DNA of 64,000 nt from Deltaproteobacteria bacterium (GTDB lineage Bacteria > Desulfobacterota > Syntrophia > Syntrophales > Smithellaceae). Both the position numbers and the translations under genes were made by a program. The notes beneath the pieces were generated by a model. It was not told the DNA's origin. It made no database searches and saw nothing but the letters and a program-made list of their open reading frames with translations. Shown here piece after piece: positions 1 to 64,000 of this stretch (position 1 is the stretch's first letter; the number at the start of each line of letters is the position of its first letter). The DNA lies in NCBI GenBank assembly GCA_022710585.1, contig JAKLGV010000003.1:67308-131307 (forward strand), written 5' to 3'.

Positions 1-2
1 CG

Positions 3-1277
3 GAATCATTCAAAAAATTCGTAAAAACAACAATCTCGAATCGAAGCAGAGAAACACTTTTCTTGGTATTAACACACATCAGCAACTGTATTGATGAGGA
101 CATTCGAAAACTTCATGAAGATTCTTTTCGAATATATGGAAATCTTATACCAGCTAATCGAATTCTTACTGTTGATAGTTTATTGCAGTTAATTGTGCAT
201 GACTTTGAAAACGGGATGAATTTAGAAGAAATTAGGAAAAATGCCAAAAAAAGGAAAGTATTAGCATCTTATCGTGAAAAAGCAGAAGATGAGGGCAGAG
301 ATTTGTACGATCTAATTAAAGAGTCTGCACAATTTGACAAAATGTTTTCAGCTATAGAACACTTCTCAATGCAAGCTCCAAATTTACAGTTAAGAGAGAT
401 TCTTCAATCACTAAGGGAAGGTTATTCTCAACAGGAAAGTGAATATAGCTCAAAAATAACCCGTTTAGAATCAAAAAAACGCGCCCCTCAGGAATTTGAG
501 AATGAGATTTATCGGATTAAGAGTGCATTGGAAAATTACAAATCATTACTAAACAACACTATAGAAGATATAAATCAAAAACATACAGGCAAACACGCTA
601 ATTGGCAAAACAGAATAAAAGAGCTGAAAGTTATGTACCCAGAGTTGATTACTAAATGCACAGATATTGAATCTGTCAGGAAGAACCTGACGGATGGCAT
701 TAATGATATAAACAATATAATTAACAAGTTCTCGCAAGAAATAACTACTGAGTTGAAAGGTAGACTACAAAAAATAGGCGAAGAGTTTAAGCAGGATAAT
801 AATATTACTCTTCCCTCAATTGATCTCCAATCAATTGAGGATGAAACCAAAAAGCAGGCTTTTAGAATTGAAGGAGTGTATGAAAAAAGGGTTGAAAGTA
901 TATTGGATAACTTGAATTGGCTAAAATTCAAATGGACAAAAAATAGTCGGACATATACCGTCAAAACAGGTGAAAAGCAGGTTTATAATAAAGAAGAACA
1001 CTTGAAGTCATTTAAGACTACTTGTATGGAAAAATTTTATGAACTGATCAATGGACTTCCCCAGCAATCTAAAAACCTTCTTGAAACATATTTAAAATTA
1101 TTCTCAGATTCAGTTAACAAAGTGATTAAAGATCGTCAGGACGCATTGAGTAATGAACTAAAGAAAAAAGAAAGCAATGAAGAAATTATCAACCAGATAA
1201 GTGAGCTTAGGAAAAAAAAAGGTCTTTTACCAGCAGAACTTCATAGAATAGAGGCAATATTGCAGGATATACAATGA
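3..1277 (+). CDS. coiled-coil protein, 5'-truncated by the window edge; first visible gene of a 5-gene operon
   Basis: The frame of ORF 63..1277 stays open back to nt 3 with no stop, so the TTG at 63 is probably internal. The sequence is long and K/E/L/N-rich with a helical, heptad-like character. Its stop overlaps the next start (ATGA, 1274-1277). It could be the stalk of a larger protein, possibly dynamin-like, but this is unverified. Confidence 0.6.
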   Translation, partial: ESFKKFVKTTISNRSRETLFLVLTHISNCIDEDIRKLHEDSFRIYGNLIPANRILTVDSLLQLIVHDFENGMNLEEIRKNAKKRKVLASYREKAEDEGRDLYDLIKESAQFDKMFSAIEHFSMQAPNLQLREILQSLREGYSQQESEYSSKITRLESKKRAPQEFENEIYRIKSALENYKSLLNNTIEDINQKHTGKHANWQNRIKELKVMYPELITKCTDIESVRKNLTDGINDINNIINKFSQEITTELKGRLQKIGEEFKQDNNITLPSIDLQSIEDETKKQAFRIEGVYEKRVESILDNLNWLKFKWTKNSRTYTVKTGEKQVYNKEEHLKSFKTTCMEKFYELINGLPQQSKNLLETYLKLFSDSVNKVIKDRQDALSNELKKKESNEEIINQISELRKKKGLLPAELHRIEAILQDIQ

Positions 1278-1933
1278 AAACTAAAGTTGAACATTTTTCC
1301 GATGACATAAATGATGAGTTTCTTAAGATAAAACAAAATCTAAGAATTCATTTAGAAGATACGAATAATGTTAAAATAAAGAAAATGTTTTTGTCACGGC
1401 ATGTTCCCAGGGAAATCATACTTTCTTCAGAATTACTTCTTGACACAGTAATTAATGCTTTAATGGATGAAGCAAGATCACAACTCAAAGGGGTCAGTGC
1501 CGAATTACTGAATAAATTTTATGAACACAATTTTCGGGAACGAGTAAAAGAATGGGCTGTACAAATTGAAAACAAGCTTTACTTGAAACCCGAATATGTA
1601 ATGTATTCCAGTGACCCACAAATGGTACAAGGACTAATTGCTGCTGGTATTACTTTTATTGCAGGTGCAGCTATAACAGGTATTGTATTCATCCCTACGA
1701 TGGTAATTGGTGCTATTGTTAGCGGGATAGTAACACTGTTTTTATCTGCCGCCGCATTCAAGTTTGCCTATGATAAAGCAGAACCAAAGGCCATATCTAA
1801 GATGATCGACGATATTGATAACTATTTAGAAAGCTCGAAATTGCAAGTAAGTGACTGGCTCAGTAAGGTGATACTGTCCTATGAAAATGAGTTTAACTCC
1901 TTCTGTAGTAACAATGGATGGGAGGTACAGTAA
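1274..1933 (+). CDS. membrane protein with a C-proximal two-helix hydrophobic hairpin
   Basis: The hydrophobic stretch LIAAGITFIAGAAITGIVFIPTMVIGAIVSGIVTLFLSAAAF lies at about nt 1625-1760. The gene is coupled by start/stop overlaps on both sides. No family recognised. Confidence 0.6.
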   Translation: MKTKVEHFSDDINDEFLKIKQNLRIHLEDTNNVKIKKMFLSRHVPREIILSSELLLDTVINALMDEARSQLKGVSAELLNKFYEHNFRERVKEWAVQIENKLYLKPEYVMYSSDPQMVQGLIAAGITFIAGAAITGIVFIPTMVIGAIVSGIVTLFLSAAAFKFAYDKAEPKAISKMIDDIDNYLESSKLQVSDWLSKVILSYENEFNSFCSNNGWEVQ

Positions 1934-4900
1934 TGGAAAATGAAAAACAAATTGCGCGCATTCAAGAATTAAATGATATCTCAAATCGATTACTTCCATG
2001 GTGGTCTGGCTTCGACAGTGATATTTTAGAAAAACAAACAGAAGGCAACACAGAAAGCTATTTGAATGGGTTCTATCTTTATCCTATTCATGAGTTCTGT
2101 GCAAATTCTGAATGCGATGACATCCCTCAATTTATCAATCAACGGTTTCAGGCATTGTATTCAGCGGCAAGCAGTTCAAATATTTCTGTAGTGCTTGCGA
2201 TTCAATGCAAGAATGGAAAAACAAGACTTTTTTTGGGACTAAAATCGAATGAAGAAGGAGGCAATAACAAAGACCACTTTGCCGCTCTTCTTAATGGCAT
2301 TGTTCGCGGAGAAAAAATTAGCTTTGAAGAAACTGCTAAAATATCATCTATGTGTAAAGGCTATCGCTTCGGCGGAATTATAAGCGGTGTACCAGCAATA
2401 ATAATTGATAATGAGGCACAGAGGATTAATTTATCATCTGTTATTCGGTCACTCTATGGGAAGGATTATACACTATCGATAATTTCCACACCATTATCTG
2501 ATCAGCAAAAACAAATCGCTTTTTCTGAACTTATTTCTATAAGAGACCAGCTTCATCAAATGGCTAAACAGACGATTGGACATGAAAAGGGAACTGGAAC
2601 TTCGTATAGTGAAAATACACAACATACTTCTGGGACTTCGAAAACAAGCGGAAATAGTTTAGGTGGTGCAATTGGTTTTGGTATTCCTACCCCATTTGGT
2701 TTCGTAGGTGGAGGTGCTAACTATTCACATAATTGGTCGGACACAACAACAGAGAGTGATACAAAAGGTTCTACCAATACAACCAGTCAAAATGAATCCC
2801 AGTCATTGTCCATCGAAAAGCAGAATGGAATAGCTCTTGAATTAGAAAAAATTGCAGACCAATACATACAACGATATATTAAAGGTTTTAATGCAGGGCT
2901 TTGGGAAACAACTATAACATTTGCTGCAAAGGATGAGATTTCATGCAATATTCTCGGCGGAACATTACTGGGTGAATTATCTAAACCATCAGAGAATTTA
3001 CTTCCGCCACCACGCTATTATCTTGATCAACTAAAACCAAACCAGCATTTGTTTATTCCCAAAAACAACTCTTCTAATCCTATTTTCCCTAAAGCCTTGG
3101 CTTCGTACGTAACAAGTGAAGAATTGTCAATACTCGCTTCGACACCGACAGAATCAGTTCCTGGTTTTGAAATCAAAAAAATGCCAACTCTTGCGCTAAC
3201 CGACACCAGCGAAGGTGAGTATATATTAGGAAACATTTCTGACCATGGAAATATTATTCCTGATGCTCATATTTCGCTTTCCAAAAAAGACATCAACAAA
3301 CATCTTTTTGTGTGCGGATTAACCGGGAGTGGAAAAACCACAACCGTAAAACATTTATTGAAGAGTATAGCAAAAGACAAAATACCATTTTTGATTTTAG
3401 AATCTGCTAAAAGAGATTATCGTCAATTGCTAGCTGATGAATCCTTTGAAGATATGAAAGTATTTACTATAGGTGATGCGACTGTAAGCCCAATACGATT
3501 TAACCCATTTTATGTTCAAAATGGCGTTCACCCTCTCGTGCACATTGATTATCTAAAAGCTATATTTAATGCCAGTTTTTCTTTATATGGGCCGATGCCG
3601 CACATCATTGAAAAATGTCTTCACCGAATCTATACAAAAAAGGGTTGGAACCTCACAACAGGTGTTCATCCGCACTTTTTGAAGAACAATCGTGAAAAAG
3701 ATGAAGACAAGTATAAAAAATCAGAGCACTACTATTTTTACCCCACCTTGACTGATTTAAAGAAAGAAGTTGAATACTATATCAACCATGAAATGGATTA
3801 TAAAGGTGAGTTGCGGGATAACATAAAAACCGCCATTCTTGCACGAATTGAGAGCCTTTGCGTAGGAGCAAAAGGCTTAATGTTTAATACCTATGATTTT
3901 TATCCTATCGAGACGCTGTTAACACAACAAACAGTCTTTGAAATGGAAAATCTTGCCGATGACGATGATAAGGCCTTTTTTGTAGGTCTTATATTGGTAT
4001 TGGCAAGTGAATTCAGGCAAAAAGATAATCCGGCAATTAACCCGGGCAAAAAAGATGCAGGGCTTCAGCATTTCTTGGTTATTGAAGAAGCACATCGCCT
4101 GCTTAAGAATGTTAATACGGAAAGAAACAATGAGATGATGGGAAATCCGAAAGGCAAAGCGGTGGAAGTATTTTGCAATGTAATTGCCGAAATGCGATCA
4201 CTTGGGCAAGGCGTTGCCGTCGTTGAACAAATTCCAAGCAAAATATCACCTGATGTTATTAAAAACTCGAATATGAAAATTGTGCATCGCCTTGTTTCAA
4301 GAGATGATCAATCTTTACTTGCAGGCTCATTAGGAATTGGTGATGAAGACGCTTTATATCTAAACAGACTTAAAACTGGTCATGCCTTATGCCATAAAGA
4401 GGGCATGGATAAACCAGTTGAATGTGCAATCAATAGTGATTTCAAAGCAGAAGCCAAAAGTGACGATAGAATCCACAAGCTGATGCAACAACAGGGGTAC
4501 ACAGAGTTACATCCCTTCGAAGTATATGAAATTGGAGATATATTGTCTACCAAGGGTAAAGAAGTTTGTGTCCAATTCTTAAATACATTTTGTGTGTCAG
4601 AGGCCGTACCAATTTCTAACCTAGTACACAGTGCAACCAAAACGCTGACACATCTGCTAAGACTCGCAAATTATAACTATGAACTATCACCAAATATTTT
4701 ATCTTCTTATATTTGTAAAGAAGTAACCAGATTACTCACAAGTGGAATTTATTGCGTTAAACCAAAACTTGCAGACGGGTTCGTAAAATCTCTTTCAGAT
4801 TCCATATGCGAATCCCAAGAGTCCAGTTGTGCCCAGGTTAGAAAGGAACTAAAAGAAATTTGGTCTGTAGGTCAGATTGAGGATTTTATTGTAAATGCTG

Positions 4901-5055
4901 TGGTAGAACTTTTGAAGAAATATGTAAATGATACCAGCTCAAAAATATCATATAATGATATCGCATCCTATTTCTTAAATCATTCATGTGCTAATACTAA
5001 GAAAACAATTAATCGAATTAAACAGAATTTACCTTCGGAGCTTTTTAATGATTGA
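1933..5055 (+). CDS. large HerA/FtsK-superfamily (COG0433/DUF87-like) ATPase with an unrecognised ~430-aa N-terminal region
   Basis: Walker A GLTGSGKTT lies at 3316-3342 and Walker B LVIEEAH at 4075-4095. The downstream block GQGVAVVEQIPSKISPDVIKNSNMKIVHRL is typical of HerA-like ATPases. I prefer the ATG at 1933 because it forms a TAATG overlap with the upstream stop and has GGGAGG 8 nt upstream. The ORF track starts at 1918. Confidence 0.75.
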   Translation: MENEKQIARIQELNDISNRLLPWWSGFDSDILEKQTEGNTESYLNGFYLYPIHEFCANSECDDIPQFINQRFQALYSAASSSNISVVLAIQCKNGKTRLFLGLKSNEEGGNNKDHFAALLNGIVRGEKISFEETAKISSMCKGYRFGGIISGVPAIIIDNEAQRINLSSVIRSLYGKDYTLSIISTPLSDQQKQIAFSELISIRDQLHQMAKQTIGHEKGTGTSYSENTQHTSGTSKTSGNSLGGAIGFGIPTPFGFVGGGANYSHNWSDTTTESDTKGSTNTTSQNESQSLSIEKQNGIALELEKIADQYIQRYIKGFNAGLWETTITFAAKDEISCNILGGTLLGELSKPSENLLPPPRYYLDQLKPNQHLFIPKNNSSNPIFPKALASYVTSEELSILASTPTESVPGFEIKKMPTLALTDTSEGEYILGNISDHGNIIPDAHISLSKKDINKHLFVCGLTGSGKTTTVKHLLKSIAKDKIPFLILESAKRDYRQLLADESFEDMKVFTIGDATVSPIRFNPFYVQNGVHPLVHIDYLKAIFNASFSLYGPMPHIIEKCLHRIYTKKGWNLTTGVHPHFLKNNREKDEDKYKKSEHYYFYPTLTDLKKEVEYYINHEMDYKGELRDNIKTAILARIESLCVGAKGLMFNTYDFYPIETLLTQQTVFEMENLADDDDKAFFVGLILVLASEFRQKDNPAINPGKKDAGLQHFLVIEEAHRLLKNVNTERNNEMMGNPKGKAVEVFCNVIAEMRSLGQGVAVVEQIPSKISPDVIKNSNMKIVHRLVSRDDQSLLAGSLGIGDEDALYLNRLKTGHALCHKEGMDKPVECAINSDFKAEAKSDDRIHKLMQQQGYTELHPFEVYEIGDILSTKGKEVCVQFLNTFCVSEAVPISNLVHSATKTLTHLLRLANYNYELSPNILSSYICKEVTRLLTSGIYCVKPKLADGFVKSLSDSICESQESSCAQVRKELKEIWSVGQIEDFIVNAVVELLKKYVNDTSSKISYNDIASYFLNHSCANTKKTINRIKQNLPSELFND

Positions 5056-5698
5056 ATCTCTTGCAAAAGAAATCACTAAATTCCAGGAAAAACTAAAAGA
5101 TTCACAAAATGAAACAGCAGTTAAAGAATCTCCAGTATTCGAGGTTCCTAGTAGTCCACTTGAATACTCTTTAGGCACCATTGAGAATCAGTCATTGGAG
5201 TCATTAAGACTACAAAACCAACTCCAATCTGAAAGCAAAGTTTCTTCTGAAAAAGAAAGTAAACTGACAGAAGAAGAAAAACGAAAAATTAAGGATCAAA
5301 CAGGCTGGTCTTCTGAAATAATTGAAGTAATTAAATCCGTGCCAGAATATGAAATCTATAAAAAGGTTGGCCTCCATGACGTAGAGATAAATGGAAGGAA
5401 ATGTCTTGTAAGGAGTGATACTGATTGGGAACAAAAAGACTCTATGGGACGTACTAACAAGGAAAGAGCTGAGTCAGGTCTCTCCCCAATTAATACAGAT
5501 GGTGAAACAATTGAGTTGCACCATATCGGACAGAAAAATGATGGTCCACTTGCCGAATTAACCCCTGATGAACATAGAAGTAAAGAGAATTATTCGTTAC
5601 TGCACAACACAAGAAAAGAATCAGAAATATATCGTAATGAGTTCAATAGCGAACGCAGCGAGCATTGGAAATCTAGGGCTAATGAAGGAGGAATGTAA
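5048..5698 (+). CDS. HNH/EndoVII-fold nuclease toxin, LHH (or GH-E)-type C-terminal domain
   Basis: The C-terminus reads GRTNKERAESGLSPINTDGETIELHHIGQKNDGPLAELTPDEH, with LHH at 5516-5524. This matches the polymorphic-toxin nuclease signature, including the preceding W..EI..IKS..EYEIYKK pre-toxin motif. The ATG at 5048 overlaps the upstream stop by 8 nt, and GGAG lies 8 nt upstream. Confidence 0.7.
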   Translation: MIESLAKEITKFQEKLKDSQNETAVKESPVFEVPSSPLEYSLGTIENQSLESLRLQNQLQSESKVSSEKESKLTEEEKRKIKDQTGWSSEIIEVIKSVPEYEIYKKVGLHDVEINGRKCLVRSDTDWEQKDSMGRTNKERAESGLSPINTDGETIELHHIGQKNDGPLAELTPDEHRSKENYSLLHNTRKESEIYRNEFNSERSEHWKSRANEGGM

Positions 5699-6090
5699 TG
5701 AGCAATATTTTTTTTGAAGTTGAAAATAAGTATAAATTATACAGTACTAAAGGTGCCAGTGAACAACAAATCAATGCTGCAGAATTAAAACTGAAAAGAA
5801 AGTTTTCTTTAGAATATAAAGAATATTTAGCAAAATATGGAGCGGTGTCATTTGGAAATGTTGAATTAACAGGATTGAATGTAGAAAAATATGCAAATGT
5901 AGTAGATGTTACTAATAAAGAAATTCAACGAAATTCAGCATTCCCTGATGGTTGTATAGTTTTACAAAATACTGGTGTTGAAGGTGTTTTAGTTCTAATG
6001 GAAGAAAATGGCACTGTTTACTATTGGCAAAATGGAAAGAAAGGCAGTGAATACAGAACACTTCACGATTTTATTTTAAGCTTAGTATAG
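5698..6090 (+). CDS. SMI1/KNR4 (SUKH-superfamily) immunity protein
   Basis: It is 130 aa. The N-terminal part (...QQINAAELKLKRKFSLEYKEYLAKYGAV...) shows the classic SUKH-1 pattern. The start overlaps the toxin stop (TAATG), and GGAGG lies upstream. Confidence 0.7.
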   Translation: MSNIFFEVENKYKLYSTKGASEQQINAAELKLKRKFSLEYKEYLAKYGAVSFGNVELTGLNVEKYANVVDVTNKEIQRNSAFPDGCIVLQNTGVEGVLVLMEENGTVYYWQNGKKGSEYRTLHDFILSLV

Positions 6091-6517
6091 AATTATAATC
6101 ATCAAATATAACGATTTTCGAAAACCGTGGATAAGTATTATACGTAACAAAAAGTAGCTGCATTTTACTGTCTAAATTCCTTCTGATATTCCCCCATTTC
6201 CTATAGAAATAATTTACCCATAACGGCCAGAGTACCCCGTAAATCAGGGACTCCGGCCGCTCTCACTGTCTTCAATTCAACACGACCCGCCACATCCCCC
6301 GCCAAACAAATTGCTTTCGCTAACAACGGAAGCAATTTCTTTTGCCCAATAATCAGAAATTATCAAGACCGCCGGTGGCCATGAAAATATGACCAAAACT
6401 ATCAGGAGTCCTGCTCCATCAGCATTTTCAGAATCTCCCGCAGGAGCATCTGAAATCTAATCCATTCATAAGTCGCTGTCACAGCAACAAAAAATAAATT
6501 CAAGGAGGTACTGTTTT

Positions 6518-8020
6518 ATGATCCACGATTACTTGCAAGCGGGCTTTCCCGCCCTCTGTGTGCTGACACAGGAACCGCACCGGGCCGAAGAAGCCCTCCC
6601 CTGCGAAGGATGGAACTTCTTTCTCTGGGACTGTTTAAGAGGCATCAGGGAAGCGCTTACTTTCAAATCCATCGACGAGATCCGAGATCCCGTTGAAGCG
6701 TTGAACTGGCTCAACAGCCGTCAGGACACCGTTCTGATCGCGCACAACCTGCATCTGTTCCTGGACAATCCGGAAGTGATTCAGGGTCTCCAGAACGGAA
6801 TTGCCAGATGGAAAGCGACCGGATGTTCACTTGTCATGGTCTCTCCCATCATTCAGCTGAAACCGGAAGTGGAGAAGTTCTTCCATCTGGTGGACCTGCC
6901 CCTTCCCGATGACGAAGAACTCTTTACCCTTCAGAACGAACTGGGCAAGCCGCATAACATCAAGCCCAACCGCAAAGCCGCCCGTGCCGCCAAAGGACTG
7001 ACAGAATTCGAATCCGAAACAGCTTTCGCCTTATCACTTATCAGGAAAGGCTACTTCAGTACCAGAGTCATATCGGAAGCCAAGTCACAGATGATCCGCA
7101 AGAGTGGACTGATGGAGTTCTGGGAGCCGGCAGATATCGCCGACGTAGGAGGACTGAACAACTTCAAGGCATTTATTGAAAATCGTTCACAGGCATTCAA
7201 CCCCGACAACAACACAAACCTACCCCAAATAAAAGGAATCCTACTCGTCGGTATCCCCGGCACCGGAAAATCATTAGCCTCGAAAGCGACTGCATCAATA
7301 CTGGGCTGGCCACTGATACGTCTGGATATAGGCTCACTTAAAAATTCATTAGTGGGCGAGAGTGAAAGACGCATGCGGGAAGCAACCCGACTGATCGACG
7401 CTTTTGGCAAGGCAGTAGTCTGGATTGATGAAGTTGAGAAAGCGTTTGCGGGAACAAGATCGAGCGGCGAAACAGACGCAGGAACAAGCGCCGCCATGTT
7501 CGGCCATTTCCTGACATGGATGCAGGAAACCAAATCCTCCGTCCTAGTCATGGCTACAGCAAATAACATCTCCCAGCTTCCTCCGGAGTTTATACGTGCA
7601 GGTCGGTTTGATGCGACATTCTTCGTCGACCTTCCTACTAAAACAGAAAGAACCGAGATCATCAATATCATGAACAGGAAGTGGAATGCCAACATTCCAA
7701 TAAGCTGTGCCGGCAGGCTCAACGGCTATACCGGAGCGGAGATCGAGCAACTGGCGAAAGACTCCCTTTTCGATGGTCTCGAACAGGCATTCAATGCCTT
7801 GGTACCATTATCCAGAACCATGAGGGAAGATATTGATTCTCTCAGGCAATGGGCAAAAACAAGAGCAAGACCTGCCAATACACCGGATACAGAACCTGAT
7901 GAACAACGAAAGATAAGAGCAGTTCATAAGAAGGACACTGTCTCTGAATCATGTTCTGAAGATTATCCGGCCACATTTAATCTAACGGATAATGACTCTG
8001 CATCGGAGCAAACCGAATAA
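6518..8020 (+). CDS. AAA+ ATPase, Ycf46-like
   Basis: Motifs seen: Walker A GIPGTGKSL, Walker B VVWIDEVEKAF, ATANNISQLPPEFIRAGRFD and FFVDLP. At 500 aa with an N-terminal extension, it matches the Ycf46-type architecture. It has a strong SD (AAGGAGG). Confidence 0.85.
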   Translation: MIHDYLQAGFPALCVLTQEPHRAEEALPCEGWNFFLWDCLRGIREALTFKSIDEIRDPVEALNWLNSRQDTVLIAHNLHLFLDNPEVIQGLQNGIARWKATGCSLVMVSPIIQLKPEVEKFFHLVDLPLPDDEELFTLQNELGKPHNIKPNRKAARAAKGLTEFESETAFALSLIRKGYFSTRVISEAKSQMIRKSGLMEFWEPADIADVGGLNNFKAFIENRSQAFNPDNNTNLPQIKGILLVGIPGTGKSLASKATASILGWPLIRLDIGSLKNSLVGESERRMREATRLIDAFGKAVVWIDEVEKAFAGTRSSGETDAGTSAAMFGHFLTWMQETKSSVLVMATANNISQLPPEFIRAGRFDATFFVDLPTKTERTEIINIMNRKWNANIPISCAGRLNGYTGAEIEQLAKDSLFDGLEQAFNALVPLSRTMREDIDSLRQWAKTRARPANTPDTEPDEQRKIRAVHKKDTVSESCSEDYPATFNLTDNDSASEQTE

Positions 8021-8037
8021 AAGAGAAAGGAGAAATC

Positions 8038-8475
8038 ATGCCCATCTTTAGAGAAGGAAACCTTTTCCATGAGGATGGTATCAAGTTCGTTACCACCAAT
8101 TCTTACCTGACGAAAGATTTAAGATTAGTCATGGGAAGAGGAGCGGCCATGGAACTGAAAACCATCTTTACCGGCATAGACAGGATATTCGGCAATATGA
8201 TTCATGCAACCTGCGGGCATCTCGGAGTTTATGGAATAATAAAACATGATCTCTACGGTGCCTTTCAGGTCAAGTATCACTTCATGGATAAAGCCGATCC
8301 AGAACTTATTCGATACAGCGCGATCATGCTGAAGGCCGAAGCCGGAAAGACAGACCGGATTATTCATCTGAACTATCCCGGCATAGGCAACGGCAAGTTG
8401 TCAAAAGAAGAAGTCAGACCATTATTAAATATTCTTCCGGACAACGTTCACATCTGGGAGAGAAAGGAGAAATAA
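8038..8475 (+). CDS. possible macro-domain-like (ADP-ribose binding/hydrolase) protein
   Basis: VTTNS...LVMGRGAAMELK and NYPGIGNGKLSKEEV resemble the two glycine-rich macro-domain loops. The assignment is weak and made by eye only. The SD is AAAGGAG. Confidence 0.4.
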   Translation: MPIFREGNLFHEDGIKFVTTNSYLTKDLRLVMGRGAAMELKTIFTGIDRIFGNMIHATCGHLGVYGIIKHDLYGAFQVKYHFMDKADPELIRYSAIMLKAEAGKTDRIIHLNYPGIGNGKLSKEEVRPLLNILPDNVHIWERKEK

Positions 8476-8477
8476 TT

Positions 8478-8681
8478 ATGGCTTATGCACCGGAATTAAA
8501 CAGACCGGCATCGGCAACATTAAGAAGACTCGCCTGGTCAGTCAACAAACCCATGACCAAGACCATGAATGCGATCATTCTGAAACTGCCGAAACTGATT
8601 GACAAGGAAAACGTCTGCAAAAGCTGCAAAGACCCGTCCGCATGCAATATCTGCGGATTCAACGGCAATGACGCAGCCTAG
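8478..8681 (+). CDS. small Cys-rich hypothetical protein
   Basis: It is 67 aa with CKSCKDPSACNIC near the C-terminus. It has a good SD and sits 2 nt after the preceding gene. Confidence 0.4.
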   Translation: MAYAPELNRPASATLRRLAWSVNKPMTKTMNAIILKLPKLIDKENVCKSCKDPSACNICGFNGNDAA

Positions 8682-8711
8682 GACAGATAAAACAATGAAA
8701 GGAGGAATCCA

Positions 8712-9134
8712 TTGAGTCACATTTCAAAAATAGAGCTGGAGATACAGTCACTGGAAGACCTGAAGCTGGCCTGTAAAAGACTCGGCTTCATCTTTCAGGA
8801 AAACCAGAAGACCTATCAGTGGTACGGAAGATTTGTCGGCGACAGTCCCATACCCGAAGGAATCAATATAGAAGACTTGGGTAAATGTGACCATGCCATC
8901 AAAGTCCCTGAATGCACCTATGAGATAGGTGTCGTTAAGAGAGGATCAAAATACATCCTTCTCTGGGACAGCTGGCATACAGGAGGTCTGGAGAAGAAGA
9001 TCGGCCCTGATGCCGGTCTCCTGAAACAGGCCTACACCATTGAAAGAATCAGACACGAAGCTAAGCGGAAAAAGTACCAGGTTAAAGAGATCCAAAATGA
9101 TCAGTCCATGCGACTGGTCTTACGGGTCTCCTGA
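8712..9134 (+). CDS. DUF1257 (Ycf35-like) protein
   Basis: The N-terminus MSHISKIELEIQSLEDLKLACKRLGF is the characteristic DUF1257 opening. It uses a TTG start preceded by AGGAGG. Confidence 0.6.
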   Translation: MSHISKIELEIQSLEDLKLACKRLGFIFQENQKTYQWYGRFVGDSPIPEGINIEDLGKCDHAIKVPECTYEIGVVKRGSKYILLWDSWHTGGLEKKIGPDAGLLKQAYTIERIRHEAKRKKYQVKEIQNDQSMRLVLRVS

Positions 9135-9161
9135 CCGGCAAGATTTGAAAGGAAAAGACCT

Positions 9162-9518
9162 ATGAAAACATCATACTACTTCTCCAACAGGATCAGGGAG
9201 CCGGGTCTTAACCTGGTTTGCGTATCCAACAGCTACCCGCGACATCTCTTTTGGCTCAAAGATGCCAGGCAATACCGAAAGCTCTGTCCGGGCTGGTCTT
9301 TAGTGAAGGACTATAAACAGCATAAAATCTCTCGTCAGAACTACATTGAGATTTATCAGGAAGACATCTTGGATAAGCTCGATCCGGAAAAGGTCTATCA
9401 GGACCTCAGAGATGACGCTGTGATCCTTTGCTGGGAGAAGCCCGGAGCGTTCTGCCACAGAAGACTGATTGCAGAATGGATTTACGACCACCTGCAAATC
9501 AAAGTAAATGAACTGTAA
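9162..9518 (+). CDS. DUF488-family protein
   Basis: The C-terminal ILCWEKPGAFCHRRLIAEWI resembles the conserved DUF488 motif (C.E....CHR..la.wl). It is 118 aa. Confidence 0.5.
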   Translation: MKTSYYFSNRIREPGLNLVCVSNSYPRHLFWLKDARQYRKLCPGWSLVKDYKQHKISRQNYIEIYQEDILDKLDPEKVYQDLRDDAVILCWEKPGAFCHRRLIAEWIYDHLQIKVNEL

Positions 9519-9546
9519 ACATCTTAATAAAAAAGGAGGTGAAACA

Positions 9547-10083
9547 TTGACATCGGAATCCATCCTGAAAAAAGTCTATGCCAACAGGAACAACCAAAAG
9601 GCGAACACTCGGGAACAGTCCAATGAACCCATTTACAGGAAAGCGCGCTGCAGGGTCTGCCTCGTCAGGGAGAACAATGATCTGCCGCCGGTAAGAATCA
9701 ACAGCGCCAACAAGGTCTATGACCTGGTCAAGGATGAACTGGCCTCTTCCGACCGGGAGATCATGCTGTCCATCATGCTGGATACAGCATTGAACCTGAT
9801 CGGAATAGAAACGGTTGCCATCGGCAGCATCAATGTCTGCGGTTCGACCATATCGGAGGTCTTCAAGAGTGCCATTCTTAGCAACGCCAGCTGCATCATC
9901 CTCTGTCACAACCATCCGTCGGGATGTCTTGAACCCAGTGTTGAAGACATTGCCTTTACCAGGAATGCCATCAAGTGCGGCATCATGCTGAACATCCGGG
10001 TTCACGACCACCTGATCCTGTCCGACAGGGGGTTCTGGTCCATGAGCGAAAATGGACTGATCAAACCTTTAGCCAAGTCATAA
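9547..10083 (+). CDS. radC: RadC-like JAB/MPN domain protein
   Basis: The JAMM motif ILCHNHPSGCLEPSVEDIAFT is present, plus the downstream IRVHDHLIL. I prefer the TTG at 9547 because AGGAGG lies 7 nt upstream. The ORF track starts at 9508. Confidence 0.8.
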   Translation: MTSESILKKVYANRNNQKANTREQSNEPIYRKARCRVCLVRENNDLPPVRINSANKVYDLVKDELASSDREIMLSIMLDTALNLIGIETVAIGSINVCGSTISEVFKSAILSNASCIILCHNHPSGCLEPSVEDIAFTRNAIKCGIMLNIRVHDHLILSDRGFWSMSENGLIKPLAKS

Positions 10084-10118
10084 ATCAACCATTCAACCGA
10101 TCACAACAAGGACAGAAA

Positions 10119-10313
10119 ATGAAAGAGATCATTATCGATGTCTCTGAATCCGGAGAAATCCATATAGAGACAAAAGGCTTTACCGGCAAGTCATGTCTTG
10201 AGGAAAGCAAGTTCATAATCGACCTGCTCGGCAAGGAAACATCACAACAGCTTACCCCTGCGTACTATCAGGGAAAGCAGAAAACCAAAAAGTATCTGCA
10301 GTTGTGCGGATAA
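10119..10313 (+). CDS. DUF2997-like small protein
   Basis: MKEIIIDVSESGEIHIETKGFTGKSCLEESKFIIDLLG matches the remembered DUF2997 pattern. This family is the usual partner of DUF1257 and Ycf46-like AAA genes. The ATG at 10119 lies inside ORF 9975..10313. Confidence 0.55.
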   Translation: MKEIIIDVSESGEIHIETKGFTGKSCLEESKFIIDLLGKETSQQLTPAYYQGKQKTKKYLQLCG

Positions 10314-10351
10314 CATTATTCAACCAAATAAAAAAAGGAGGAAACAAAACA

Positions 10352-11239
10352 ATGAGCGAGTACGAAAAAGTATTTAAGAAAGCGTGCCTCATCCAGCTCA
10401 ACGCGTCCGTCTGGATGGGATCGAAGATGCTGGACCAGAGCCACATGAGCAAGGTCGCCCAGAACAGCGAGTGGTTAAGAGGAAGAAAGTTCCTGATCAA
10501 CCCGGAACTGCTGGGACCTCTGCACACCAGTTCGCATCAGTCCAGGGACCTGGTGAAGCGGTACAGCCTCCCCTTCCCTATTACAGGTCTGTACCTGATT
10601 CCGAAGGAAGCTCTCACCTACGTTGATGAGCGGCTGAAATACCAGAAGGAGAAGTACGAGGAAAAGGTCGATGCTTTCGTCGCCTGTTACGACCTGGCGA
10701 GAGATGAAGCCAAGCGCCACCTCGGAGAGCTGTTCAACGAAGCGGACTATCCGATGGACATTCGGTCCAAGTTCCGCTTCGACTGGAGATTCCTGGCCCT
10801 GGATGTTCCCACCAAAGGAAGCGTCCTGTCACCGGAAGTCTACGAGCGCGAAAAGCAGAAGTTCGAGTCCATGATGGATGAAGCAAGAGACCTCGCCGCC
10901 ATAACACTACGGGAGGAATTTGCGGACATCGTCAACGGACTGGTGGACAAGCTCGGCAGCAACAACGGCCAGCCCAGGACCGTCAAGAGCTCGATGTTCA
11001 ATAAGCTCCACGAGTTCGTCAACGACCTGGCGACCAAGAACATCTTTGATGACAAGAAGCTGATGGAGCTTGCGAAAACTGCGAAGGACACCATCAGCGG
11101 CATATCTCCATACGGTCTCAACTACAACGACCAGATGAAGAACAAGATCAGGACCTCCATGAAAGTCCTGAATGACGCCATCAACGATTCCATCGAGGAA
11201 CTGCCGAAGCGTAAGATCAGGCTGGCGCTTGCCGCATAG
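10352..11239 (+). CDS. hypothetical protein, possibly DUF3150-like
   Basis: The ATG at 10352 has AAGGAGG upstream. It encodes 295 aa with clean coding composition. The family guess rests only on overall pattern (N-terminal L.L..S.W.G.K.L, F.F.W). Confidence 0.5.
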   Translation: MSEYEKVFKKACLIQLNASVWMGSKMLDQSHMSKVAQNSEWLRGRKFLINPELLGPLHTSSHQSRDLVKRYSLPFPITGLYLIPKEALTYVDERLKYQKEKYEEKVDAFVACYDLARDEAKRHLGELFNEADYPMDIRSKFRFDWRFLALDVPTKGSVLSPEVYEREKQKFESMMDEARDLAAITLREEFADIVNGLVDKLGSNNGQPRTVKSSMFNKLHEFVNDLATKNIFDDKKLMELAKTAKDTISGISPYGLNYNDQMKNKIRTSMKVLNDAINDSIEELPKRKIRLALAA

Positions 11240-11596
11240 TCAGATCAGCGGACAGACCTTCAGGAAGAGAAGACATTTTTAGGGGTATTTTATAACCGGC
11301 ATGATTCGGAACATTCATCCGGCAAAGCATCCCCGATGCTTCAATCCTTGAAGTACCTGTTTAAATCAAAACCCGATTGGACAATTTAATACTGTGAGCC
11401 GGACCGATAGGCAGGTAAACGGGTTGCCTCGTCGCTATCGTCGCGCTCTTTGGGAGAGACAGGGACCGAGCAGTCTTTTGACCAGGCTGCCGCCTGTCTC
11501 TCCACCCCTTGAAACATTATTCACCTGATTCACATCAGGACTGAATCACAAACAATCAAACCATACAAAAAACAAACAAATAAAGGAGGATTTACA

Positions 11597-11971
11597 ATGA
11601 ACCAAATTATCTTGACAGGAAACCTGGGAGAAGATCCCAAAGAGTTCTTCACACCGGACGGAGTGGCCATAGCATCATTCCCGCTGGCGTTTCGGAGCGG
11701 CAAGGACAAGACCAGCTGGATTAAGGTCAGCTGCTACAACAAGCTGGCGGAACTTTCCCTTAAATGCCTGCACAAGGGAGCGCGTATCGGCATCAACGGC
11801 GTCATCGACCAGCAGAAGTGGACCGATGAGCACAACAACCCCAGAATGGGCTACCGTCTCATCGCCAACCAGATCGAGTTCATCAAGACGGACGGTCGCG
11901 GCTTCACCAAGGAGGAAGGCGCCGAAGCTGAGAACGAGAATGTCACAGCCCATGACGACGTACCCTTTTAA
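11597..11971 (+). CDS. ssb: single-stranded DNA-binding protein
   Basis: The OB-fold signature is present: MNQIILTGNLGEDPKEFFTPDGVAIASFPLAF...WIKVSCYNKLAE...GARIGINGVI. The acidic tail ends in DDVPF. Confidence 0.85.
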   Translation: MNQIILTGNLGEDPKEFFTPDGVAIASFPLAFRSGKDKTSWIKVSCYNKLAELSLKCLHKGARIGINGVIDQQKWTDEHNNPRMGYRLIANQIEFIKTDGRGFTKEEGAEAENENVTAHDDVPF

Positions 11972-12000
11972 ACAAGAGATAAAACATAAAGGAGCTGACC

Positions 12001-12993
12001 ATGAACACCAATGAAATAGCAAAACGAAACGACAAGTCCGAAAAGCTGAAAGTCTTCAGGCTCCAGGACGGCCAGTTCTATGTGGAATCGGCAGAAGGAA
12101 AGATCTGTTACAAGGTTGTCATCGGCAACGGGACGAAGTCCTGTTCCTGCGCCGACTATACGACCAGAATAGAGAAAGATCCCACCTTCCTGTGCAAGCA
12201 TATCCTGGCGGTCATCAACGGCAACGGCAACATCAGGAATGTTGATATTGCCGGACAGGGCAAGCCCCGGCTCGATGAAAGATTCATCAAAATCATCGAC
12301 GGGAAGGAATTTGCCCTTTATGCGGGGCTGTTGGACCTCGCCCACCAGAACCATCTGGCCGGCATAGAAGTCGAGCTCGTGCAGTACCCTGCCAAAGACA
12401 ATGAGCACACGGCCGTCTGCAGGGCGACGATCAGCACGGAATCGGCTGGTCCCTATATTGATTTCGGGGATGCCAATCCCGTGAACTGCAACTCCAAAGT
12501 GGCCAAGCATCTCATCAGGATGGCCTCAACAAGGGCAAAGGCACGGGCGCTCAGAGACCTGACCAACGTGGGAATCACGGCCCTCGAGGAGCTCGGCGAT
12601 CTGAACGACGTGGCGGAAGATGATTCCAGATCCAGATTCAAATCGCGCAAGGAAGCTAAACCGGAACAGTTTAAAGGAGGACCAACGACCGATGACCGGA
12701 AAGAAGAAAAGAAACAGACTGCCAAGACGGCTGAAGCAGAACGGAAACCTTCAGATCCAGAAGATAAAACCGCCGGAGAGAAGAAGAAAGATCCGAAAGC
12801 TTCAGATTCCGCGGCTGCGAAAGCAAAACCGTCAACTGCCCAGGTCAAAGCCATCGAAAGCCTTGCCGAGAGAAGAGGCATCAACGGGGAACAGTTAGTG
12901 AAGATATTCACCGACAAGTTCAATAAGCCATACGTTGAAATCAGTGCCGATGAAGCCAAGAACTTCATCAACTATCTTCAACATGCGGCTTAA
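12001..12993 (+). CDS. SWIM zinc-finger protein with a possible phage-type recombination (SSAP-like) core and a K/E/P-rich linker
   Basis: The SWIM motif is CSCADYTTRIEKDPTFLCKHILAV. The central IRMASTRAKARALRDLTNVG resembles the K.A.T.A..RALR..G.G helix of Rad52/Sak-type annealing proteins, but this is weak. Confidence 0.55.
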   Translation: MNTNEIAKRNDKSEKLKVFRLQDGQFYVESAEGKICYKVVIGNGTKSCSCADYTTRIEKDPTFLCKHILAVINGNGNIRNVDIAGQGKPRLDERFIKIIDGKEFALYAGLLDLAHQNHLAGIEVELVQYPAKDNEHTAVCRATISTESAGPYIDFGDANPVNCNSKVAKHLIRMASTRAKARALRDLTNVGITALEELGDLNDVAEDDSRSRFKSRKEAKPEQFKGGPTTDDRKEEKKQTAKTAEAERKPSDPEDKTAGEKKKDPKASDSAAAKAKPSTAQVKAIESLAERRGINGEQLVKIFTDKFNKPYVEISADEAKNFINYLQHAA

Positions 12994-13126
12994 GCTTTAA
13001 ATCAATCTAATCAATATAGGCGGGGTCTGAGATACGAATATTGATCTGTGTCCGGGCCTCGCCGCTTAATATCAATACAAATCAACAATACATAACCAAT
13101 ATCAATAATCAAGGAGACTAAATAGC

Positions 13127-13936
13127 ATGACACTGGAAGAACTGAGAAAAGGCCCTCACCTGAGTGCTTCGTCCATAGAATCGTATATCGAGTGCAGTCT
13201 GAGTTACCGGTTTTCCAGAATAGACCACCTGAAACCGGAATTTAAGTCAGACAATATGGAATTTGGAAGCTGCATCCATCAGGCTCTGGCCGATTTCCAC
13301 CAGGAGAGGATGACGGGAACTATTTTAACCAGGGACCAATTACAGGAAAGATTCATCTATCATTGGACTATCCGGGCATCGGATAATGCTGAAATCAAAT
13401 ACAGCAAGGAAAACAGTTTTAAAAGTCTGATGGAAATGGGCAAAGCTTTATTGGAAACTTACCATGACAGCTTTTCCGATCATCATTTGACTGTATTGGC
13501 CATAGAAGAACCGTTCAGTTTTACAATAGAAGATCTGCCGATACCTATAGTTGGCGTTATGGATCTGGTCGAAGAAGATGAACAGGACAATATCATTATT
13601 ACGGATTTCAAGTCGGCGGCAAAATCTTATACCGAAAAGGAAGTAAGTAAAAATCCGCAGCTGACTATTTATCAAATGGCTTCCAGATACAATGGTTACC
13701 ATGACAGAAACATCATTCTAAAACTGGATTGTATGATCAAGACAAAAATAGCCCAGTTCAAAAGGTACTATACGGCAAGAACCAGATTGGACGAGATAAA
13801 AGCTGAAAAGAAAATAATCCGGGTCTGGAAAGGTGTAACCAAGGGGGTATTCATCCCCAATGATACCAGCTGGAAATGCAATGAATGCTTCTACAAGACA
13901 GCTTGTAACGATTGGTACAAGGAAGAAGCTGCGTAG
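13127..13936 (+). CDS. PD-(D/E)XK nuclease, Cas4/RecB-exonuclease-like
   Basis: Motifs seen: the N-terminal LSASSIESYIECSLSYRF, the core GVMDLVEED...IIITDFKS, QLTIYQ, and a C-terminal Cys cluster WKCNECFYKTACNDW (Fe-S type). Confidence 0.7.
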   Translation: MTLEELRKGPHLSASSIESYIECSLSYRFSRIDHLKPEFKSDNMEFGSCIHQALADFHQERMTGTILTRDQLQERFIYHWTIRASDNAEIKYSKENSFKSLMEMGKALLETYHDSFSDHHLTVLAIEEPFSFTIEDLPIPIVGVMDLVEEDEQDNIIITDFKSAAKSYTEKEVSKNPQLTIYQMASRYNGYHDRNIILKLDCMIKTKIAQFKRYYTARTRLDEIKAEKKIIRVWKGVTKGVFIPNDTSWKCNECFYKTACNDWYKEEAA

Positions 13937-14025
13937 ATGACAATCAAAGAATGAAAACAGAAAAACAACCAATCAATTAACCGGTTAACAAGCAATCACA
14001 ACAATTAACCAAAGGAGGTTCGGAG

Positions 14026-15885
14026 GTGATGGATAAAAGGCCTCAACTGAATGAGCAGCAAAGAAGAGCGGCAAGCTTCGGAAATGGAGTAGCATCAGTA
14101 CTTGCGATTCCCGGGTCGGGAAAGACACTTACCATGACCCACCGGATCGGCAATCTGATCCGGAAGCACGGCGTAGCTCCGGAAAACATCCTGGGACTGA
14201 CGTTTACCCGGAATGCTGCCGCGGCCATGAAAACAAGACTGGAACCCGTGCTGAACAAGATGACGAAACGTGTCCAGCTGCAGACCATGCATGCCTTCTG
14301 CTATTCCCTTTTGAAGAATGAAGGCAGGACGTTTGAGATCATTACCGAGAAGGACCAGCTGACCTTGATCAAGAAGCTGGCCAAGAAAGAAAACATCGGA
14401 AAGATTCCCAGCGGCATGATCGTCAGAGAGATCGGACTGGCCAAGAACAATCTGATCACCTGGTCTGAATTCAAGGAAATATACCAGGGCGACCTGATGA
14501 TGATGAAGATCGGTCACATCTACATGTCCTATGAAGAGTCCAAGAGAAAGAACCTTCAGCTGGACCTGAATGACCTTCTGATGGAGGCCTATAAGCTCCT
14601 GAAAGAAAACACTTCAGTCAGAAAAAAGTATCAGGAGCAATATTCGCATATCCTTGTGGATGAGTTCCAGGACACCAATCCAGCCCAGATGGGGATATTG
14701 CAGTTACTGGTATCCGGGAGGAACGGAGACACCAGTTTCTGGGTCTGCGGAGATGACTGGCAGAGTATCTATGCTTTTACGGGAGCATCCGTCGGCAATA
14801 TCCTGAACTTCAAGGACATGTTCAAGAACTCCAAGCAGTTTATCCTGGATATGAACTACCGTTCCACACCGGAAATCCTGAACGTCTGTCAGAAGCTGAT
14901 CGCCCATAATACCCGGAAGATCGAAAAGACATTAAGAACTCAAAACTCCAAGGGAGAAGGAGTCGTAGCTCTGTGCGGTGTCAACGAGGAAGACGAATCT
15001 TTACAGATCGTCAACGAGATCAAGGATCTTCTGGAAAACAGGGGCTATGGCTACAGGGATATTGCCGTTTTATACAGGGCCAACTGTCAGAGCAGGATCA
15101 TAGAGGAGGCTTTCTCCAAATTTAAGGTTCCCTATCATGTGGAAAACGGCATGAGCTTCTACCAGAGACATGAGGTAAAGACCTTGCTGGAGTATCTGAG
15201 ATTTATAGACGGTCCTGATTCTGAAGAAGGAGACGATGCTTTAAGAAAAATAATAAACGTACCTAACCGTTACATCGGGAGGAGCTTTATGACAGTTCTG
15301 GAAGAGCAGGCGTCGGCAAAGGACAAACACCTTTATCAGGCACTGAAGACCATGAAGATCGAAGTGCCGTATCTGAGAAAGTACATCAAGCAGTTTATAG
15401 AGATCATTGATCCATTGATAAGGGACAAATCTCAGTTGGAACCTGCCGAGCTCATCGGAATCCTGAGGGAAGCCCTGGAGTATGACCGTTATATAACGGA
15501 TGAAGACATCCCCAGCCCGGATGATGAGAAGATCGCCAATATCAATCAGCTGCAGCTTGCAGCAACCCGTTACAGTGACATCCGGTCATTGTTGAACTAC
15601 ACGGGCAGTTTCAGGGATGAAACATCTAATGACAGGAATGGTGTCAGCCTAATGACCATTCACAAAGCCAAGGGACTGGAGTTTCCAATCGTGTTCGTCA
15701 CCGGACTGATAGAGGGCATGCTGCCTCATAAGAACGGTGACCTGGAAGAGGAAAGAAGAATTGCCTTTGTAGGCATTTCCAGGGCGATGAAGCAGTTGTA
15801 CCTGACCTGTTCTGCAACTTATGCAGGCAGGCCGGTCAAGCGTTCACCGTTTCTGGAGGAGATGCTGTCGGGAAAGGTTGAATGA
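14026..15885 (+). CDS. UvrD/Rep/PcrA-family (SF1) DNA helicase
   Basis: Motifs seen: motif I AIPGSGKTLT, motif II LVDEFQDTNPAQ, YRS at motif IV, and C-terminal TIHKAKGLEF and VGISRA. The start could be the GTG at 14026 or the ATG at 14029. Confidence 0.9.
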   Translation: MMDKRPQLNEQQRRAASFGNGVASVLAIPGSGKTLTMTHRIGNLIRKHGVAPENILGLTFTRNAAAAMKTRLEPVLNKMTKRVQLQTMHAFCYSLLKNEGRTFEIITEKDQLTLIKKLAKKENIGKIPSGMIVREIGLAKNNLITWSEFKEIYQGDLMMMKIGHIYMSYEESKRKNLQLDLNDLLMEAYKLLKENTSVRKKYQEQYSHILVDEFQDTNPAQMGILQLLVSGRNGDTSFWVCGDDWQSIYAFTGASVGNILNFKDMFKNSKQFILDMNYRSTPEILNVCQKLIAHNTRKIEKTLRTQNSKGEGVVALCGVNEEDESLQIVNEIKDLLENRGYGYRDIAVLYRANCQSRIIEEAFSKFKVPYHVENGMSFYQRHEVKTLLEYLRFIDGPDSEEGDDALRKIINVPNRYIGRSFMTVLEEQASAKDKHLYQALKTMKIEVPYLRKYIKQFIEIIDPLIRDKSQLEPAELIGILREALEYDRYITDEDIPSPDDEKIANINQLQLAATRYSDIRSLLNYTGSFRDETSNDRNGVSLMTIHKAKGLEFPIVFVTGLIEGMLPHKNGDLEEERRIAFVGISRAMKQLYLTCSATYAGRPVKRSPFLEEMLSGKVE

Positions 15886-15956
15886 AGAGAGATGCGCCGG
15901 TAGCCGCTGTAAAAAGCGGTGCCGGTTGCGTCTGTGAGTGAAAGAAATTACATTTT

Positions 15957-16367
15957 TTATTTGCCATCGCTTGCCACTGTCCTGTAGAGATATGTCCCTT
16001 TTTCAGGTTCGCGAATATTGAAAACTTTTAAGTAAAATTCCATTTTGTCAGTGCTGATTGGCTCATAACTGGGATTAAAAACTGTAATCAAATCTAATTT
16101 TTCATTGGAGTCTAAGAAGAACTCTCCCTGGATATAGTGAATGCTATTGGAAGATAGATCCGCGACTATTTTTAGAGCTTCTTCATAAGTGGCTGAAGAA
16201 GTTCGCATCACAACGTTGAATAATCTGCCTCCTTCATCGGCGCCTAAGCAATGGATGGAGATTTCACAACCAGTTGCGCGGCCATCTTCTCCAACCTCAC
16301 CCATTCCTTCAAATATTTCATTATAGATGACCTTAACCACCAACGATATGGTCGAACTATAGTTCAT
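15957..16367 (-). CDS. hypothetical protein (third gene of the AT-rich cassette)
   Basis: It is a 136-aa ORF, AT-rich, co-directional with the two upstream genes. No motif recognised. Confidence 0.45.
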   Translation of the reverse strand: MNYSSTISLVVKVIYNEIFEGMGEVGEDGRATGCEISIHCLGADEGGRLFNVVMRTSSATYEEALKIVADLSSNSIHYIQGEFFLDSNEKLDLITVFNPSYEPISTDKMEFYLKVFNIREPEKGTYLYRTVASDGK

Positions 16368-16414
16368 AGTGTGAAACCTATGCTTAATATTTGGAAGCTC
16401 ACAGTCTTCTGGCC

Positions 16415-16876
16415 TTAGAAATCAACGGTTCTTATTGAAATTGGATATGATAGTTTTACTGGAGTTATGTTGTTTCCTGTGATGAGGAATATCTCTATGT
16501 GAGCACCGTCCAGTTGGATTTGTTCGATATTTAATTCCCATTCCCTGAAGGCGTCTGGATCCCAGCTATCGAAGATCAAAACGGCAACTTTTGTCGTAGT
16601 CTTACAATGCCCTTGCATATGCTGTACAAGCAATTCCAGAGCCTTCCTGAAACTAAGATGCCGACCCCGCTGTGAAAGATATTGACCTGATGTAAGAGAT
16701 ATAAAAAATGCCTCTCGACAACATATATTGGTTGGAAAACCTGGATAACAATTGACAAGCCCTGAATTTGCGCCCACCAATTCCACAAGATCATCTGGAG
16801 TGATTTGGCATGCTTCCTCAGTTTTACACTTTTTTATGCGATCTAAAAATATTTTCAGTAACTGCCGAAAAATCAT
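16415..16876 (-). CDS. hypothetical protein (second gene of the AT-rich cassette)
   Basis: It is a 153-aa ORF that starts 2 nt after the stop of the UDG-like gene. No motif recognised. Confidence 0.45.
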   Translation of the reverse strand: MIFRQLLKIFLDRIKKCKTEEACQITPDDLVELVGANSGLVNCYPGFPTNICCREAFFISLTSGQYLSQRGRHLSFRKALELLVQHMQGHCKTTTKVAVLIFDSWDPDAFREWELNIEQIQLDGAHIEIFLITGNNITPVKLSYPISIRTVDF

Positions 16877-16878
16877 AA

Positions 16879-17613
16879 TTACGGTTCATCTTGTCCCTCC
16901 CTTTGGCCATAATTCACCAAAAAATACTTTGCAAATGCATCCCATGATTCATCCGCCTTAGTTTTATATACATTGTATCCCGGAGGTGATGGATGGAAAA
17001 TATACCGGCAATTTATACCTAATGATTTTAACCTATTTCTTGCCTTGCACCCTACCGCCACCCAACAGGCATCTTTTAACAGTTTATATTGTTCCAACAA
17101 ATATCGTTTTCCACATTCATCTTCAACTTCTTTCGGCATAGTGCCAGTACTATTTTGACCTTTGCCAAATCTTGCCTTATCTTCAACTGGCGGGACTGAA
17201 CACAAAACGGATTCCGTTATCCACGCATGTTTCTTTACTTCTTCAAAGTCTTTGATATTTGGAAAACACGAAGTTACAATTCTTCTGATATTTTTATGAA
17301 ACAGGGACGTCTTTTCCTGGTTAGGGTCATTATTTTCAAATGTAACATATTTATTGTGTTGCTCTAACATACTATCAATGTCACCTTTATCGTAATGCTC
17401 TTTACTACCGGGCGTTCCTGGTTCTGCTAATACTAAAACAAGTTTTATATCCTTTATCTCACCTGTTGCTCCACAAAAACCTCTTGGCACATGACCTTTT
17501 TCCGGGTTCCATACAATACCATTCTTTCCGCAGGCACAGCTATTTTTTAAACTCTCACAAGGCCTATATGCTTCCTTAATAATATCAGCCAACTCTTTAT
17601 TCATTTTTGGCAT
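16879..17613 (-). CDS. uracil-DNA glycosylase superfamily protein (divergent)
   Basis: A motif-A-like LVLAEPGTPG lies at 17407-17430 and a motif-B-like IFHPSPPG at about 16979-16999, at the spacing expected for the UDG fold. An N-terminal Cys cluster is present. AGGAGGA lies upstream of the ATG. Confidence 0.55.
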   Translation of the reverse strand: MPKMNKELADIIKEAYRPCESLKNSCACGKNGIVWNPEKGHVPRGFCGATGEIKDIKLVLVLAEPGTPGSKEHYDKGDIDSMLEQHNKYVTFENNDPNQEKTSLFHKNIRRIVTSCFPNIKDFEEVKKHAWITESVLCSVPPVEDKARFGKGQNSTGTMPKEVEDECGKRYLLEQYKLLKDACWVAVGCKARNRLKSLGINCRYIFHPSPPGYNVYKTKADESWDAFAKYFLVNYGQREGQDEP

Positions 17614-17796
17614 GCTTATATCCTCCTGATAATAAACTATAACTATTCTATTACTCCATTCTGCCTATTCCGCTGATTTCGCCATATGATTCCGAAGGAA
17701 TCCGCCATGCAGTTCCGGGGGATGTCGCCACCCTGTTCCGGATCATGTCGCCACCCCTTGGGTCGGAGCGAAGCGACGCTGGTTTTTAGTTGTTTG

Positions 17797-18549
17797 TCAT
17801 AACTTATCCTTCGATGTCAAGTCGGCATATTTTTTCCGCAGAGATCCTCCTTTCAAATTTATTTTGTGAGCATTGTGTACCAGACGGTCCAGGATAGCAT
17901 CTGCAACCGTCGGGTCGCCGATCTGTTCATGCCAGTGTTCTACGGGCAGCTGACTGGTGACAATCGTCGAACCATGACCGTGCCGTTCTTCGATCACCTC
18001 CAGAAGGTCTCGTCGTTCCGGATCGGTCATGGGAGCAAGCCCCAAGTCGTCAATCACCAGGACATGCGCTTTGGACAGTTGAGATATGGTTTTCCCGTAG
18101 CTTCCGTCACCCCTGGCCAGAGCCATCTGATAAGAGAACTTCGGAGCGCGGATGTAAAGAGCGCGATACCCTTCGCGGCAGGCTTTGTTTGTTAGGGCGC
18201 AGGCAAGATAAGTTTTTCCCACGCCGGTGGGACCGCTGATAATGACATTTTGATGTCGTTTGATCCAATCACAAGAGACGAGCTTCATCATAACGGATTG
18301 ATCAAGCCCCCGAGGTGCTTTGAAGTCGATATCTTCGACGCAGGCGTTGATCTTAAGACGGGCATTTTTTAGATAACGGGCCATCCGGTTATCTTCCTTC
18401 CAGGTCCATTGACTTTCGACAATAAGACCAAAACGATCGGCAAAAGAAAGCTGATCCATATCTGGTTGTTTGAGCTGATCGGAGAAAGCCTGGGCCATCC
18501 CCGCCAGTTTCATGGTGTGGAGCTTATTGATGGTTTGCTGGTTAAGCAT
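17797..18549 (-). CDS. istB: IS21-family transposition helper ATPase IstB
   Basis: Walker A ISGPTGVGKTYLACAL and Walker B LVIDDLG are present. It overlaps the istA stop, which is the typical arrangement. Confidence 0.9.
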   Translation of the reverse strand: MLNQQTINKLHTMKLAGMAQAFSDQLKQPDMDQLSFADRFGLIVESQWTWKEDNRMARYLKNARLKINACVEDIDFKAPRGLDQSVMMKLVSCDWIKRHQNVIISGPTGVGKTYLACALTNKACREGYRALYIRAPKFSYQMALARGDGSYGKTISQLSKAHVLVIDDLGLAPMTDPERRDLLEVIEERHGHGSTIVTSQLPVEHWHEQIGDPTVADAILDRLVHNAHKINLKGGSLRKKYADLTSKDKL

Positions 18550-20131
18550 GGAACACCTCCTGTGTCAGATAGTAATCTTTTCCACGAAGATTCTCATGAA
18601 GGATTGGCTTTTCCACAGTGGCGGGCACCGGTAAATTCTGAGTGTCCAGTTTACTTTTGAGGATCGATTCGACACTTTTGTAACTGTAGGCTTTGATGAT
18701 CAGAGCACGGGCGCAGGCAGCCTCCAGTCGTTCGGGTGAAAACTTCTTGGCCAGTCTCATGATGCCCAGGCAGGAGCGGAAGCCTTGTTCGGGATGGGTT
18801 CTGTTCTCCATGATACAAGTGACCAGGGCCCGGGTTTGAGGACCGTTTTGCCCCGCCCAGTGAACGATCCGGGACGGCGTCCACTCCAGATACTTTTGAT
18901 GGGATTTGGGCATATGTTCCGGGAGGGTGGTATGGCTTCCCCGGTGCATACTTCTGGCATGAACGGCAATCCGTTTGTTCTTGAACAGGATTTCAACGAT
19001 GTTTTGGGTAATCCGGACTTCCACTTGTTCTTTGACCAACTGATAAGGGACACTGTAGTAATGGCCGTCCACATCAATATGATAATCGATATTGACCCGT
19101 GCTTTCTTCCATCTTGCATATTCATATGGGATGGCGGGCAGCGGTTTTGACGCCGGCCGGTCGATGGTTTCAAATAAGGTCTTTCTTGTGGCGTCCATCT
19201 TTTGAAACTTGCGATTGTTCAGCTCGGTAAGCTTTTGAGCAATAGCGGTATTCAGTTCCGTGATACTGAAAAAGGTATGATTGCGCAGCGCTGCCAGAAT
19301 CGACCGCTCCGCAATCAGAACGCCGGATTCTACTTTGGCCTTGTCTTTTGGTTTGGATACTCTTGCCGGAATCACCACCGCCCCATAATGACCGGCCAGC
19401 TCCTGATAGGTGGGGTTGATGTCCGGTTCGTAATAACAGGGTTTGGTGATCCCGGATTTAAGGTTATCCGGCACAAGAATCTCCGGGACGCAACCGAAGA
19501 ATCGAAACGCCTGAACATGGGCATCAATCCACGAGGGAATATCCTGAGAGAAAAACGCCCGCGCAAAGGTATAGTTGCTTGCCCCCCAAACGGCCAGAAA
19601 CAGCCAGGCGTCATGGGTTTTCCCGGTGGCCTGGTCCGTGACCGGGATGGTCTGGCCTGCGTAGTCAATGAAGAGTTTCTCTCCGGCACGGTGGGTCTGA
19701 CGCAGGGAAACGTCTATCTTATCCAACCATTGGTGATAAATAAGACAAAACTGACTGTATTGATAACCGTCGGGGTTGGCTTGCTTATATTCCAGCCACA
19801 ATAACCGGAGTGTGACGCTTTTCCGGGTCAGTTCCTTGCGGATATATTCCGGCGACGGCATGCCGCGTTTGCCTGGCAATGGAACCGTACCGGCAGGATA
19901 AATATGTTGCTCTAAAAGGTTGTCATCCCAATCGGGCGGCAATGGCCAGGTCACTCCGGCTTGTTCGGCACGAAACAAATAATCTCTGACCGTGCTACGG
20001 GCAATGTTGCAGCTTTCGGCAATCTTTTTGTTGGATAACTTCTTTTCTACTTTTAATCGTAAAACTTCTCTAATCGTTCGCATGGATAACCTTTCCGCCG
20101 CCATAACTGCCTCCGTTTTTGTGTCCGGCAT
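18542..20131 (-). CDS. istA: IS21-family transposase IstA
   Basis: It has an N-terminal HTH (IAESCNIARSTVRDYL) and a DDE core (LFIDYAG...). Its length and its pairing with IstB fit the family. The true start may be an internal Met. Confidence 0.9.
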   Translation of the reverse strand: MPDTKTEAVMAAERLSMRTIREVLRLKVEKKLSNKKIAESCNIARSTVRDYLFRAEQAGVTWPLPPDWDDNLLEQHIYPAGTVPLPGKRGMPSPEYIRKELTRKSVTLRLLWLEYKQANPDGYQYSQFCLIYHQWLDKIDVSLRQTHRAGEKLFIDYAGQTIPVTDQATGKTHDAWLFLAVWGASNYTFARAFFSQDIPSWIDAHVQAFRFFGCVPEILVPDNLKSGITKPCYYEPDINPTYQELAGHYGAVVIPARVSKPKDKAKVESGVLIAERSILAALRNHTFFSITELNTAIAQKLTELNNRKFQKMDATRKTLFETIDRPASKPLPAIPYEYARWKKARVNIDYHIDVDGHYYSVPYQLVKEQVEVRITQNIVEILFKNKRIAVHARSMHRGSHTTLPEHMPKSHQKYLEWTPSRIVHWAGQNGPQTRALVTCIMENRTHPEQGFRSCLGIMRLAKKFSPERLEAACARALIIKAYSYKSVESILKSKLDTQNLPVPATVEKPILHENLRGKDYYLTQEVFHA

Positions 20132-20396
20132 GTAGCGGCTTTCTGTGGGTTTATCCAGCGTCCTTTATGCTCCTCCCGAGGGGTGGCGCAATGGATCGGA
20201 ATCAGGTGGCGACTTCCCCCGGAATGGGGTGGCGACTTAAATCGGAATCAGGTGGCGGAATGAATCAGAATCGAGTGGCGATTTGCGTCGGAATACGCAA
20301 AAGACGCAAAGCATTATTGAAAAAAAGAAAAAATGGCTCGCAGATTATTATTCAGCAAGAAAACTTTGTAGTTGAAATATATTTCTTTAAGATAAC

Positions 20397-20436
20397 AAAA
20401 AACCCCCTCAAGTCGTCCAGACCTTGAAGGGGTTTT
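20397..20436 (-). terminator. putative rho-independent terminator downstream of the small membrane-protein gene
   Basis: AAAAACCCCCTCAAG-N10-CTTGAAGGGGTTTT forms a GC-rich imperfect stem (one bulge). It is flanked by an A-run and a T-run, so it could work in both directions. Confidence 0.45.
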
Positions 20437-20511
20437 CCCTGCGTTAACAGATCATGTTATATTTAGAGGAGCTTAAGCGTCCTTATTTTTATGATCTTGT
20501 TACGATACTTC

Positions 20512-20787
20512 TTAGCTGACAATAACTTTTACTGCGTTAATAACCGGGTTGGTGAACAGGGCCATCAGGACGGCATAAAGAGCGAACACACCAACCACCT
20601 CGCCGACATACATCTTTTCATATTTACGTTTCAGGGAAACCATGATCAATCCACCAAGGATTAAGCATCCTAGTTGGAAGAAGGGGAAATTGGTTACTCC
20701 CGCTGCCGCATATTCAGCAAAGCTGAAAGTTGCCGTAATCATAATAACTGCTGCCGCTACTATCATTGTTCCTAATGTCTTTTTCAT
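20512..20787 (-). CDS. small integral membrane protein
   Basis: It is 91 aa with three hydrophobic segments. GGAGG lies upstream of the ATG (reverse complement of ..cctcctag at about 20795). Confidence 0.5.
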   Translation of the reverse strand: MKKTLGTMIVAAAVIMITATFSFAEYAAAGVTNFPFFQLGCLILGGLIMVSLKRKYEKMYVGEVVGVFALYAVLMALFTNPVINAVKVIVS

Positions 20788-21064
20788 GATCTGTTACCTC
20801 CTAGAGGGTTATTTGTTTATTTGCCTTTATACTAATGAAAATACCATGCCAACTTTTCAAAGTAAACCAAATAAGATTGTAAGGTATTGATATTTGTTAT
20901 GAATTGGCAATAAAGATGACTTGCAATAATTATCTCATATGCCCTCTTTCTTCTATTTGTTTCAATGAAATGTTTAAATGATTGAACGATGTGTTGAAAT
21001 AGTATGGAGACCGACCGGATGGACTTGAATGATAATTATTGAGGGAATTTATACTCCCTTTTGA

Positions 21065-21475
21065 TTATGAATATGGTGGTTTGGGCATGGGTAAATTAAA
21101 CTTATTAAGGTAACTATGATATTCTCCCTGCGTTAAGATATTTCGTTCCAATCTTTTTGACCTTGTATCCGATGACAGATGCCTCCTCACTCGTCTTTCC
21201 GCACTTTTTAGGTCTTTATAATAGCGACGTTCAACAAGTATGCTCGCGATCATTTCAGGCGGGACTTCATACTTGATACAACTGTCAATAACGTGTACCT
21301 GATCCCGCCAAACTATTTTCCGCATTATATCTTCTTTGCACGGTTCGCCATTTTTGGCAGGTGATGTTTCATGTTTCATATTTTTCATCTTCAGTTGTAA
21401 GATTTTTTCCGATGATTCTTTGAGTGATTTAAATATAAGGAACTCGTCTTCATAAGTCAAACAAATATTCATCAT
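21065..21475 (-). CDS. hypothetical protein
   Basis: It is a 136-aa AT-rich ORF, divergent from 21648..22451. No motif recognised. Confidence 0.4.
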   Translation of the reverse strand: MMNICLTYEDEFLIFKSLKESSEKILQLKMKNMKHETSPAKNGEPCKEDIMRKIVWRDQVHVIDSCIKYEVPPEMIASILVERRYYKDLKSAERRVRRHLSSDTRSKRLERNILTQGEYHSYLNKFNLPMPKPPYS

Positions 21476-21647
21476 AAAATATACTTTACTCTCTGTTCAA
21501 AATAAAATATTTAAACTCAATACAAAATCATCTCTTATCTTTCTGGACAGGAAAGGCATCATCAGCAAACAGGAACTGCTGAATGAGATGAGAAGAGTCA
21601 ATGCAATGAGGAATAAATCTTCAAAAGAATAAATAAGGAAGTCATTT

Positions 21648-22451
21648 ATGTCAAAAAAAAATAATATCTCTGAAAAAGAGGTTTATCGACTTTGGATTGA
21701 ATATTTGAAAAGAAGTGAAAAATATAAAACTTACTGCAAACTTTTCCGTGAAGTATTTAAAATGGAAAATCAAAAGAGAAAGACTTCTGCCAAGTCAGCC
21801 GCGTTGGACAAATTGATTAAAACTGAAGTTTCCTTAAAATTAAATGAACTAGATTTTGATTACATGCAACGTTACTACGATTTTTTCGGAGATATATTTA
21901 TCGGATCGTTTGATGATTGGTGGAAGACGCATAAAATATCGAAGAGAACACTTCCGGTAATTGTTTTAAATGATCCTAACGCCTGCAAAGTTCTGCCCTT
22001 TTTTGCAAAAGAGTTTAAAAAGCTACAAAAAACAAAAAAGAAACATTTGACTCCTAAAGAGACACTGAAAATCCTCACAGAAAGCGAATTTGAATTTATT
22101 TTTCTCGCAGTGCCTATGATCGGTGGAGTAACAATGGATGACATTTCTAAACAAATTGCTGATATCCGAAAAAAATGGGCAAAGGAATTTGAAGTTGAGG
22201 ATTTTTATTTTAGAAGATTCAATATGCCGGTTAGCCGAGTTCGCTACGATGAGATGAAAAGATATCTGCAAGTATATGATTATTGGAAAGACGGCATGAA
22301 AATAAAAGAGATCATTGCTAAGATAAATCCAAATCGAGATGCCAAAGATGCAGACGTGATAAGATCGTGCCGTATGGATCTGCAGAAAGCAAAAAAAATC
22401 ATTTACAATGTGGAAGCCGGTTCTTTTCCAGGGGAACCTCAATTCAGATAA
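21648..22451 (+). CDS. hypothetical protein
   Basis: It is a 267-aa basic protein. The N-terminal YRLWIEYLKRSEKYKTYC hints at MGE regulator families, but I cannot assign it. Confidence 0.5.
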   Translation: MSKKNNISEKEVYRLWIEYLKRSEKYKTYCKLFREVFKMENQKRKTSAKSAALDKLIKTEVSLKLNELDFDYMQRYYDFFGDIFIGSFDDWWKTHKISKRTLPVIVLNDPNACKVLPFFAKEFKKLQKTKKKHLTPKETLKILTESEFEFIFLAVPMIGGVTMDDISKQIADIRKKWAKEFEVEDFYFRRFNMPVSRVRYDEMKRYLQVYDYWKDGMKIKEIIAKINPNRDAKDADVIRSCRMDLQKAKKIIYNVEAGSFPGEPQFR

Positions 22452-22563
22452 ATAAGAACCGGGTTTTTATTTATCACGGAAAGCGAAGGTCGGGGGATTT
22501 CTCTCACCTGGCGCTTTTTTTTATTTTCCTTATACTTGCCTCAAATTTAAACACAAGGAGGCG

Positions 22564-22830
22564 ATGATCATGAATACAACCAATCACGCAAAAATCAGGC
22601 AACAGCAAAGGGGAATATCTAATGTAGCGTTAGATATTATAGAGCGTAACGGGAGATGTGAAAAAGCACCTGGCGGAGCAATAAAGATATTCTTTGGTCT
22701 TAAAGAATATCAAAAGACTATTAAAGACCTAAAAAGAACAATTCAGATGCTAGATAAAGTTAAAGGCGGCACGATAATAATAAATGAGGATGAAATTATT
22801 ACAGTTTACAAAAACGCACATATTAATTGA
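22564..22830 (+). CDS. DUF4258-like small protein (possible toxin)
   Basis: NHAKIRQQQRGISNVALDIIERNG resembles the H...R...RgI opening of DUF4258. It is 88 aa and is followed 6 nt later by a 78-aa ORF. Confidence 0.4.
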   Translation: MIMNTTNHAKIRQQQRGISNVALDIIERNGRCEKAPGGAIKIFFGLKEYQKTIKDLKRTIQMLDKVKGGTIIINEDEIITVYKNAHIN

Positions 22831-22836
22831 AAGGAT

Positions 22837-23073
22837 GTGAATTCAATGAATATTAAAATATTAAGTGAGGAATATATAAAACAACGATTAGCGGAAACAG
22901 TAATAAAAATAAATCGTGTGAAACGAATTAAAACTTCTGAGCGGGAGATTCAATTAGCTGAAGCGGAAAGAGCTGTATGGAAAAGAGTATTGCATCATGT
23001 CAGGAATGGCGAAATGATGACCATTGATGATGATGACAGAATAGAATGGCATGTAAATGCTCCAAGTGCGTAG
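22837..23073 (+). CDS. small hypothetical protein (possible antitoxin partner)
   Basis: It is a 78-aa ORF immediately downstream of the DUF4258-like gene. It could start at the GTG at 22837 or the ATG at 22846. Confidence 0.35.
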   Translation: MNSMNIKILSEEYIKQRLAETVIKINRVKRIKTSEREIQLAEAERAVWKRVLHHVRNGEMMTIDDDDRIEWHVNAPSA

Positions 23074-23115
23074 TTTTTTTTAATTTATAATACAGTTCAA
23101 CAGGGAGGTATAAAC

Positions 23116-23799
23116 ATGATTGAGAAAAAAATATTTTATGTTTACCAGTATATGGATAAGAATAAAAAAAAGCCGTTTTATGTCGGAAAAGGAACCGGTG
23201 ATAGAAAACATGCCCATATGAGAGAGGCGCGGAAAGGTGTGAATCGTATCCTGTGTGATAAAATCAGAAAGCTTGAATTTGAAAAAGGTGTTAAAATAGT
23301 CGTAATTGAAGACAATATTACAGAGTGGGAAGCTTTTCAGAAGGAAAGCAGACTAATTGAAAATATTGGTCGCCTTGATTTAGGAACAGGACCACTTTTA
23401 AATCAGTCATTTGGTGGCGAAGGCATTTCTGGCGGCATTGATATATATGGTTACCGGAAACAGGGCATAGCAAGGAAAATTACAGACATGGTGCACAATG
23501 GTATGCTTATTCAGGATATGCCGAAGGAAATCAGAAAATTTGTGATTGAAAATGAAATGAAAGTTAAGTGGGTTGAAAGTAGGATCATCCCACATATTCA
23601 GGAAATGGGGAATGTGGGATATCATTACAAAGGACCCAAAAAACTGTTACTTGGATGGCAATTTTCCTTAGACCGAAAAATGATAGACGTTAATACATTG
23701 ATTTTGGAAACAAAGGGACTTTTAAAAGTACATGGCGATTTACCACTTAATAAAGGATTTGTCTCAGTTGCACCAAAGAATTATAATTTTGGATATTGA
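23116..23799 (+). CDS. GIY-YIG-domain protein
   Basis: The N-terminal FYVYQYMDKNKKKPFYVGKGTGDRKHAH, plus the later E...N, fits GIY-YIG (a GIY -> FYVY variant, with YVGKG). GGGAGG lies upstream. Confidence 0.55.
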   Translation: MIEKKIFYVYQYMDKNKKKPFYVGKGTGDRKHAHMREARKGVNRILCDKIRKLEFEKGVKIVVIEDNITEWEAFQKESRLIENIGRLDLGTGPLLNQSFGGEGISGGIDIYGYRKQGIARKITDMVHNGMLIQDMPKEIRKFVIENEMKVKWVESRIIPHIQEMGNVGYHYKGPKKLLLGWQFSLDRKMIDVNTLILETKGLLKVHGDLPLNKGFVSVAPKNYNFGY

Positions 23800-23844
23800 T
23801 TTTTAAAATATCAATCATAAACTAATAGCCGTGAGATTTATATT

Positions 23845-24099
23845 ATGACCCCCATAGAATCCATCTATGAAATACGGTCAGATGTCCTTTATCTTCAGCG
23901 GTATCTCTATGAAAAGAAACCTGTCGTTTATCATAGAGCATATGAGAGATATGAAAAGCTGGTGGACAGGTTTTTCAAGGAAAGTGTCAATGTATTTGAA
24001 CCGGAGAAACGCAGGATACTGCGGATCGAATGCCTGGATGACTCAAATTATTTTTTAAATCTGCTGGAAACGACGGTGGAATATTATCAGGTGAATTAA
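23845..24099 (+). CDS. hypothetical protein
   Basis: It is an 84-aa ORF with no recognised motif. Confidence 0.35.
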   Translation: MTPIESIYEIRSDVLYLQRYLYEKKPVVYHRAYERYEKLVDRFFKESVNVFEPEKRRILRIECLDDSNYFLNLLETTVEYYQVN

Positions 24100-24161
24100 G
24101 GAGAAAAACCGTTTTGTCCAAAAAACAAACATATCTCATATAATCAAGCACTTGACTCCTA

Positions 24162-24190
24162 TTGACATCAGGAAATATTTGCTGTATATA
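24162..24190 (+). promoter_or_regulatory. putative sigma-70 promoter for the alpha-CTD/DUF4139 operon
   Basis: TTGACA (24162-24167), a 17-nt spacer, then TATATA (24185-24190). This would give a leader of about 225 nt before the ATG at 24419. Confidence 0.45.
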
Positions 24191-24418
24191 ACTTTCCAAC
24201 AAAGGTTGAATTAACCTTTTACCTTGAATTTTTCGCCGCATCTCACCGGCTATCATATACATCCAACGCCGGAAATTTATCTTAAGTACCCAATATTGCG
24301 TTTAAAAATGCTCATTCAAGCATTGGTGGTGAAGTTTGCAATCCATCATGGGGGTTATTTTGCCTGATGGAATTTTACGGTAAATTATTAATATTTAAAA
24401 GTAATTTAAGGAGGAGCG

Positions 24419-25024
24419 ATGGAAACACCAAGGATAATTTACGGCGGTTATGAACGAACGGCTTCCGGGATGGTCTATGTCGGAAAATTGTCAGAGCAGA
24501 CAAGAATGAATCGTGTCAACAAACTAAAAAGTTTTCTCTTAAGTCTTATTGAGGAAGAGGTTGAACTTTCCTTCCGTACACAAAATTGCCTGAATAATGC
24601 AGGAATCAAGTTGGTCGGTCAACTGGTGCAGATGTCTGCTTCTGAACTTCTTCATCTGAAAAACTTTGGACGGACATCACTGCACGACATCGAACAGGAT
24701 TTAGTGAAAAAAGGTTTGACCCTGGATATGAGACTTAATTTTTTTCCGTGGAATGGAACGGACGAAGGCAATGAATTGATCCAGATTCTTTTCTTACAGA
24801 AACCTGGTGGTGGTTTTTATATAGAAAAAAGAACTGCCGAGGGTCTGGACACTGATTTGAGGAAATTAAATCAGACCGTGAACAAAAAGCAGCAATCGCT
24901 TTTGGACACACAGTATCTTCTGGAAATGTTGGAGTCAAAGTTTCAGAAAGACGCACCTTATCTGCCAAACTTGATCAAGCGGCACCGTCAGTGGATGGAG
25001 AGGGAAGGAAATAATATCCGTTAA
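24419..25024 (+). CDS. free-standing RNA polymerase alpha-subunit C-terminal-domain (alpha-CTD) homologue with ~100-aa C-terminal extension
   Basis: LSFRTQNCLNNAGIKLVGQLVQMSASELLHLKNFGRTSLHDIEQDLVKKGLTLDMRLNFFPW aligns by eye with E. coli RpoA L.VRSANCLK...IGDLV...ELL...NLGKKSL.EIK..L...GLSLGMRLENWPP. The Arg equivalent to R265 is included. Confidence 0.75.
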   Translation: METPRIIYGGYERTASGMVYVGKLSEQTRMNRVNKLKSFLLSLIEEEVELSFRTQNCLNNAGIKLVGQLVQMSASELLHLKNFGRTSLHDIEQDLVKKGLTLDMRLNFFPWNGTDEGNELIQILFLQKPGGGFYIEKRTAEGLDTDLRKLNQTVNKKQQSLLDTQYLLEMLESKFQKDAPYLPNLIKRHRQWMEREGNNIR

Positions 25025-25050
25025 TATCAAACTTAAAATACAGGGAGGAA

Positions 25051-26430
25051 ATGAAAATGAAACAACAGACACAAGGCATATACGAATCCACATTCCAGCA
25101 GCAGACTGCAATGGAAGTAACTGTTTACAATAACAACAGAGGGCTTGTTAAGGATCAGCGGCAAATCAAATTACCTAAGGGATTGATAGAACTTCGCTTT
25201 ATGGATATTGCAGCGAACATAGAAGTGTCTTCAATACATCTCCACTCAATTACAACACCGGATAAATTATCAATATTGGAGCAGAATTGCGAATATGAAT
25301 ATATTGAACCAGATAAACTTCTGGCCAAATATATCGGAAAGGAAGTCAGCATCTATAGAAGAAATCATTTAAAAGACCAGGTGGAGTTAATGACAGCGAC
25401 AATTCTATACAGCGGCCAGGATAACATTATATATCAAAGCGGTGATGAAATTATTATGAGTCTTCCATCACAAATTATTTTCCCAAAAGTTTCGGAGACG
25501 ATAAAGACAAAGCCTACCATTACATGGCTTATTTATAATGACAATCCATCTCTGCAAACAATTGAAACCGTCTATATTGCAAGAGGCCTTAACTGGAATG
25601 CTGATTATCGTATTGTGCTGAATCAGGAAGACAGCAAAGCTGATATTTTTGCATGGGCAGACATAGAAAATGGCAGCCGTCTGGATTACAGTGGCACAAC
25701 CATTAAGCTCGTGGCCGGCGATGTCAATCACCTCCCTTATTATGATGATACGGCGGGAGCTGAGTATTCCCTTGGTCATAAACCGATCTCGTTCAAGGGA
25801 AAGTCTTTCGCTGATAATCATATCTATTCCATGGATAGACACACAACACTAAAGAATGGTCAAACAAAGCAGATAGGTTTACTACAAGCCAATGACGTCA
25901 AAATAAAAAAAGAATATCGTCTTTCCAGTCCTGAATTAACGGATCAAATCGCCTACGGAAGCATTTTGGCCCGTTCATCAGATGATGTAACCATTTATTT
26001 AACAATAGACAATAAGAAGAGTCACGGTTTAGGCATACCTTTGCCGGAGGGGAATGTTCATGTGTTCAAACGTGACAATAATGACAGCCTTCAGTTTATT
26101 GGCGCCGATACAATTGGTCATATCCCTGAAAATGAAACAGCATCTATCAAACTTGGCGCTGCTTTTGACATCAGAGCAACAAGAACTCAAAAAGACTTTC
26201 AGCAGATTTCCCAAAATATCCATGAAATTACTTATGAGATTAATATTCGTAACCATAAAAAAGAAGATGTAACCGTCAGGATTTTGGAAAATATTGCCAG
26301 CAACTGGATAATCCTTGAATCCTCACATAAGCTAAAGAGAATTGACTCTCGCTGGGTTGAGTGTCCTTTTCATGTAAAAAGTGGTAAAGAAATGACTCTG
26401 ACCTATAAGGTGAGAACAGGAGAAGAATAG
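25051..26430 (+). CDS. DUF4139 (MuiA-like, with DUF4140-type N-terminus) protein
   Basis: It is 459 aa and beta-rich. The opening VTVYNNNRGLVKDQRQIKLPKGLIELRFMDIAANIEVSSIHL matches the remembered family pattern. It starts 26 nt after the alpha-CTD gene. Confidence 0.55.
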   Translation: MKMKQQTQGIYESTFQQQTAMEVTVYNNNRGLVKDQRQIKLPKGLIELRFMDIAANIEVSSIHLHSITTPDKLSILEQNCEYEYIEPDKLLAKYIGKEVSIYRRNHLKDQVELMTATILYSGQDNIIYQSGDEIIMSLPSQIIFPKVSETIKTKPTITWLIYNDNPSLQTIETVYIARGLNWNADYRIVLNQEDSKADIFAWADIENGSRLDYSGTTIKLVAGDVNHLPYYDDTAGAEYSLGHKPISFKGKSFADNHIYSMDRHTTLKNGQTKQIGLLQANDVKIKKEYRLSSPELTDQIAYGSILARSSDDVTIYLTIDNKKSHGLGIPLPEGNVHVFKRDNNDSLQFIGADTIGHIPENETASIKLGAAFDIRATRTQKDFQQISQNIHEITYEINIRNHKKEDVTVRILENIASNWIILESSHKLKRIDSRWVECPFHVKSGKEMTLTYKVRTGEE

Positions 26431-26434
26431 AAAT

Positions 26435-27190
26435 ATGGAAGACACAATAGCATTGCTCAAAGCAATATCTTATATCGTTTGGCCGATTTGTTTACTCTTG
26501 ATTGTTTTTATGTTCAGAAAAGAAATACGAACGGTGCTTCTTAGTTTTGTTCAAAAAAAGGCAAATGAGAACAAACCCCTTGTTGACAGGCCGTCAGACA
26601 CTCCAAAACCGGTGGCCGAGCCAGAAGAACCCGACGAACCACGGGATCACCAACCGTCGGTTACATTGCCTCCCGAGGATCAGATGTCAGTTAAGGTATG
26701 CAAAAATAACTCAGGGGATTATTTTGTCGTACTAGACGACGAAGAAAACGATGAAAAAATTTACTGTATTACACCACAAGGTATACCAAAATGGATAGAA
26801 AAACGAATACTTCAAACAATTGAATATGTCAATGTTGATATGCTCGGAGAAGAACAATTAAATAAATTCTATAATTTCATTGAAAACGCCGAACCAGATG
26901 CAGCAGAAGTCGGAATAATCAGAAAGCCTCTTATTGTATATTATTTGCCAAGTTATATGAGAATGGTAAATAATTTAAATACATTGCCAGCAAAAATGTT
27001 GGCATATATTAAAAGCAAAGGAAGAGTAACTTGGCGTGAAGTCAAACAATATCTTCATGACACATATGGGTATTCGCGTACATCAGGTTCAATGGGGGCG
27101 TCTTTGAAGGCGTTGGAAACATTGGGGCTTGTGACAATCAATGGCCAAGGTGATGATAAAATCATTACTTACGTTGTTCCGAAGAGATAA
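26435..27190 (+). CDS. membrane-anchored protein with a probable C-terminal winged-helix domain
   Basis: It has an N-terminal TM helix (ISYIVWPICLLLIVFMF), a P/E-rich linker, and a C-terminal LAYIKSKGRVTWREVKQYL...LKALETLGLV. It starts 4 nt after the DUF4139 stop. Confidence 0.5.
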   Translation: MEDTIALLKAISYIVWPICLLLIVFMFRKEIRTVLLSFVQKKANENKPLVDRPSDTPKPVAEPEEPDEPRDHQPSVTLPPEDQMSVKVCKNNSGDYFVVLDDEENDEKIYCITPQGIPKWIEKRILQTIEYVNVDMLGEEQLNKFYNFIENAEPDAAEVGIIRKPLIVYYLPSYMRMVNNLNTLPAKMLAYIKSKGRVTWREVKQYLHDTYGYSRTSGSMGASLKALETLGLVTINGQGDDKIITYVVPKR

Positions 27191-27228
27191 AATTGCGATA
27201 AGACTTTAAAATAATATTGGAGTAAACA

Positions 27229-28236
27229 ATGAGCACATCAAATTATGACATAAAAAATTATTCATTTGTGTTCCCTAATTTTTCTGAGGATGATTGGATC
27301 GAACGCATAAATGAAACCGACGGTTTCAACAAAAGTTTACTAATTACTCAAATACGATTACTAAATCTGATCAAATCAATAAATGATAAACAGGTAACGC
27401 CAGCAAGACTTGCTTGGGTAAATCTCTGGACAAAATGCATGTCTTTGTTAGATGCTACATCCGCTGCTTTGTCTGGTAATTCTACTTTTATTTTAGACGT
27501 TCTCGGACGCATTTCAACGGAGACATTGTTGCATACCTTAACAATCGCTGATCCTTTTTTTAAGTCGTACGATAAAAAAAATAAATTGATTACCGATAAT
27601 TCAATGAAAATTGTTGATAAAATAGTTGATCGTCTATGTGCATACACAGCGTGGGCACTATCTGCAGACGTTAACTTCATTAAATGGGAGTTTATGAAGA
27701 AAGCAAATCTTGATATGATATGGGATCCAGAACCGGCTAGAAGTATTAAATATAATTCTCGTGAATATAATAAATATAAATCAATTTTTGGCGAGATAAC
27801 AATTGATATAGATCCTGTAACTTTACGAATAGGTAGAAAAAAACAAGAAGAAGAGCTAATGTTCGCGCGAAAGAGGATTGAGACATGGCTTAATCATCCT
27901 GATTTGTTTGAATGGCAGAAAACGATTAGAGAGTATAATGAACAGATAAAACCAAATACAGTATCTTTCTTTGCTCTGTTTAATGAAACCGAAAAAACAA
28001 TAAGAAGAAAAATGCAAAACATCGATTTGGGAATTGGCTATTTGAATTACAAGAAAGCATCATTGTTGATACACGGTTCAACAATAGAACAAATGAACTT
28101 AATTAACAATAACATGATATATCAAATAACACCTTCTTCTCGTGAAGATATAGAAACTAGCGCTGAACTCGTTCGTTCTGAATGTAACAACATAGCTTTA
28201 TGTCTTGAAATATTCAAAAGACAAAATATTATATAA
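27229..28236 (+). CDS. hypothetical protein (last gene of the alpha-CTD operon)
   Basis: It is 335 aa, helical in character and AT-rich. No motif recognised. Confidence 0.5.
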   Translation: MSTSNYDIKNYSFVFPNFSEDDWIERINETDGFNKSLLITQIRLLNLIKSINDKQVTPARLAWVNLWTKCMSLLDATSAALSGNSTFILDVLGRISTETLLHTLTIADPFFKSYDKKNKLITDNSMKIVDKIVDRLCAYTAWALSADVNFIKWEFMKKANLDMIWDPEPARSIKYNSREYNKYKSIFGEITIDIDPVTLRIGRKKQEEELMFARKRIETWLNHPDLFEWQKTIREYNEQIKPNTVSFFALFNETEKTIRRKMQNIDLGIGYLNYKKASLLIHGSTIEQMNLINNNMIYQITPSSREDIETSAELVRSECNNIALCLEIFKRQNII

Positions 28237-28312
28237 AGATCTATTTGTGCATTCTAGCATGATTAGTCGCTTCTTATGATTGGGAGCAATTGTTTTATAA
28301 GGGACAATCAAA

Positions 28313-28573
28313 ATGTCCATCCACATCATCCCCATAAATAAACTCAGTGCCGCAGCTTTAAAAGGTGTCATCGAAGAATTTATCACGAGAAGCGGAACCG
28401 ACTACGGAACAGAGGAAGCTACTCTGGATACTAAATTCAGGCAGGTCAAAAATCAGCTAAAGAACGGAACAGCTGTTCTTGTGTTTGATGACGAGACGGA
28501 GACTACTAATATATTCTTAGCTGATGATCCTGTGTTGAAGAAGATTGTTTGCTCTGAACAGAATATGACCTGA
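28313..28573 (+). CDS. YheU-family (UPF0270) protein
   Basis: IPINKLSAAALKGVIEEFITRSGTDYGTEEATLDTKFRQVKNQLKNGTAVLVFDDETETTNI parallels E. coli YheU (..L..LIESFVLREGTDYG..E.SL..KV..V..QL..GEAV.V). Confidence 0.65.
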   Translation: MSIHIIPINKLSAAALKGVIEEFITRSGTDYGTEEATLDTKFRQVKNQLKNGTAVLVFDDETETTNIFLADDPVLKKIVCSEQNMT

Positions 28574-28610
28574 CAGTTTATGCAAGTCTTATATTCACAT
28601 CTTCCTGTAG

Positions 28611-28844
28611 TTAACGGTTGAAAATGGATATGCAGACCGGGATGAAGAAAATAGATGATGCGATAATGGCTCCATAGGAAAACCAGTTCATGTATTTTTC
28701 ATATCCCCGAAGGCTTACATCCCAGTCACTTTTCTCAATGAACTGCTGAAATTCCCTGATCGGATTTATGGCTTTAAATTTCTTAAGGGTATATGCCACT
28801 TTTGTTCCTGCCACATTTTCGGAAAAAGTAATGTCTGCCTGCAT
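28611..28844 (-). CDS. small membrane protein
   Basis: It is 77 aa with a C-terminal hydrophobic helix (AIIASSIFFIPVCISIF). Confidence 0.35.
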   Translation of the reverse strand: MQADITFSENVAGTKVAYTLKKFKAINPIREFQQFIEKSDWDVSLRGYEKYMNWFSYGAIIASSIFFIPVCISIFNR

Positions 28845-28889
28845 TGTAGTTATCCTTTGATTTTATTTATTGATTATTTGACCGATAAG

Positions 28890-29477
28890 CTATGTGTGAT
28901 ATTTTCTGACGACTGCCGTGACAACTCCGCCAAGACGCAGTTCCGCTACAGGTTTAATCCTGGGGTATTTGGGATTGGCTGCTTCCAGATAAACCTCTTG
29001 GCCATTCTTGTGAAAATACTTCATTGTCCAAGCACCATCCACCTCGGCAATTACAATGTCTCCCGTTTTCGGTTCTTTGCCACGTTCGACAAGCACCAAA
29101 TCATCCGGCATGATTCCGGCACCGATCATGGAATCTCCATCAACCTTCAGAAGAAATGACTCTGCCTGTTTTGTGATCAGGTACTCGTCAAAGGAGATTA
29201 CATCGCGCAATTCTTCTTCTGCCGGTGAGGGAAAGCCGGCTGATACCTGTCCGGCTAACGGGACACCGATAAGCGGGTTAATAAACGTCAGATGTCCTGA
29301 TTTGTCCTTTTCCAGAATCCCTTCCTGCAAGAGTTTGTTCATCCAGAAATGGACAACGCTCTTCGACCTGACGGCAAGCAAAGTAAGCATTTCCTCATAA
29401 GTCGGCATACGATGGCGATCACGGTTAAAATCGGCTAACTTTTGCGCTACTGATTTTATGGTTCGTTTCGTTTCCAT
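28890..29477 (-). CDS. LexA/CI-type repressor with S24 autopeptidase domain
   Basis: It has an N-terminal wHTH (MPTYEEMLTLL..), an AG cleavage-site region (PLAGQVSAGFPSP), the catalytic GDSM, and the downstream K in TMKYF. It is 195 aa. Confidence 0.85.
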   Translation of the reverse strand: METKRTIKSVAQKLADFNRDRHRMPTYEEMLTLLAVRSKSVVHFWMNKLLQEGILEKDKSGHLTFINPLIGVPLAGQVSAGFPSPAEEELRDVISFDEYLITKQAESFLLKVDGDSMIGAGIMPDDLVLVERGKEPKTGDIVIAEVDGAWTMKYFHKNGQEVYLEAANPKYPRIKPVAELRLGGVVTAVVRKYHT

Positions 29478-29484
29478 GGTTCGT

Positions 29485-29514
29485 ACTATAATAGAACAAA
29501 TGTTCTATTGTCAA
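29485..29514 (-). promoter_or_regulatory. repressor promoter with embedded palindromic operator (GAAC-N4-GTTC type)
   Basis: On the minus strand the sequence reads TTGACA (29514-29509), an 18-nt spacer, then TATAGT (29490-29485). The perfect 16-bp palindrome TAGAACAAATGTTCTA (29492-29507) fills the spacer. The -10 element ends only 7 nt before the ATG at 29477. Confidence 0.55.
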
Positions 29515-29652
29515 GAATATTTTTAATTATTAATAAACATGGGTCATCTGATGAACCGGTCTTAAGATTTATTCTGTAATTCAAATTGATTTATGCAAAA
29601 CAATAATTTATAAGTAAAACACACTGTTAAAATAAATCATGGAGGATACTAA

Positions 29653-29922
29653 ATGAACAAGTCTGATTTGATCGAAGAAGTAGCAAAGGTAACATGCACT
29701 AAGAAGGAAGCAACAGAGGTAATAGAAGCAACACTGGCAGCCATCCAGAAATCACTCAAGAAAGGCAATTCTGTAACTCTGGTGGGATTCGGGACATTTG
29801 ATGTCAAGAAGAGAAAAGCCCGCACAGGCAGAAATCCTCAGACAGGAAAAGCACTTAAGATAGCCGCCAAGAAGGTTCCCGTATTCAAAGCCGGAAAAGG
29901 CCTAAAAGACGCCGTAAAGTAA
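29653..29922 (+). CDS. HU-family nucleoid-associated DNA-binding protein
   Basis: [11 protein letters not shown]....K.EA...IEA....I...L..G..V.LVGFGTF.V..R.AR.GRNPQTG..L.I...KVP.FKAGK is the canonical HU/IHF signature. Confidence 0.9.
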
Positions 29923-29998
29923 AATTGTTCAAAAGCGATTCATAAGGAGCTGCCTGTCATATTGATGGGTGGCTCTTTTTTCTAATTCGAGACATGAC

Positions 29999-30187
29999 AT
30001 GAAAATCTGCAAAAACTGTTTCCGGGAATTTGATGAACAAAAAGATGTCAATTGCAATCCTATCTCAGAATTGGGTAAGATATTTTTAGAGTATATCGCA
30101 GGAGATAATCCTGCCGATTACTGCCCAGAGTGTCGAGAAGAACCGGGAATGTTGAATATCGCGGGATTCGAAACAGATAAGTACTAA
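29999..30187 (+). CDS. small putative zinc-ribbon protein
   Basis: It reads MKICKNCFREF...YCPECREE, giving two CxxC pairs. The ATG at 29999 lies inside ORF 29969..30187. Confidence 0.35.
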   Translation: MKICKNCFREFDEQKDVNCNPISELGKIFLEYIAGDNPADYCPECREEPGMLNIAGFETDKY

Positions 30188-30246
30188 TCTGTTTTCAATT
30201 TTTGTATAATATCGATTTCGAAACGTAAATATTTATCCCTGAAAAT

Positions 30247-30579
30247 CTAATTCAGCGATCGGCAGTAATCTCCATCAGACGTAAAACCTTTCGGACATCT
30301 CTTACCAACCTTCTGAATGACCTGTGTCGGTTTGCTTTGTATCCTGCGGCAATAATCGCCATCAGAAGTAAATCCGAAAGGACATCGTCTCCCGATCTTG
30401 GCAATCACTTCTTTGGCACCCGCCAACGGCCTGCAATAGCTGCCGTCAGATGTGTATCCGAAGGGACATCGCTTGCCAATCTTTTGTATCATTCCTTGAG
30501 AGAAGGCATTATCAGTGACAGCAACAAAAATGAATATGAGGATCGTCATTCCCAAAAGGACATTAAATAATTTTGTCAT
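30247..30579 (-). CDS. secreted protein with three tandem Cys-containing repeats
   Basis: It has a signal-peptide-like N-terminus followed by 3 repeats of G(K/R)RCP.G(Y/F)TSDG.YCR, spaced about 30 aa apart. Confidence 0.55.
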   Translation of the reverse strand: MTKLFNVLLGMTILIFIFVAVTDNAFSQGMIQKIGKRCPFGYTSDGSYCRPLAGAKEVIAKIGRRCPFGFTSDGDYCRRIQSKPTQVIQKVGKRCPKGFTSDGDYCRSLN

Positions 30580-30626
30580 TTTTTCCCCTGTCAGAATTTA
30601 TCACCGGCAACAGCTCCATCTAAAGC

Positions 30627-30812
30627 TCAAGCCGCATCGCCAGGATAAGGTTTCTTTGTATGCTTATTCCAAACGCCTTCATTTATTTTCATCTCCTGCA
30701 AGGTAACTGACAACTGCTGGCCCTCTTTCCAGAAATGATATTTGGGATCTGAATTGAAAGGAATGACGACGTTTCCTGAATCATCAATATAAGGGAATTG
30801 TTTGTTTGACAT
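30627..30812 (-). CDS. small hypothetical protein
   Basis: It is a 61-aa ORF with no recognised motif. Confidence 0.3.
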   Translation of the reverse strand: MSNKQFPYIDDSGNVVIPFNSDPKYHFWKEGQQLSVTLQEMKINEGVWNKHTKKPYPGDAA

Positions 30813-30969
30813 ATTATGAGTTCCTTTAAATAAATTGATTTACCGGCGAGATCTGCCGTTAATTAACTATATTACGCCTGTTTTTTCCTGAAGTAAATAC
30901 GTCAAATTCAAAATTCAATTATCTCGTATAGAAATTATTAACATATAAAAAACTATAGGAGGTTTTTGC

Positions 30970-31197
30970 ATGAAAAATTTTAAGGTCATCTTTATGGCGG
31001 CAGGAGCAGCAGTATCTCTGCTGGCATTCGAACCGACAACACTTTTGGCAAAGGTCGCTGTTGGCGCGGTTGGAGCGGCTGTCGGCGCTGTTTTGGCTGA
31101 TCCTGTCTCTGAGGAAGCTGCGGAGTTCAAGAAGCAGATTCAGGAACTGAAGATGCAGATGAGGCAGAAGCCTGTCGAAGCGACTGTCGCTGATTAA
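30970..31197 (+). CDS. small secreted/membrane protein
   Basis: It is 75 aa with AGGAGG upstream. It has a signal-like N-terminus, then an Ala/Gly/Val-rich segment and a charged helix. Confidence 0.35.
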   Translation: MKNFKVIFMAAGAAVSLLAFEPTTLLAKVAVGAVGAAVGAVLADPVSEEAAEFKKQIQELKMQMRQKPVEATVAD

Positions 31198-31433
31198 AAG
31201 TGTTACAGTTAAAAAATCCCTGGTGGCTGATGAAGTCACCGGGGAATTTTTATTGTAAAATTTCTTATTTAAAGATTTCACATAGAAATTATTAAGACAT
31301 CAAATTCAGATGTGATGATTACTGTGCCTTCAGAAAGCACAGTGACCGTCGCTGAAGCGATCGTGCTAATGATCTTTTATCTTGATACATTTCTGGCAAA
31401 TTTGTAACAGGATAAAAAATCATGGTACGGTTA

Positions 31434-32654
31434 CTATTTGGTAGGCAGAGACTTTTCGCGAGGAGAGTTTCTGTTTTTCTTTTTTTTAACTCTTAACATA
31501 TTTTCTAAGCCCTTCACCACATCCTTCTTGTGCTCTGGACTTAAATGTGAATAACGTTCACTCATAGCAATGCTTTTATGACCCATTAACTTTGCTATTG
31601 TATAAAGAGGCGTTCCTTGAATTGCAAGCCATGAAGCAAAGGTGTGCCTACAAGTATGGAAAACAACTCTTTGCCTTCGATCGGTAACGTCATTATTAAA
31701 TCCTAAATCATCAACGACTCGTTGAAAGGCATTGGAGATTTCTTTAATTTTTTGACCGTCTTTATCTTTAAAGATGTAATCATTTAAATTATCCGGTAAA
31801 CGATGATCTAATATTTTCTTAACTGTTCCTGTCATTGGCGCGTAACGTGTTTCACCATTTTTTGTATCACGTAAAGTAACAAGATCATTTTTTAAATCTA
31901 CATCACAGCCTTTAAGATTAAATATTTCAGAGGCTCTTGCGCCTGTATGCAAAGAAATTAAGGTCATGTCATGTAGTTTTGGATCTTTCAGCTCTTTGTA
32001 CTCCTTCTTTATTTGATGGTTACGCTTCAATTCTTTTAAAAGAATGCCTGCTTCTTCGTCTGAAAAATATCTATCACGAGCATTGTGTATAATTGGCATA
32101 ATACCTTTTTTTTCGCCCGGCCTCTTCTTTTTGACAGGGTTGTTTCCATGATACATATCCCAGTCTGCTGCTTTATTAAACATGGCACGTATCAAAGAAA
32201 GACAATGTGATACAGTCTTAGGAGATAAATTATCCTTTAACATTTCCGATTTCATACGCTCAAGATCAAGTAGGGAAATTTCATCGAGACGTTTATTATC
32301 GAAACGAGATTTCAGATGATTTTCGTATCTACTTTTATCTTCAATCCCATCTCTGTTCTTATTTTCTGCTGACCATTTTAGATACTCTTCGGCTAATTTA
32401 CTGAACGTGATAGGCTTTTTTGTTTGTTTTGGCAACGCTTCTCCATGTCTTAAAGATCGCAGCCTTTCTGCTCTGATATGCGTCGCTGCTTGCGCAGAAT
32501 ATCCTTCAGATGTCCAACCTGCTTTTTCCCATATCTTCCTTTCTCCAGCTTTATATGTCAGATAAAAGCATTTATCTGTTTTACCATTAAAACGTCTTTC
32601 GTTAGATTCTATATAATAAATACCCGGTTGATTGTTGACCTTGATCTTTTTCAT
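31434..32654 (-). CDS. int: tyrosine-type site-specific recombinase (island integrase)
   Basis: The C-terminal catalytic region reads HTGARASE...HTCRHTFASWLAIQG..LYTIAKLMGHKSIAMSERYSHL (R..HxxR..Y). It is 406 aa and adjacent to the tRNA fragment. Confidence 0.9.
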   Translation of the reverse strand: MKKIKVNNQPGIYYIESNERRFNGKTDKCFYLTYKAGERKIWEKAGWTSEGYSAQAATHIRAERLRSLRHGEALPKQTKKPITFSKLAEEYLKWSAENKNRDGIEDKSRYENHLKSRFDNKRLDEISLLDLERMKSEMLKDNLSPKTVSHCLSLIRAMFNKAADWDMYHGNNPVKKKRPGEKKGIMPIIHNARDRYFSDEEAGILLKELKRNHQIKKEYKELKDPKLHDMTLISLHTGARASEIFNLKGCDVDLKNDLVTLRDTKNGETRYAPMTGTVKKILDHRLPDNLNDYIFKDKDGQKIKEISNAFQRVVDDLGFNNDVTDRRQRVVFHTCRHTFASWLAIQGTPLYTIAKLMGHKSIAMSERYSHLSPEHKKDVVKGLENMLRVKKKKNRNSPREKSLPTK

Positions 32655-32670
32655 TGCTGATATAGCCTAT

Positions 32671-32697
32671 ACCCTATTTCTACCCTATTTCTACCCT
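32671..32697. repeat. tandem 11-bp direct repeats (ACCCTATTTCT x2 plus partial), candidate integrase arm-type sites
   Basis: ACCCTATTTCT occurs at 32671-32681 and 32682-32692, followed by ACCCT. An inverted copy, AGAAATAGG, lies at 32787-32795 next to the att core. Confidence 0.4.
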
Positions 32698-32812
32698 TTG
32701 GAGTGAAATATAGAGTAACACGAGGTAATAGTCAATTTATATTTTATTAATTATAACATATTATTAGGCAATAGTAAGCAGCTCGGAGAAATAGGAAGAA
32801 ATGGCTTATAAA

Positions 32813-32860
32813 GGGCTCATAACCCAAAGGTCGAAGGTTCGAATCCTTCCCCCGCTACCA
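32813..32860 (+). other. 3' 48-nt fragment of tRNA-Met(CAU), initiator-like; island attachment-site core (not an intact tRNA)
   Basis: GGGCTCATAACCC is the anticodon loop with three G-C pairs. It is followed by AAGGTC, the T arm GAAGGTTCGAATCCTTC, the acceptor 3' strand CCCCGCT, then A and CCA. The upstream sequence cannot supply a complementary acceptor 5' strand (AGCGGGG is absent) or a D arm. Confidence 0.7.
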
Positions 32861-32870
32861 AAATAAATTC

Positions 32871-32909
32871 AAGAGGTTAGAAGAAATTCTAGCCTCTTTA
32901 TTTTTTTTA
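32871..32909 (+). terminator. rho-independent terminator following the tRNA 3' end
   Basis: AAGAGGTTAG (32871-80) pairs with CTAGCCTCTT (32889-98) as a 10-bp stem with one G-U pair. The loop is 8 nt, followed by a long T-run to 32909. Confidence 0.7.
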
Positions 32910-33280
32910 TAATTTCAACTTCCAGCCTTACTTCCAACCCGCAGCATTAAAAAAAGCATTTTTGCCGTTGAATAATTCTTTTTTTAGTAGACCGCAAAGG
33001 CCGCTGTTAACCACCATCTTCTCGCGGAAGCAATTAAGCTTTCTGCGTCCGAACTGTTCTGGTTCAAGATTTAATGGGCTTGAACCAGCTAAAAGATACT
33101 GACGGGACGGTTTTCATAGTGGCAAAAGTCTAATCCAAAAGAAAGAGCAGGCGAGATTAATTAAGTGTTATGTCCCTCGAATCGTATTTCCCGAAGCAAA
33201 GAAAGCTCGCAACCGAACCACTGTCTGTGATCTGGAATCGAGCGATATAATCGAATTAAGCATTATCATTTGTATCACTA

Positions 33281-34786
33281 TTAAAGGCATACTCTCAAAC
33301 TTCTGACCTTTTCTAATAACGCACAATTTCCTAGATCACATGCTTTTTGTACGTCATAACAACCAAGTTCTTTGTTACCACTCATTAGATATAGCTGTCC
33401 TCTGCCATGATAGGGCACATAAAAATTAGGTCTTATACGAATTGCCTCACTAAAATTATATATAGCCTCTCTAATTTTTCCTTCTTCAATCAGAGCACTA
33501 CCTAATTGGATATGCGCTAGGTAATTATCCTTTGTCACCTGTAAAGCATGATTGGAAAGCTTTATGCTGTCTTTCCAATAACCACATTGATTCCATGTTA
33601 AGATTGATAGAATGACTATGAAGACTATTGTTGTTGGTAATACAATCTTCATGCGCATATTTTTACTCTTAATTAAAGACGAAATTCCCCATGCCAAGAT
33701 AACTGCAATACCTATAGAGGGTAGATAATGATAACGGTCAGCCATTGCAGATGGCGTTGTTCCGTTAATTTCAATAATTCCAATAACTGGAATAATAGTG
33801 ATTGCATACCACAACCAGCCGACCAACACATAAGGTAAACGTTTAGCCATAACTATTGCAGCTGTACTAATAATAATTATCACAAAAGAAGTTCCTATAA
33901 CTTTCCATACTGGGATTTGCTCTAAAAAAGGATAAAAGAAAGCCATGTCATGAGGCCAAACCGTTTTGTATAGATAAGTAATAAAAGCAACGGGGGAGTT
34001 GGCTAACCGGTAAATAAGAGAAAAATGTGACACGTTTGAGGTATTTGGATTATATAAAGTTGTAATAACAATAATAATGGATAAAATAAAAAAAGGTGTT
34101 TTTTCTCTAATTTGCCATAATATCAAGTTTTCTTTTTTAGAATTAAAACGTTTCAGCGGCCAGTAATCCAGTAAAATCATAATCACCGGCAGGGTGATCA
34201 CCATCGGTTTGCTCATTATAGCCAGAACAAAAGAAAAAAGAACAAGCACATATCTTTTAACAGCGGGTTTTTCCGTATAATAGACATAAAAACATAAAGT
34301 CAGCATCCAGAAGAAAGCGCTCAAGACATCTTTTCTTTCAGCTATCCAAGCAACAGATTCTACATGGAGAGGATGCAGAGCAAAAAAAGCGGCGACAAAG
34401 GCGCTTTTCCAAACCGCACCGGTCATGCGGTTAAAGAGCCAGAATAGAAGCAGGGTACTGATGATATGCAAAATTAAATTGGTAACATGATAACCGCTGG
34501 CGTTCAATTCATGAAGTTGATAATCAAACATGAGGGATAGCCATGTTAGCGGATGCCATAAACCGAGATATTTTGTAGTGAACGACCAACAAAGTCCTTC
34601 TGGTGTAATTCCGGTGAGAACATGACTATTATTTGTGACAAAAAATGGGTCACCGTAATTGCTGAAATCAAATTGATTAACTTGCCAGTAAACAGCGAGT
34701 ATGATTATTGTTAAAAAAATATAAACAATGAATTTCTGTATTTGTGATTTAATTAATATATTTAACATTTTATAAATTAATATCAC
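33281..34786 (-). CDS. polytopic GT-C/PMT-like (TMTC-type) membrane protein with C-terminal TPR repeats; AT-rich, intact
   Basis: It has many TM segments and the conserved block HPLTWLSLMFDYQL...GYHVTNLILH...FALHPLHVESVAWIAERKDVL. The C-terminus has TPR-like repeats. It is a clear paralogue of 39681-41293. Confidence 0.7.
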   Translation of the reverse strand: MILIYKMLNILIKSQIQKFIVYIFLTIIILAVYWQVNQFDFSNYGDPFFVTNNSHVLTGITPEGLCWSFTTKYLGLWHPLTWLSLMFDYQLHELNASGYHVTNLILHIISTLLLFWLFNRMTGAVWKSAFVAAFFALHPLHVESVAWIAERKDVLSAFFWMLTLCFYVYYTEKPAVKRYVLVLFSFVLAIMSKPMVITLPVIMILLDYWPLKRFNSKKENLILWQIREKTPFFILSIIIVITTLYNPNTSNVSHFSLIYRLANSPVAFITYLYKTVWPHDMAFFYPFLEQIPVWKVIGTSFVIIIISTAAIVMAKRLPYVLVGWLWYAITIIPVIGIIEINGTTPSAMADRYHYLPSIGIAVILAWGISSLIKSKNMRMKIVLPTTIVFIVILSILTWNQCGYWKDSIKLSNHALQVTKDNYLAHIQLGSALIEEGKIREAIYNFSEAIRIRPNFYVPYHGRGQLYLMSGNKELGCYDVQKACDLGNCALLEKVRSLRVCL

Positions 34787-35366
34787 ATATTCAATTATGT
34801 GTCAGCAGTATTTTTGCTTGGTATTTTTGCTTGGTTTCTTCCTGCAAGTTTTATTTTCTAATTTTATATTTTATACACATGTTTTAACCAGCAATCATGA
34901 ACTAAGAGCAATTCGCCACCTTCCGAGGGATTGACAAATAAAACCAAAAGCGTATTTTGAATGCATCTTCTAGTCACAATCAGAATGAAGATGTATGTAA
35001 AGAAATAGGTGGTTCAGACAAGCGTCTAAATCATCTGCAAAACCATGCACCGTCATGACATGATCATCCGGGATTATGCCTTGTCGTTTGCTTGTATAAT
35101 CTCGCGCATCAAATAGAACAGATTTATAATTTAGCCGCCGGAGAGCCTACACGTGAGGGGTGTTTCTAAAATAAATAGCCAAGTATTTGATTATAAAGAA
35201 CATATATATTTTAAACAAAAAAACTTTTTTGGCCCATGGAGTACTAAGGGAATGAATTTTATCCTTGCTTTCCTCTTTTAAATATAATGAATAGTGCTAT
35301 TATGGTTTCCGGTCATTCGGAAAAGTCCAATAAACTGTCGTTTATGAGTAATAAAAGGAGTGCGTC

Positions 35367-35585
35367 ATGGCGGAAGAAAAAGAGAAAGGGTGGATTATAG
35401 ACCAGTTGTTTAATCCGATATTAGATTTTCTGGATGAAAGTCCATTTCTGGGAATATTTGTCATCGCGTTTGTCTGTGTTTTGATTGTTGCCTTTTTCCC
35501 TCCATCATTAGTATTCGTATTGCTTTTTATCGGCTATGGATTTTATTTAAAGTCTAAACGAGCGAAAACCAATAAAGAGCCGTGA
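35367..35585 (+). CDS. small membrane protein
   Basis: It is 72 aa with two hydrophobic helices. AAGGAG lies upstream. Confidence 0.45.
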   Translation: MAEEKEKGWIIDQLFNPILDFLDESPFLGIFVIAFVCVLIVAFFPPSLVFVLLFIGYGFYLKSKRAKTNKEP

Positions 35586-35628
35586 CGATAAATAATAATT
35601 AACCCTGAAAGATAAAGGGAAAAGATTT

Positions 35629-38010
35629 ATGGCTAAGCTGACATTAGATGAATGGATTGCCCGCATCAGGAAGAACAAAAGTTTCAATTCCAATGCGGCG
35701 GCAATCGTTGACATCCCGGATAAACCGGGCGACTGGGAGGATTATCCTTCATGGGTCGATCCCCGGTTGGTTGCTGTCTTACAAAAACGCGGCATGGAGA
35801 AGCCGTACAAACATCAGGCGCAGGCCGTGCGCTTTATCCGCAATGGTCAGGATGTCGTGCTGGTGACGCCGACCGCCAGCGGAAAAACGTTATGCTATAA
35901 TCTCCCCGTTTTACAAAGCATTCTGGAGGAACCGGAAACACGCGCGTTGTATCTTTTTCCCACCAAGGCCCTGGCGCAGGATCAGATGCATGAAGTCCAC
36001 AGTCTGATTGGCGACCTGAAGGCGGACATCAAAACATTTACCTATGACGGCGACACGCCCGACGACGCGCGTCAGGCGATCCGCCGGCAGGGGCATATCG
36101 TGGTCACCAATCCGGACATGCTGCATGCCGGCATTTTGCCTCACCACACCAAATGGCAAAAGCTATTTATGAATTTGAAATACATCGTTATCGATGAGCT
36201 GCATATCTACCGCGGGATTTTCGGTTCGCACTTCGCCAATGTCATCCGCCGGCTCGTGCGGATCTGCCGTTTTTACGGCGCCAATCCCGTTTTTGTCTGC
36301 TGTTCGGCGACGGTGGCCAATCCCCGTGAACACGCGGAAAAAATTCTGGAGCGGCCTGTGGCCTTGCTGGATAAGAGCGGCGCGCCCACGGCGGCGAAAA
36401 CATTCATTCTCTATAATCCGCCGATCGTCAACCGTGAACTGGGTATCCGCCAGAGCGCAATGACACCGGCGCGTAAAATAGCATCCGATCTGATTGACAA
36501 CGATATTCAAACAATTGTTTTTGCCACCAGCCGTCTGAATGTCGAGGTCCTGACCAAATATCTGAAAGATAAATTTGTCAAAACAAAACCCATTGATAAT
36601 CATTTTGTAACGGGCTATCGCGGCGGCTATCTGCCGAACCTACGCCGCGAGATCGAAAGCGGTCTGCGCTCGCGCGAAGTAATGGGCGTGATCAGCACCA
36701 ATGCGCTGGAGCTGGGCATCGATATCGGCAATCTGGAAGCCTGCATCATGACGGGCTATCCCGGTTCCATTGCCAGCACATGGCAGCAGGCTGGGCGCGC
36801 GGGCCGTCGTTCCGGCCATTCGCTGGCGATTCTCATAGCGCGCAGCAATCCGCTGGATCAATTCATCATGGAAAATCCCGATTACTTTTTTGCCCTGTCC
36901 CCCGAGCACTGCCGCATTAATCCCGACAATCTGCTCATCCTGCTTCATCACATCAAAAGCGCGGCTTTTGAACTGCCTTTTGAAAAAGGTGAAAAATTCG
37001 GCGGCGAGAATCTGGAAGAATTTCTGGAGTACCTTGAAGAAAAAGGCGTGCTGCATCACACGAATGACCGGTGGCACTGGGCGGCGGAAAGTTATCCGGC
37101 GGACGAAGTCAGTCTGCGGTCGATTAATCCCGAAAACGTGGTGGTGGTTGATGCCACCGATGCCGGCAACCATAAAGTCATTGCCGAGGTTGATTGGGAC
37201 AGCGCGTTTACCATGGTGCACGATGAAGCCATTTATTTGCTGGCTTCCGATCAGTATCATGTGGACAAACTCGATCTGGAAAGAAAAAAAGCGTACGTGC
37301 GCAAGGTCGATACGGATTACTACACCGATGCCATGACGTACACGAACGTGCGGGTGATCGATTCATTTGACCATCATCGGGAGCCCGGAGCGATTGTGGA
37401 GCATGGCGAAGTGCAGGTCGTGCGCAAGGTGGTCGGGTATAAGAAGATCAAATTCTATACCTCGGAAAATCTCGGCTACGGCGATGTGAACCTGCCGGAA
37501 AAGGATATGCACACGACCAGTTACTGGTTTACGATCCCCCGTGACCGGCTGCGCGGACTTGGTTTCACCCCGGCGGAAATTATTGACGGACTGTCGGCGC
37601 TGGCCTATACGCTGCAGCATTTGTCGGCCATGTTTCTCATGGCGGACACCCACGATATTGACCGGTCCCTCGGGGATAAAAGCGGCGAATGGTTTGTCAA
37701 TCAGGGCAAGACGGGACGCAGTATTGCCTCGTTTAAAGAGGGAAAGTTGGGCATGACGGACAGCGGCGCCGTTGCGCGTATTGATGAATTCGATCCAACC
37801 ATTTTTATTTTTGATTCCTATCCCGGCGGCATCGGTTTTTCCGAATTGCTTTACCGCGAACATACCAATCTGCTTTCGGCCGTGGTGAACCTGATCCGGA
37901 AATGTCCCTGCGCTTATGGCTGTCCATCCTGTGTGGGGCCGACACTGGAGGTGGGAAAAACCGCCAAAGAAATTGTCCCGAAGATCGTTGAACTGATTCT
38001 CGGGAAATAG
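35629..38010 (+). CDS. DEAD/DEAH-box helicase with C-terminal DUF1998 Cys cluster (MrfA/YprA-like)
   Basis: Motifs seen: motif I TPTASGKTLCY, motif II VIDELH, motif VI QQAGRAGRR, and the C-terminal CPCAYGCPSCV. Confidence 0.85.
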   Translation: MAKLTLDEWIARIRKNKSFNSNAAAIVDIPDKPGDWEDYPSWVDPRLVAVLQKRGMEKPYKHQAQAVRFIRNGQDVVLVTPTASGKTLCYNLPVLQSILEEPETRALYLFPTKALAQDQMHEVHSLIGDLKADIKTFTYDGDTPDDARQAIRRQGHIVVTNPDMLHAGILPHHTKWQKLFMNLKYIVIDELHIYRGIFGSHFANVIRRLVRICRFYGANPVFVCCSATVANPREHAEKILERPVALLDKSGAPTAAKTFILYNPPIVNRELGIRQSAMTPARKIASDLIDNDIQTIVFATSRLNVEVLTKYLKDKFVKTKPIDNHFVTGYRGGYLPNLRREIESGLRSREVMGVISTNALELGIDIGNLEACIMTGYPGSIASTWQQAGRAGRRSGHSLAILIARSNPLDQFIMENPDYFFALSPEHCRINPDNLLILLHHIKSAAFELPFEKGEKFGGENLEEFLEYLEEKGVLHHTNDRWHWAAESYPADEVSLRSINPENVVVVDATDAGNHKVIAEVDWDSAFTMVHDEAIYLLASDQYHVDKLDLERKKAYVRKVDTDYYTDAMTYTNVRVIDSFDHHREPGAIVEHGEVQVVRKVVGYKKIKFYTSENLGYGDVNLPEKDMHTTSYWFTIPRDRLRGLGFTPAEIIDGLSALAYTLQHLSAMFLMADTHDIDRSLGDKSGEWFVNQGKTGRSIASFKEGKLGMTDSGAVARIDEFDPTIFIFDSYPGGIGFSELLYREHTNLLSAVVNLIRKCPCAYGCPSCVGPTLEVGKTAKEIVPKIVELILGK

Positions 38011-38044
38011 GCGCGACAAATATAAATCGGAATTATCTGAAAAT

Positions 38045-39412
38045 ATGAAATCGATTGACAAATTAAAGCGCCTGACCGGCGAAAATGTGAATAAAGCACC
38101 CTCAGCAGATAACAGCGGAGAGGAACAGCAGCAAAACCGCGCGACAGCAGAAAGACTGAGGCAGCTTGACGATTTGCGCCACCGTATCGAAACAGTTGTC
38201 AACCGTTCACGCTCTCCAAACAAAGCCGATCTGGCCGGCGCGAAGACCCGCGGCAACCAGGGACTGATTGAAATACTCTCGGGTGAAGAAATCGAAAATG
38301 AACACGGCCGGTTTTTTCTGGTCAGCAAGCTGATTCGCGGCTCAAGCCGCCACGGTCATCGCAATATTCGGGACGCTTTTGATTTTAACGCCGACGCGGC
38401 GGCAATGCTGGCCAACCATCCCGGCATCCGTGAATACTGTTCTTCTGATGCCCTGTTCCTGGATACGGAAACAACGGGCCTTTCCGGCGGCACCGGAACG
38501 ATGGCCTTTCTCATCGGCCTGGGATGGTTTGAGGAAGGTCATTTTCATGTTCATCAAATTCTGGCGCGCGACTTCGGCGAAGAGAAGGCGGCGCTGGCGT
38601 ATCTCAAAGAAATTGCCGAAAGAAAAAAATTTCTGGTCACGTTCAACGGCAAAGCGTTTGATATTAATCTGCTGACCACCCGTTTTATTTTAAACCGCAT
38701 CCAGGCCGATCTGGCCGGTTTGCCTCATCTCGATCTGCTGTTTCCATCGCGCCGCATTCTGGGTCATCGTCTGGAAAACTGCCGTCTGATCACTCTGGAA
38801 ACGGATGTTCTCGGCGTCCAGAGGGAGGGCGACATTCCGGGATGGGAAATCCCGCAGCGGTATTTTGACTGGCTGCGAAAACGCGATCCGCTGTTGCTTG
38901 CCGATATCTTTGAGCACAATCGCCTGGACGTTATTTCCATGGCCACGCTGACCGCGCATCTGACCGAAATATTGGATGCCCGCGCCATAGAACAGTACGT
39001 GAAAACGGACGATTACCTGGCGGCGGCCGGACTCCTGTTGAAACGATCCGAGACTGAAAGTGTCGAAAAAATTCTGAGCATCTTTCAGGGAAACAGCTGT
39101 TCGGATTATTCGATGCAATCCAAAAAGAAGCTGGCTCAACTCTATAAGCGGACGGGCAGACTGGATGATGCCGCAAAAATCTGGCAGGACATGGCGGCGT
39201 GCAGTCCTGTCAGTTTTTACGCAGTTTCAGAACTGGCCAAATGGCTTGAGCATCGCATCCGGGATTATTCCGCGGCTAAATTACTCGTCGAGCAGGCGCT
39301 CCATAAGGAAAATATATTTTCGGAAGATGAAAGAGAATCGATTCAGCATCGATTAAAAAGATTGAATACACGGTTGGCAGCGAAACCATTTATAAAAAAA
39401 GATGACCCATGA
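38045..39412 (+). CDS. RNase H-like (DnaQ-fold) exonuclease, YprB/MrfB-like, with a TPR-like tail
   Basis: ALFLDTETTGLSGGTGTMAFLIGLG is the Exo I motif and FNGKAFDINLL and EHNRLDV follow. It sits immediately downstream of the MrfA-like helicase. Confidence 0.7.
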   Translation: MKSIDKLKRLTGENVNKAPSADNSGEEQQQNRATAERLRQLDDLRHRIETVVNRSRSPNKADLAGAKTRGNQGLIEILSGEEIENEHGRFFLVSKLIRGSSRHGHRNIRDAFDFNADAAAMLANHPGIREYCSSDALFLDTETTGLSGGTGTMAFLIGLGWFEEGHFHVHQILARDFGEEKAALAYLKEIAERKKFLVTFNGKAFDINLLTTRFILNRIQADLAGLPHLDLLFPSRRILGHRLENCRLITLETDVLGVQREGDIPGWEIPQRYFDWLRKRDPLLLADIFEHNRLDVISMATLTAHLTEILDARAIEQYVKTDDYLAAAGLLLKRSETESVEKILSIFQGNSCSDYSMQSKKKLAQLYKRTGRLDDAAKIWQDMAACSPVSFYAVSELAKWLEHRIRDYSAAKLLVEQALHKENIFSEDERESIQHRLKRLNTRLAAKPFIKKDDP

Positions 39413-39665
39413 TGAAATCACTTTGCTTCAACTGGAAGCGCTGGCGGACCGGCTGGGAATACAAGTCCGCGATGAGAACATTAACCTTGATGATATCTCC
39501 AGCAGCGGCGGTCTCTGTCTTGTCGAAGGCAGCTATATTCTGATTCTCAACTCCAAAACGACCGTGCAGGAAAAGATTCAGGTTGCCATCGGGGCGTTGC
39601 GTCAGTTCGACCTGAATGATGTTTACGTGAAACCTGCGATCAGAGCATTACTTGAAGGGCGGTGA
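39402..39665 (+). CDS. hypothetical protein
   Basis: It is an 87-aa ORF that overlaps the upstream stop. No motif recognised. Confidence 0.4.
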   Translation: MTHDEITLLQLEALADRLGIQVRDENINLDDISSSGGLCLVEGSYILILNSKTTVQEKIQVAIGALRQFDLNDVYVKPAIRALLEGR

Positions 39666-39680
39666 CCGTGTGAGGTCAAC

Positions 39681-41293
39681 ATGACAAAGAACTTGCATAT
39701 CATCGTCGGTAGAAAGAAATTTATTGTTTGTCTGTTTCTATCCATTGCCGTCCTTGCTGTTTTCGGCCAGGTGCAGCAGTTTGACTTCCTCAAGTTTGAC
39801 GATGAAATTTATGTCACGGAGAACCCTCTTGTCCAATCAGGCATAACGCCGGCTGGAGTTCAATGGGCATTCAGCACAATGTACGCTGAATTCTGGCATC
39901 CAATGACATGGCTTTCTCTGATGTTTGATTATGAGCTCTATGGCTTGAACGCCGGCGGATACCACCTGACCAACCTGATCCTGCATATGCTGAGCGCATG
40001 CCTGCTTTTCCTGATTTTCCATCGTCTGACCGGAGCGATCTGGCGCAGCGCTTTTCTGGCGGCTCTCTTCGCTCTTCATCCTCTCCGGGTAGAATCGGTC
40101 GCCTGGATAGCTGAACGAAAAGACGTCCTGTGCATGTTTTTCGGCCTGGCCAGTCTTTACGCTTATGTCTTCTATGCGGAGAGTTCTAAGCTTTCCCGTT
40201 ATCTTCTGTGTTTCATATTATTTTCTCTGTCTCTGATGTCCAAACCAACGACAGTGACGCTGCCTTTTGTCATGATGCTTCTTGACTACTGGCCGCTGCA
40301 GCGCTGGCAAAAAGCAACGGACAGGCAATGCAATCGTTTACCGTCCATAAAAAGATTGCTCGGGAAAAGATTCCTTTTATTTTGCTGGCCTTTGTCTTCA
40401 GCAGTCTGACGCTCTGGGCTCATCATCAAGGCCACATGATCGTTTCCTGGGAACAGTTGCCTCTTTCTGTCCGTTTGCTGAATGCCGTTATTTTCTATGC
40501 CGCGTACTTAAGCAAAATGCTCTGGCCGGTGAATCTGGCCTCCTTTTATCCCTACGAACAATTTTTCCCGTTGTGGAAAATTCTGGGCTCCTTGCTCATT
40601 CTGGCTGCCATCACGGCCGTTGTTATTTATGGCCTCAGAAAATGTCCGTTCCTCTTTGTGGGCTGGTTCTGGTATCTGGGAGCGCTTATCCCCGTTATCG
40701 GGCTCATCAAATCGGCCGATTACGGGATGGCCGACCGTTTCAGTTACTTGCCTTCGATCGGCATTATCATCATGCTGGTATGGTTTATTCCCGTCTTATA
40801 ACCGCGCGAAGAAACGCGCAAAAAGATTTTGTTCCCGGCAGCAGCGGGCATCCTGATGATTCTGTCGATGCTGGCCTGGCAGCAGTGCAGCTACTGGAAA
40901 AACAGCACAGAGCTCTGGACTCATGCTTTGCGGGCAACAACAGACAACGCGAAAGCGCACAACAATCTGGGGCGCGCTCTGCGTGCCGAAGGAAAGATTA
41001 CTGAAGCCATTAATCATTACAACAGAGCCATCCGGATCGCGCCAAACAATGCGGTTATTTACTTCAACAGAGCAACGGCGTTCTCGATGCTTGGTCAGCG
41101 CGAGCTGGCCATCGAGGATTTTAATGAAGCTATTCGCCTGAAACCATCTTTTGCCGCTGCCTATGAAAACAGGGCGATGACTCATCTCCATCTGGGCAAC
41201 AAAGCGCCCGGTTGTCATGATTTGCGAAAGGCGTGCGAAATGGAAATGTGCAGGCCATTAGAAATGGCCATCCGTAACAGACAATGCCGTTGA
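39681..41293 (+). pseudogene. disrupted GT-C/PMT-like TPR membrane protein gene (one frameshift plus one in-frame stop)
   Basis: Three consecutive ORFs (39681-40409, 40328-40801, 40829-41293) together align colinearly with the intact paralogue at 33281-34786. The frame changes near the A5 run at 40349-40353. An in-frame TAA lies at 40799-40801, and homology continues straight after it. Confidence 0.65.
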
Positions 41294-41307
41294 TTCGCCG
41301 GACGGGA

Positions 41308-41673
41308 TTACTTCAGATTAGCCAGATAGTCTTTCCCCTCATCAAGCGATTTACAGAGGTAAACATTTGTCCGACCGGTGACCGCCAGAACACCCCTGAA
41401 GACAACTTCCTTTAAGCCATCGACACCATAAACTGCGGCGCATTTGATATAGGGCGCGTTTGACTTCATAAAATCCTTCAGGGCGCTGGTAATGGCCGTA
41501 TCAAAGCTGGCACCCTTTACATTAACAAGGGCGCGTATTGAATTTTTAGGCTGGGCGGCAATAATTGCTTTGGCTCCTTCCATAAAGGCAAGTATTTCAT
41601 CCGCTTTGCTTTGTGCAACATCTTCATAAAGTATTTTTACGCCTTTATGCATTATAAAACTTACGCCTGCCAT
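41308..41673 (-). CDS. hypothetical protein (STAS-like?)
   Basis: It is a 121-aa ORF with mixed alpha/beta character. No firm motif. Confidence 0.45.
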   Translation of the reverse strand: MAGVSFIMHKGVKILYEDVAQSKADEILAFMEGAKAIIAAQPKNSIRALVNVKGASFDTAITSALKDFMKSNAPYIKCAAVYGVDGLKEVVFRGVLAVTGRTNVYLCKSLDEGKDYLANLK

Positions 41674-41982
41674 TTCCCGTCCCCCTTCCTATCGTTTCAT
41701 TTCGATTTCAATATACTCCGGATAAGACTTAAAGTATAAATCCTCATCATTACGAGATAATTTCTAAAAAGTTTTCACTTTAATGATTGGGGAATATAGG
41801 AAATTTCCTGCCGCATGTCAATTGATTTCCAAGAGAACATTATCCATTGATAAAATTATTCGAAAATGGATCAGAAAGAATCGGGGAACAGAGGGATTCT
41901 GTTGATATTATTCCTTTTGACATCCGAAATATTAATTTGTATATTCTTCATCACATTATTCTAATGCAAAGGTGACAATCCC

Positions 41983-44898
41983 ATGAAGGATCAATCGCTT
42001 CTGGTACTCCTGGTTGAAGATTCGGAAGATGATGCTCTGCTCATTATCCGTGAGCTTCAGAAAGGCGGATATCATCCGGAGTATGAACGCGTCGAGACCG
42101 CCAACACAATGAAAAAAGCCTTAAAAGAGAAGCCGTGGAACATCATTCTTTGCGATTATAATATGCCGAATTTCAGCGCGCCATCAGCCATTGCCCTGCT
42201 TAAAGAATCCCATATTGATATTCCTGTGATTATTGTATCCGGAACGATTGGAGAAGAAACTGCCATCGAATGCATGCGTCTGGGCGCAAAAGATTATATC
42301 ATGAAGGGTAAGTATTACCGTCTTTGCCCGGCCATCGCCCGGGAGCTGGAAGAAACGAAGGTCAGAAAGAAGCAGAAACAGTCAGAGGAGATGCTTCTCT
42401 TGATTCAGAGAGCAGTGGAAGGTTCGAGCGACGCCATCGGAATATCTGATCCAAAGGGCAGGCACTATTACCAGAACAAGGCCTTCACCGATCTTCTGGG
42501 ATATACAGCGGAAGAGCTTGGCGACAGGGTGCAGCAAATCGTTTTTGCGGACCAGTCAATCGCCCGCCATGTTTTTGAAACCATTATGAACGGAGGCTCC
42601 TGCAGCAATGAGGTAGAGTTTATAACAAAAGATGGCCGCAGATTAATTGTTTTACTCCGCGCAGACGCCATCAAGGATGCAACAGGCAAAACGATAGGAC
42701 TTTTAGCCATCGGCACAGACATCACTGAACAAAAGCACGCGGAAGAGTCTTTGCGCAACAGTGAAGAAAAGTTCCGGAAAATATTTGATCTTGCGCCATT
42801 TGCCATTGTCATCACAGACATGGAAGGCCGGTATTTTGATGTGAATCAGATGTACTGTAAAAGAACGATGCTGAATAAAGAGGACATTATCGGCCGCACA
42901 GCCCGTGAACTCCCAACGGTTCCTATTCCCGAAAACAACAATGAAGTCGAAAGATTGCAAAAGAAAATTTTTGAACACGGCTTTGTTGCCAACGAAGAAA
43001 TAACCCTGGTGCGCGGCACCGATAAAAAACGCTCCATTATTCTTTTAAGCGCCCAGATGGTCACAATCTCCGGCAAGCAATATGTGATTTCCATGATCGA
43101 CGACATCACCGAACACAAGCAGGCCGAGGAAACCCGGCTGGCTAGCGAGGAACATCTGCGCACCATCTTCGAAAACGCCGAGGAGATCATTCATCTCATT
43201 GCCTGGGATGGCACATTTCTCTACATCTCGCCGTCCTGGGAGCGCTACACCGGCTTTCCCGTATCCGAAACCGTCGGCCAGAGCTTTGTCCCCTATGTGC
43301 ACCCGGACGATCAGGCGGCCTGCCTTGAGGTCGTCAAGAATGTCTATGAGACCGGCCGGCCGCACCGGATCAACGAATTTCGCGTCAAGCATGCATCGGG
43401 GAAATGGATCTGGTTCACGAACAGCGGCACCGCCATCAAGGATGCCCAGGGAACACCCCTGTATTTCTCGGGCGTGGCCTCGGATATCACCGAGCGCAAG
43501 CAGGCCGACGAGGCACGGCGAAGTTCAGAAGAAAAATATCGCCTTCTTTATAACAACATGCGGGATGGTTTTGTCTATTTGAACATGGACGGCGCCTTCA
43601 GGGAATGCAACGCGGCCTTTGAAAAAATGATTGGCTACACCCTTGAGGAGCTCCGATCCCTTACTTTTGAAGATATCACGCCGGAACAATGGCGCTCCGC
43701 GGATAAAATAAAAATGAATAAATTGATGCAAAAGGGTCATTCAGGTATCGGGGAAAAGGAATACAAACGAAAAGATGGCACGATCTTCCCTGTTGAAATT
43801 CGCGCACAGACTGTTACCAGTGATGCTACCGGCAAACCATTCGGCATTTGGGCAGTGGTCCGCGACATCACCGAACGCAAGCAGGCGGAAGAAAGACTGA
43901 AACAAAGTGAAGAAAAATACCGTCTTCTCGCGACGAACGTGACGGATGTTATCTTCACCATGGACATGCACCTCAACTATACCTACATCAGTCCATCCAT
44001 CAGCCAGCTGGTCGGATACAGCGCCGATGAATTGATGAAGATGCAGGCGTCGGATATCGTAGCGCCGGAGACGTTCAGATATATCGTGGATGTCTTTATG
44101 GAAGAGCTGGAAATCGAGAAAAGGGCAGACAGGGATTTGAAAAGGTCCCGGGTGCTGGAATATCAGAATATATGCAAGGATGGGTCAAAAGTATGGGCGG
44201 AGACGACGTTGGCTTTTCTCCGGGATGAAAATCAAAAAGCGGTCGGACTTCTCGGAGTGGCGCGAAATATCACCTCCAGGAAAGAGTCAGAGATGGCTCT
44301 TGAGGAGAGCTTTGAAAGACTGAAGAAATCTTTCGGCGTTACCATTAATGTCCTGATATCGGCTCTGGAAATGAGGGATCCCTACACAGCCGGCCATCAG
44401 TACCGGGTGTCCCATATCGCCTGTGCAATAGCCCGGGAAATGAAACTGGATGAAAGCGTCATTGAAGGCATCCGAATGGCGGGCTCCATCCACGACATCG
44501 GGAAGTTATCCATCCCGGCGGAGATCTTGACCAAACCGACCAGGCTCAACAACCTGGAATATTCGCTGATCAAGGAACACCCCGTAAGCGGATTTCAGAT
44601 GCTCAAAGGCATTGAATCTCCGTGGCCATTGGCAGAAATTGTCCATCAGCATCACGAGCGGATGGACGGATCAGGCTACCCTCAAAAGCTGAAAGGAAAT
44701 GAAATTCTTCTGGAGGCGCGCATTCTGGCCGTGGCCGACGTTGTGGAAGCGATGGGATCCCATCGTCCTTACCGGCCATCCCTGGGCATTGAAAAGGCCC
44801 TCGAAGAAATTGAGAAGAATAAGGAAACCCTTTATGACGCAACTGTAGCTGATGCCTGTCTGAAATTATTCAGAGAAAAAGGCTATCAGCTGACATAA
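41983..44898 (+). CDS. response-regulator receiver + multiple PAS domains + HD-GYP phosphodiesterase
   Basis: The REC domain shows LLVEDSEDD...DYNMP...K. Repeated PAS modules each end in DITE(R/H)KQAEE. The C-terminus has HDIGK...HHERMDGSGYP. Confidence 0.9.
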   Translation: MKDQSLLVLLVEDSEDDALLIIRELQKGGYHPEYERVETANTMKKALKEKPWNIILCDYNMPNFSAPSAIALLKESHIDIPVIIVSGTIGEETAIECMRLGAKDYIMKGKYYRLCPAIARELEETKVRKKQKQSEEMLLLIQRAVEGSSDAIGISDPKGRHYYQNKAFTDLLGYTAEELGDRVQQIVFADQSIARHVFETIMNGGSCSNEVEFITKDGRRLIVLLRADAIKDATGKTIGLLAIGTDITEQKHAEESLRNSEEKFRKIFDLAPFAIVITDMEGRYFDVNQMYCKRTMLNKEDIIGRTARELPTVPIPENNNEVERLQKKIFEHGFVANEEITLVRGTDKKRSIILLSAQMVTISGKQYVISMIDDITEHKQAEETRLASEEHLRTIFENAEEIIHLIAWDGTFLYISPSWERYTGFPVSETVGQSFVPYVHPDDQAACLEVVKNVYETGRPHRINEFRVKHASGKWIWFTNSGTAIKDAQGTPLYFSGVASDITERKQADEARRSSEEKYRLLYNNMRDGFVYLNMDGAFRECNAAFEKMIGYTLEELRSLTFEDITPEQWRSADKIKMNKLMQKGHSGIGEKEYKRKDGTIFPVEIRAQTVTSDATGKPFGIWAVVRDITERKQAEERLKQSEEKYRLLATNVTDVIFTMDMHLNYTYISPSISQLVGYSADELMKMQASDIVAPETFRYIVDVFMEELEIEKRADRDLKRSRVLEYQNICKDGSKVWAETTLAFLRDENQKAVGLLGVARNITSRKESEMALEESFERLKKSFGVTINVLISALEMRDPYTAGHQYRVSHIACAIAREMKLDESVIEGIRMAGSIHDIGKLSIPAEILTKPTRLNNLEYSLIKEHPVSGFQMLKGIESPWPLAEIVHQHHERMDGSGYPQKLKGNEILLEARILAVADVVEAMGSHRPYRPSLGIEKALEEIEKNKETLYDATVADACLKLFREKGYQLT

Positions 44899-44929
44899 CA
44901 GAATCAGTGTCCTGAATAACCGGTCATCT

Positions 44930-46360
44930 TCAATTGAAGCGCAACGGCACGGAAAGAAATTCCGGATGATCGACATCGAAACTCACGGTACTATTCTCGT
45001 TTCCGGGATTTCGATTATTTCTGAAAAACACCTGCAGCACAGAATTGGCGCCGTCATAGACCACGATCTGCTGTGTAATGTGCGTCATGATGCCGGCTTC
45101 GTCACTCAAATCAATATTGGTGCCGTAATAGGTCGCGATTTCCTTCATCTCATCAACGGTTACCCTGTCATCGGAAGACAGGGCAGCAGCCAACCGGTCT
45201 TGGATGGACTGCCAGCGAATCGTGTTCGGCGGGATCATCGTAAAGTTATCATAATTATCTTTCAACAGAAAAGCGTTGACTGCCGCGATGGCGTCCGGAA
45301 ATTCCCATGTCACACCCGCGTTCAGCTCCGATTGGTCATTCCGAAGGGCGCGTCTGCCATTTAAGTCATTTTCCAGCACCTGAACCGTCTCGCGGTCGCC
45401 GATGACCACCAGATGATTATACGTGTATTTTCTGTGAGAAAGGTAATCGGCAACTGCTTTAATGGTGTTGAAGTTTTCCAGAGCATAGCGCAGGTCAAAA
45501 TGATACGCAAAATAGGTATCGGCCGACAAATCAGGATAGGGCTCGCCGGTGGGGGCATCCAACGTCGCCACAAAGATACCATGTTTATTCAAACCAGTGG
45601 AAACGGACAGAGACAGCAGGGAATTGCTGATGTTCACAATTTTTTTCCCGCCTTTTCTGATGTAGAAGACGGCGCCGTGAGGAGCGCCCGACCAGTCCAG
45701 CAGGCGGCCGATAACCGGCCTGCGCGTAGCGGATGCCGCCTGATAAGCGGCGATCACCGAACACTGGCTGGCTCGGTGCACTTCGCCAATCAGGCTGAAA
45801 TAGAACACTTCGTCAACGGACAGTACCCCATCGTTTTTGTCGTTATGGGTTCCGCCATGAAACTTGTCGGCCATTCCGCTGATGAAATCCCGGTACTCTC
45901 TCGGAATCTGATTTTTGATCAACCGGATACGCGCCATTATCGTATCGTATTCGACATCCGACAGGGCGGACAGGTAATTCACAAATCCCATCTCCATGGT
46001 GGGATATTGGGAAACAAGCTTTTCACCGTATAACTGCCCCATGTGATAATCGGTATCCCGATTGTAATTCAGAATAACTTCATAATATCCCTTTTTTTCT
46101 TCACCGATATATCGAACCTCCACAGAGCCTTTATATAGCTTATTGATGATATCGAAAATATTAATGGAACTGATATTTCCGGAGTCATCCTGGCTGTCAT
46201 CTGTGGCATTATTCACGCCTTCCTCTTCCGTAGTTTTCGCATGATTTACGGATGAGCTCTTTTGATCCCCTGAATCTGAACATCCCCAAATAAATAAAAT
46301 TGATAAAATCATCATACCGATTAAGAAAGTCTTATGGCCCCGGCAAAATACATTTTTCAT
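44930..46360 (-). CDS. lipoprotein, possibly Ntn-hydrolase (C45/choloylglycine-hydrolase-like)
   Basis: A lipobox (LFIWGC) follows the signal peptide. An internal QCSVIAAY...GRLLDWSG hints at a Cys-nucleophile hydrolase, but this is weak. Confidence 0.5.
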   Translation of the reverse strand: MKNVFCRGHKTFLIGMMILSILFIWGCSDSGDQKSSSVNHAKTTEEEGVNNATDDSQDDSGNISSINIFDIINKLYKGSVEVRYIGEEKKGYYEVILNYNRDTDYHMGQLYGEKLVSQYPTMEMGFVNYLSALSDVEYDTIMARIRLIKNQIPREYRDFISGMADKFHGGTHNDKNDGVLSVDEVFYFSLIGEVHRASQCSVIAAYQAASATRRPVIGRLLDWSGAPHGAVFYIRKGGKKIVNISNSLLSLSVSTGLNKHGIFVATLDAPTGEPYPDLSADTYFAYHFDLRYALENFNTIKAVADYLSHRKYTYNHLVVIGDRETVQVLENDLNGRRALRNDQSELNAGVTWEFPDAIAAVNAFLLKDNYDNFTMIPPNTIRWQSIQDRLAAALSSDDRVTVDEMKEIATYYGTNIDLSDEAGIMTHITQQIVVYDGANSVLQVFFRNNRNPGNENSTVSFDVDHPEFLSVPLRFN

Positions 46361-46466
46361 GGCGTTCCTCCTCTCCGGTTATGAAATTTTGATATATGAC
46401 TTTTTTACGATTCTAAACGACTGGGGAAAAAATCAATCGATATCGATGGAAATGGTAGCGGAAAAT

Positions 46467-46892
46467 TCAGTGATTGACGTTCCGGTTCTGAAAGGTCTCA
46501 AAGAGATCAACGGGGATATCGATGGCGTTAAGACTCATTAAATGCTGTCTGTAGGAAATGTAGTGATCCAGAGTTTTGAGCACCTCATCCTGTATATGGA
46601 TAAACTCCACGCCGGCTTCATACCATTTATCCTCAAAGACATTTCTGATCCATTTTATTTTTGCCGTGGCGGTTATTTTTTCCTGCAAATGCTTTAGCTT
46701 AAAATCTATTTTCAGCAAGGTATCAACCGGCAGAAACCTGTTGCCCCTGATTTTAGCGCCGGACAGAGAAAGGTCCTCACTGAGGTTATAAAAGGTATTT
46801 TCCTTAGACAGGTTTGTGTCGTCGGAAATTACCGTTGTGGTAATTTCATTAAAATCCTTTAACCTTGCCGACCGCCTTCTTTCTCCCGTCAT
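46467..46892 (-). CDS. PilZ-domain protein
   Basis: ERRRSARL (RxxxR) and DLSLSGAKI (D.S..G) are present at PilZ spacing. It is a paralogue of 54133-54507. Confidence 0.75.
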   Translation of the reverse strand: MTGERRRSARLKDFNEITTTVISDDTNLSKENTFYNLSEDLSLSGAKIRGNRFLPVDTLLKIDFKLKHLQEKITATAKIKWIRNVFEDKWYEAGVEFIHIQDEVLKTLDHYISYRQHLMSLNAIDIPVDLFETFQNRNVNH

Positions 46893-47030
46893 GATGCAAT
46901 GCTTCTTTCAGACGATAAAAATTTTCAAGTCAATGGACAGCCGTTCAAGAACTGAAACAGGATTCCGATGAGAAATGTCCATCATCATTCAGTTGTGGCG
47001 CTCCGAAGAGCGCCACAACTTTGTCAGAGT

Positions 47031-49379
47031 TTAATTTTTATGGGTCATGAGGTAATCACCGATGTTGCCGTCAATCCATTTCCACTGTGTTCCTTCTCCG
47101 GTTTGATTAGCCACTTTGAAATCAAGTTTGGCCTGGTGCGTCTCGTCGATCACAATGGTGTTCTTCGAGGGACGCAGAATGGGGAACAGGTGCGGAAAAT
47201 CGGAAGCGGAGATGCTCAGGCGAACCCGATGCCCTTTCTTGAAGACATTGGTTGCCGGCCAGATTTCGATGACATACTGATATAACGTGTCATCAGCAAT
47301 CGGGCTGGGATTCTTTTCCGCCTTGAAATAGAAGGGATCGAAAGCTTTGTAGGCCGGATCAACCTGGGTCGGATTGGCCGGATTGTAAGGTCGAAACATG
47401 GCGCCAAGCCAGCCGGAGGTAATATTTCTTGCCCGTCCGTTGGGGAACACATCGTTGACTTCAACCACCCACTGGACATCTTTCCTGTCGGCGAATCGTA
47501 AAATCATGTCTTTATCATCACCGATGTTGAATTTTTCCTTGATCTGGTCAACAAACGAATCAATACCGGCCTGGGTTAACGGACTGGTGAATTTGGTTTT
47601 TGCCCAGAAGGTAAGCTTCAGCGGGCCGGAAATCTCCATGTCGTTGGCCAGAGGCTCTGTTGTAAAGGTCAGAACACCTGTTTCATCGTTTCGTTCATCT
47701 TCCCAGGGAAGCTGCGCATCCATATTAATACCCAGCGTGTACTTGGATATCTGGCTAACCATCGTCAGAGGAGAGAAGCCGAGCCACCGTTGGGTGGATC
47801 TGGACGGAAGGCCATGAAGCGCCGTCGGACTGTGATAGAGATCAGGATTGGATTTAGCCGTTTTCTTACCCCAAATGTTCACATTGTAATAATCGGTTGT
47901 CTTTATACTGGGAACCAGCTTGTAGTTATCATCGGCATTAACAACACCGAACCAGTCGCCGAAAATGAGAGACGGCCTGGCTTTGGAAAGATAATAGGTT
48001 TTCGGCTCCAGCCGGGAAGCGGCCAGCGGCCAGGTTTTTTCCGCCCGCCATTTTTCCTCTCCCAGAACGTAAAGCTGTACCGGGAACTGCTGCATGAAGG
48101 GATCGTTTTTCCCCTTGAGTCTCCAATCCATCCAGCGCACGAGAATGTCCCAGGTGAAGAGTCCGTTTCCGTTTTTGCCGACGAGACCCATGCCGTTAAC
48201 GCCCGTCATCATGAAGGCCGCGTCGATGTGATACCATGGTCCGACAATCATGGACTTGTTTGTGGCAGCATGGTTTTTCAGGCCGTATTCATATTGCAGT
48301 AAATCACCGCGTTCAAAAATATCGAACCAGCCGGTGGCGTTGAAGACGGGAAGGTTTTTAGGAATGACGTTGCCGCCGACTTCCGCAGGGAATTCGGGAC
48401 CGAGATTCCATCCGCCTGCCGGTTTATCAGGCCAGTAAAGCATCGGAGACCGCTTGTCAAACCAGGGATTTCTCTTTTCCATGGTCGAATCTGTAAGCCA
48501 ATTCAGGGGGACACTCAATTGATTAAAATGCTGCCCCCAGATAGCTAAAGCATTCATAAAGTCGGTTTTATTGAAACCAGGTTCCGTTACTCCACCGAGA
48601 ATCAGATCGGGAGGAAAAACGCTGATCATATCCGTTAAGACGATCCAGATCGCCATAAATTCCAGATCGAAATTGCCGCCGTGCATAACGATATCTTTAT
48701 AAACGTCATTGTAGGAGGATATCGGCGCGATCGCTTTGAGATGGGTCGGAGTGCCGTTAACCTGCTCTACCAGACCGGCAGCAAGGTACTGAATAATGCC
48801 CATATAGGAACCGCCGACCATGCCGACTTTGCCGTCGGACCAGGGCTGCGCGGGAATCCATTTGTCAATCAGATAAGCAACATCATAAGCTTCGATCGGA
48901 TCGAGCGGACTCCAGACCCCCTCCCCGGAGCCGGTGCCTCTCATATCCATCAAGACGACATTGTAATCTTTGGGAACGAAGCCAATGACGGCAAACATCA
49001 GACCGATTATGTCCCGGTGATAACCTGTGGCCACAACAATCGTCGGGCGTTTGGCTTCGCCGCCATTGTAGGGAGAGGTGTGATAAAAAGCCGACGCATA
49101 AATATTGCAGTCATAGCCGGCGGGATTTTCGGCTTTTGTCATGGGAATGGCAATGTTGAAATCGACCTTGACATCATCCACACCCAGCTTCACAAGGGCT
49201 TCCTGCACCTGAGTCTTCAGGGTGTCATCCCAGACAACCGCCTTTGCCGAACCGGCAGTTACAAAAAAGACACTTAACGACAGAAACAATAAAAGTGCGC
49301 TTCTTAAAATGTGCACACGCATCCTGAATCTGCCACTCCGTCCTGACAAATCATACCTCTTCACGTCGCAACCCTTCAT
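47031..49379 (-). CDS. secreted CocE/NonD-family (S15 X-Pro dipeptidyl-peptidase-like) hydrolase
   Basis: It has a signal peptide, the nucleophile elbow GGSYMG, and a large C-terminal beta domain. It is 782 aa. Confidence 0.75.
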   Translation of the reverse strand: MKGCDVKRYDLSGRSGRFRMRVHILRSALLLFLSLSVFFVTAGSAKAVVWDDTLKTQVQEALVKLGVDDVKVDFNIAIPMTKAENPAGYDCNIYASAFYHTSPYNGGEAKRPTIVVATGYHRDIIGLMFAVIGFVPKDYNVVLMDMRGTGSGEGVWSPLDPIEAYDVAYLIDKWIPAQPWSDGKVGMVGGSYMGIIQYLAAGLVEQVNGTPTHLKAIAPISSYNDVYKDIVMHGGNFDLEFMAIWIVLTDMISVFPPDLILGGVTEPGFNKTDFMNALAIWGQHFNQLSVPLNWLTDSTMEKRNPWFDKRSPMLYWPDKPAGGWNLGPEFPAEVGGNVIPKNLPVFNATGWFDIFERGDLLQYEYGLKNHAATNKSMIVGPWYHIDAAFMMTGVNGMGLVGKNGNGLFTWDILVRWMDWRLKGKNDPFMQQFPVQLYVLGEEKWRAEKTWPLAASRLEPKTYYLSKARPSLIFGDWFGVVNADDNYKLVPSIKTTDYYNVNIWGKKTAKSNPDLYHSPTALHGLPSRSTQRWLGFSPLTMVSQISKYTLGINMDAQLPWEDERNDETGVLTFTTEPLANDMEISGPLKLTFWAKTKFTSPLTQAGIDSFVDQIKEKFNIGDDKDMILRFADRKDVQWVVEVNDVFPNGRARNITSGWLGAMFRPYNPANPTQVDPAYKAFDPFYFKAEKNPSPIADDTLYQYVIEIWPATNVFKKGHRVRLSISASDFPHLFPILRPSKNTIVIDETHQAKLDFKVANQTGEGTQWKWIDGNIGDYLMTHKN

Positions 49380-49429
49380 GAACCCTCCTTTATTTTTAAA
49401 TAACAGGAATTTTGCTGCTTGATCAAAAT

Positions 49430-49456
49430 GGTGTGGCGCTCTGCGAACGCCACACC
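49430..49456 (-). terminator. GC-rich hairpin between the two hydrolase genes (possible terminator/attenuator)
   Basis: GGTGTGGCG-N9-CGCCACACC forms a 9-bp perfect stem. The flank is T-rich on the plus strand and reads ATTTT on the minus strand. Confidence 0.4.
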
Positions 49457-49494
49457 ATGGTTGTTTGTTTTTTTAATACATCAGCACGTCAATG

Positions 49495-51039
49495 CTATTC
49501 ATCAATTCGCGTTGCCGGTGTGGTGGTGTTAGCCGGATTGGCCGGTAAGGCGTCGACCGATTTCAACCAATCGCCCAGCTGCGGGAAGACCGTTGTCGGC
49601 ATTCTGTTTCCCATCGCCAGATCGAAATGGCCGGTGCCGCTGAGGACATACCATTTGTCGTAAGCTGTGGCAGACTTTTTCGATATGATGAAGTCGAAAG
49701 TCGCCTCCGGGTCCACCAGAGAGCCCGCGCTCGATGAGAAAACGATCAACGGGACGGTCATGCGCGACATATTTTCGCTGAAGTAGTAATACTTGTCATT
49801 GCCGGGATCAGGTGTGGAACCCCCTGCAATCAGTTTGGACAAATAGTTTTCTGATCCGTTTAAATAATGTTCACGAAGGGTTTTGTGCAGCCCCATGTCC
49901 ATATAGTGACCGAAACCGCGTAAAGAAGCGCCGCCAATACTGTATCGTACAGTCCAATCCTCCAGACAGGGATCCATATCCTCTACCACCCAGAAGTTCA
50001 GATAGTCGAAGAAGTCGCTCACCTTGGAATCTCCTGCGGCTGCCTTGTTGATCATTCCAAATACACCTTCCAGCAAACCGACCAGCGGTTTTTGCGGAAA
50101 CAACGAAATTAAATTATCTGAAATGGTATCCAGCGGCAGATATAATCTGGCCCCGACAAGCGTCCAAAAGAAGGTTGAATCCAGAAGATCCGGCAGTGCC
50201 GGCACGCCGGCGGGGTCAAGACCGATAAAGCCCTTGATGTCCGCGTTCCTGTTTTTGGCAAGTGCGGCGCTGCCTTTGACGTGCGGCATTTTGCCCATCG
50301 CATAGTTTAACTGATAATAGGATTTCTTGGCCCATGCCGTATTAATACTGCCGTAATCCAAATACGCGCCCTGCAGGTAGTCATAGGAAGCCAAACCGCC
50401 TGTGCTGTGTCCGCCGATGAACATCTTTTTGCCTGTAACCGCTTTTACCTTGGCAATTGCCGCGGGGGCATCCAGTGTGGCCCAGGTATCCAGTGTCGTC
50501 ATGCCGTTGGGGTTGGCTGCCGTGCTTTTGACGTCGCCACGACCTGTGCCCCGGTAATTCACAAACCAGGGATCAAAACCCTGGAGCCAGAGATAATGTG
50601 CCAGGCTGTAATAACGCATTTTGTCGGCCTTGATGTAAGGTTCATAGTCTGTCTTTGTCGAATTTAACGCCCAGTCAGGCGCGTCGGCAACGCTAGGGAG
50701 GTAAACACCGCTATAAGCATCCTTCATTTCGGGCGTGGTCACGGAAAGATACTGGTTCATGTTCATGCAAATGCCTGTAAAGATCACAATCGGTGTGCCG
50801 CTGGTACGGAATTTTGGCGTTCCCGTCGTGTATGGCGCGTAGCGATACAAAAAGATCTTGCTGCCGTCATCAGCCGTTGTGTTGTAGATGCCGCTGGGAT
50901 TCAACGGAACGCCTGCCGCCTGGCTGACTCCCGGTGCCATCGCCATTCCCATCAGTGCAATCATCAGGATCATCATGTTCCGGTAAAAATGCGATTTAAG
51001 ACTTGGGCGTTTGCTCGAAAAGAAAGCCACTTTTTTCAT
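49495..51039 (-). CDS. secreted alpha/beta-hydrolase (lipase/esterase-like)
   Basis: It has a signal peptide and the GXSXG nucleophile elbow GGHSTGG. It is 514 aa. Confidence 0.7.
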   Translation of the reverse strand: MKKVAFFSSKRPSLKSHFYRNMMILMIALMGMAMAPGVSQAAGVPLNPSGIYNTTADDGSKIFLYRYAPYTTGTPKFRTSGTPIVIFTGICMNMNQYLSVTTPEMKDAYSGVYLPSVADAPDWALNSTKTDYEPYIKADKMRYYSLAHYLWLQGFDPWFVNYRGTGRGDVKSTAANPNGMTTLDTWATLDAPAAIAKVKAVTGKKMFIGGHSTGGLASYDYLQGAYLDYGSINTAWAKKSYYQLNYAMGKMPHVKGSAALAKNRNADIKGFIGLDPAGVPALPDLLDSTFFWTLVGARLYLPLDTISDNLISLFPQKPLVGLLEGVFGMINKAAAGDSKVSDFFDYLNFWVVEDMDPCLEDWTVRYSIGGASLRGFGHYMDMGLHKTLREHYLNGSENYLSKLIAGGSTPDPGNDKYYYFSENMSRMTVPLIVFSSSAGSLVDPEATFDFIISKKSATAYDKWYVLSGTGHFDLAMGNRMPTTVFPQLGDWLKSVDALPANPANTTTPATRIDE

Positions 51040-51090
51040 TCCTGTCCCTCCATAGAAATTTTATTTGAGTGTTAATTCCCATGTTGAAAA

Positions 51091-51105
51091 GCATTAAGTA
51101 TGCCA
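51091..51105 (-). promoter_or_regulatory. putative sigma-54 (-24/-12) promoter of the alpha/beta-hydrolase gene
   Basis: The minus strand reads CTGGCATACTTAATGCT, giving GG-N10-GC spacing. It is close to the TGGCAC-N5-TTGCW consensus and lies about 50 nt upstream of the ATG at 51039. It sits directly downstream of a sigma-54 activator gene. Confidence 0.5.
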
Positions 51106-51295
51106 GTATTCAAAAATGACTAATATTTGATATAAGTACTTAAAATAATTGTTAATTGTATTATTGAAATTCGATAAATAAGAATGCTTAACTGGGGCAA
51201 TCAAACCCCAATTATTGTGGTATAGTTTACAATATTTATTTATTATTAAATACTTACAAGATGGGAAAGAGATACCCTATTTTGGGGTATTTATT

Positions 51296-54001
51296 TCACA
51301 ACAGCTTCCGGGTCAAACCGAATTTTTGCATTTTCAGAAACAGTGTTTTGCGGTTTATGCCCAGAGCCGAAGCCGTCTGACCGCGATGCCAGTTATTTTC
51401 CGACAGAGCTTTCAGGATGTGCTCCCTTTCAATCGATTTCAGGCTATTTTCCAAACTCCTGTCATCGCCGCCTGCCGCAAACTGATCCGGACTTTCATCG
51501 CCGTCACCCGCAGCAGTAATCGAACCGGAATCGTCGACTTTCGCCGACAACTTTTCATAAGGTTCTTTCACCAACTGGGGGACTCCGGCAAAATCCAGTC
51601 TCTTGAGTGTCAGGTAGCGGTACAGGACACTTTGCAGTTCCCGGATATTTCCCGGCCAGTCATAGTTCAGCAGAGCCTCCAAAATATGTCCGGGCAGCGG
51701 GGCATGATTTTTATCGAACAAATCAAGGAAATGATCGACGAGCAGCGGCAGATCTTCCTTCCGGGCCCGCAAAGGCGGGAGATAAATGGGCAGGATGTGA
51801 ATCCGGTAGAAGAAGTCCTCCCGCATCATTCCACGCCGGACCAGTTCCCGCAGGTTGCGGTTTGTCGCCGCGACGATCCGGACATCCGCGTTCTTGATGG
51901 TGTTGCCGCCCACCGGCGTGTATCCGTCGCCCGCGATGGCCCGGAGAAGCTTCACCTGCATGTTCATCCCGATTTCACCGACTTCATCGAGAAAAAGCGT
52001 TCCGCTGTCCGCTTCATCCAGATAGCCGCGTCTATCGACATTCGCCCCGGTAAAAGCGCCTTTTTTATAGCCGAAGAACTCGCTTTCCATAAGTGTTTCC
52101 GGGATGGCGCCGCAGTTAACGGTCACAAAGCCCCTCTGGCTTCTGTCGCTTGTTTCGTGGATGGCCTTGGCCACCAGTTCCTTGCCTGTACCCGACTCTC
52201 CGTAAATAATGACATTCGCCTGCGTCTCGGCCGCCTGGAGGATAAATTCGTAAACGTCCTGCATGGCCTGGCTTTTGCCGATGATGTCACAAAACCGGTA
52301 GCGCTCCCGGATGGACGAACGCAAACGGATGTTTTCCTTCTGCAGGTATTCCTGGTTTTCCAGCAGCGCCTGTTCCGCTTCTTTGCGCGCCGTAATATCC
52401 GTAAAGGAAGCGATAAACTGGTTGGCGCCGGGAATATGCCCCAGCCGGATGAGAACATCAAATTTTCTGCCGTCTCTGTGGGCAATCTGACATTCGTACT
52501 CCACCGGTTTGTCGTCTTTACGCCGGGAAAAACACTGCATAAGCGCGCCGCGATCCCCGACCGCAATGAAATCCGCGAATTTCATCAAACCTTCCATCTC
52601 GTCCTTCGCGTAGCCCGACATCTCTACAAACCGGTCATTCACCATGAAAATCAGCAGGGAATCCTCCATGATGACCATCGGGAGTCCGGCGTTTTCAAAT
52701 ACGCTGCGGTAGCGCCCCTCACCTTTTTTCAGAGCTTCTTCCATCTGTTTCCGTTCGGTGATCTCTCTGCCCTGCCCCAGAATGGCTACCGCCTTCCCGT
52801 TCTCATCGCGGATAAAGCTGCAAACAACTTCTTCCCACACGGTCCGGCCGTCTTTGCAGCGCATTTCAAGCTCTACCGAACGTTCTAAAATATTATCCAG
52901 AGAATCCATCGTGATCGGCGTAACCTGCGTGACCAGATCCATGATTCGCGCCAGGGTTTCCGGCAGAAGCACCTTATCCCAGGCCAGGTGATTCAACTCT
53001 TCGAGCGTATATCCCCACAATTTCTCCACGGAAGGACTGGCATAGAATATTTTGAAATTCAGATCCATCAGCCAGATCTGATCCTTGGTATGGTCAGCCA
53101 GCAGACGGTACTTGGCTTCGCTTTCCTTGAGCTCTCTTTCCGACTCTTTGCGCCGGGTAATATCGCGGAGGTTGATCAATCCGCCTTCGATCAGCTTATC
53201 GTGTACGATGTTGGTCGCCGTCACTTCAAAGGTGCGCCAGTTGCCCTCCCGATCCCGCAGCCGCAATTCCGTGTGCAGTCTGTCGGCGCTTCGATCCTTT
53301 GCCAGCGTCAGCGCTGCGTCCGTAATGCACTTCAGGTCCTCCGTGTGGATCAGATCAAACAGACTGGCGCCGATCCGGTCGTCCACGTTGAATCCCAATA
53401 TCTTCTCAATCGCGGGATTTTCATAAGTGATCATTCCCTTGCGGTTGACAAGAACAATCATGTCCGAAGATTGCTCGGCCAGGGTCCGGAAAAGATGCTC
53501 CTCGTTGCGCAATTTTTCTTCGATCTTCTTGCGCTCGGTAACATCGCGGATGATGCCCCGGAATCCCACCGGTTTGCCGGATGCCTCTTTGATGAGCGAG
53601 GCTGAGGCTTCCACGTAGCGGATGGCGCCGTCTTTTCTGATCATCTTCCAGTCAAAGGCTTTGGCGGGGGTTCCCGTCGTGTAAACTTTGTTAAACATCT
53701 GGAAAACGTCCCTGGCGGTCTCCTCATTCAGAAATTGCCGGTGATTCGTCCCCATCAGTTCCTCACGGGAACATCCGCCCAGCTGGCACAGAGAATTGTT
53801 GAAAAATGTGAAGTTTCCTTCCAGATCCACTTCGTAATAACTGTCTTCAATGTTATCAAGAATCGTCTGATATTTCTCTTCAATTTCACGGCCCGTTTTC
53901 GGCGATGCAAGGCACCGACGGCCAACATGTCGCAGCGCGGTTTTCTTTTCAGATATCCCGGGACTTTTATTTTTTTTCATCGTTTTTTTCCTGATGGACA
54001 T
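51296..54001 (-). CDS. sigma-54-dependent transcriptional activator with multiple N-terminal PAS domains
   Basis: The AAA+ core shows GESGTGKELVA, GAFTGA and ESEFFGY. A C-terminal Fis-type HTH is present (ALGINRKTLFLKMQKFG). Confidence 0.9.
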   Translation of the reverse strand: MSIRKKTMKKNKSPGISEKKTALRHVGRRCLASPKTGREIEEKYQTILDNIEDSYYEVDLEGNFTFFNNSLCQLGGCSREELMGTNHRQFLNEETARDVFQMFNKVYTTGTPAKAFDWKMIRKDGAIRYVEASASLIKEASGKPVGFRGIIRDVTERKKIEEKLRNEEHLFRTLAEQSSDMIVLVNRKGMITYENPAIEKILGFNVDDRIGASLFDLIHTEDLKCITDAALTLAKDRSADRLHTELRLRDREGNWRTFEVTATNIVHDKLIEGGLINLRDITRRKESERELKESEAKYRLLADHTKDQIWLMDLNFKIFYASPSVEKLWGYTLEELNHLAWDKVLLPETLARIMDLVTQVTPITMDSLDNILERSVELEMRCKDGRTVWEEVVCSFIRDENGKAVAILGQGREITERKQMEEALKKGEGRYRSVFENAGLPMVIMEDSLLIFMVNDRFVEMSGYAKDEMEGLMKFADFIAVGDRGALMQCFSRRKDDKPVEYECQIAHRDGRKFDVLIRLGHIPGANQFIASFTDITARKEAEQALLENQEYLQKENIRLRSSIRERYRFCDIIGKSQAMQDVYEFILQAAETQANVIIYGESGTGKELVAKAIHETSDRSQRGFVTVNCGAIPETLMESEFFGYKKGAFTGANVDRRGYLDEADSGTLFLDEVGEIGMNMQVKLLRAIAGDGYTPVGGNTIKNADVRIVAATNRNLRELVRRGMMREDFFYRIHILPIYLPPLRARKEDLPLLVDHFLDLFDKNHAPLPGHILEALLNYDWPGNIRELQSVLYRYLTLKRLDFAGVPQLVKEPYEKLSAKVDDSGSITAAGDGDESPDQFAAGGDDRSLENSLKSIEREHILKALSENNWHRGQTASALGINRKTLFLKMQKFGLTRKLL

Positions 54002-54132
54002 TCACCGTCACAGCCCCCGATAAACCCGGATGGACATCAGCGCGATATTGGCGTGATGGAATAAACGGATATTGCACATATTCCATAGAAGCCCCTCCGT
54101 GATGATTTCCTGCTGTTCGCCCCCTTGAGAAT

Positions 54133-54507
54133 TTACAATGGATCATCGAAGGGCTTCAGATGGAGGCGTTTCTGTCTCCATAAGATGTAATCTTCAAGCT
54201 TCTTGACGGCTTCTCCCGGCTTTTTGACGAATTCCACACCGACCTCATAAGAAGCGTCTTCAATGATCACTTTAATCCATTTCACTTTTCCCAGAGCGGT
54301 GATTTTTTCCTGCACGGTTTTGGAGGTAAAATCTATTTCCAGAAGGGTGTCGACGGGAAACATTTCACGGGAATGAATTCTGGCGCCATAAGCAGAAATA
54401 TCTTTGCTGCTTTCATAAACAACTTTCCGATTTTTCCCCTCCGACTTCACGGTGATGGTCACATCGCTTGTTTCCTGCAGTCTCGGCGCTTTTCTTCTTT
54501 CGCTCAT
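54133..54507 (-). CDS. PilZ-domain protein
   Basis: ERRKAPRL and DISAYGARI are present. It shares the C-terminal WIK..IED..YE.GVEF block with 46467-46892. Confidence 0.75.
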   Translation of the reverse strand: MSERRKAPRLQETSDVTITVKSEGKNRKVVYESSKDISAYGARIHSREMFPVDTLLEIDFTSKTVQEKITALGKVKWIKVIIEDASYEVGVEFVKKPGEAVKKLEDYILWRQKRLHLKPFDDPL

Positions 54508-54633
54508 GATCCCTCCCGGAACGCATATCGCGCCTGCTCATCGATGCGGTCATTTATCGACCATGACTGATGATGGCTATCGTCTGAAACCACGCTATCA
54601 TCGCTGCAGCGCGGATGATTCATTGAACATTGT

Positions 54634-57600
54634 CTAGAACAAATTTTTTTCTTTCATCATATCCAGTTTGGACTGCGCTTTTTCAGATCCCTGTTCGGCC
54701 GCCTTCGTGTACCACTTGACGGCCTCGGTAATGTCCTGCGCCACAAACACGCCATCCTGGTAAATGTCACCCAGCCAGACCTCGGCATCAACCTGTCCCT
54801 TTTCGGCAGCCTTGAGATACCATTTGAGAGCCTCATCAAAATTCTGCGAGACCCCCTCACCGAAAAAGAATTTAAAGCCGATATTGAACTGAGCATCGGC
54901 ATGGCCCTGCTCCGCCGCTTTCAGATACCATTTTACCGCCTCAAAATCTTCACGCGGAACGCCTTCGCCATAATTGTACATCATGCCGATGCTGAACTGG
55001 GCGGCAGCGATTCCCTGCTCGGCTGCTTTAAGGAACCATTTCGCCGCTTCGTTATCATCCTGCTCGACTCCCGATCCCTGCTGGTACATTACGCCCAGTT
55101 CATACTGGGCCGCGGCATTTCCCTGAACCGCCTCCCGGAGCGCCTTGAGATATTTCTGCTCCGGGTTGGCAGCGTCCTTATCCATACCCGCTTCTTTTTC
55201 TTCAAGGCTTTCCATGTCTGCCTGCTCTTTCTCTACCCTAACCTGTTCTTCCTGCTCAATAACCTGGACTTCCGGTGCAACAATATGTTCTTCCTCTACA
55301 GCAGCCGGTTCTTCCGGTTGCATCAGATCTTCTTCAACGGGCGCAGCAATTTCTTCCTTTTCAGTTTCCTCAATGCGTTCCTGCACAACCGCCGCCTGCT
55401 TATGCGCCTCTCTTTTGCTTTGCGTATAGATCAGTTCCAGAATGTTCTGGGCTTCCGCGTGTCCCTGCTCGGCCGCCTTGCGATACCAGTTCACGGCTTC
55501 CGCACTGTCCTGACCAACTCCCAGACCTTCTCTGTACATCTCACCCAGATGGAACTGGGCGGTCATATTCCCCTCCTCGGCAGGCTTGAGAAACCAGCGT
55601 GCAGCCTCGGCATAATCCTGACTGACACCTTCTCCCGCAAGGGCCATCTTGCCCAGATGGAGCTGCGCGGATAGGTCTCCGTGCTGGGCCGCCATACGGA
55701 ACCACTTCGCCGCTTCAGCGTCATTCTGACCGACGCCCAGACCGTCTTTGTAAATTTCTCCCAGATGTAACTGGGCGGTAACATTCCCCTGTGCGGCAGG
55801 CTTGAGGAGCCAGCTCGCGGCCTCGGCATAATCCTGGCCGATGCCTTCCCCCTCAAAGTACATCTCACCCAGGTGGAACGCGGCTGATAGGTCACCCTGC
55901 TGGGCCGCCCTGCGGAACCATTTCACTGCTTCGGCGCTGTCCTGTCCGACGCCCGCGCCTTCTTCATACATTTCACCCAGGATACACTGGGCATTGATAT
56001 TGCCCTGCTCGGCGGATTTTAACAGCCATTTTGCGGCCTCGATGTCGTCATGTTCAATGCCTTCCCCCCGCCGGTACATGTCGCCCAGATGAAACTGGGC
56101 ATCCGCGTTTCCCTGCTGAGAAGATTTTGACAGCCATTTGGCCGCTTCAACATATTTTTTCTGTACCCCCCGTCCCTGGCGGTACATCACGCCGATACTG
56201 AACTGAGCGTCCGCGTCCCCCTGCTCGGCCGCCTGGAGATACCACTTCGCGGCTTCGGCATCGTTTTGCGCGACACCGATGCCATCCTGATACAGCCACG
56301 CAAGATTAATCTGTGCGCCCGTATGTCCCTGTTCGGCGGCGCGAAGATACCATTTCGCGGCTTCGGCATCGTCCCGGGCAACGCCCTCTCCCTTGCGATA
56401 CATCATTCCCGCATTATACTGGGCCGTGGCCTCGCCCTGCTCAGCGGCTTTCAGATACCATTTGATCGCCTCGGCATCGTCCTGCGGGACGGCCAATCCG
56501 TCCTGATACATTTCAGCCAGATTGAATTGCGCGGCGACCATCCCCTGTTCTGCGGATTTCAGCAGCCACTGCAAGGCTTCAGCATCGTCCTGGGCAACGC
56601 CTTCTCCCCGCCGAAACATGACCGCCAAATGATATTGCGCGTCCGCGTTGCCCTGCTGGGCCGCCATCAGATACCACTTCGCGGCTTCCCCGGTATTCTG
56701 CGCCGCGCCTTTGCCCTGGCTGAACATGTCAGCCAGCCGGATTTGAGCCTGCCCATTGCCCTGCTCCGCCGCCATCAGGTACCATTTGGCAGCTTCAACA
56801 TGATCCGGGGACACGCCTTTGCCCTCGCTGTATATTTCACCCAGTTTGAATTGGGCATCGACATCCCCCTGCACCGCCGATCTGAGATACCATTTGAGCG
56901 CCTCTTCATCGTTTTGCGGAGCGCACTTTCCTTCTCTGAACATGATGTCCAGCATTCTCTGCGCGTCGGCCCGCCCCTGCCCGGAGGCCTGGCGATACCA
57001 CCTCGCTGCCTCGGCATCGTCCTGGGCGACACCCGAACCTTTCTGATACATCAACCCGAGATTGAACTGGGCATCGGCCCGCCCCTGGTCGGCCGCCCGG
57101 CGATACCACTTCGCCGCCTCGGCATCATCCTGAGCAACCCCCTTGCCGTTGTGATACATCAGACCCAGATTGAACTGGGCACGCGCATTGCCCTGATCAG
57201 CGGCCTTTTCATACCAACTGGCCGCTTCCGCAAAATCCAGAGGCACCCCTTCACCAAAGAAGTAGCTCAAGCCCAGATTAAACTGTGCTTCGGCATTGCC
57301 CTGTTCGACAGCTTTCTGATACCACTTCACCGCCTCCTCGTCGTCCTGCTCAACGCCGTCCCCGTTATGGTACATCAGACCCAGATTGAGCTGGGCTTCG
57401 GCAAGGCCCTGTTTGGCGGCTTTAAAAAACCAGTTGGTGGCTTCGGCATCGTCCGGGGAAACACCTTTCCCTTCTTTATACATCATGCCGAGATGAAACT
57501 GGGCTTGAGGATGATCCTGCTCAGCCGCTTTCTGATACCACCCGGCAGCTTCTTCCAGATTCATCTGCACGCATTGACCTGCCTCATACATTTCAGCCAT

Positions 57601-58755
57601 TTTGAACTGGGCGTCCGCGATTCCCTGTTGAGCAGCTTTCAAAAGCCATTTCACGGCTTCCTGATTATCCGGGGGAACACCCTCGCCATTTTGGAACATA
57701 AGCGCCAGATTCAACTGAGCTTCGGCGTAGCCCTGTTCGGCAGATTTCGAAAACCACGCTGCCGCTTGGGCACAGTCCCTGGGAATGCCCTCGCCTTTGA
57801 GGTGGAGCAGTCCCACATTATATTGCGCCTCCGCGCTGCCGTGCTCCGCCGCCTTTTGATGCCACTTCACCGCCTCGGCTTCATCCCTGGCGACGCCTTC
57901 CCCGTGCTGATACATCACGCCCAGTTTAAACTGGGCGTCCGCATGCCCCTGATCGGCCGCCTTCTGATACCACTTCGCCGCCTTAGCATCATCGCGCGGT
58001 ACACCCGTACCTTTATGATATATCTCACCCAGATTGAACTGGGCAACGCTATCTCCCTGGGCGGCTGCTTTAAGCAATTTATTGACAACTTCGGCATCCT
58101 CCTGGGGAACACTTTTAGATTTCGGACTGACATGATTGGCTCTGGTCCGTGGTTCCGGCTGTTCATGCTCAACCGGCCTGCGAGCTTTTCCGGACGCCTC
58201 CGCATCCTCACGCGCAGCACTTTTGCTTTTTTGCCCCATACTCTCGAGTCTTTTCCGGGCATCCGCATTTCCCTGAGCTGCCGCCTTGCGATACCATTTC
58301 AGTGCCTTGGCCTCGTCCTTCGCAACCCCCCTGCCTCTTCTGTACATCTCGCCCAGATTATACTGAGCGACAGAAATGCCCTGTTCCGCGGCTTCCATAA
58401 ACCATCTTGCGGCTTCCTCATCATCCTGTTCCACCCCTTCGCCCTTCTTGTACATCAGCGCCAGATTGTACTGGGCTTTGGCGTCCTCCTGCTCGGCAGC
58501 CTTTTGATACCATTTCGCCGCCTCGGTATCGTCCTGTTCAACCCCCTTGCCTTCCTGATACATCCAGCCGAGATTGAACTGTGCTTTGGCGTCCTCCTGC
58601 TCGGCGGCCTTCTGAAACCAGATCACGGCTTCCTCATAGTCCCGTTCAACCCCCTTGCCGGTCAGGTACATCAGCCCCAGATTTCTCTGGGCAACCGGAT
58701 TGCCCTGCTCGGCTGCTATTTGGACATCGTTTAAAGATGGAGTGTTGTTTTTCAT
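54634..58755 (-). CDS. giant Sel1-like repeat (SLR/TPR-family) protein
   Basis: About 30 tandem 36-aa units of the form A..WY.KAAEQG...AQ..LG.MY..G.GV..D..EA. Two low-complexity linkers interrupt the repeats, one basic and one acidic/E-rich. Confidence 0.9.
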   Translation of the reverse strand: MKNNTPSLNDVQIAAEQGNPVAQRNLGLMYLTGKGVERDYEEAVIWFQKAAEQEDAKAQFNLGWMYQEGKGVEQDDTEAAKWYQKAAEQEDAKAQYNLALMYKKGEGVEQDDEEAARWFMEAAEQGISVAQYNLGEMYRRGRGVAKDEAKALKWYRKAAAQGNADARKRLESMGQKSKSAAREDAEASGKARRPVEHEQPEPRTRANHVSPKSKSVPQEDAEVVNKLLKAAAQGDSVAQFNLGEIYHKGTGVPRDDAKAAKWYQKAADQGHADAQFKLGVMYQHGEGVARDEAEAVKWHQKAAEHGSAEAQYNVGLLHLKGEGIPRDCAQAAAWFSKSAEQGYAEAQLNLALMFQNGEGVPPDNQEAVKWLLKAAQQGIADAQFKMAEMYEAGQCVQMNLEEAAGWYQKAAEQDHPQAQFHLGMMYKEGKGVSPDDAEATNWFFKAAKQGLAEAQLNLGLMYHNGDGVEQDDEEAVKWYQKAVEQGNAEAQFNLGLSYFFGEGVPLDFAEAASWYEKAADQGNARAQFNLGLMYHNGKGVAQDDAEAAKWYRRAADQGRADAQFNLGLMYQKGSGVAQDDAEAARWYRQASGQGRADAQRMLDIMFREGKCAPQNDEEALKWYLRSAVQGDVDAQFKLGEIYSEGKGVSPDHVEAAKWYLMAAEQGNGQAQIRLADMFSQGKGAAQNTGEAAKWYLMAAQQGNADAQYHLAVMFRRGEGVAQDDAEALQWLLKSAEQGMVAAQFNLAEMYQDGLAVPQDDAEAIKWYLKAAEQGEATAQYNAGMMYRKGEGVARDDAEAAKWYLRAAEQGHTGAQINLAWLYQDGIGVAQNDAEAAKWYLQAAEQGDADAQFSIGVMYRQGRGVQKKYVEAAKWLSKSSQQGNADAQFHLGDMYRRGEGIEHDDIEAAKWLLKSAEQGNINAQCILGEMYEEGAGVGQDSAEAVKWFRRAAQQGDLSAAFHLGEMYFEGEGIGQDYAEAASWLLKPAAQGNVTAQLHLGEIYKDGLGVGQNDAEAAKWFRMAAQHGDLSAQLHLGKMALAGEGVSQDYAEAARWFLKPAEEGNMTAQFHLGEMYREGLGVGQDSAEAVNWYRKAAEQGHAEAQNILELIYTQSKREAHKQAAVVQERIEETEKEEIAAPVEEDLMQPEEPAAVEEEHIVAPEVQVIEQEEQVRVEKEQADMESLEEKEAGMDKDAANPEQKYLKALREAVQGNAAAQYELGVMYQQGSGVEQDDNEAAKWFLKAAEQGIAAAQFSIGMMYNYGEGVPREDFEAVKWYLKAAEQGHADAQFNIGFKFFFGEGVSQNFDEALKWYLKAAEKGQVDAEVWLGDIYQDGVFVAQDITEAVKWYTKAAEQGSEKAQSKLDMMKEKNLF

Positions 58756-58794
58756 ATCAAATTTTCTTTTTTAAGACGGAACAGATTTTCCCTT

Positions 58795-59673
58795 CTACAG
58801 ACCGCGCATATAATCCGGACGCAGCCTGCTTTCATCCCCGGTTTTCAAGACCGCGTCAATCGCCGCGATCATTTTCTGTTTATCTTTCTGCAGCGTGCCG
58901 GTCACGGGCAGATAGTTGGACGCGTGGGTGCCGACAAACTTGATGGGATCCGCCGTGATATTCTCCATGATTTGTTTCATCTCAACCAGGGTTTCAAAGG
59001 GGTCTAACAGTTCAAATTCGCCGGTTTGCGCCTGACGATACAGAACCGTCCCCGGCACAGGCGTAACGGTCAGCGCCGCCAGATATTGCGGCTTCATTTC
59101 ATTGCATATTTTCGCCGTGGCCAGAGCGTGCCGCCGGGAGGCTTCACCCTTTCCCGCCAGCCCCAGAAGCACCATCGCGGAAAGATTGATCCCCGCGGCG
59201 ATCAGATTCTGTCCGGCCTCCAGCATCTGATCGTAGCCGACGCCTTTTTTCACTTTTTTCAGCAGCTCTTCATCGCCGGTTTCCACGCCGATATACGCCT
59301 TGGTGAGACCGGCCAGGCGCAGCGTCCTTAATTCCTCCATCGATTTGGATAAGGTGCTCTGCGGCCCGACATAACTGCCCACGTGGCGCAGGGAGGGGAA
59401 GGTTTGATAAAGCTTTTTCAGAATGGCCAGCAGCATGTCCGTTTCCAGAGCAATCGCGTCGCCGTCGCACAGAAAAACCTTTTCCAGATCCCCGTAGTGA
59501 TCCTTCGCCAGGGCGATGTCTTCCATAATCTCGGCCAGCGACCGCTCCCGGTACCTTTTGTCCTTGTACATGCCGCAGAACGTGCATTGATTATGGGAGC
59601 AGCCGACGGTGCACTGCAGCAAATAACTGTTGGCCTCGCTAAACGGCCGGAAGATGTTTCCTTCGTATCTCAA
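58795..59673 (-). CDS. radical SAM protein
   Basis: The CxxxCxxC cluster is CSHNQCTFCGMY near the N-terminus. It is 292 aa. Confidence 0.8.
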   Translation of the reverse strand: MRYEGNIFRPFSEANSYLLQCTVGCSHNQCTFCGMYKDKRYRERSLAEIMEDIALAKDHYGDLEKVFLCDGDAIALETDMLLAILKKLYQTFPSLRHVGSYVGPQSTLSKSMEELRTLRLAGLTKAYIGVETGDEELLKKVKKGVGYDQMLEAGQNLIAAGINLSAMVLLGLAGKGEASRRHALATAKICNEMKPQYLAALTVTPVPGTVLYRQAQTGEFELLDPFETLVEMKQIMENITADPIKFVGTHASNYLPVTGTLQKDKQKMIAAIDAVLKTGDESRLRPDYMRGL

Positions 59674-59752
59674 TGTTTCTACCTTTCATCGCGGTGAGTC
59701 AGACCGGATAAGTTTTTTGATTAAGACCATTCCCCATGAGTTGACCCGGCGG

Positions 59753-60772
59753 TTAATCCGAAAGAATACGCTCCGCGCCGATTAGCGTTACCGCTGTTTT
59801 AATGACGCCGACCGGCTCACTGGGGAAAACAATCATAAACGGAATCTGTCCGTTGGGCATGATCTTATCGTTGGTGTTCTGGAGCCCTTCCGGCTGAAGA
59901 AGCTTCATCAGAATTTCCTCTTCCGACAAATTGGCCAGCTCTTCATCAGTCAGAATATTGCCCGCGTAACTGGAGCGTTCGCCTAAAACCACGGCATAGG
60001 CGTCCACGATCTGCCCTTTGACCTGTATCCGGGCGATCGGAAAATCGGCGCGGTTCAGCGCCGTTCCTTCCAGCACGCCAATCTTTCCCAGGATGTAATT
60101 GTTGACAGGACGGTAGCGCACGATCTGCAATTTCACCATCTGATTGATCGCGGCGCCCGTTTTGGGAGGCGGCCCTGACATGCCCGTATATTCACCGACC
60201 TTTTGAAAGAGATATTCTCCGCTTTTCATCAGTTGGTCGCCATACTGCGGCAACGCGACAAAATAGATCAAAAGAGGAACGATCACGATCACCAGCACGG
60301 ACCACAGAGCGATTTTCCAGACGCTTCCCGAACGCTTCCGAACAGGCGTCTGTTCGATTTTTGCCCTTTCCGTTTCCTGATCATTTTCGATTTCGGCCGG
60401 TCGGATGATATCTTCAGGTTTCTCGTCCGGGCTTGATTCCTGCGCTGTCTCCGAACTCAAATCGATGTCTTCCGAGACGCGCTTTCTGGCTTCCATAATT
60501 TTATCCAGCGACTTCTTGCCCTGCTCGTCTCTATGAAACACGGATGGCGTCTCCGCGGCCGTTTGGGGTGCCGCTTCAGCGTGCGTCGCCTCCTCTTTGG
60601 CCGGTGCCAGTTCTGTTTCCATCAACGACTCCGGCGCCGGTTGTTTGGCTTTGGGATTTTCCTGGAAATAAACGTGCCCGCAGCGGCTGCATCTAAGCCA
60701 GATGCCGCTCCCCTGCATATTGGCATCATCAAACCGGAATTTTGTGCGGCATTGTTTGCATTGAATAATCAT
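59753..60772 (-). CDS. MJ0042-type zinc-ribbon protein with TM segment and DUF3426-like C-terminal domain
   Basis: The N-terminus is MIIQCKQCRTKFRFDD...LRCSRCGHVY. It has a central TM helix (IALWSVLVIVIVPLLIYFVAL). Confidence 0.7.
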   Translation of the reverse strand: MIIQCKQCRTKFRFDDANMQGSGIWLRCSRCGHVYFQENPKAKQPAPESLMETELAPAKEEATHAEAAPQTAAETPSVFHRDEQGKKSLDKIMEARKRVSEDIDLSSETAQESSPDEKPEDIIRPAEIENDQETERAKIEQTPVRKRSGSVWKIALWSVLVIVIVPLLIYFVALPQYGDQLMKSGEYLFQKVGEYTGMSGPPPKTGAAINQMVKLQIVRYRPVNNYILGKIGVLEGTALNRADFPIARIQVKGQIVDAYAVVLGERSSYAGNILTDEELANLSEEEILMKLLQPEGLQNTNDKIMPNGQIPFMIVFPSEPVGVIKTAVTLIGAERILSD

Positions 60773-60785
60773 TGTCCAGCCTCTT

Positions 60786-61310
60786 TCACTGCTTGATCAC
60801 ATAAATATCGGGGGAAAAGCGGTACCTTTCATTGAAATCCAGTCCATATCCGACGACAAAGCCGTCCTCCATCGCAAACCCCACATAATCGGCCTCCAGC
60901 GTGACTTTTCGTCTTTTGCGCTTGTCCAGGAAGACGCATACTTTGAGGGATTTGGGATTTCTTTCCCGGAGCCAGTCCACAAAGTATTGCATGGTTAATC
61001 CGGTATCCAGAATGTCTTCCACAATCAGAATATCTTTGTCTTTGATGGAGGTTTCAATATCTTTAGTCATGACCACCTTGCCGGAACTCTCGGAACCGGC
61101 GCCGTAGCTGGCCAGCCTCGCAAAATCCACCCGGCACGGAATGCTGATTTCCCGGATCAGGTCCGCCATGAAAATGAAAGCGCCTTTGAGCACGCCAATC
61201 AAAATTAACTCTCTGCCCGCGTAATCTTTTGAGATTTGCGCCGCCAGCTCGCCAACTCTCTTCTGGATCACTTCTCTGGAAAAAAGAATTTCTTTGGATG
61301 TTGTATCCAT
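60786..61310 (-). CDS. hpt: hypoxanthine phosphoribosyltransferase
   Basis: The PRPP-binding motif ILIVEDILDTGLT is present. The length (174 aa) and overall pattern match Hpt. Confidence 0.9.
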   Translation of the reverse strand: MDTTSKEILFSREVIQKRVGELAAQISKDYAGRELILIGVLKGAFIFMADLIREISIPCRVDFARLASYGAGSESSGKVVMTKDIETSIKDKDILIVEDILDTGLTMQYFVDWLRERNPKSLKVCVFLDKRKRRKVTLEADYVGFAMEDGFVVGYGLDFNERYRFSPDIYVIKQ

Positions 61311-61391
61311 TACAAAGCTCCCGAAATCATATGTAAATCGCCTGAAATTTTGTTCAGATTAGCCAAAGTGGCTGCCGGATGTCAACAAAAA

Positions 61392-62207
61392 TTAAACATG
61401 CCGCTGATAGGCGGCGACAAACTTCTCAATATTCGTCCAGATCATCTTCTCCGCAGCGTCCAGTTGTGCCGCATCCTGGAAATTGGAACAGAGGCTCAAC
61501 AAAATGGAGTTCAGCGGCGACACGTCTCTTCCAAACCGTTCATAATCAATATGACTGATCATATATTGCGAGCCGTCAAAATAATATTTGCCCAGCCGGT
61601 TGGTCTCCCGCGACCGAAAGGGCCAGTTGATTTTCCAGCCGAAATATTCCAGGGTAATATTTTTCAACGCTTCATCATCGAACACTGCCGGTTTGAGTTC
61701 GCTGCCGACCCGGTCGGCAATGAGCTGGAAATATTTTGTCACCAGATCAATATCCGTCAGCACCAGACCGTAAAGAAACCAGTCATCAATGATCTTGAGC
61801 AGAATTTGTGACTGTGAAAGCGGAATGAAATAATGGCTGGGGCAGAGATGCCCGGCGCAAAGCTCCTGTCCGTAAAACGAAACATCGCGCATATCGACGC
61901 CGGCATTCTGCATCGGATGCAAAAGACACCCGACTTTCTTTTCTTGGTCGTCCAGAAAACCCAGATATTCGCAGCAATGAATCACTTCATATCTTTTTTG
62001 GAAATCCTCGGCCTCCAGCGTCTGCCGGGAATACAGTTTCAAATCATCGGGACTCTTGACCAGCTCACGGAAGCGTTTTGTTCGCGACTGCAGACGGAGC
62101 GTCAGCGAAGGCCTTGTGCTGTCCGCGTAATTGTAGAGGCCGCAGCACGCGCCGCATGATTTTCTGCTGTCCGGCTGGCAGAGGACGAATATCGGGGAAT
62201 CAGACAT
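61392..62207 (-). CDS. hypothetical Cys-rich protein
   Basis: I prefer the start at Met56 of the tracked ORF (MSDSPIFVLCQPDSRKSCGACCGLYN), at 62207. This avoids overlap with the purU 3' end. No family assigned. Confidence 0.5.
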   Translation of the reverse strand: MSDSPIFVLCQPDSRKSCGACCGLYNYADSTRPSLTLRLQSRTKRFRELVKSPDDLKLYSRQTLEAEDFQKRYEVIHCCEYLGFLDDQEKKVGCLLHPMQNAGVDMRDVSFYGQELCAGHLCPSHYFIPLSQSQILLKIIDDWFLYGLVLTDIDLVTKYFQLIADRVGSELKPAVFDDEALKNITLEYFGWKINWPFRSRETNRLGKYYFDGSQYMISHIDYERFGRDVSPLNSILLSLCSNFQDAAQLDAAEKMIWTNIEKFVAAYQRHV

Positions 62208-62244
62208 GGATGAACTTCCTGTTATGTTTTCAAGTGAAGTGGAA

Positions 62245-63102
62245 TCACTCAAACACGATGGTCTTGGATCCGTAAACCAGAATTCTATTTTCCAGATGCA
62301 GGCGCAGCGCCCGCGCCAGAACGATTCTTTCCAGATCCTTGCTCTTTCTCTGGATATCGGGAACAGCATCACGATGACTGATCTTGACTACATCCTGCGC
62401 GATAATCGGCCCTTCATCGAGCTGCGCTGTCACGTAATGGCCGGTGGCGCCGATAATTTTCACGCCGCGGTCGTAAGCCTGCTGATAGGGATTGCTCCCG
62501 GCAAACGCCGGCAAAAACGAATGATGAATATTGATGATCCGGTCGGGATAATACTTGAGAAAACTCCCGCTGAGGATCTGCATATAACGCGCCAGGACAA
62601 CCAGATCAATCTTCAACTCCTTGAGCAGAGCCAATTCCTTTTTTTCCTGCTGTTTCTTGTTTTTTCCGGTAACCGGAAAATGAAAATATTTCATTCCGAA
62701 CTGCTCCGTCAGATCGCGGGCCTCCTCATGATTGCTGATGACCGCGGCAACATCCGCAGCCAGTTCGCCCATATCCCTTCTCAAAATCAGATCGTGCAGG
62801 CAATGCAGATGCTTCGACACAAAAATCGCCACACGCGGCCGGTAGTCGGTAAAATGCAAAGCCCATTTCATCCTGTACTGTTTGGCCAGCGGCGCGAACG
62901 CGACGGGAATTTCTTCACGGTCCAGAGCAAAACCGTTGAGCTCCCATTCGACGCGCATAAAGAAAAGCTTCTCCGCCTTGGCGGTGTACTGGTCGGCATG
63001 AACGATATTGCCGTCGAAGCGGAAAATGAAATCGGATATCCGAGCGACAAGCCCCTTGCAATCGGGGCAGGACAAAAGCAAAATGGCATTGACATCACTC
63101 AT
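62245..63102 (-). CDS. purU: formyltetrahydrofolate deformylase
   Basis: It has an N-terminal ACT domain (ILLLSCPDCKGLVARISDFI) and a formyltransferase core (INIHHSFLPAFAGSNPY..A...GVKIIGATGHYVT..LDEGPII). Confidence 0.9.
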   Translation of the reverse strand: MSDVNAILLLSCPDCKGLVARISDFIFRFDGNIVHADQYTAKAEKLFFMRVEWELNGFALDREEIPVAFAPLAKQYRMKWALHFTDYRPRVAIFVSKHLHCLHDLILRRDMGELAADVAAVISNHEEARDLTEQFGMKYFHFPVTGKNKKQQEKKELALLKELKIDLVVLARYMQILSGSFLKYYPDRIINIHHSFLPAFAGSNPYQQAYDRGVKIIGATGHYVTAQLDEGPIIAQDVVKISHRDAVPDIQRKSKDLERIVLARALRLHLENRILVYGSKTIVFE

Positions 63103-63217
63103 CAGAATACGTCACCTTGGTTATTTTCAACGCACTATCTATAAAAGGATTGGGGTTGCAGGTCAAGTGTAAAAATGCTAACTACATAGCCGTTAAATAT
63201 AAGGGAATGGAGCAAGA

Positions 63218-63616
63218 ATGAATTTAATCGAAGAAATCAAACTGCCCAACGGGCTGACCTTACAGATTTTTGATTTGTCCCGAGCGATTGCCGCGGACAC
63301 AATCAAGGTGGAAATTTCCTTTCAGACTAAAATTTCCTTAAAGGAATCGTTCTTCACAAACAATGAAGATTACGTTCTCGTAAAAAATATCATGGGCGAA
63401 GAACTGGCCTATGAACATACGCTGGAAAGAACGTTCGTGAAGAAAGAAAATGAAGATTTGACCCGTAACGAGTTAATCAACACATTCAGGAATAATTCGC
63501 TGGAATACCTTTCTAACGCTAATTTCGCTCAAAAGATGGCATTGTCCAAACTCAGAGAAATCAAAGCTGATCCTTATAAATACAGATCCCGCGTTCATTC
63601 TGATAAGAAAGAATAA
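63218..63616 (+). CDS. hypothetical protein
   Basis: It is a 132-aa ORF with no recognised motif. Confidence 0.45.
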   Translation: MNLIEEIKLPNGLTLQIFDLSRAIAADTIKVEISFQTKISLKESFFTNNEDYVLVKNIMGEELAYEHTLERTFVKKENEDLTRNELINTFRNNSLEYLSNANFAQKMALSKLREIKADPYKYRSRVHSDKKE

Positions 63617-63650
63617 AATCAGACTTTGTCCCGCACAGGAACCCCCATCA

Positions 63651-64000
63651 TGAATCAAGGGAAATTCGATGCTCTTTTATCCGGCGCTGAAAAACCCAGC
63701 CGCTATATCGGTACGGAAGTCAACGCCATTCGCAAAGATAAAGCGGAAGTCCGCTTCCTGCTGGCCTTTCCCGATACGTATGAAGTGGGAATGTCTCATC
63801 TGGGCTTGCAGATTTTATATTCCATTTTGAACGAAATCCCCGATGTGGCGGCAGAACGCTGTTTTACGCCTTGGCCGGACCGGGAAAAACAACTGCGCGA
63901 CAGAAAACTGTCTTTCACATCGCTGGAAAGCCAGACGCCTCTGAAAGATTTTGACATCATCGGTTTCTCCCTGCAATACGAACTTTCTTATACCAACGTG
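63651..64000 (+). CDS. N-terminal part of a B12-binding-domain/radical-SAM-type protein (3'-truncated by window edge)
   Basis: The ATG is at 63651. KPSRYIGTEVNAI....VRFLLAFPDTYEVGMSHLGLQILY is the typical N-terminus of the TIGR03960-like radical SAM family. The frame is open to the end of the window. Confidence 0.55.

Follow-up and report, generated by a model that had tools for sequence, protein, structure and literature searches.

An orphan alpha-CTD gene at the head of a probable mosaic operon in a Syntrophales genome

To our knowledge, stand-alone copies of the C-terminal domain of the RNA polymerase alpha subunit (alpha-CTD) have no described function. One such protein is encoded by the first of four consecutive genes in an AT-rich island of a Syntrophales genome. 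Members of this order act as key syntrophs in anaerobic digesters, and as far as we know their mobile elements have hardly been studied. The locus raises two questions: whether its four genes form one dedicated system, as an earlier note on this DNA had proposed, and what role a duplicate of the host's polymerase domain may play in such a place.

We analyzed the 64,000-nucleotide stretch that carries the locus (hereafter the window) together with homologous loci. Our main conclusion is that the locus is very probably a mosaic operon whose foundation is a conserved head module of 0.9 kb, made up of a promoter, a leader and the 201-aa gene 1. The searchable literature yielded nothing that links an orphan alpha-CTD to DUF4139, the domain encoded by gene 2, and the module with its interchangeable accessory genes appears to be previously undescribed; its function is what we infer below. 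Whichever function applies, the module flags a hot spot of accessory genes in Syntrophales.

The four genes and the orphan alpha-CTD

The four co-directional open reading frames (ORFs), with gaps of 26, 4 and 38 nt, were recovered at exactly the coordinates given earlier:

24419-25024, + strand: gene 1, 201 aa (ORF call)
25051-26430, + strand: gene 2, 459 aa (ORF call)
26435-27190, + strand: gene 3, 251 aa (ORF call)
27229-28236, + strand: gene 4, 335 aa (ORF call)
28269-28287, + strand: first terminator-like hairpin past gene 4 (consensus match only)

Their AT-rich setting was confirmed as well, with a GC content of 0.34-0.40 compared to about 0.50 in the flanks. A consensus search detected no terminator-like site inside the cluster, which, together with the short gaps, fits a single transcription unit for genes 1-4; gene 4 is probably co-transcribed with the cluster in this window. 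A search for RNA runs containing the sequence returned none. The same backbone also carries an HU gene and a LexA-like gene.

The product of gene 1 can be divided as follows:

aa 1-22: conserved beta-hairpin-like segment, followed by a linker helix
about aa 40-112: alpha-CTD
aa 113-201: helical domain specific to the family

Its proposed homology to the alpha-CTD, initially seen by eye, is borne out by a match to PF03118 (RNA_pol_A_CTD; aa 46-95, E 2.8e-17, 62.6 bits for a cutoff of 23.8). In the PDB, the family profile retrieved RpoA alpha-CTDs only (best E 2.8e-19) and matched residues 246-322 of E. coli RpoA at 1.3e-16; by sequence and profile, the match covers the entire domain and the linker helix as well. 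PF03118 is the sole Pfam domain of the protein, and PF01000 and PF01193 were not found, in agreement with the claim that the alpha N-terminal domain is missing. A bona fide RpoA was considered and rejected, as the protein has 201 aa instead of about 330 and lacks the N-terminal assembly domains; NCBIfam rpoA models score far under their cutoff (for example, 75 versus 302). The N- and C-terminal extensions, also reported before, are indeed family-specific segments for which no relatives were detectable. AlphaFold gave a poor model for gene 1 (pLDDT 57).

In RpoA, R265, N268, C269, G296 and S299 contact DNA, D259/E261 contact sigma, and K298 is a key contact to UP elements. We mapped gene 1 onto RpoA through the ELSVRSANCL and NxGxKSL motifs and established knowledge, a correspondence that we presume to be correct. 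On this basis, the equivalents of the five DNA contacts and of D259/E261 are conserved: R53, C57, G84 and S87 are invariant in the gene 1 family, and N56 is at least 90% conserved. R53, which lies in the motif ELSxR(S/T)xNCL, is the counterpart of R265 whose retention had been noticed from the window alone. The position of K298 is occupied by Thr in gene 1 and in at least 90% of the family, Lys being found only in deep-branching members. Gene 1 has the domain of RpoA and the contact residues named above as conserved, but differs from it by the K298 to Thr change and the lack of an N-terminal assembly domain, and also by its location: it resides outside the ribosomal-protein/rpoA operon, in islands of AT-rich DNA where a promoter and a leader of its own precede it.

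The nearest RpoA sequences belong to deltaproteobacterial metagenome-assembled genomes (MAGs; 52-55% identity), while enterobacterial rpoA reaches 42%. This difference points to an origin in the host lineage, and the alpha-CTD of gene 1 is, judged by sequence, a close copy of the RpoA domain of that lineage. The family itself is narrow, with about 67 protein clusters from Smithella/Syntrophales MAGs of anaerobic digesters.

A constant head and its changing partners

The following features precede gene 1, all of them on the + strand:

24131-24161: conserved block 5' of the -35 hexamer (blastn and alignment of upstream regions)
24144-24155 (about -54 to -43): palindrome TCAAGCACTTGA, inside the conserved block
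24162-24190: sigma-70-type promoter (TTGACA at 24162-24167, 17-nt spacer, TATATA at 24185-24190)
24198-24418: conserved 5' leader of about 220 nt
24201-24205 with 24215-24219: leader hairpin
24235-24238 (GCCG), 24246-24250 (CCGGC) and 24268-24272 (GCCGG): exclusive pairings in the leader
24298-24302 (GCGTT), 24307-24312 (AATGC(T)) and 24319-24323 (AGCAT): exclusive pairings in the leader
24325-24329 with 24343-24347: leader hairpin
24410-24414: GGAGG, Shine-Dalgarno sequence of gene 1

DNA homology is common to about 45 loci and in most of them begins at 24131-24143 (blastn). A near-consensus sigma-70 promoter is kept in 35 of 37 distinct upstream regions, and the -10 hexamer reads TATAAT in several relatives. 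The leader accompanies gene 1 strictly, at exactly one copy per gene copy (58 nhmmer matches, zero elsewhere). Both of its alternative structures are 88.6-89.2% paired, compared to 23-48% in slid controls, helix 1:2 reaching 100% and helix 2:3 97.5%; these counts come from the sequences from which the structures were derived, and covariation is modest. The leader is probably structured. No Rfam family reached its gathering score anywhere in the window, leader included; the single candidate, Hammerhead_3 on the minus strand (23.3 bits versus 48.5), was discarded, since the CUGAUGA core is missing on direct reading.

What follows gene 1 is far less constant. The partner gene starts 26-55 nt downstream, and at least 12 alternative partner families were found. 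Among 40 distinct downstream contexts, DUF4139 accounts for 11, a 315-342-aa family without assignment for 8 and DUF2225 for 3, and further contexts have membrane proteins, PARG-like proteins or gene 3 itself next to gene 1; most loci were retrieved via gene 1, so that these statistics are biased. Many partners are single- or multi-pass membrane proteins, and in nearly all loci each has its own Shine-Dalgarno sequence and tight spacing. Gene maps and a neighbor joining tree place the same partner types in separate gene 1 clades. At a single chromosomal site, three Smithella strains carry gene 1 alone, with two cargo genes, or with a c4-family gene. One Smithella MAG has two copies of gene 1 (L051 and L053), and at L053 it is solitary, between housekeeping genes, which suggests that it may work without a partner.

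The assignment of gene 2 to DUF4139 stands, with PF13598 at 32.7 bits, just over the 31.8 cutoff, and 3681 homologues annotated as DUF4139; DUF4140 remains under threshold. Its placement in the MuiA family fails, as TIGR02231 (NCBIfam) gives 20.5 bits for a cutoff of 112.6. Compared to MuiA-like DUF4139/DUF4140 proteins, gene 2 passes DUF4139 and has a predicted structure that is likewise all-beta and multidomain, of the beta-sandwich type, but it is shorter and signal-less. Its subclade is about 30 aa shorter and has lost the N-terminal signal segment, and the protein is predicted to be cytoplasmic. The expected co-occurrence of orphan alpha-CTD and DUF4139 was found, the pair being syntenic in many independent loci. 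Seen from the gene 2 side, an alpha-CTD gene lies directly upstream in all three look-ups within 50-64% identity (P0086, P0089 and P0093), and in neither of two look-ups in the chromosomal clade at 43-44% identity. This linkage and the lost signal segment suggest, at the level of sequence, that genes 1 and 2 are functionally coupled.

Gene 3 had been described as a membrane-anchored winged-helix protein. The anchor holds, with one hydrophobic segment (aa 3-36) ahead of a linker in which P, E and D make up 51% of the residues, but the winged-helix-like end is unsupported: four homologues gave no Pfam match at E up to 5, and gene 3 had no sequence-profile match in the PDB. Its C-terminal domain is conserved, and in some loci gene 3 itself comes straight after gene 1 as the partner. 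In two other lineages (L069-71 and L084), 4 nt again separate gene 3 from gene 2 before it, and genes 1-2-3 occur together there and in the window.

Gene 4 remains unassigned as before, without Pfam, NCBIfam or PADLOC match. Its 12 homologue clusters include members in restriction-modification, PLD and helicase islands devoid of alpha-CTD. It is absent from every other gene 1 locus with enough downstream sequence to show it, a count that excludes the closest relatives, whose contigs stop before its position. Relative to L009, gene 4 and the 5' part of the YheU gene form an insertion in the window. Judged by this distribution, gene 4 is independent cargo outside the recurrent module. The notion of a dedicated system in which an alpha-CTD, a DUF4139 protein, a membrane wHTH protein and a 335-aa protein act as one unit can appeal to the co-directional, closely spaced and terminator-free arrangement seen here; synteny contradicts a conserved unit of four, as gene 4 is missing elsewhere and the partners of gene 1 are swapped for many others, and we consider such a system highly improbable.

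Possible roles of the module

The retention of DNA-contact and sigma-contact residues suggests that gene 1 may mimic the docking domain of the polymerase. A possible reading, which we favor tentatively, is that this host alpha-CTD mimic serves as a bait or adaptor, with a variable partner coupled to it. Gene 1 would bind a usual ligand or modifier of the alpha-CTD, for which the candidates are a factor encoded by a phage or mobile element, an ADP-ribosyltransferase, or UP-like DNA adjacent to sigma region 4, and its family-specific extensions would couple this event to the partner. Here, the cytoplasmic gene 2 and the membrane-tethered gene 3 products would complete a bait/adaptor-plus-effector conflict module. 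The leader may gate expression, as its alternative pairings and a 5' pyrimidine tract could mask the Shine-Dalgarno sequence. If this were true, gene 1 would be the first core transcription-machinery domain known to act as bait in a conflict system, and DUF4139, a family of thousands of proteins, would gain its first functional context.

A narrower version, which we regard as unlikely, is an immune or conflict module in which a factor from a phage or mobile element docks on the bait or ADP-ribosylates its R53, whereupon the private domains of the bait switch on an interchangeable partner, which may be the cytoplasmic DUF4139 protein with its membrane protein, a different membrane protein, or an eraser of the PARG type. 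T4 Alt and ModA ADP-ribosylate R265 of the alpha-CTD; the corresponding R53 is invariant, and PARG/macro ADP-ribose hydrolase domains are found in partners or neighbors of gene 1 homologues at L038, L032 and L058. The link to phage ADP-ribosylation that these three loci provide is purely circumstantial, and no ADP-ribosyltransferase came to light. The surroundings are rich in defence genes: the window holds GajB-like, HerA-like, IetA-like and SngC/BrxH-like genes, and Type I restriction-modification (L001-4) or HEPN-SNF2 (L072) accompanies gene 1 homologues elsewhere. A constant head with interchangeable partners, many with membrane segments, is also the logic of BrxR/CapW-headed or retron, CBASS, Avs, PrrC and retron Ec48 systems (BrxR/CapW-type regulators precede diverse defence operons), and rapid strain-to-strain turnover and defence-rich neighbors are further likenesses to sensor/effector modules. 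Unlike them, the gene 1 module has a head that copies a host polymerase domain, for which we know of no precedent among described defence systems, and it has no PADLOC match. PADLOC-DB v2 thus lent no support to a defence role for genes 1-4 (a chance-level Cas11 at E 0.01 only), and it returned nothing for 10 alternative partners except a weak mad5 match for c51; genes 1-4 had no phage or plasmid matches. Against a conflict module also stand the lack of a recognizable toxin or nuclease effector among the main partners, the solitary gene 1, the change of K298 to Thr, the poor model of gene 1 and the lack of detectable relatives for the extensions that would couple it to a partner. The swappable partners (many of them membrane proteins), PARG-like neighbors and defence-rich surroundings fit decoy or guard logic, but a regulator with cargo fits almost equally.

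Indeed, it is conceivable, if somewhat doubtful, and nearly as likely as a bait or adaptor, that gene 1 is an operon-specific transcription regulator. Its helix-hairpin-helix would serve simply to bind DNA, namely the block or palindrome 5' of its own -35 hexamer, and autoregulate the head promoter that drives the cargo, possibly contacting sigma region 4 via E47/E49; BrxR/CapW-type regulators would be a comparable case. The invariable first position of gene 1 behind a conserved promoter, the upstream block with its palindrome, the conserved DNA-contact residues, the variable cargo and the tolerance of a solitary gene 1 all speak for such a regulator, which would be a DNA-binding head gene of a new class, accompanied by a conserved leader RNA that would be new as well. 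However, the alpha-CTD binds the minor groove weakly and with low specificity, K298 is lost, and we know of no alpha-CTD that acts as a stand-alone regulator. Moreover, a regulator would leave unexplained both the linkage of the signal-less DUF4139 subclade to gene 1 and the high identity to host RpoA. That same linkage, together with the tight spacing and individual Shine-Dalgarno sequences of the partners, also argues against gene 1 being a stand-alone modulator of host transcription, which seems quite improbable. The free alpha-CTD would then rival the alpha subunit of RNA polymerase in binding AT-rich UP-like DNA, sigma region 4 or class I activators (K298T would weaken UP-element binding), either damping spurious transcription of the AT-rich island ('stealth', as with plasmid-borne H-NS/HU) or diverting the host, and the genes downstream would just take advantage of a strong promoter and of a hot spot for insertion. 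The solitary copy at L053, the two copies in one MAG, the HU and LexA-like genes, the near-consensus promoter and an island whose GC content of 34-40% contrasts with about 50% for the host are in its favor.

Bacteroides UpxY, LoaP and RfaH/ops offer a parallel for the architecture. These NusG-family elongation-factor paralogues act on the elongation complex, whereas the domain of gene 1 is the alpha-CTD of the initiation stage. Like gene 1, they open variable operons and are preceded by a conserved leader: in both cases a conserved promoter and a long leader precede a paralogue of the core transcription machinery, and several copies per genome are possible.

Gene 1 and its conserved upstream region

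The four co-directional ORFs lie exactly where the earlier note had placed them, with gaps of 26, 4 and 38 nt, and the stretch that they occupy has 34 to 40% GC compared with about 50% GC in its flanks. No terminator-like site is present within the cluster, the first one being at 28269-28287. The features discussed below are:

24144-24155, palindrome TCAAGCACTTGA in a conserved upstream block, recognized by shared DNA homology
24162-24190, near-consensus sigma-70 promoter, TTGACA-N17-TATATA (TATAAT in several relatives)
within the 24131-24418 block, leader of about 220 nt between the promoter and gene 1
24419-25024, + strand, gene 1, alpha-CTD protein (201 aa)
25051-26430, + strand, gene 2, DUF4139 protein
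26435-27190, + strand, gene 3, membrane-anchored protein
27229-28236, + strand, gene 4, protein of 335 aa

The main result of the synteny and sequence comparisons is that promoter, leader and gene 1 form a head module that is combined with interchangeable partners; we consider this conclusion firm.

Gene 1 matches PF03118 (RNA_pol_A_CTD) at 62.6 bits, for a cutoff of 23.8, and its family profile retrieves only RpoA alpha-CTDs from the PDB (best E-value 2.8e-19; residues 246-322 of E. coli RpoA at 1.3e-16). All NCBIfam rpoA models match it solely through their C-terminal 60 to 85 residues, far below cutoff. Gene 1 thus encodes an alpha-CTD but no other part of alpha, as had been proposed from the sequence. 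The arginine claimed to correspond to R265 is indeed retained: R53, C57, G84, S87, E47 and E49 are invariant in the family alignments and N56 nearly so. From the ELSVRSANCL and NxGxKSL motifs, we take these residues to be the equivalents of R265, C269, G296, S299, D259, E261 and N268 of E. coli alpha, respectively. The K298 position is occupied by Thr in at least 90% of family members. The N- and C-terminal extensions are private to the family: when the last 94 residues of the protein were used in an exhaustive HMMER search, only seven representatives were returned, all of them family members, and no informative fusion; this agrees with the earlier description of the extensions as the protein's own. 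The AlphaFold model is of low confidence (pLDDT 57, and below 50 even in the alpha-CTD), and a Foldseek search with it gave no significant match.

A protein search yielded 67 clusters of such alpha-CTD proteins (121 to 259 aa, mostly 190 to 210 aa; 47 to 95% identity), followed by true RpoA proteins, matched over the CTD only at 52 to 55% identity and all from deltaproteobacterial MAGs. Where a source of the family is named, it is a Smithella, Syntrophaceae, Syntrophorhabdus or Syntrophales MAG, or one of a few contigs that are probably mis-binned; the metagenomes carrying DNA of the family come from anaerobic digesters, sludge and sediment. No relatives were found in IMG/VR, INPHARED phages, PLSDB plasmids or E. 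coli genomes, where mis-filed rpoA genes were the sole matches.

The conserved promoter and leader ahead of gene 1 are absent from the earlier note. Among about 45 loci, DNA homology starts abruptly at 24131-24143 and ends at the gene 1 stop codon, and a Shine-Dalgarno sequence, GGAGG, lies 5 nt ahead of the gene 1 ATG. In distant loci the leader DNA is still 70 to 80% identical, a conservation above that of the coding sequence, and an nhmmer profile of the leader gave 58 matches, exactly one per gene 1 copy and none elsewhere. The leader holds two further hairpins and two sets of three segments (GCCG / CCGGC / GCCGG and GCGTT / AATGC(T) / AGCAT); within a set, the middle segment can pair with the one on either side, the two pairings being mutually exclusive. 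Across 40 distinct sequences, pairing amounts to 88.6 to 89.2% for both of the alternative structures compared with 23 to 48% in slid controls (helix 1:2, 100%; helix 2:3, 97.5%), figures that come from the same sequences as the structures themselves and are accompanied by modest covariation. A coordinated triple change in two loci (L072 and L073), GCCA / CUGGC / GCCAG, retains both pairings. The evidence for the alternative pairings is suggestive, not conclusive. In minimum-free-energy folds of two divergent leaders, a 5' pyrimidine tract pairs with the Shine-Dalgarno and start region (z-scores -2.1 and -1.4). The leader has no match in Rfam and may be a new cis-regulatory RNA, present once per gene 1 copy.

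Three other candidates in this region were discarded. A minus-strand hammerhead ribozyme at 24225-24279 scored 23.3 bits (gathering score 48.5), lacks an intact catalytic core and runs opposite in direction to the conserved promoter. A 91-aa minus-strand ORF (23987-24262), apparently conserved in 18 loci, is an artefact that reflects conservation of the leader DNA. Against a leader peptide, the small ORFs on the + strand of the leader lack conservation, and the indels there do not come in multiples of three.

Partners of the head module

Synteny was examined in 62 loci fetched through gene 1, whose ORFs were clustered. In nearly all of them, the downstream gene (the partner) starts 26 to 55 nt past the gene 1 stop codon with its own Shine-Dalgarno sequence, and its identity is variable.

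Partners found directly downstream of gene 1 in 40 distinct contexts
DUF4139 protein (gene 2): 11
Family c4 (315 to 342 aa): 8
DUF2225 zinc-ribbon/TPR protein: 3
Gene 3 directly: 2
Family c120: 2
Found once each, among them a PARG-like macro-domain protein: several
Other or none: 8

When mapped on a neighbor joining tree of gene 1, each of the DUF4139, c4 and DUF2225 partner types is found in several separate clades, which implies repeated partner exchange. At one chromosomal site, flanked by an aminotransferase gene and mutY, three Smithella strains carry gene 1 alone, gene 1 with two cargo genes, or gene 1 with c4 (loci compared: L053:9768-10853, L054:4684-6824 and L052:5242-7078). The breakpoints fall right past the gene 1 stop codon, and the site is an insertion or replacement hot spot directly 3' of it. 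Many alternative partners have membrane segments, and a PDB profile search gave no match for c4. PADLOC recognized neither genes 1 to 4 nor ten partners, save for one weak mad5 match in one partner.

Gene 2, presented earlier as a DUF4139 protein, passes the threshold of that family narrowly (32.7 bits, cutoff 31.8) and has 3,681 homologs. Look-ups from its side are unbiased with respect to gene 1. They found an alpha-CTD gene directly upstream in three of three members of the gene 2 subclade (at least 50% identity, 451 to 458 aa), whereas two of two members of a clade at 43 to 44% identity (Nitrospirota and Syntrophorhabdaceae, about 485 aa) had an ordinary chromosomal context and no alpha-CTD gene. 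The N-terminal hydrophobic signal segment of the chromosomal clade (homologs P0104, P0109 and P0183) is lost from the linked subclade (P0086, P0089, P0093 and gene 2 of the window), which, judging from these sequences, appears to be a secreted family relocated to the cytoplasm. This dedicated cytoplasmic DUF4139 subclade is firmly established as one partner of the head module; in the closest gene 1 relatives (95% and 87% identity), gene 2 follows with 93 to 97% identity. The gene 2 model is confident (pLDDT 81.6), all-beta and multidomain; its best PDB fold matches, ribophorin I/Ost1-type beta-sandwiches (E-value 1.5e-5), have TM-scores of only 0.14 to 0.17 and indicate a predicted fold class only. 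No catalytic signature is evident. In a close relative (L084:1259-2633), two ORFs (aa 1-280 and 338-459) stand in place of an intact gene 2, owing either to pseudogene formation or to an assembly error.

The architecture proposed for gene 3 stands in part: it has a single N-terminal hydrophobic segment followed by a linker of 51% P/E/D, but the proposed winged helix could not be supported, a PDB profile search with gene 3 giving no match. A gene 3-like ORF follows gene 2 in L084 with the same 4-nt gap as in the window, and three further loci (L069-71) have the order gene 1, 118-aa membrane protein, gene 2, gene 3 (43% identity). Gene 3 is thus a firm, recurrent companion, and genes 1 and 2, with or without gene 3, are a recurrent module. 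The first 114 nt of gene 3, which encode the membrane anchor (26435-26548), are 95% identical to the starts of different, shorter ORFs downstream of other gene 1 homologs (L008:1654-1767 and L026:618-731); the anchor appears, from this DNA identity, to be a shared, recombining module.

The same synteny contradicts the four-gene unit put forward in the earlier note. Gene 4 is absent from every gene 1 locus with long enough downstream sequence (the contigs of the closest relatives end earlier), and, relative to locus L009, a segment holding gene 4 and the 5' portion of the YheU gene is inserted in the window. Its homologs, in 12 clusters, sit in other contexts: type III-like restriction-modification, a PLD/UvrD-like operon, and an S24/HU-headed island with RelA/SpoT and PLD genes. 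Left unassigned before, it likewise has no match in Pfam, NCBIfam or PADLOC profile searches. We conclude firmly that gene 4 is unrelated, independent cargo.

Possible roles of the module

Given its identity to the RpoA CTD of the host lineage and the retention of the DNA- and sigma-contact residues, gene 1 would most simply be a mimic of that domain. Such a mimic combined with a variable partner leads us to propose, tentatively, a bait or adaptor plus effector module in conflicts between host and phage or host and mobile element. R265 of the alpha-CTD is a classic target of phage ADP-ribosyltransferases, which is why PARG/macro-type ADP-ribose glycohydrolase domains near gene 1 homologs, in three loci only, deserve mention: they belong to two unrelated families and lie directly downstream in L038 (1856-2968) or three to four genes downstream in L058 (3127-4371) and L032 (a c106 homolog). 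Nearly as likely, yet itself doubtful, is an operon-specific regulator with the alpha-CTD as its DNA-binding domain, a role consistent with the first-gene position of gene 1, the conserved upstream palindrome and the tolerance of a solitary gene 1 copy. It is improbable, and ranks third, that the protein acts on its own by competing for UP elements or activators, serving stealth or takeover.

A constant head with variable partners is an architecture known from defense islands, and UpxY/LoaP-type operons share it with the loci studied here. The searchable literature holds no description of the gene 1 family or of an orphan alpha-CTD linked to DUF4139; the novelty lies in the head domain, the leader and the partner set. 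If the bait reading is true, immunity based on a polymerase-domain bait would be categorically new.

The surrounding island

Mobile-element and defense-like genes abound around the module. The window has an IS21 element and an integrase, and its LexA-like, HU and YheU genes are also present in other head-module loci. Various combinations of an 84-aa ORF, YheU (UPF0270), a LexA/UmuD-like S24 protein, HU and a tyrosine integrase are found again in L032, L033, L059, L073 and L083-86; these genes probably make up the backbone of a family of integrative elements, and in the window they are at 23845-24099, 28313-29922 and 31434-32654. No convincing attachment-site repeats were found for the island. 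Comparison of L001 with L002 places the left breakpoint of the element about 300 bp ahead of the head module; in these loci, the module edge is therefore not an attachment site.

The IS21-family element (17797-20294) carries istB (17797-18549) and istA (18542-20131) on the minus strand; four overlapping direct repeats with 23-nt spacing after istA (20180-20294) are probably its terminal transposase-binding repeats. Related loci carry type I restriction-modification and HEPN-SNF2 genes, and the window encodes several defense-like proteins:

1918-8020, HerA-like ATPase (1045 aa), then an LHH-family HNH/EndoVII nuclease domain protein (4988-5698), which may form a toxin/immunity pair with a small ORF downstream of it, and an IetA-like AAA ATPase (6518-8020)
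13127-15885, PD-(D/E)XK nuclease, then a UvrD-family helicase matching GajB at 3.7e-92; a GajA-like partner was not identified
23116-23799, GIY-YIG nuclease-like protein (LEM-3-like; PADLOC PD-T4-3 match, 1.5e-7), 620 nt upstream of gene 1
35629-39412, DEAD-box helicase (SngC/BrxH-like, E-value 5e-43) with an MrfA zinc-binding domain, then an RNase H-superfamily protein; together they resemble a further defense-type pair, located where the island has its GC-rich edge
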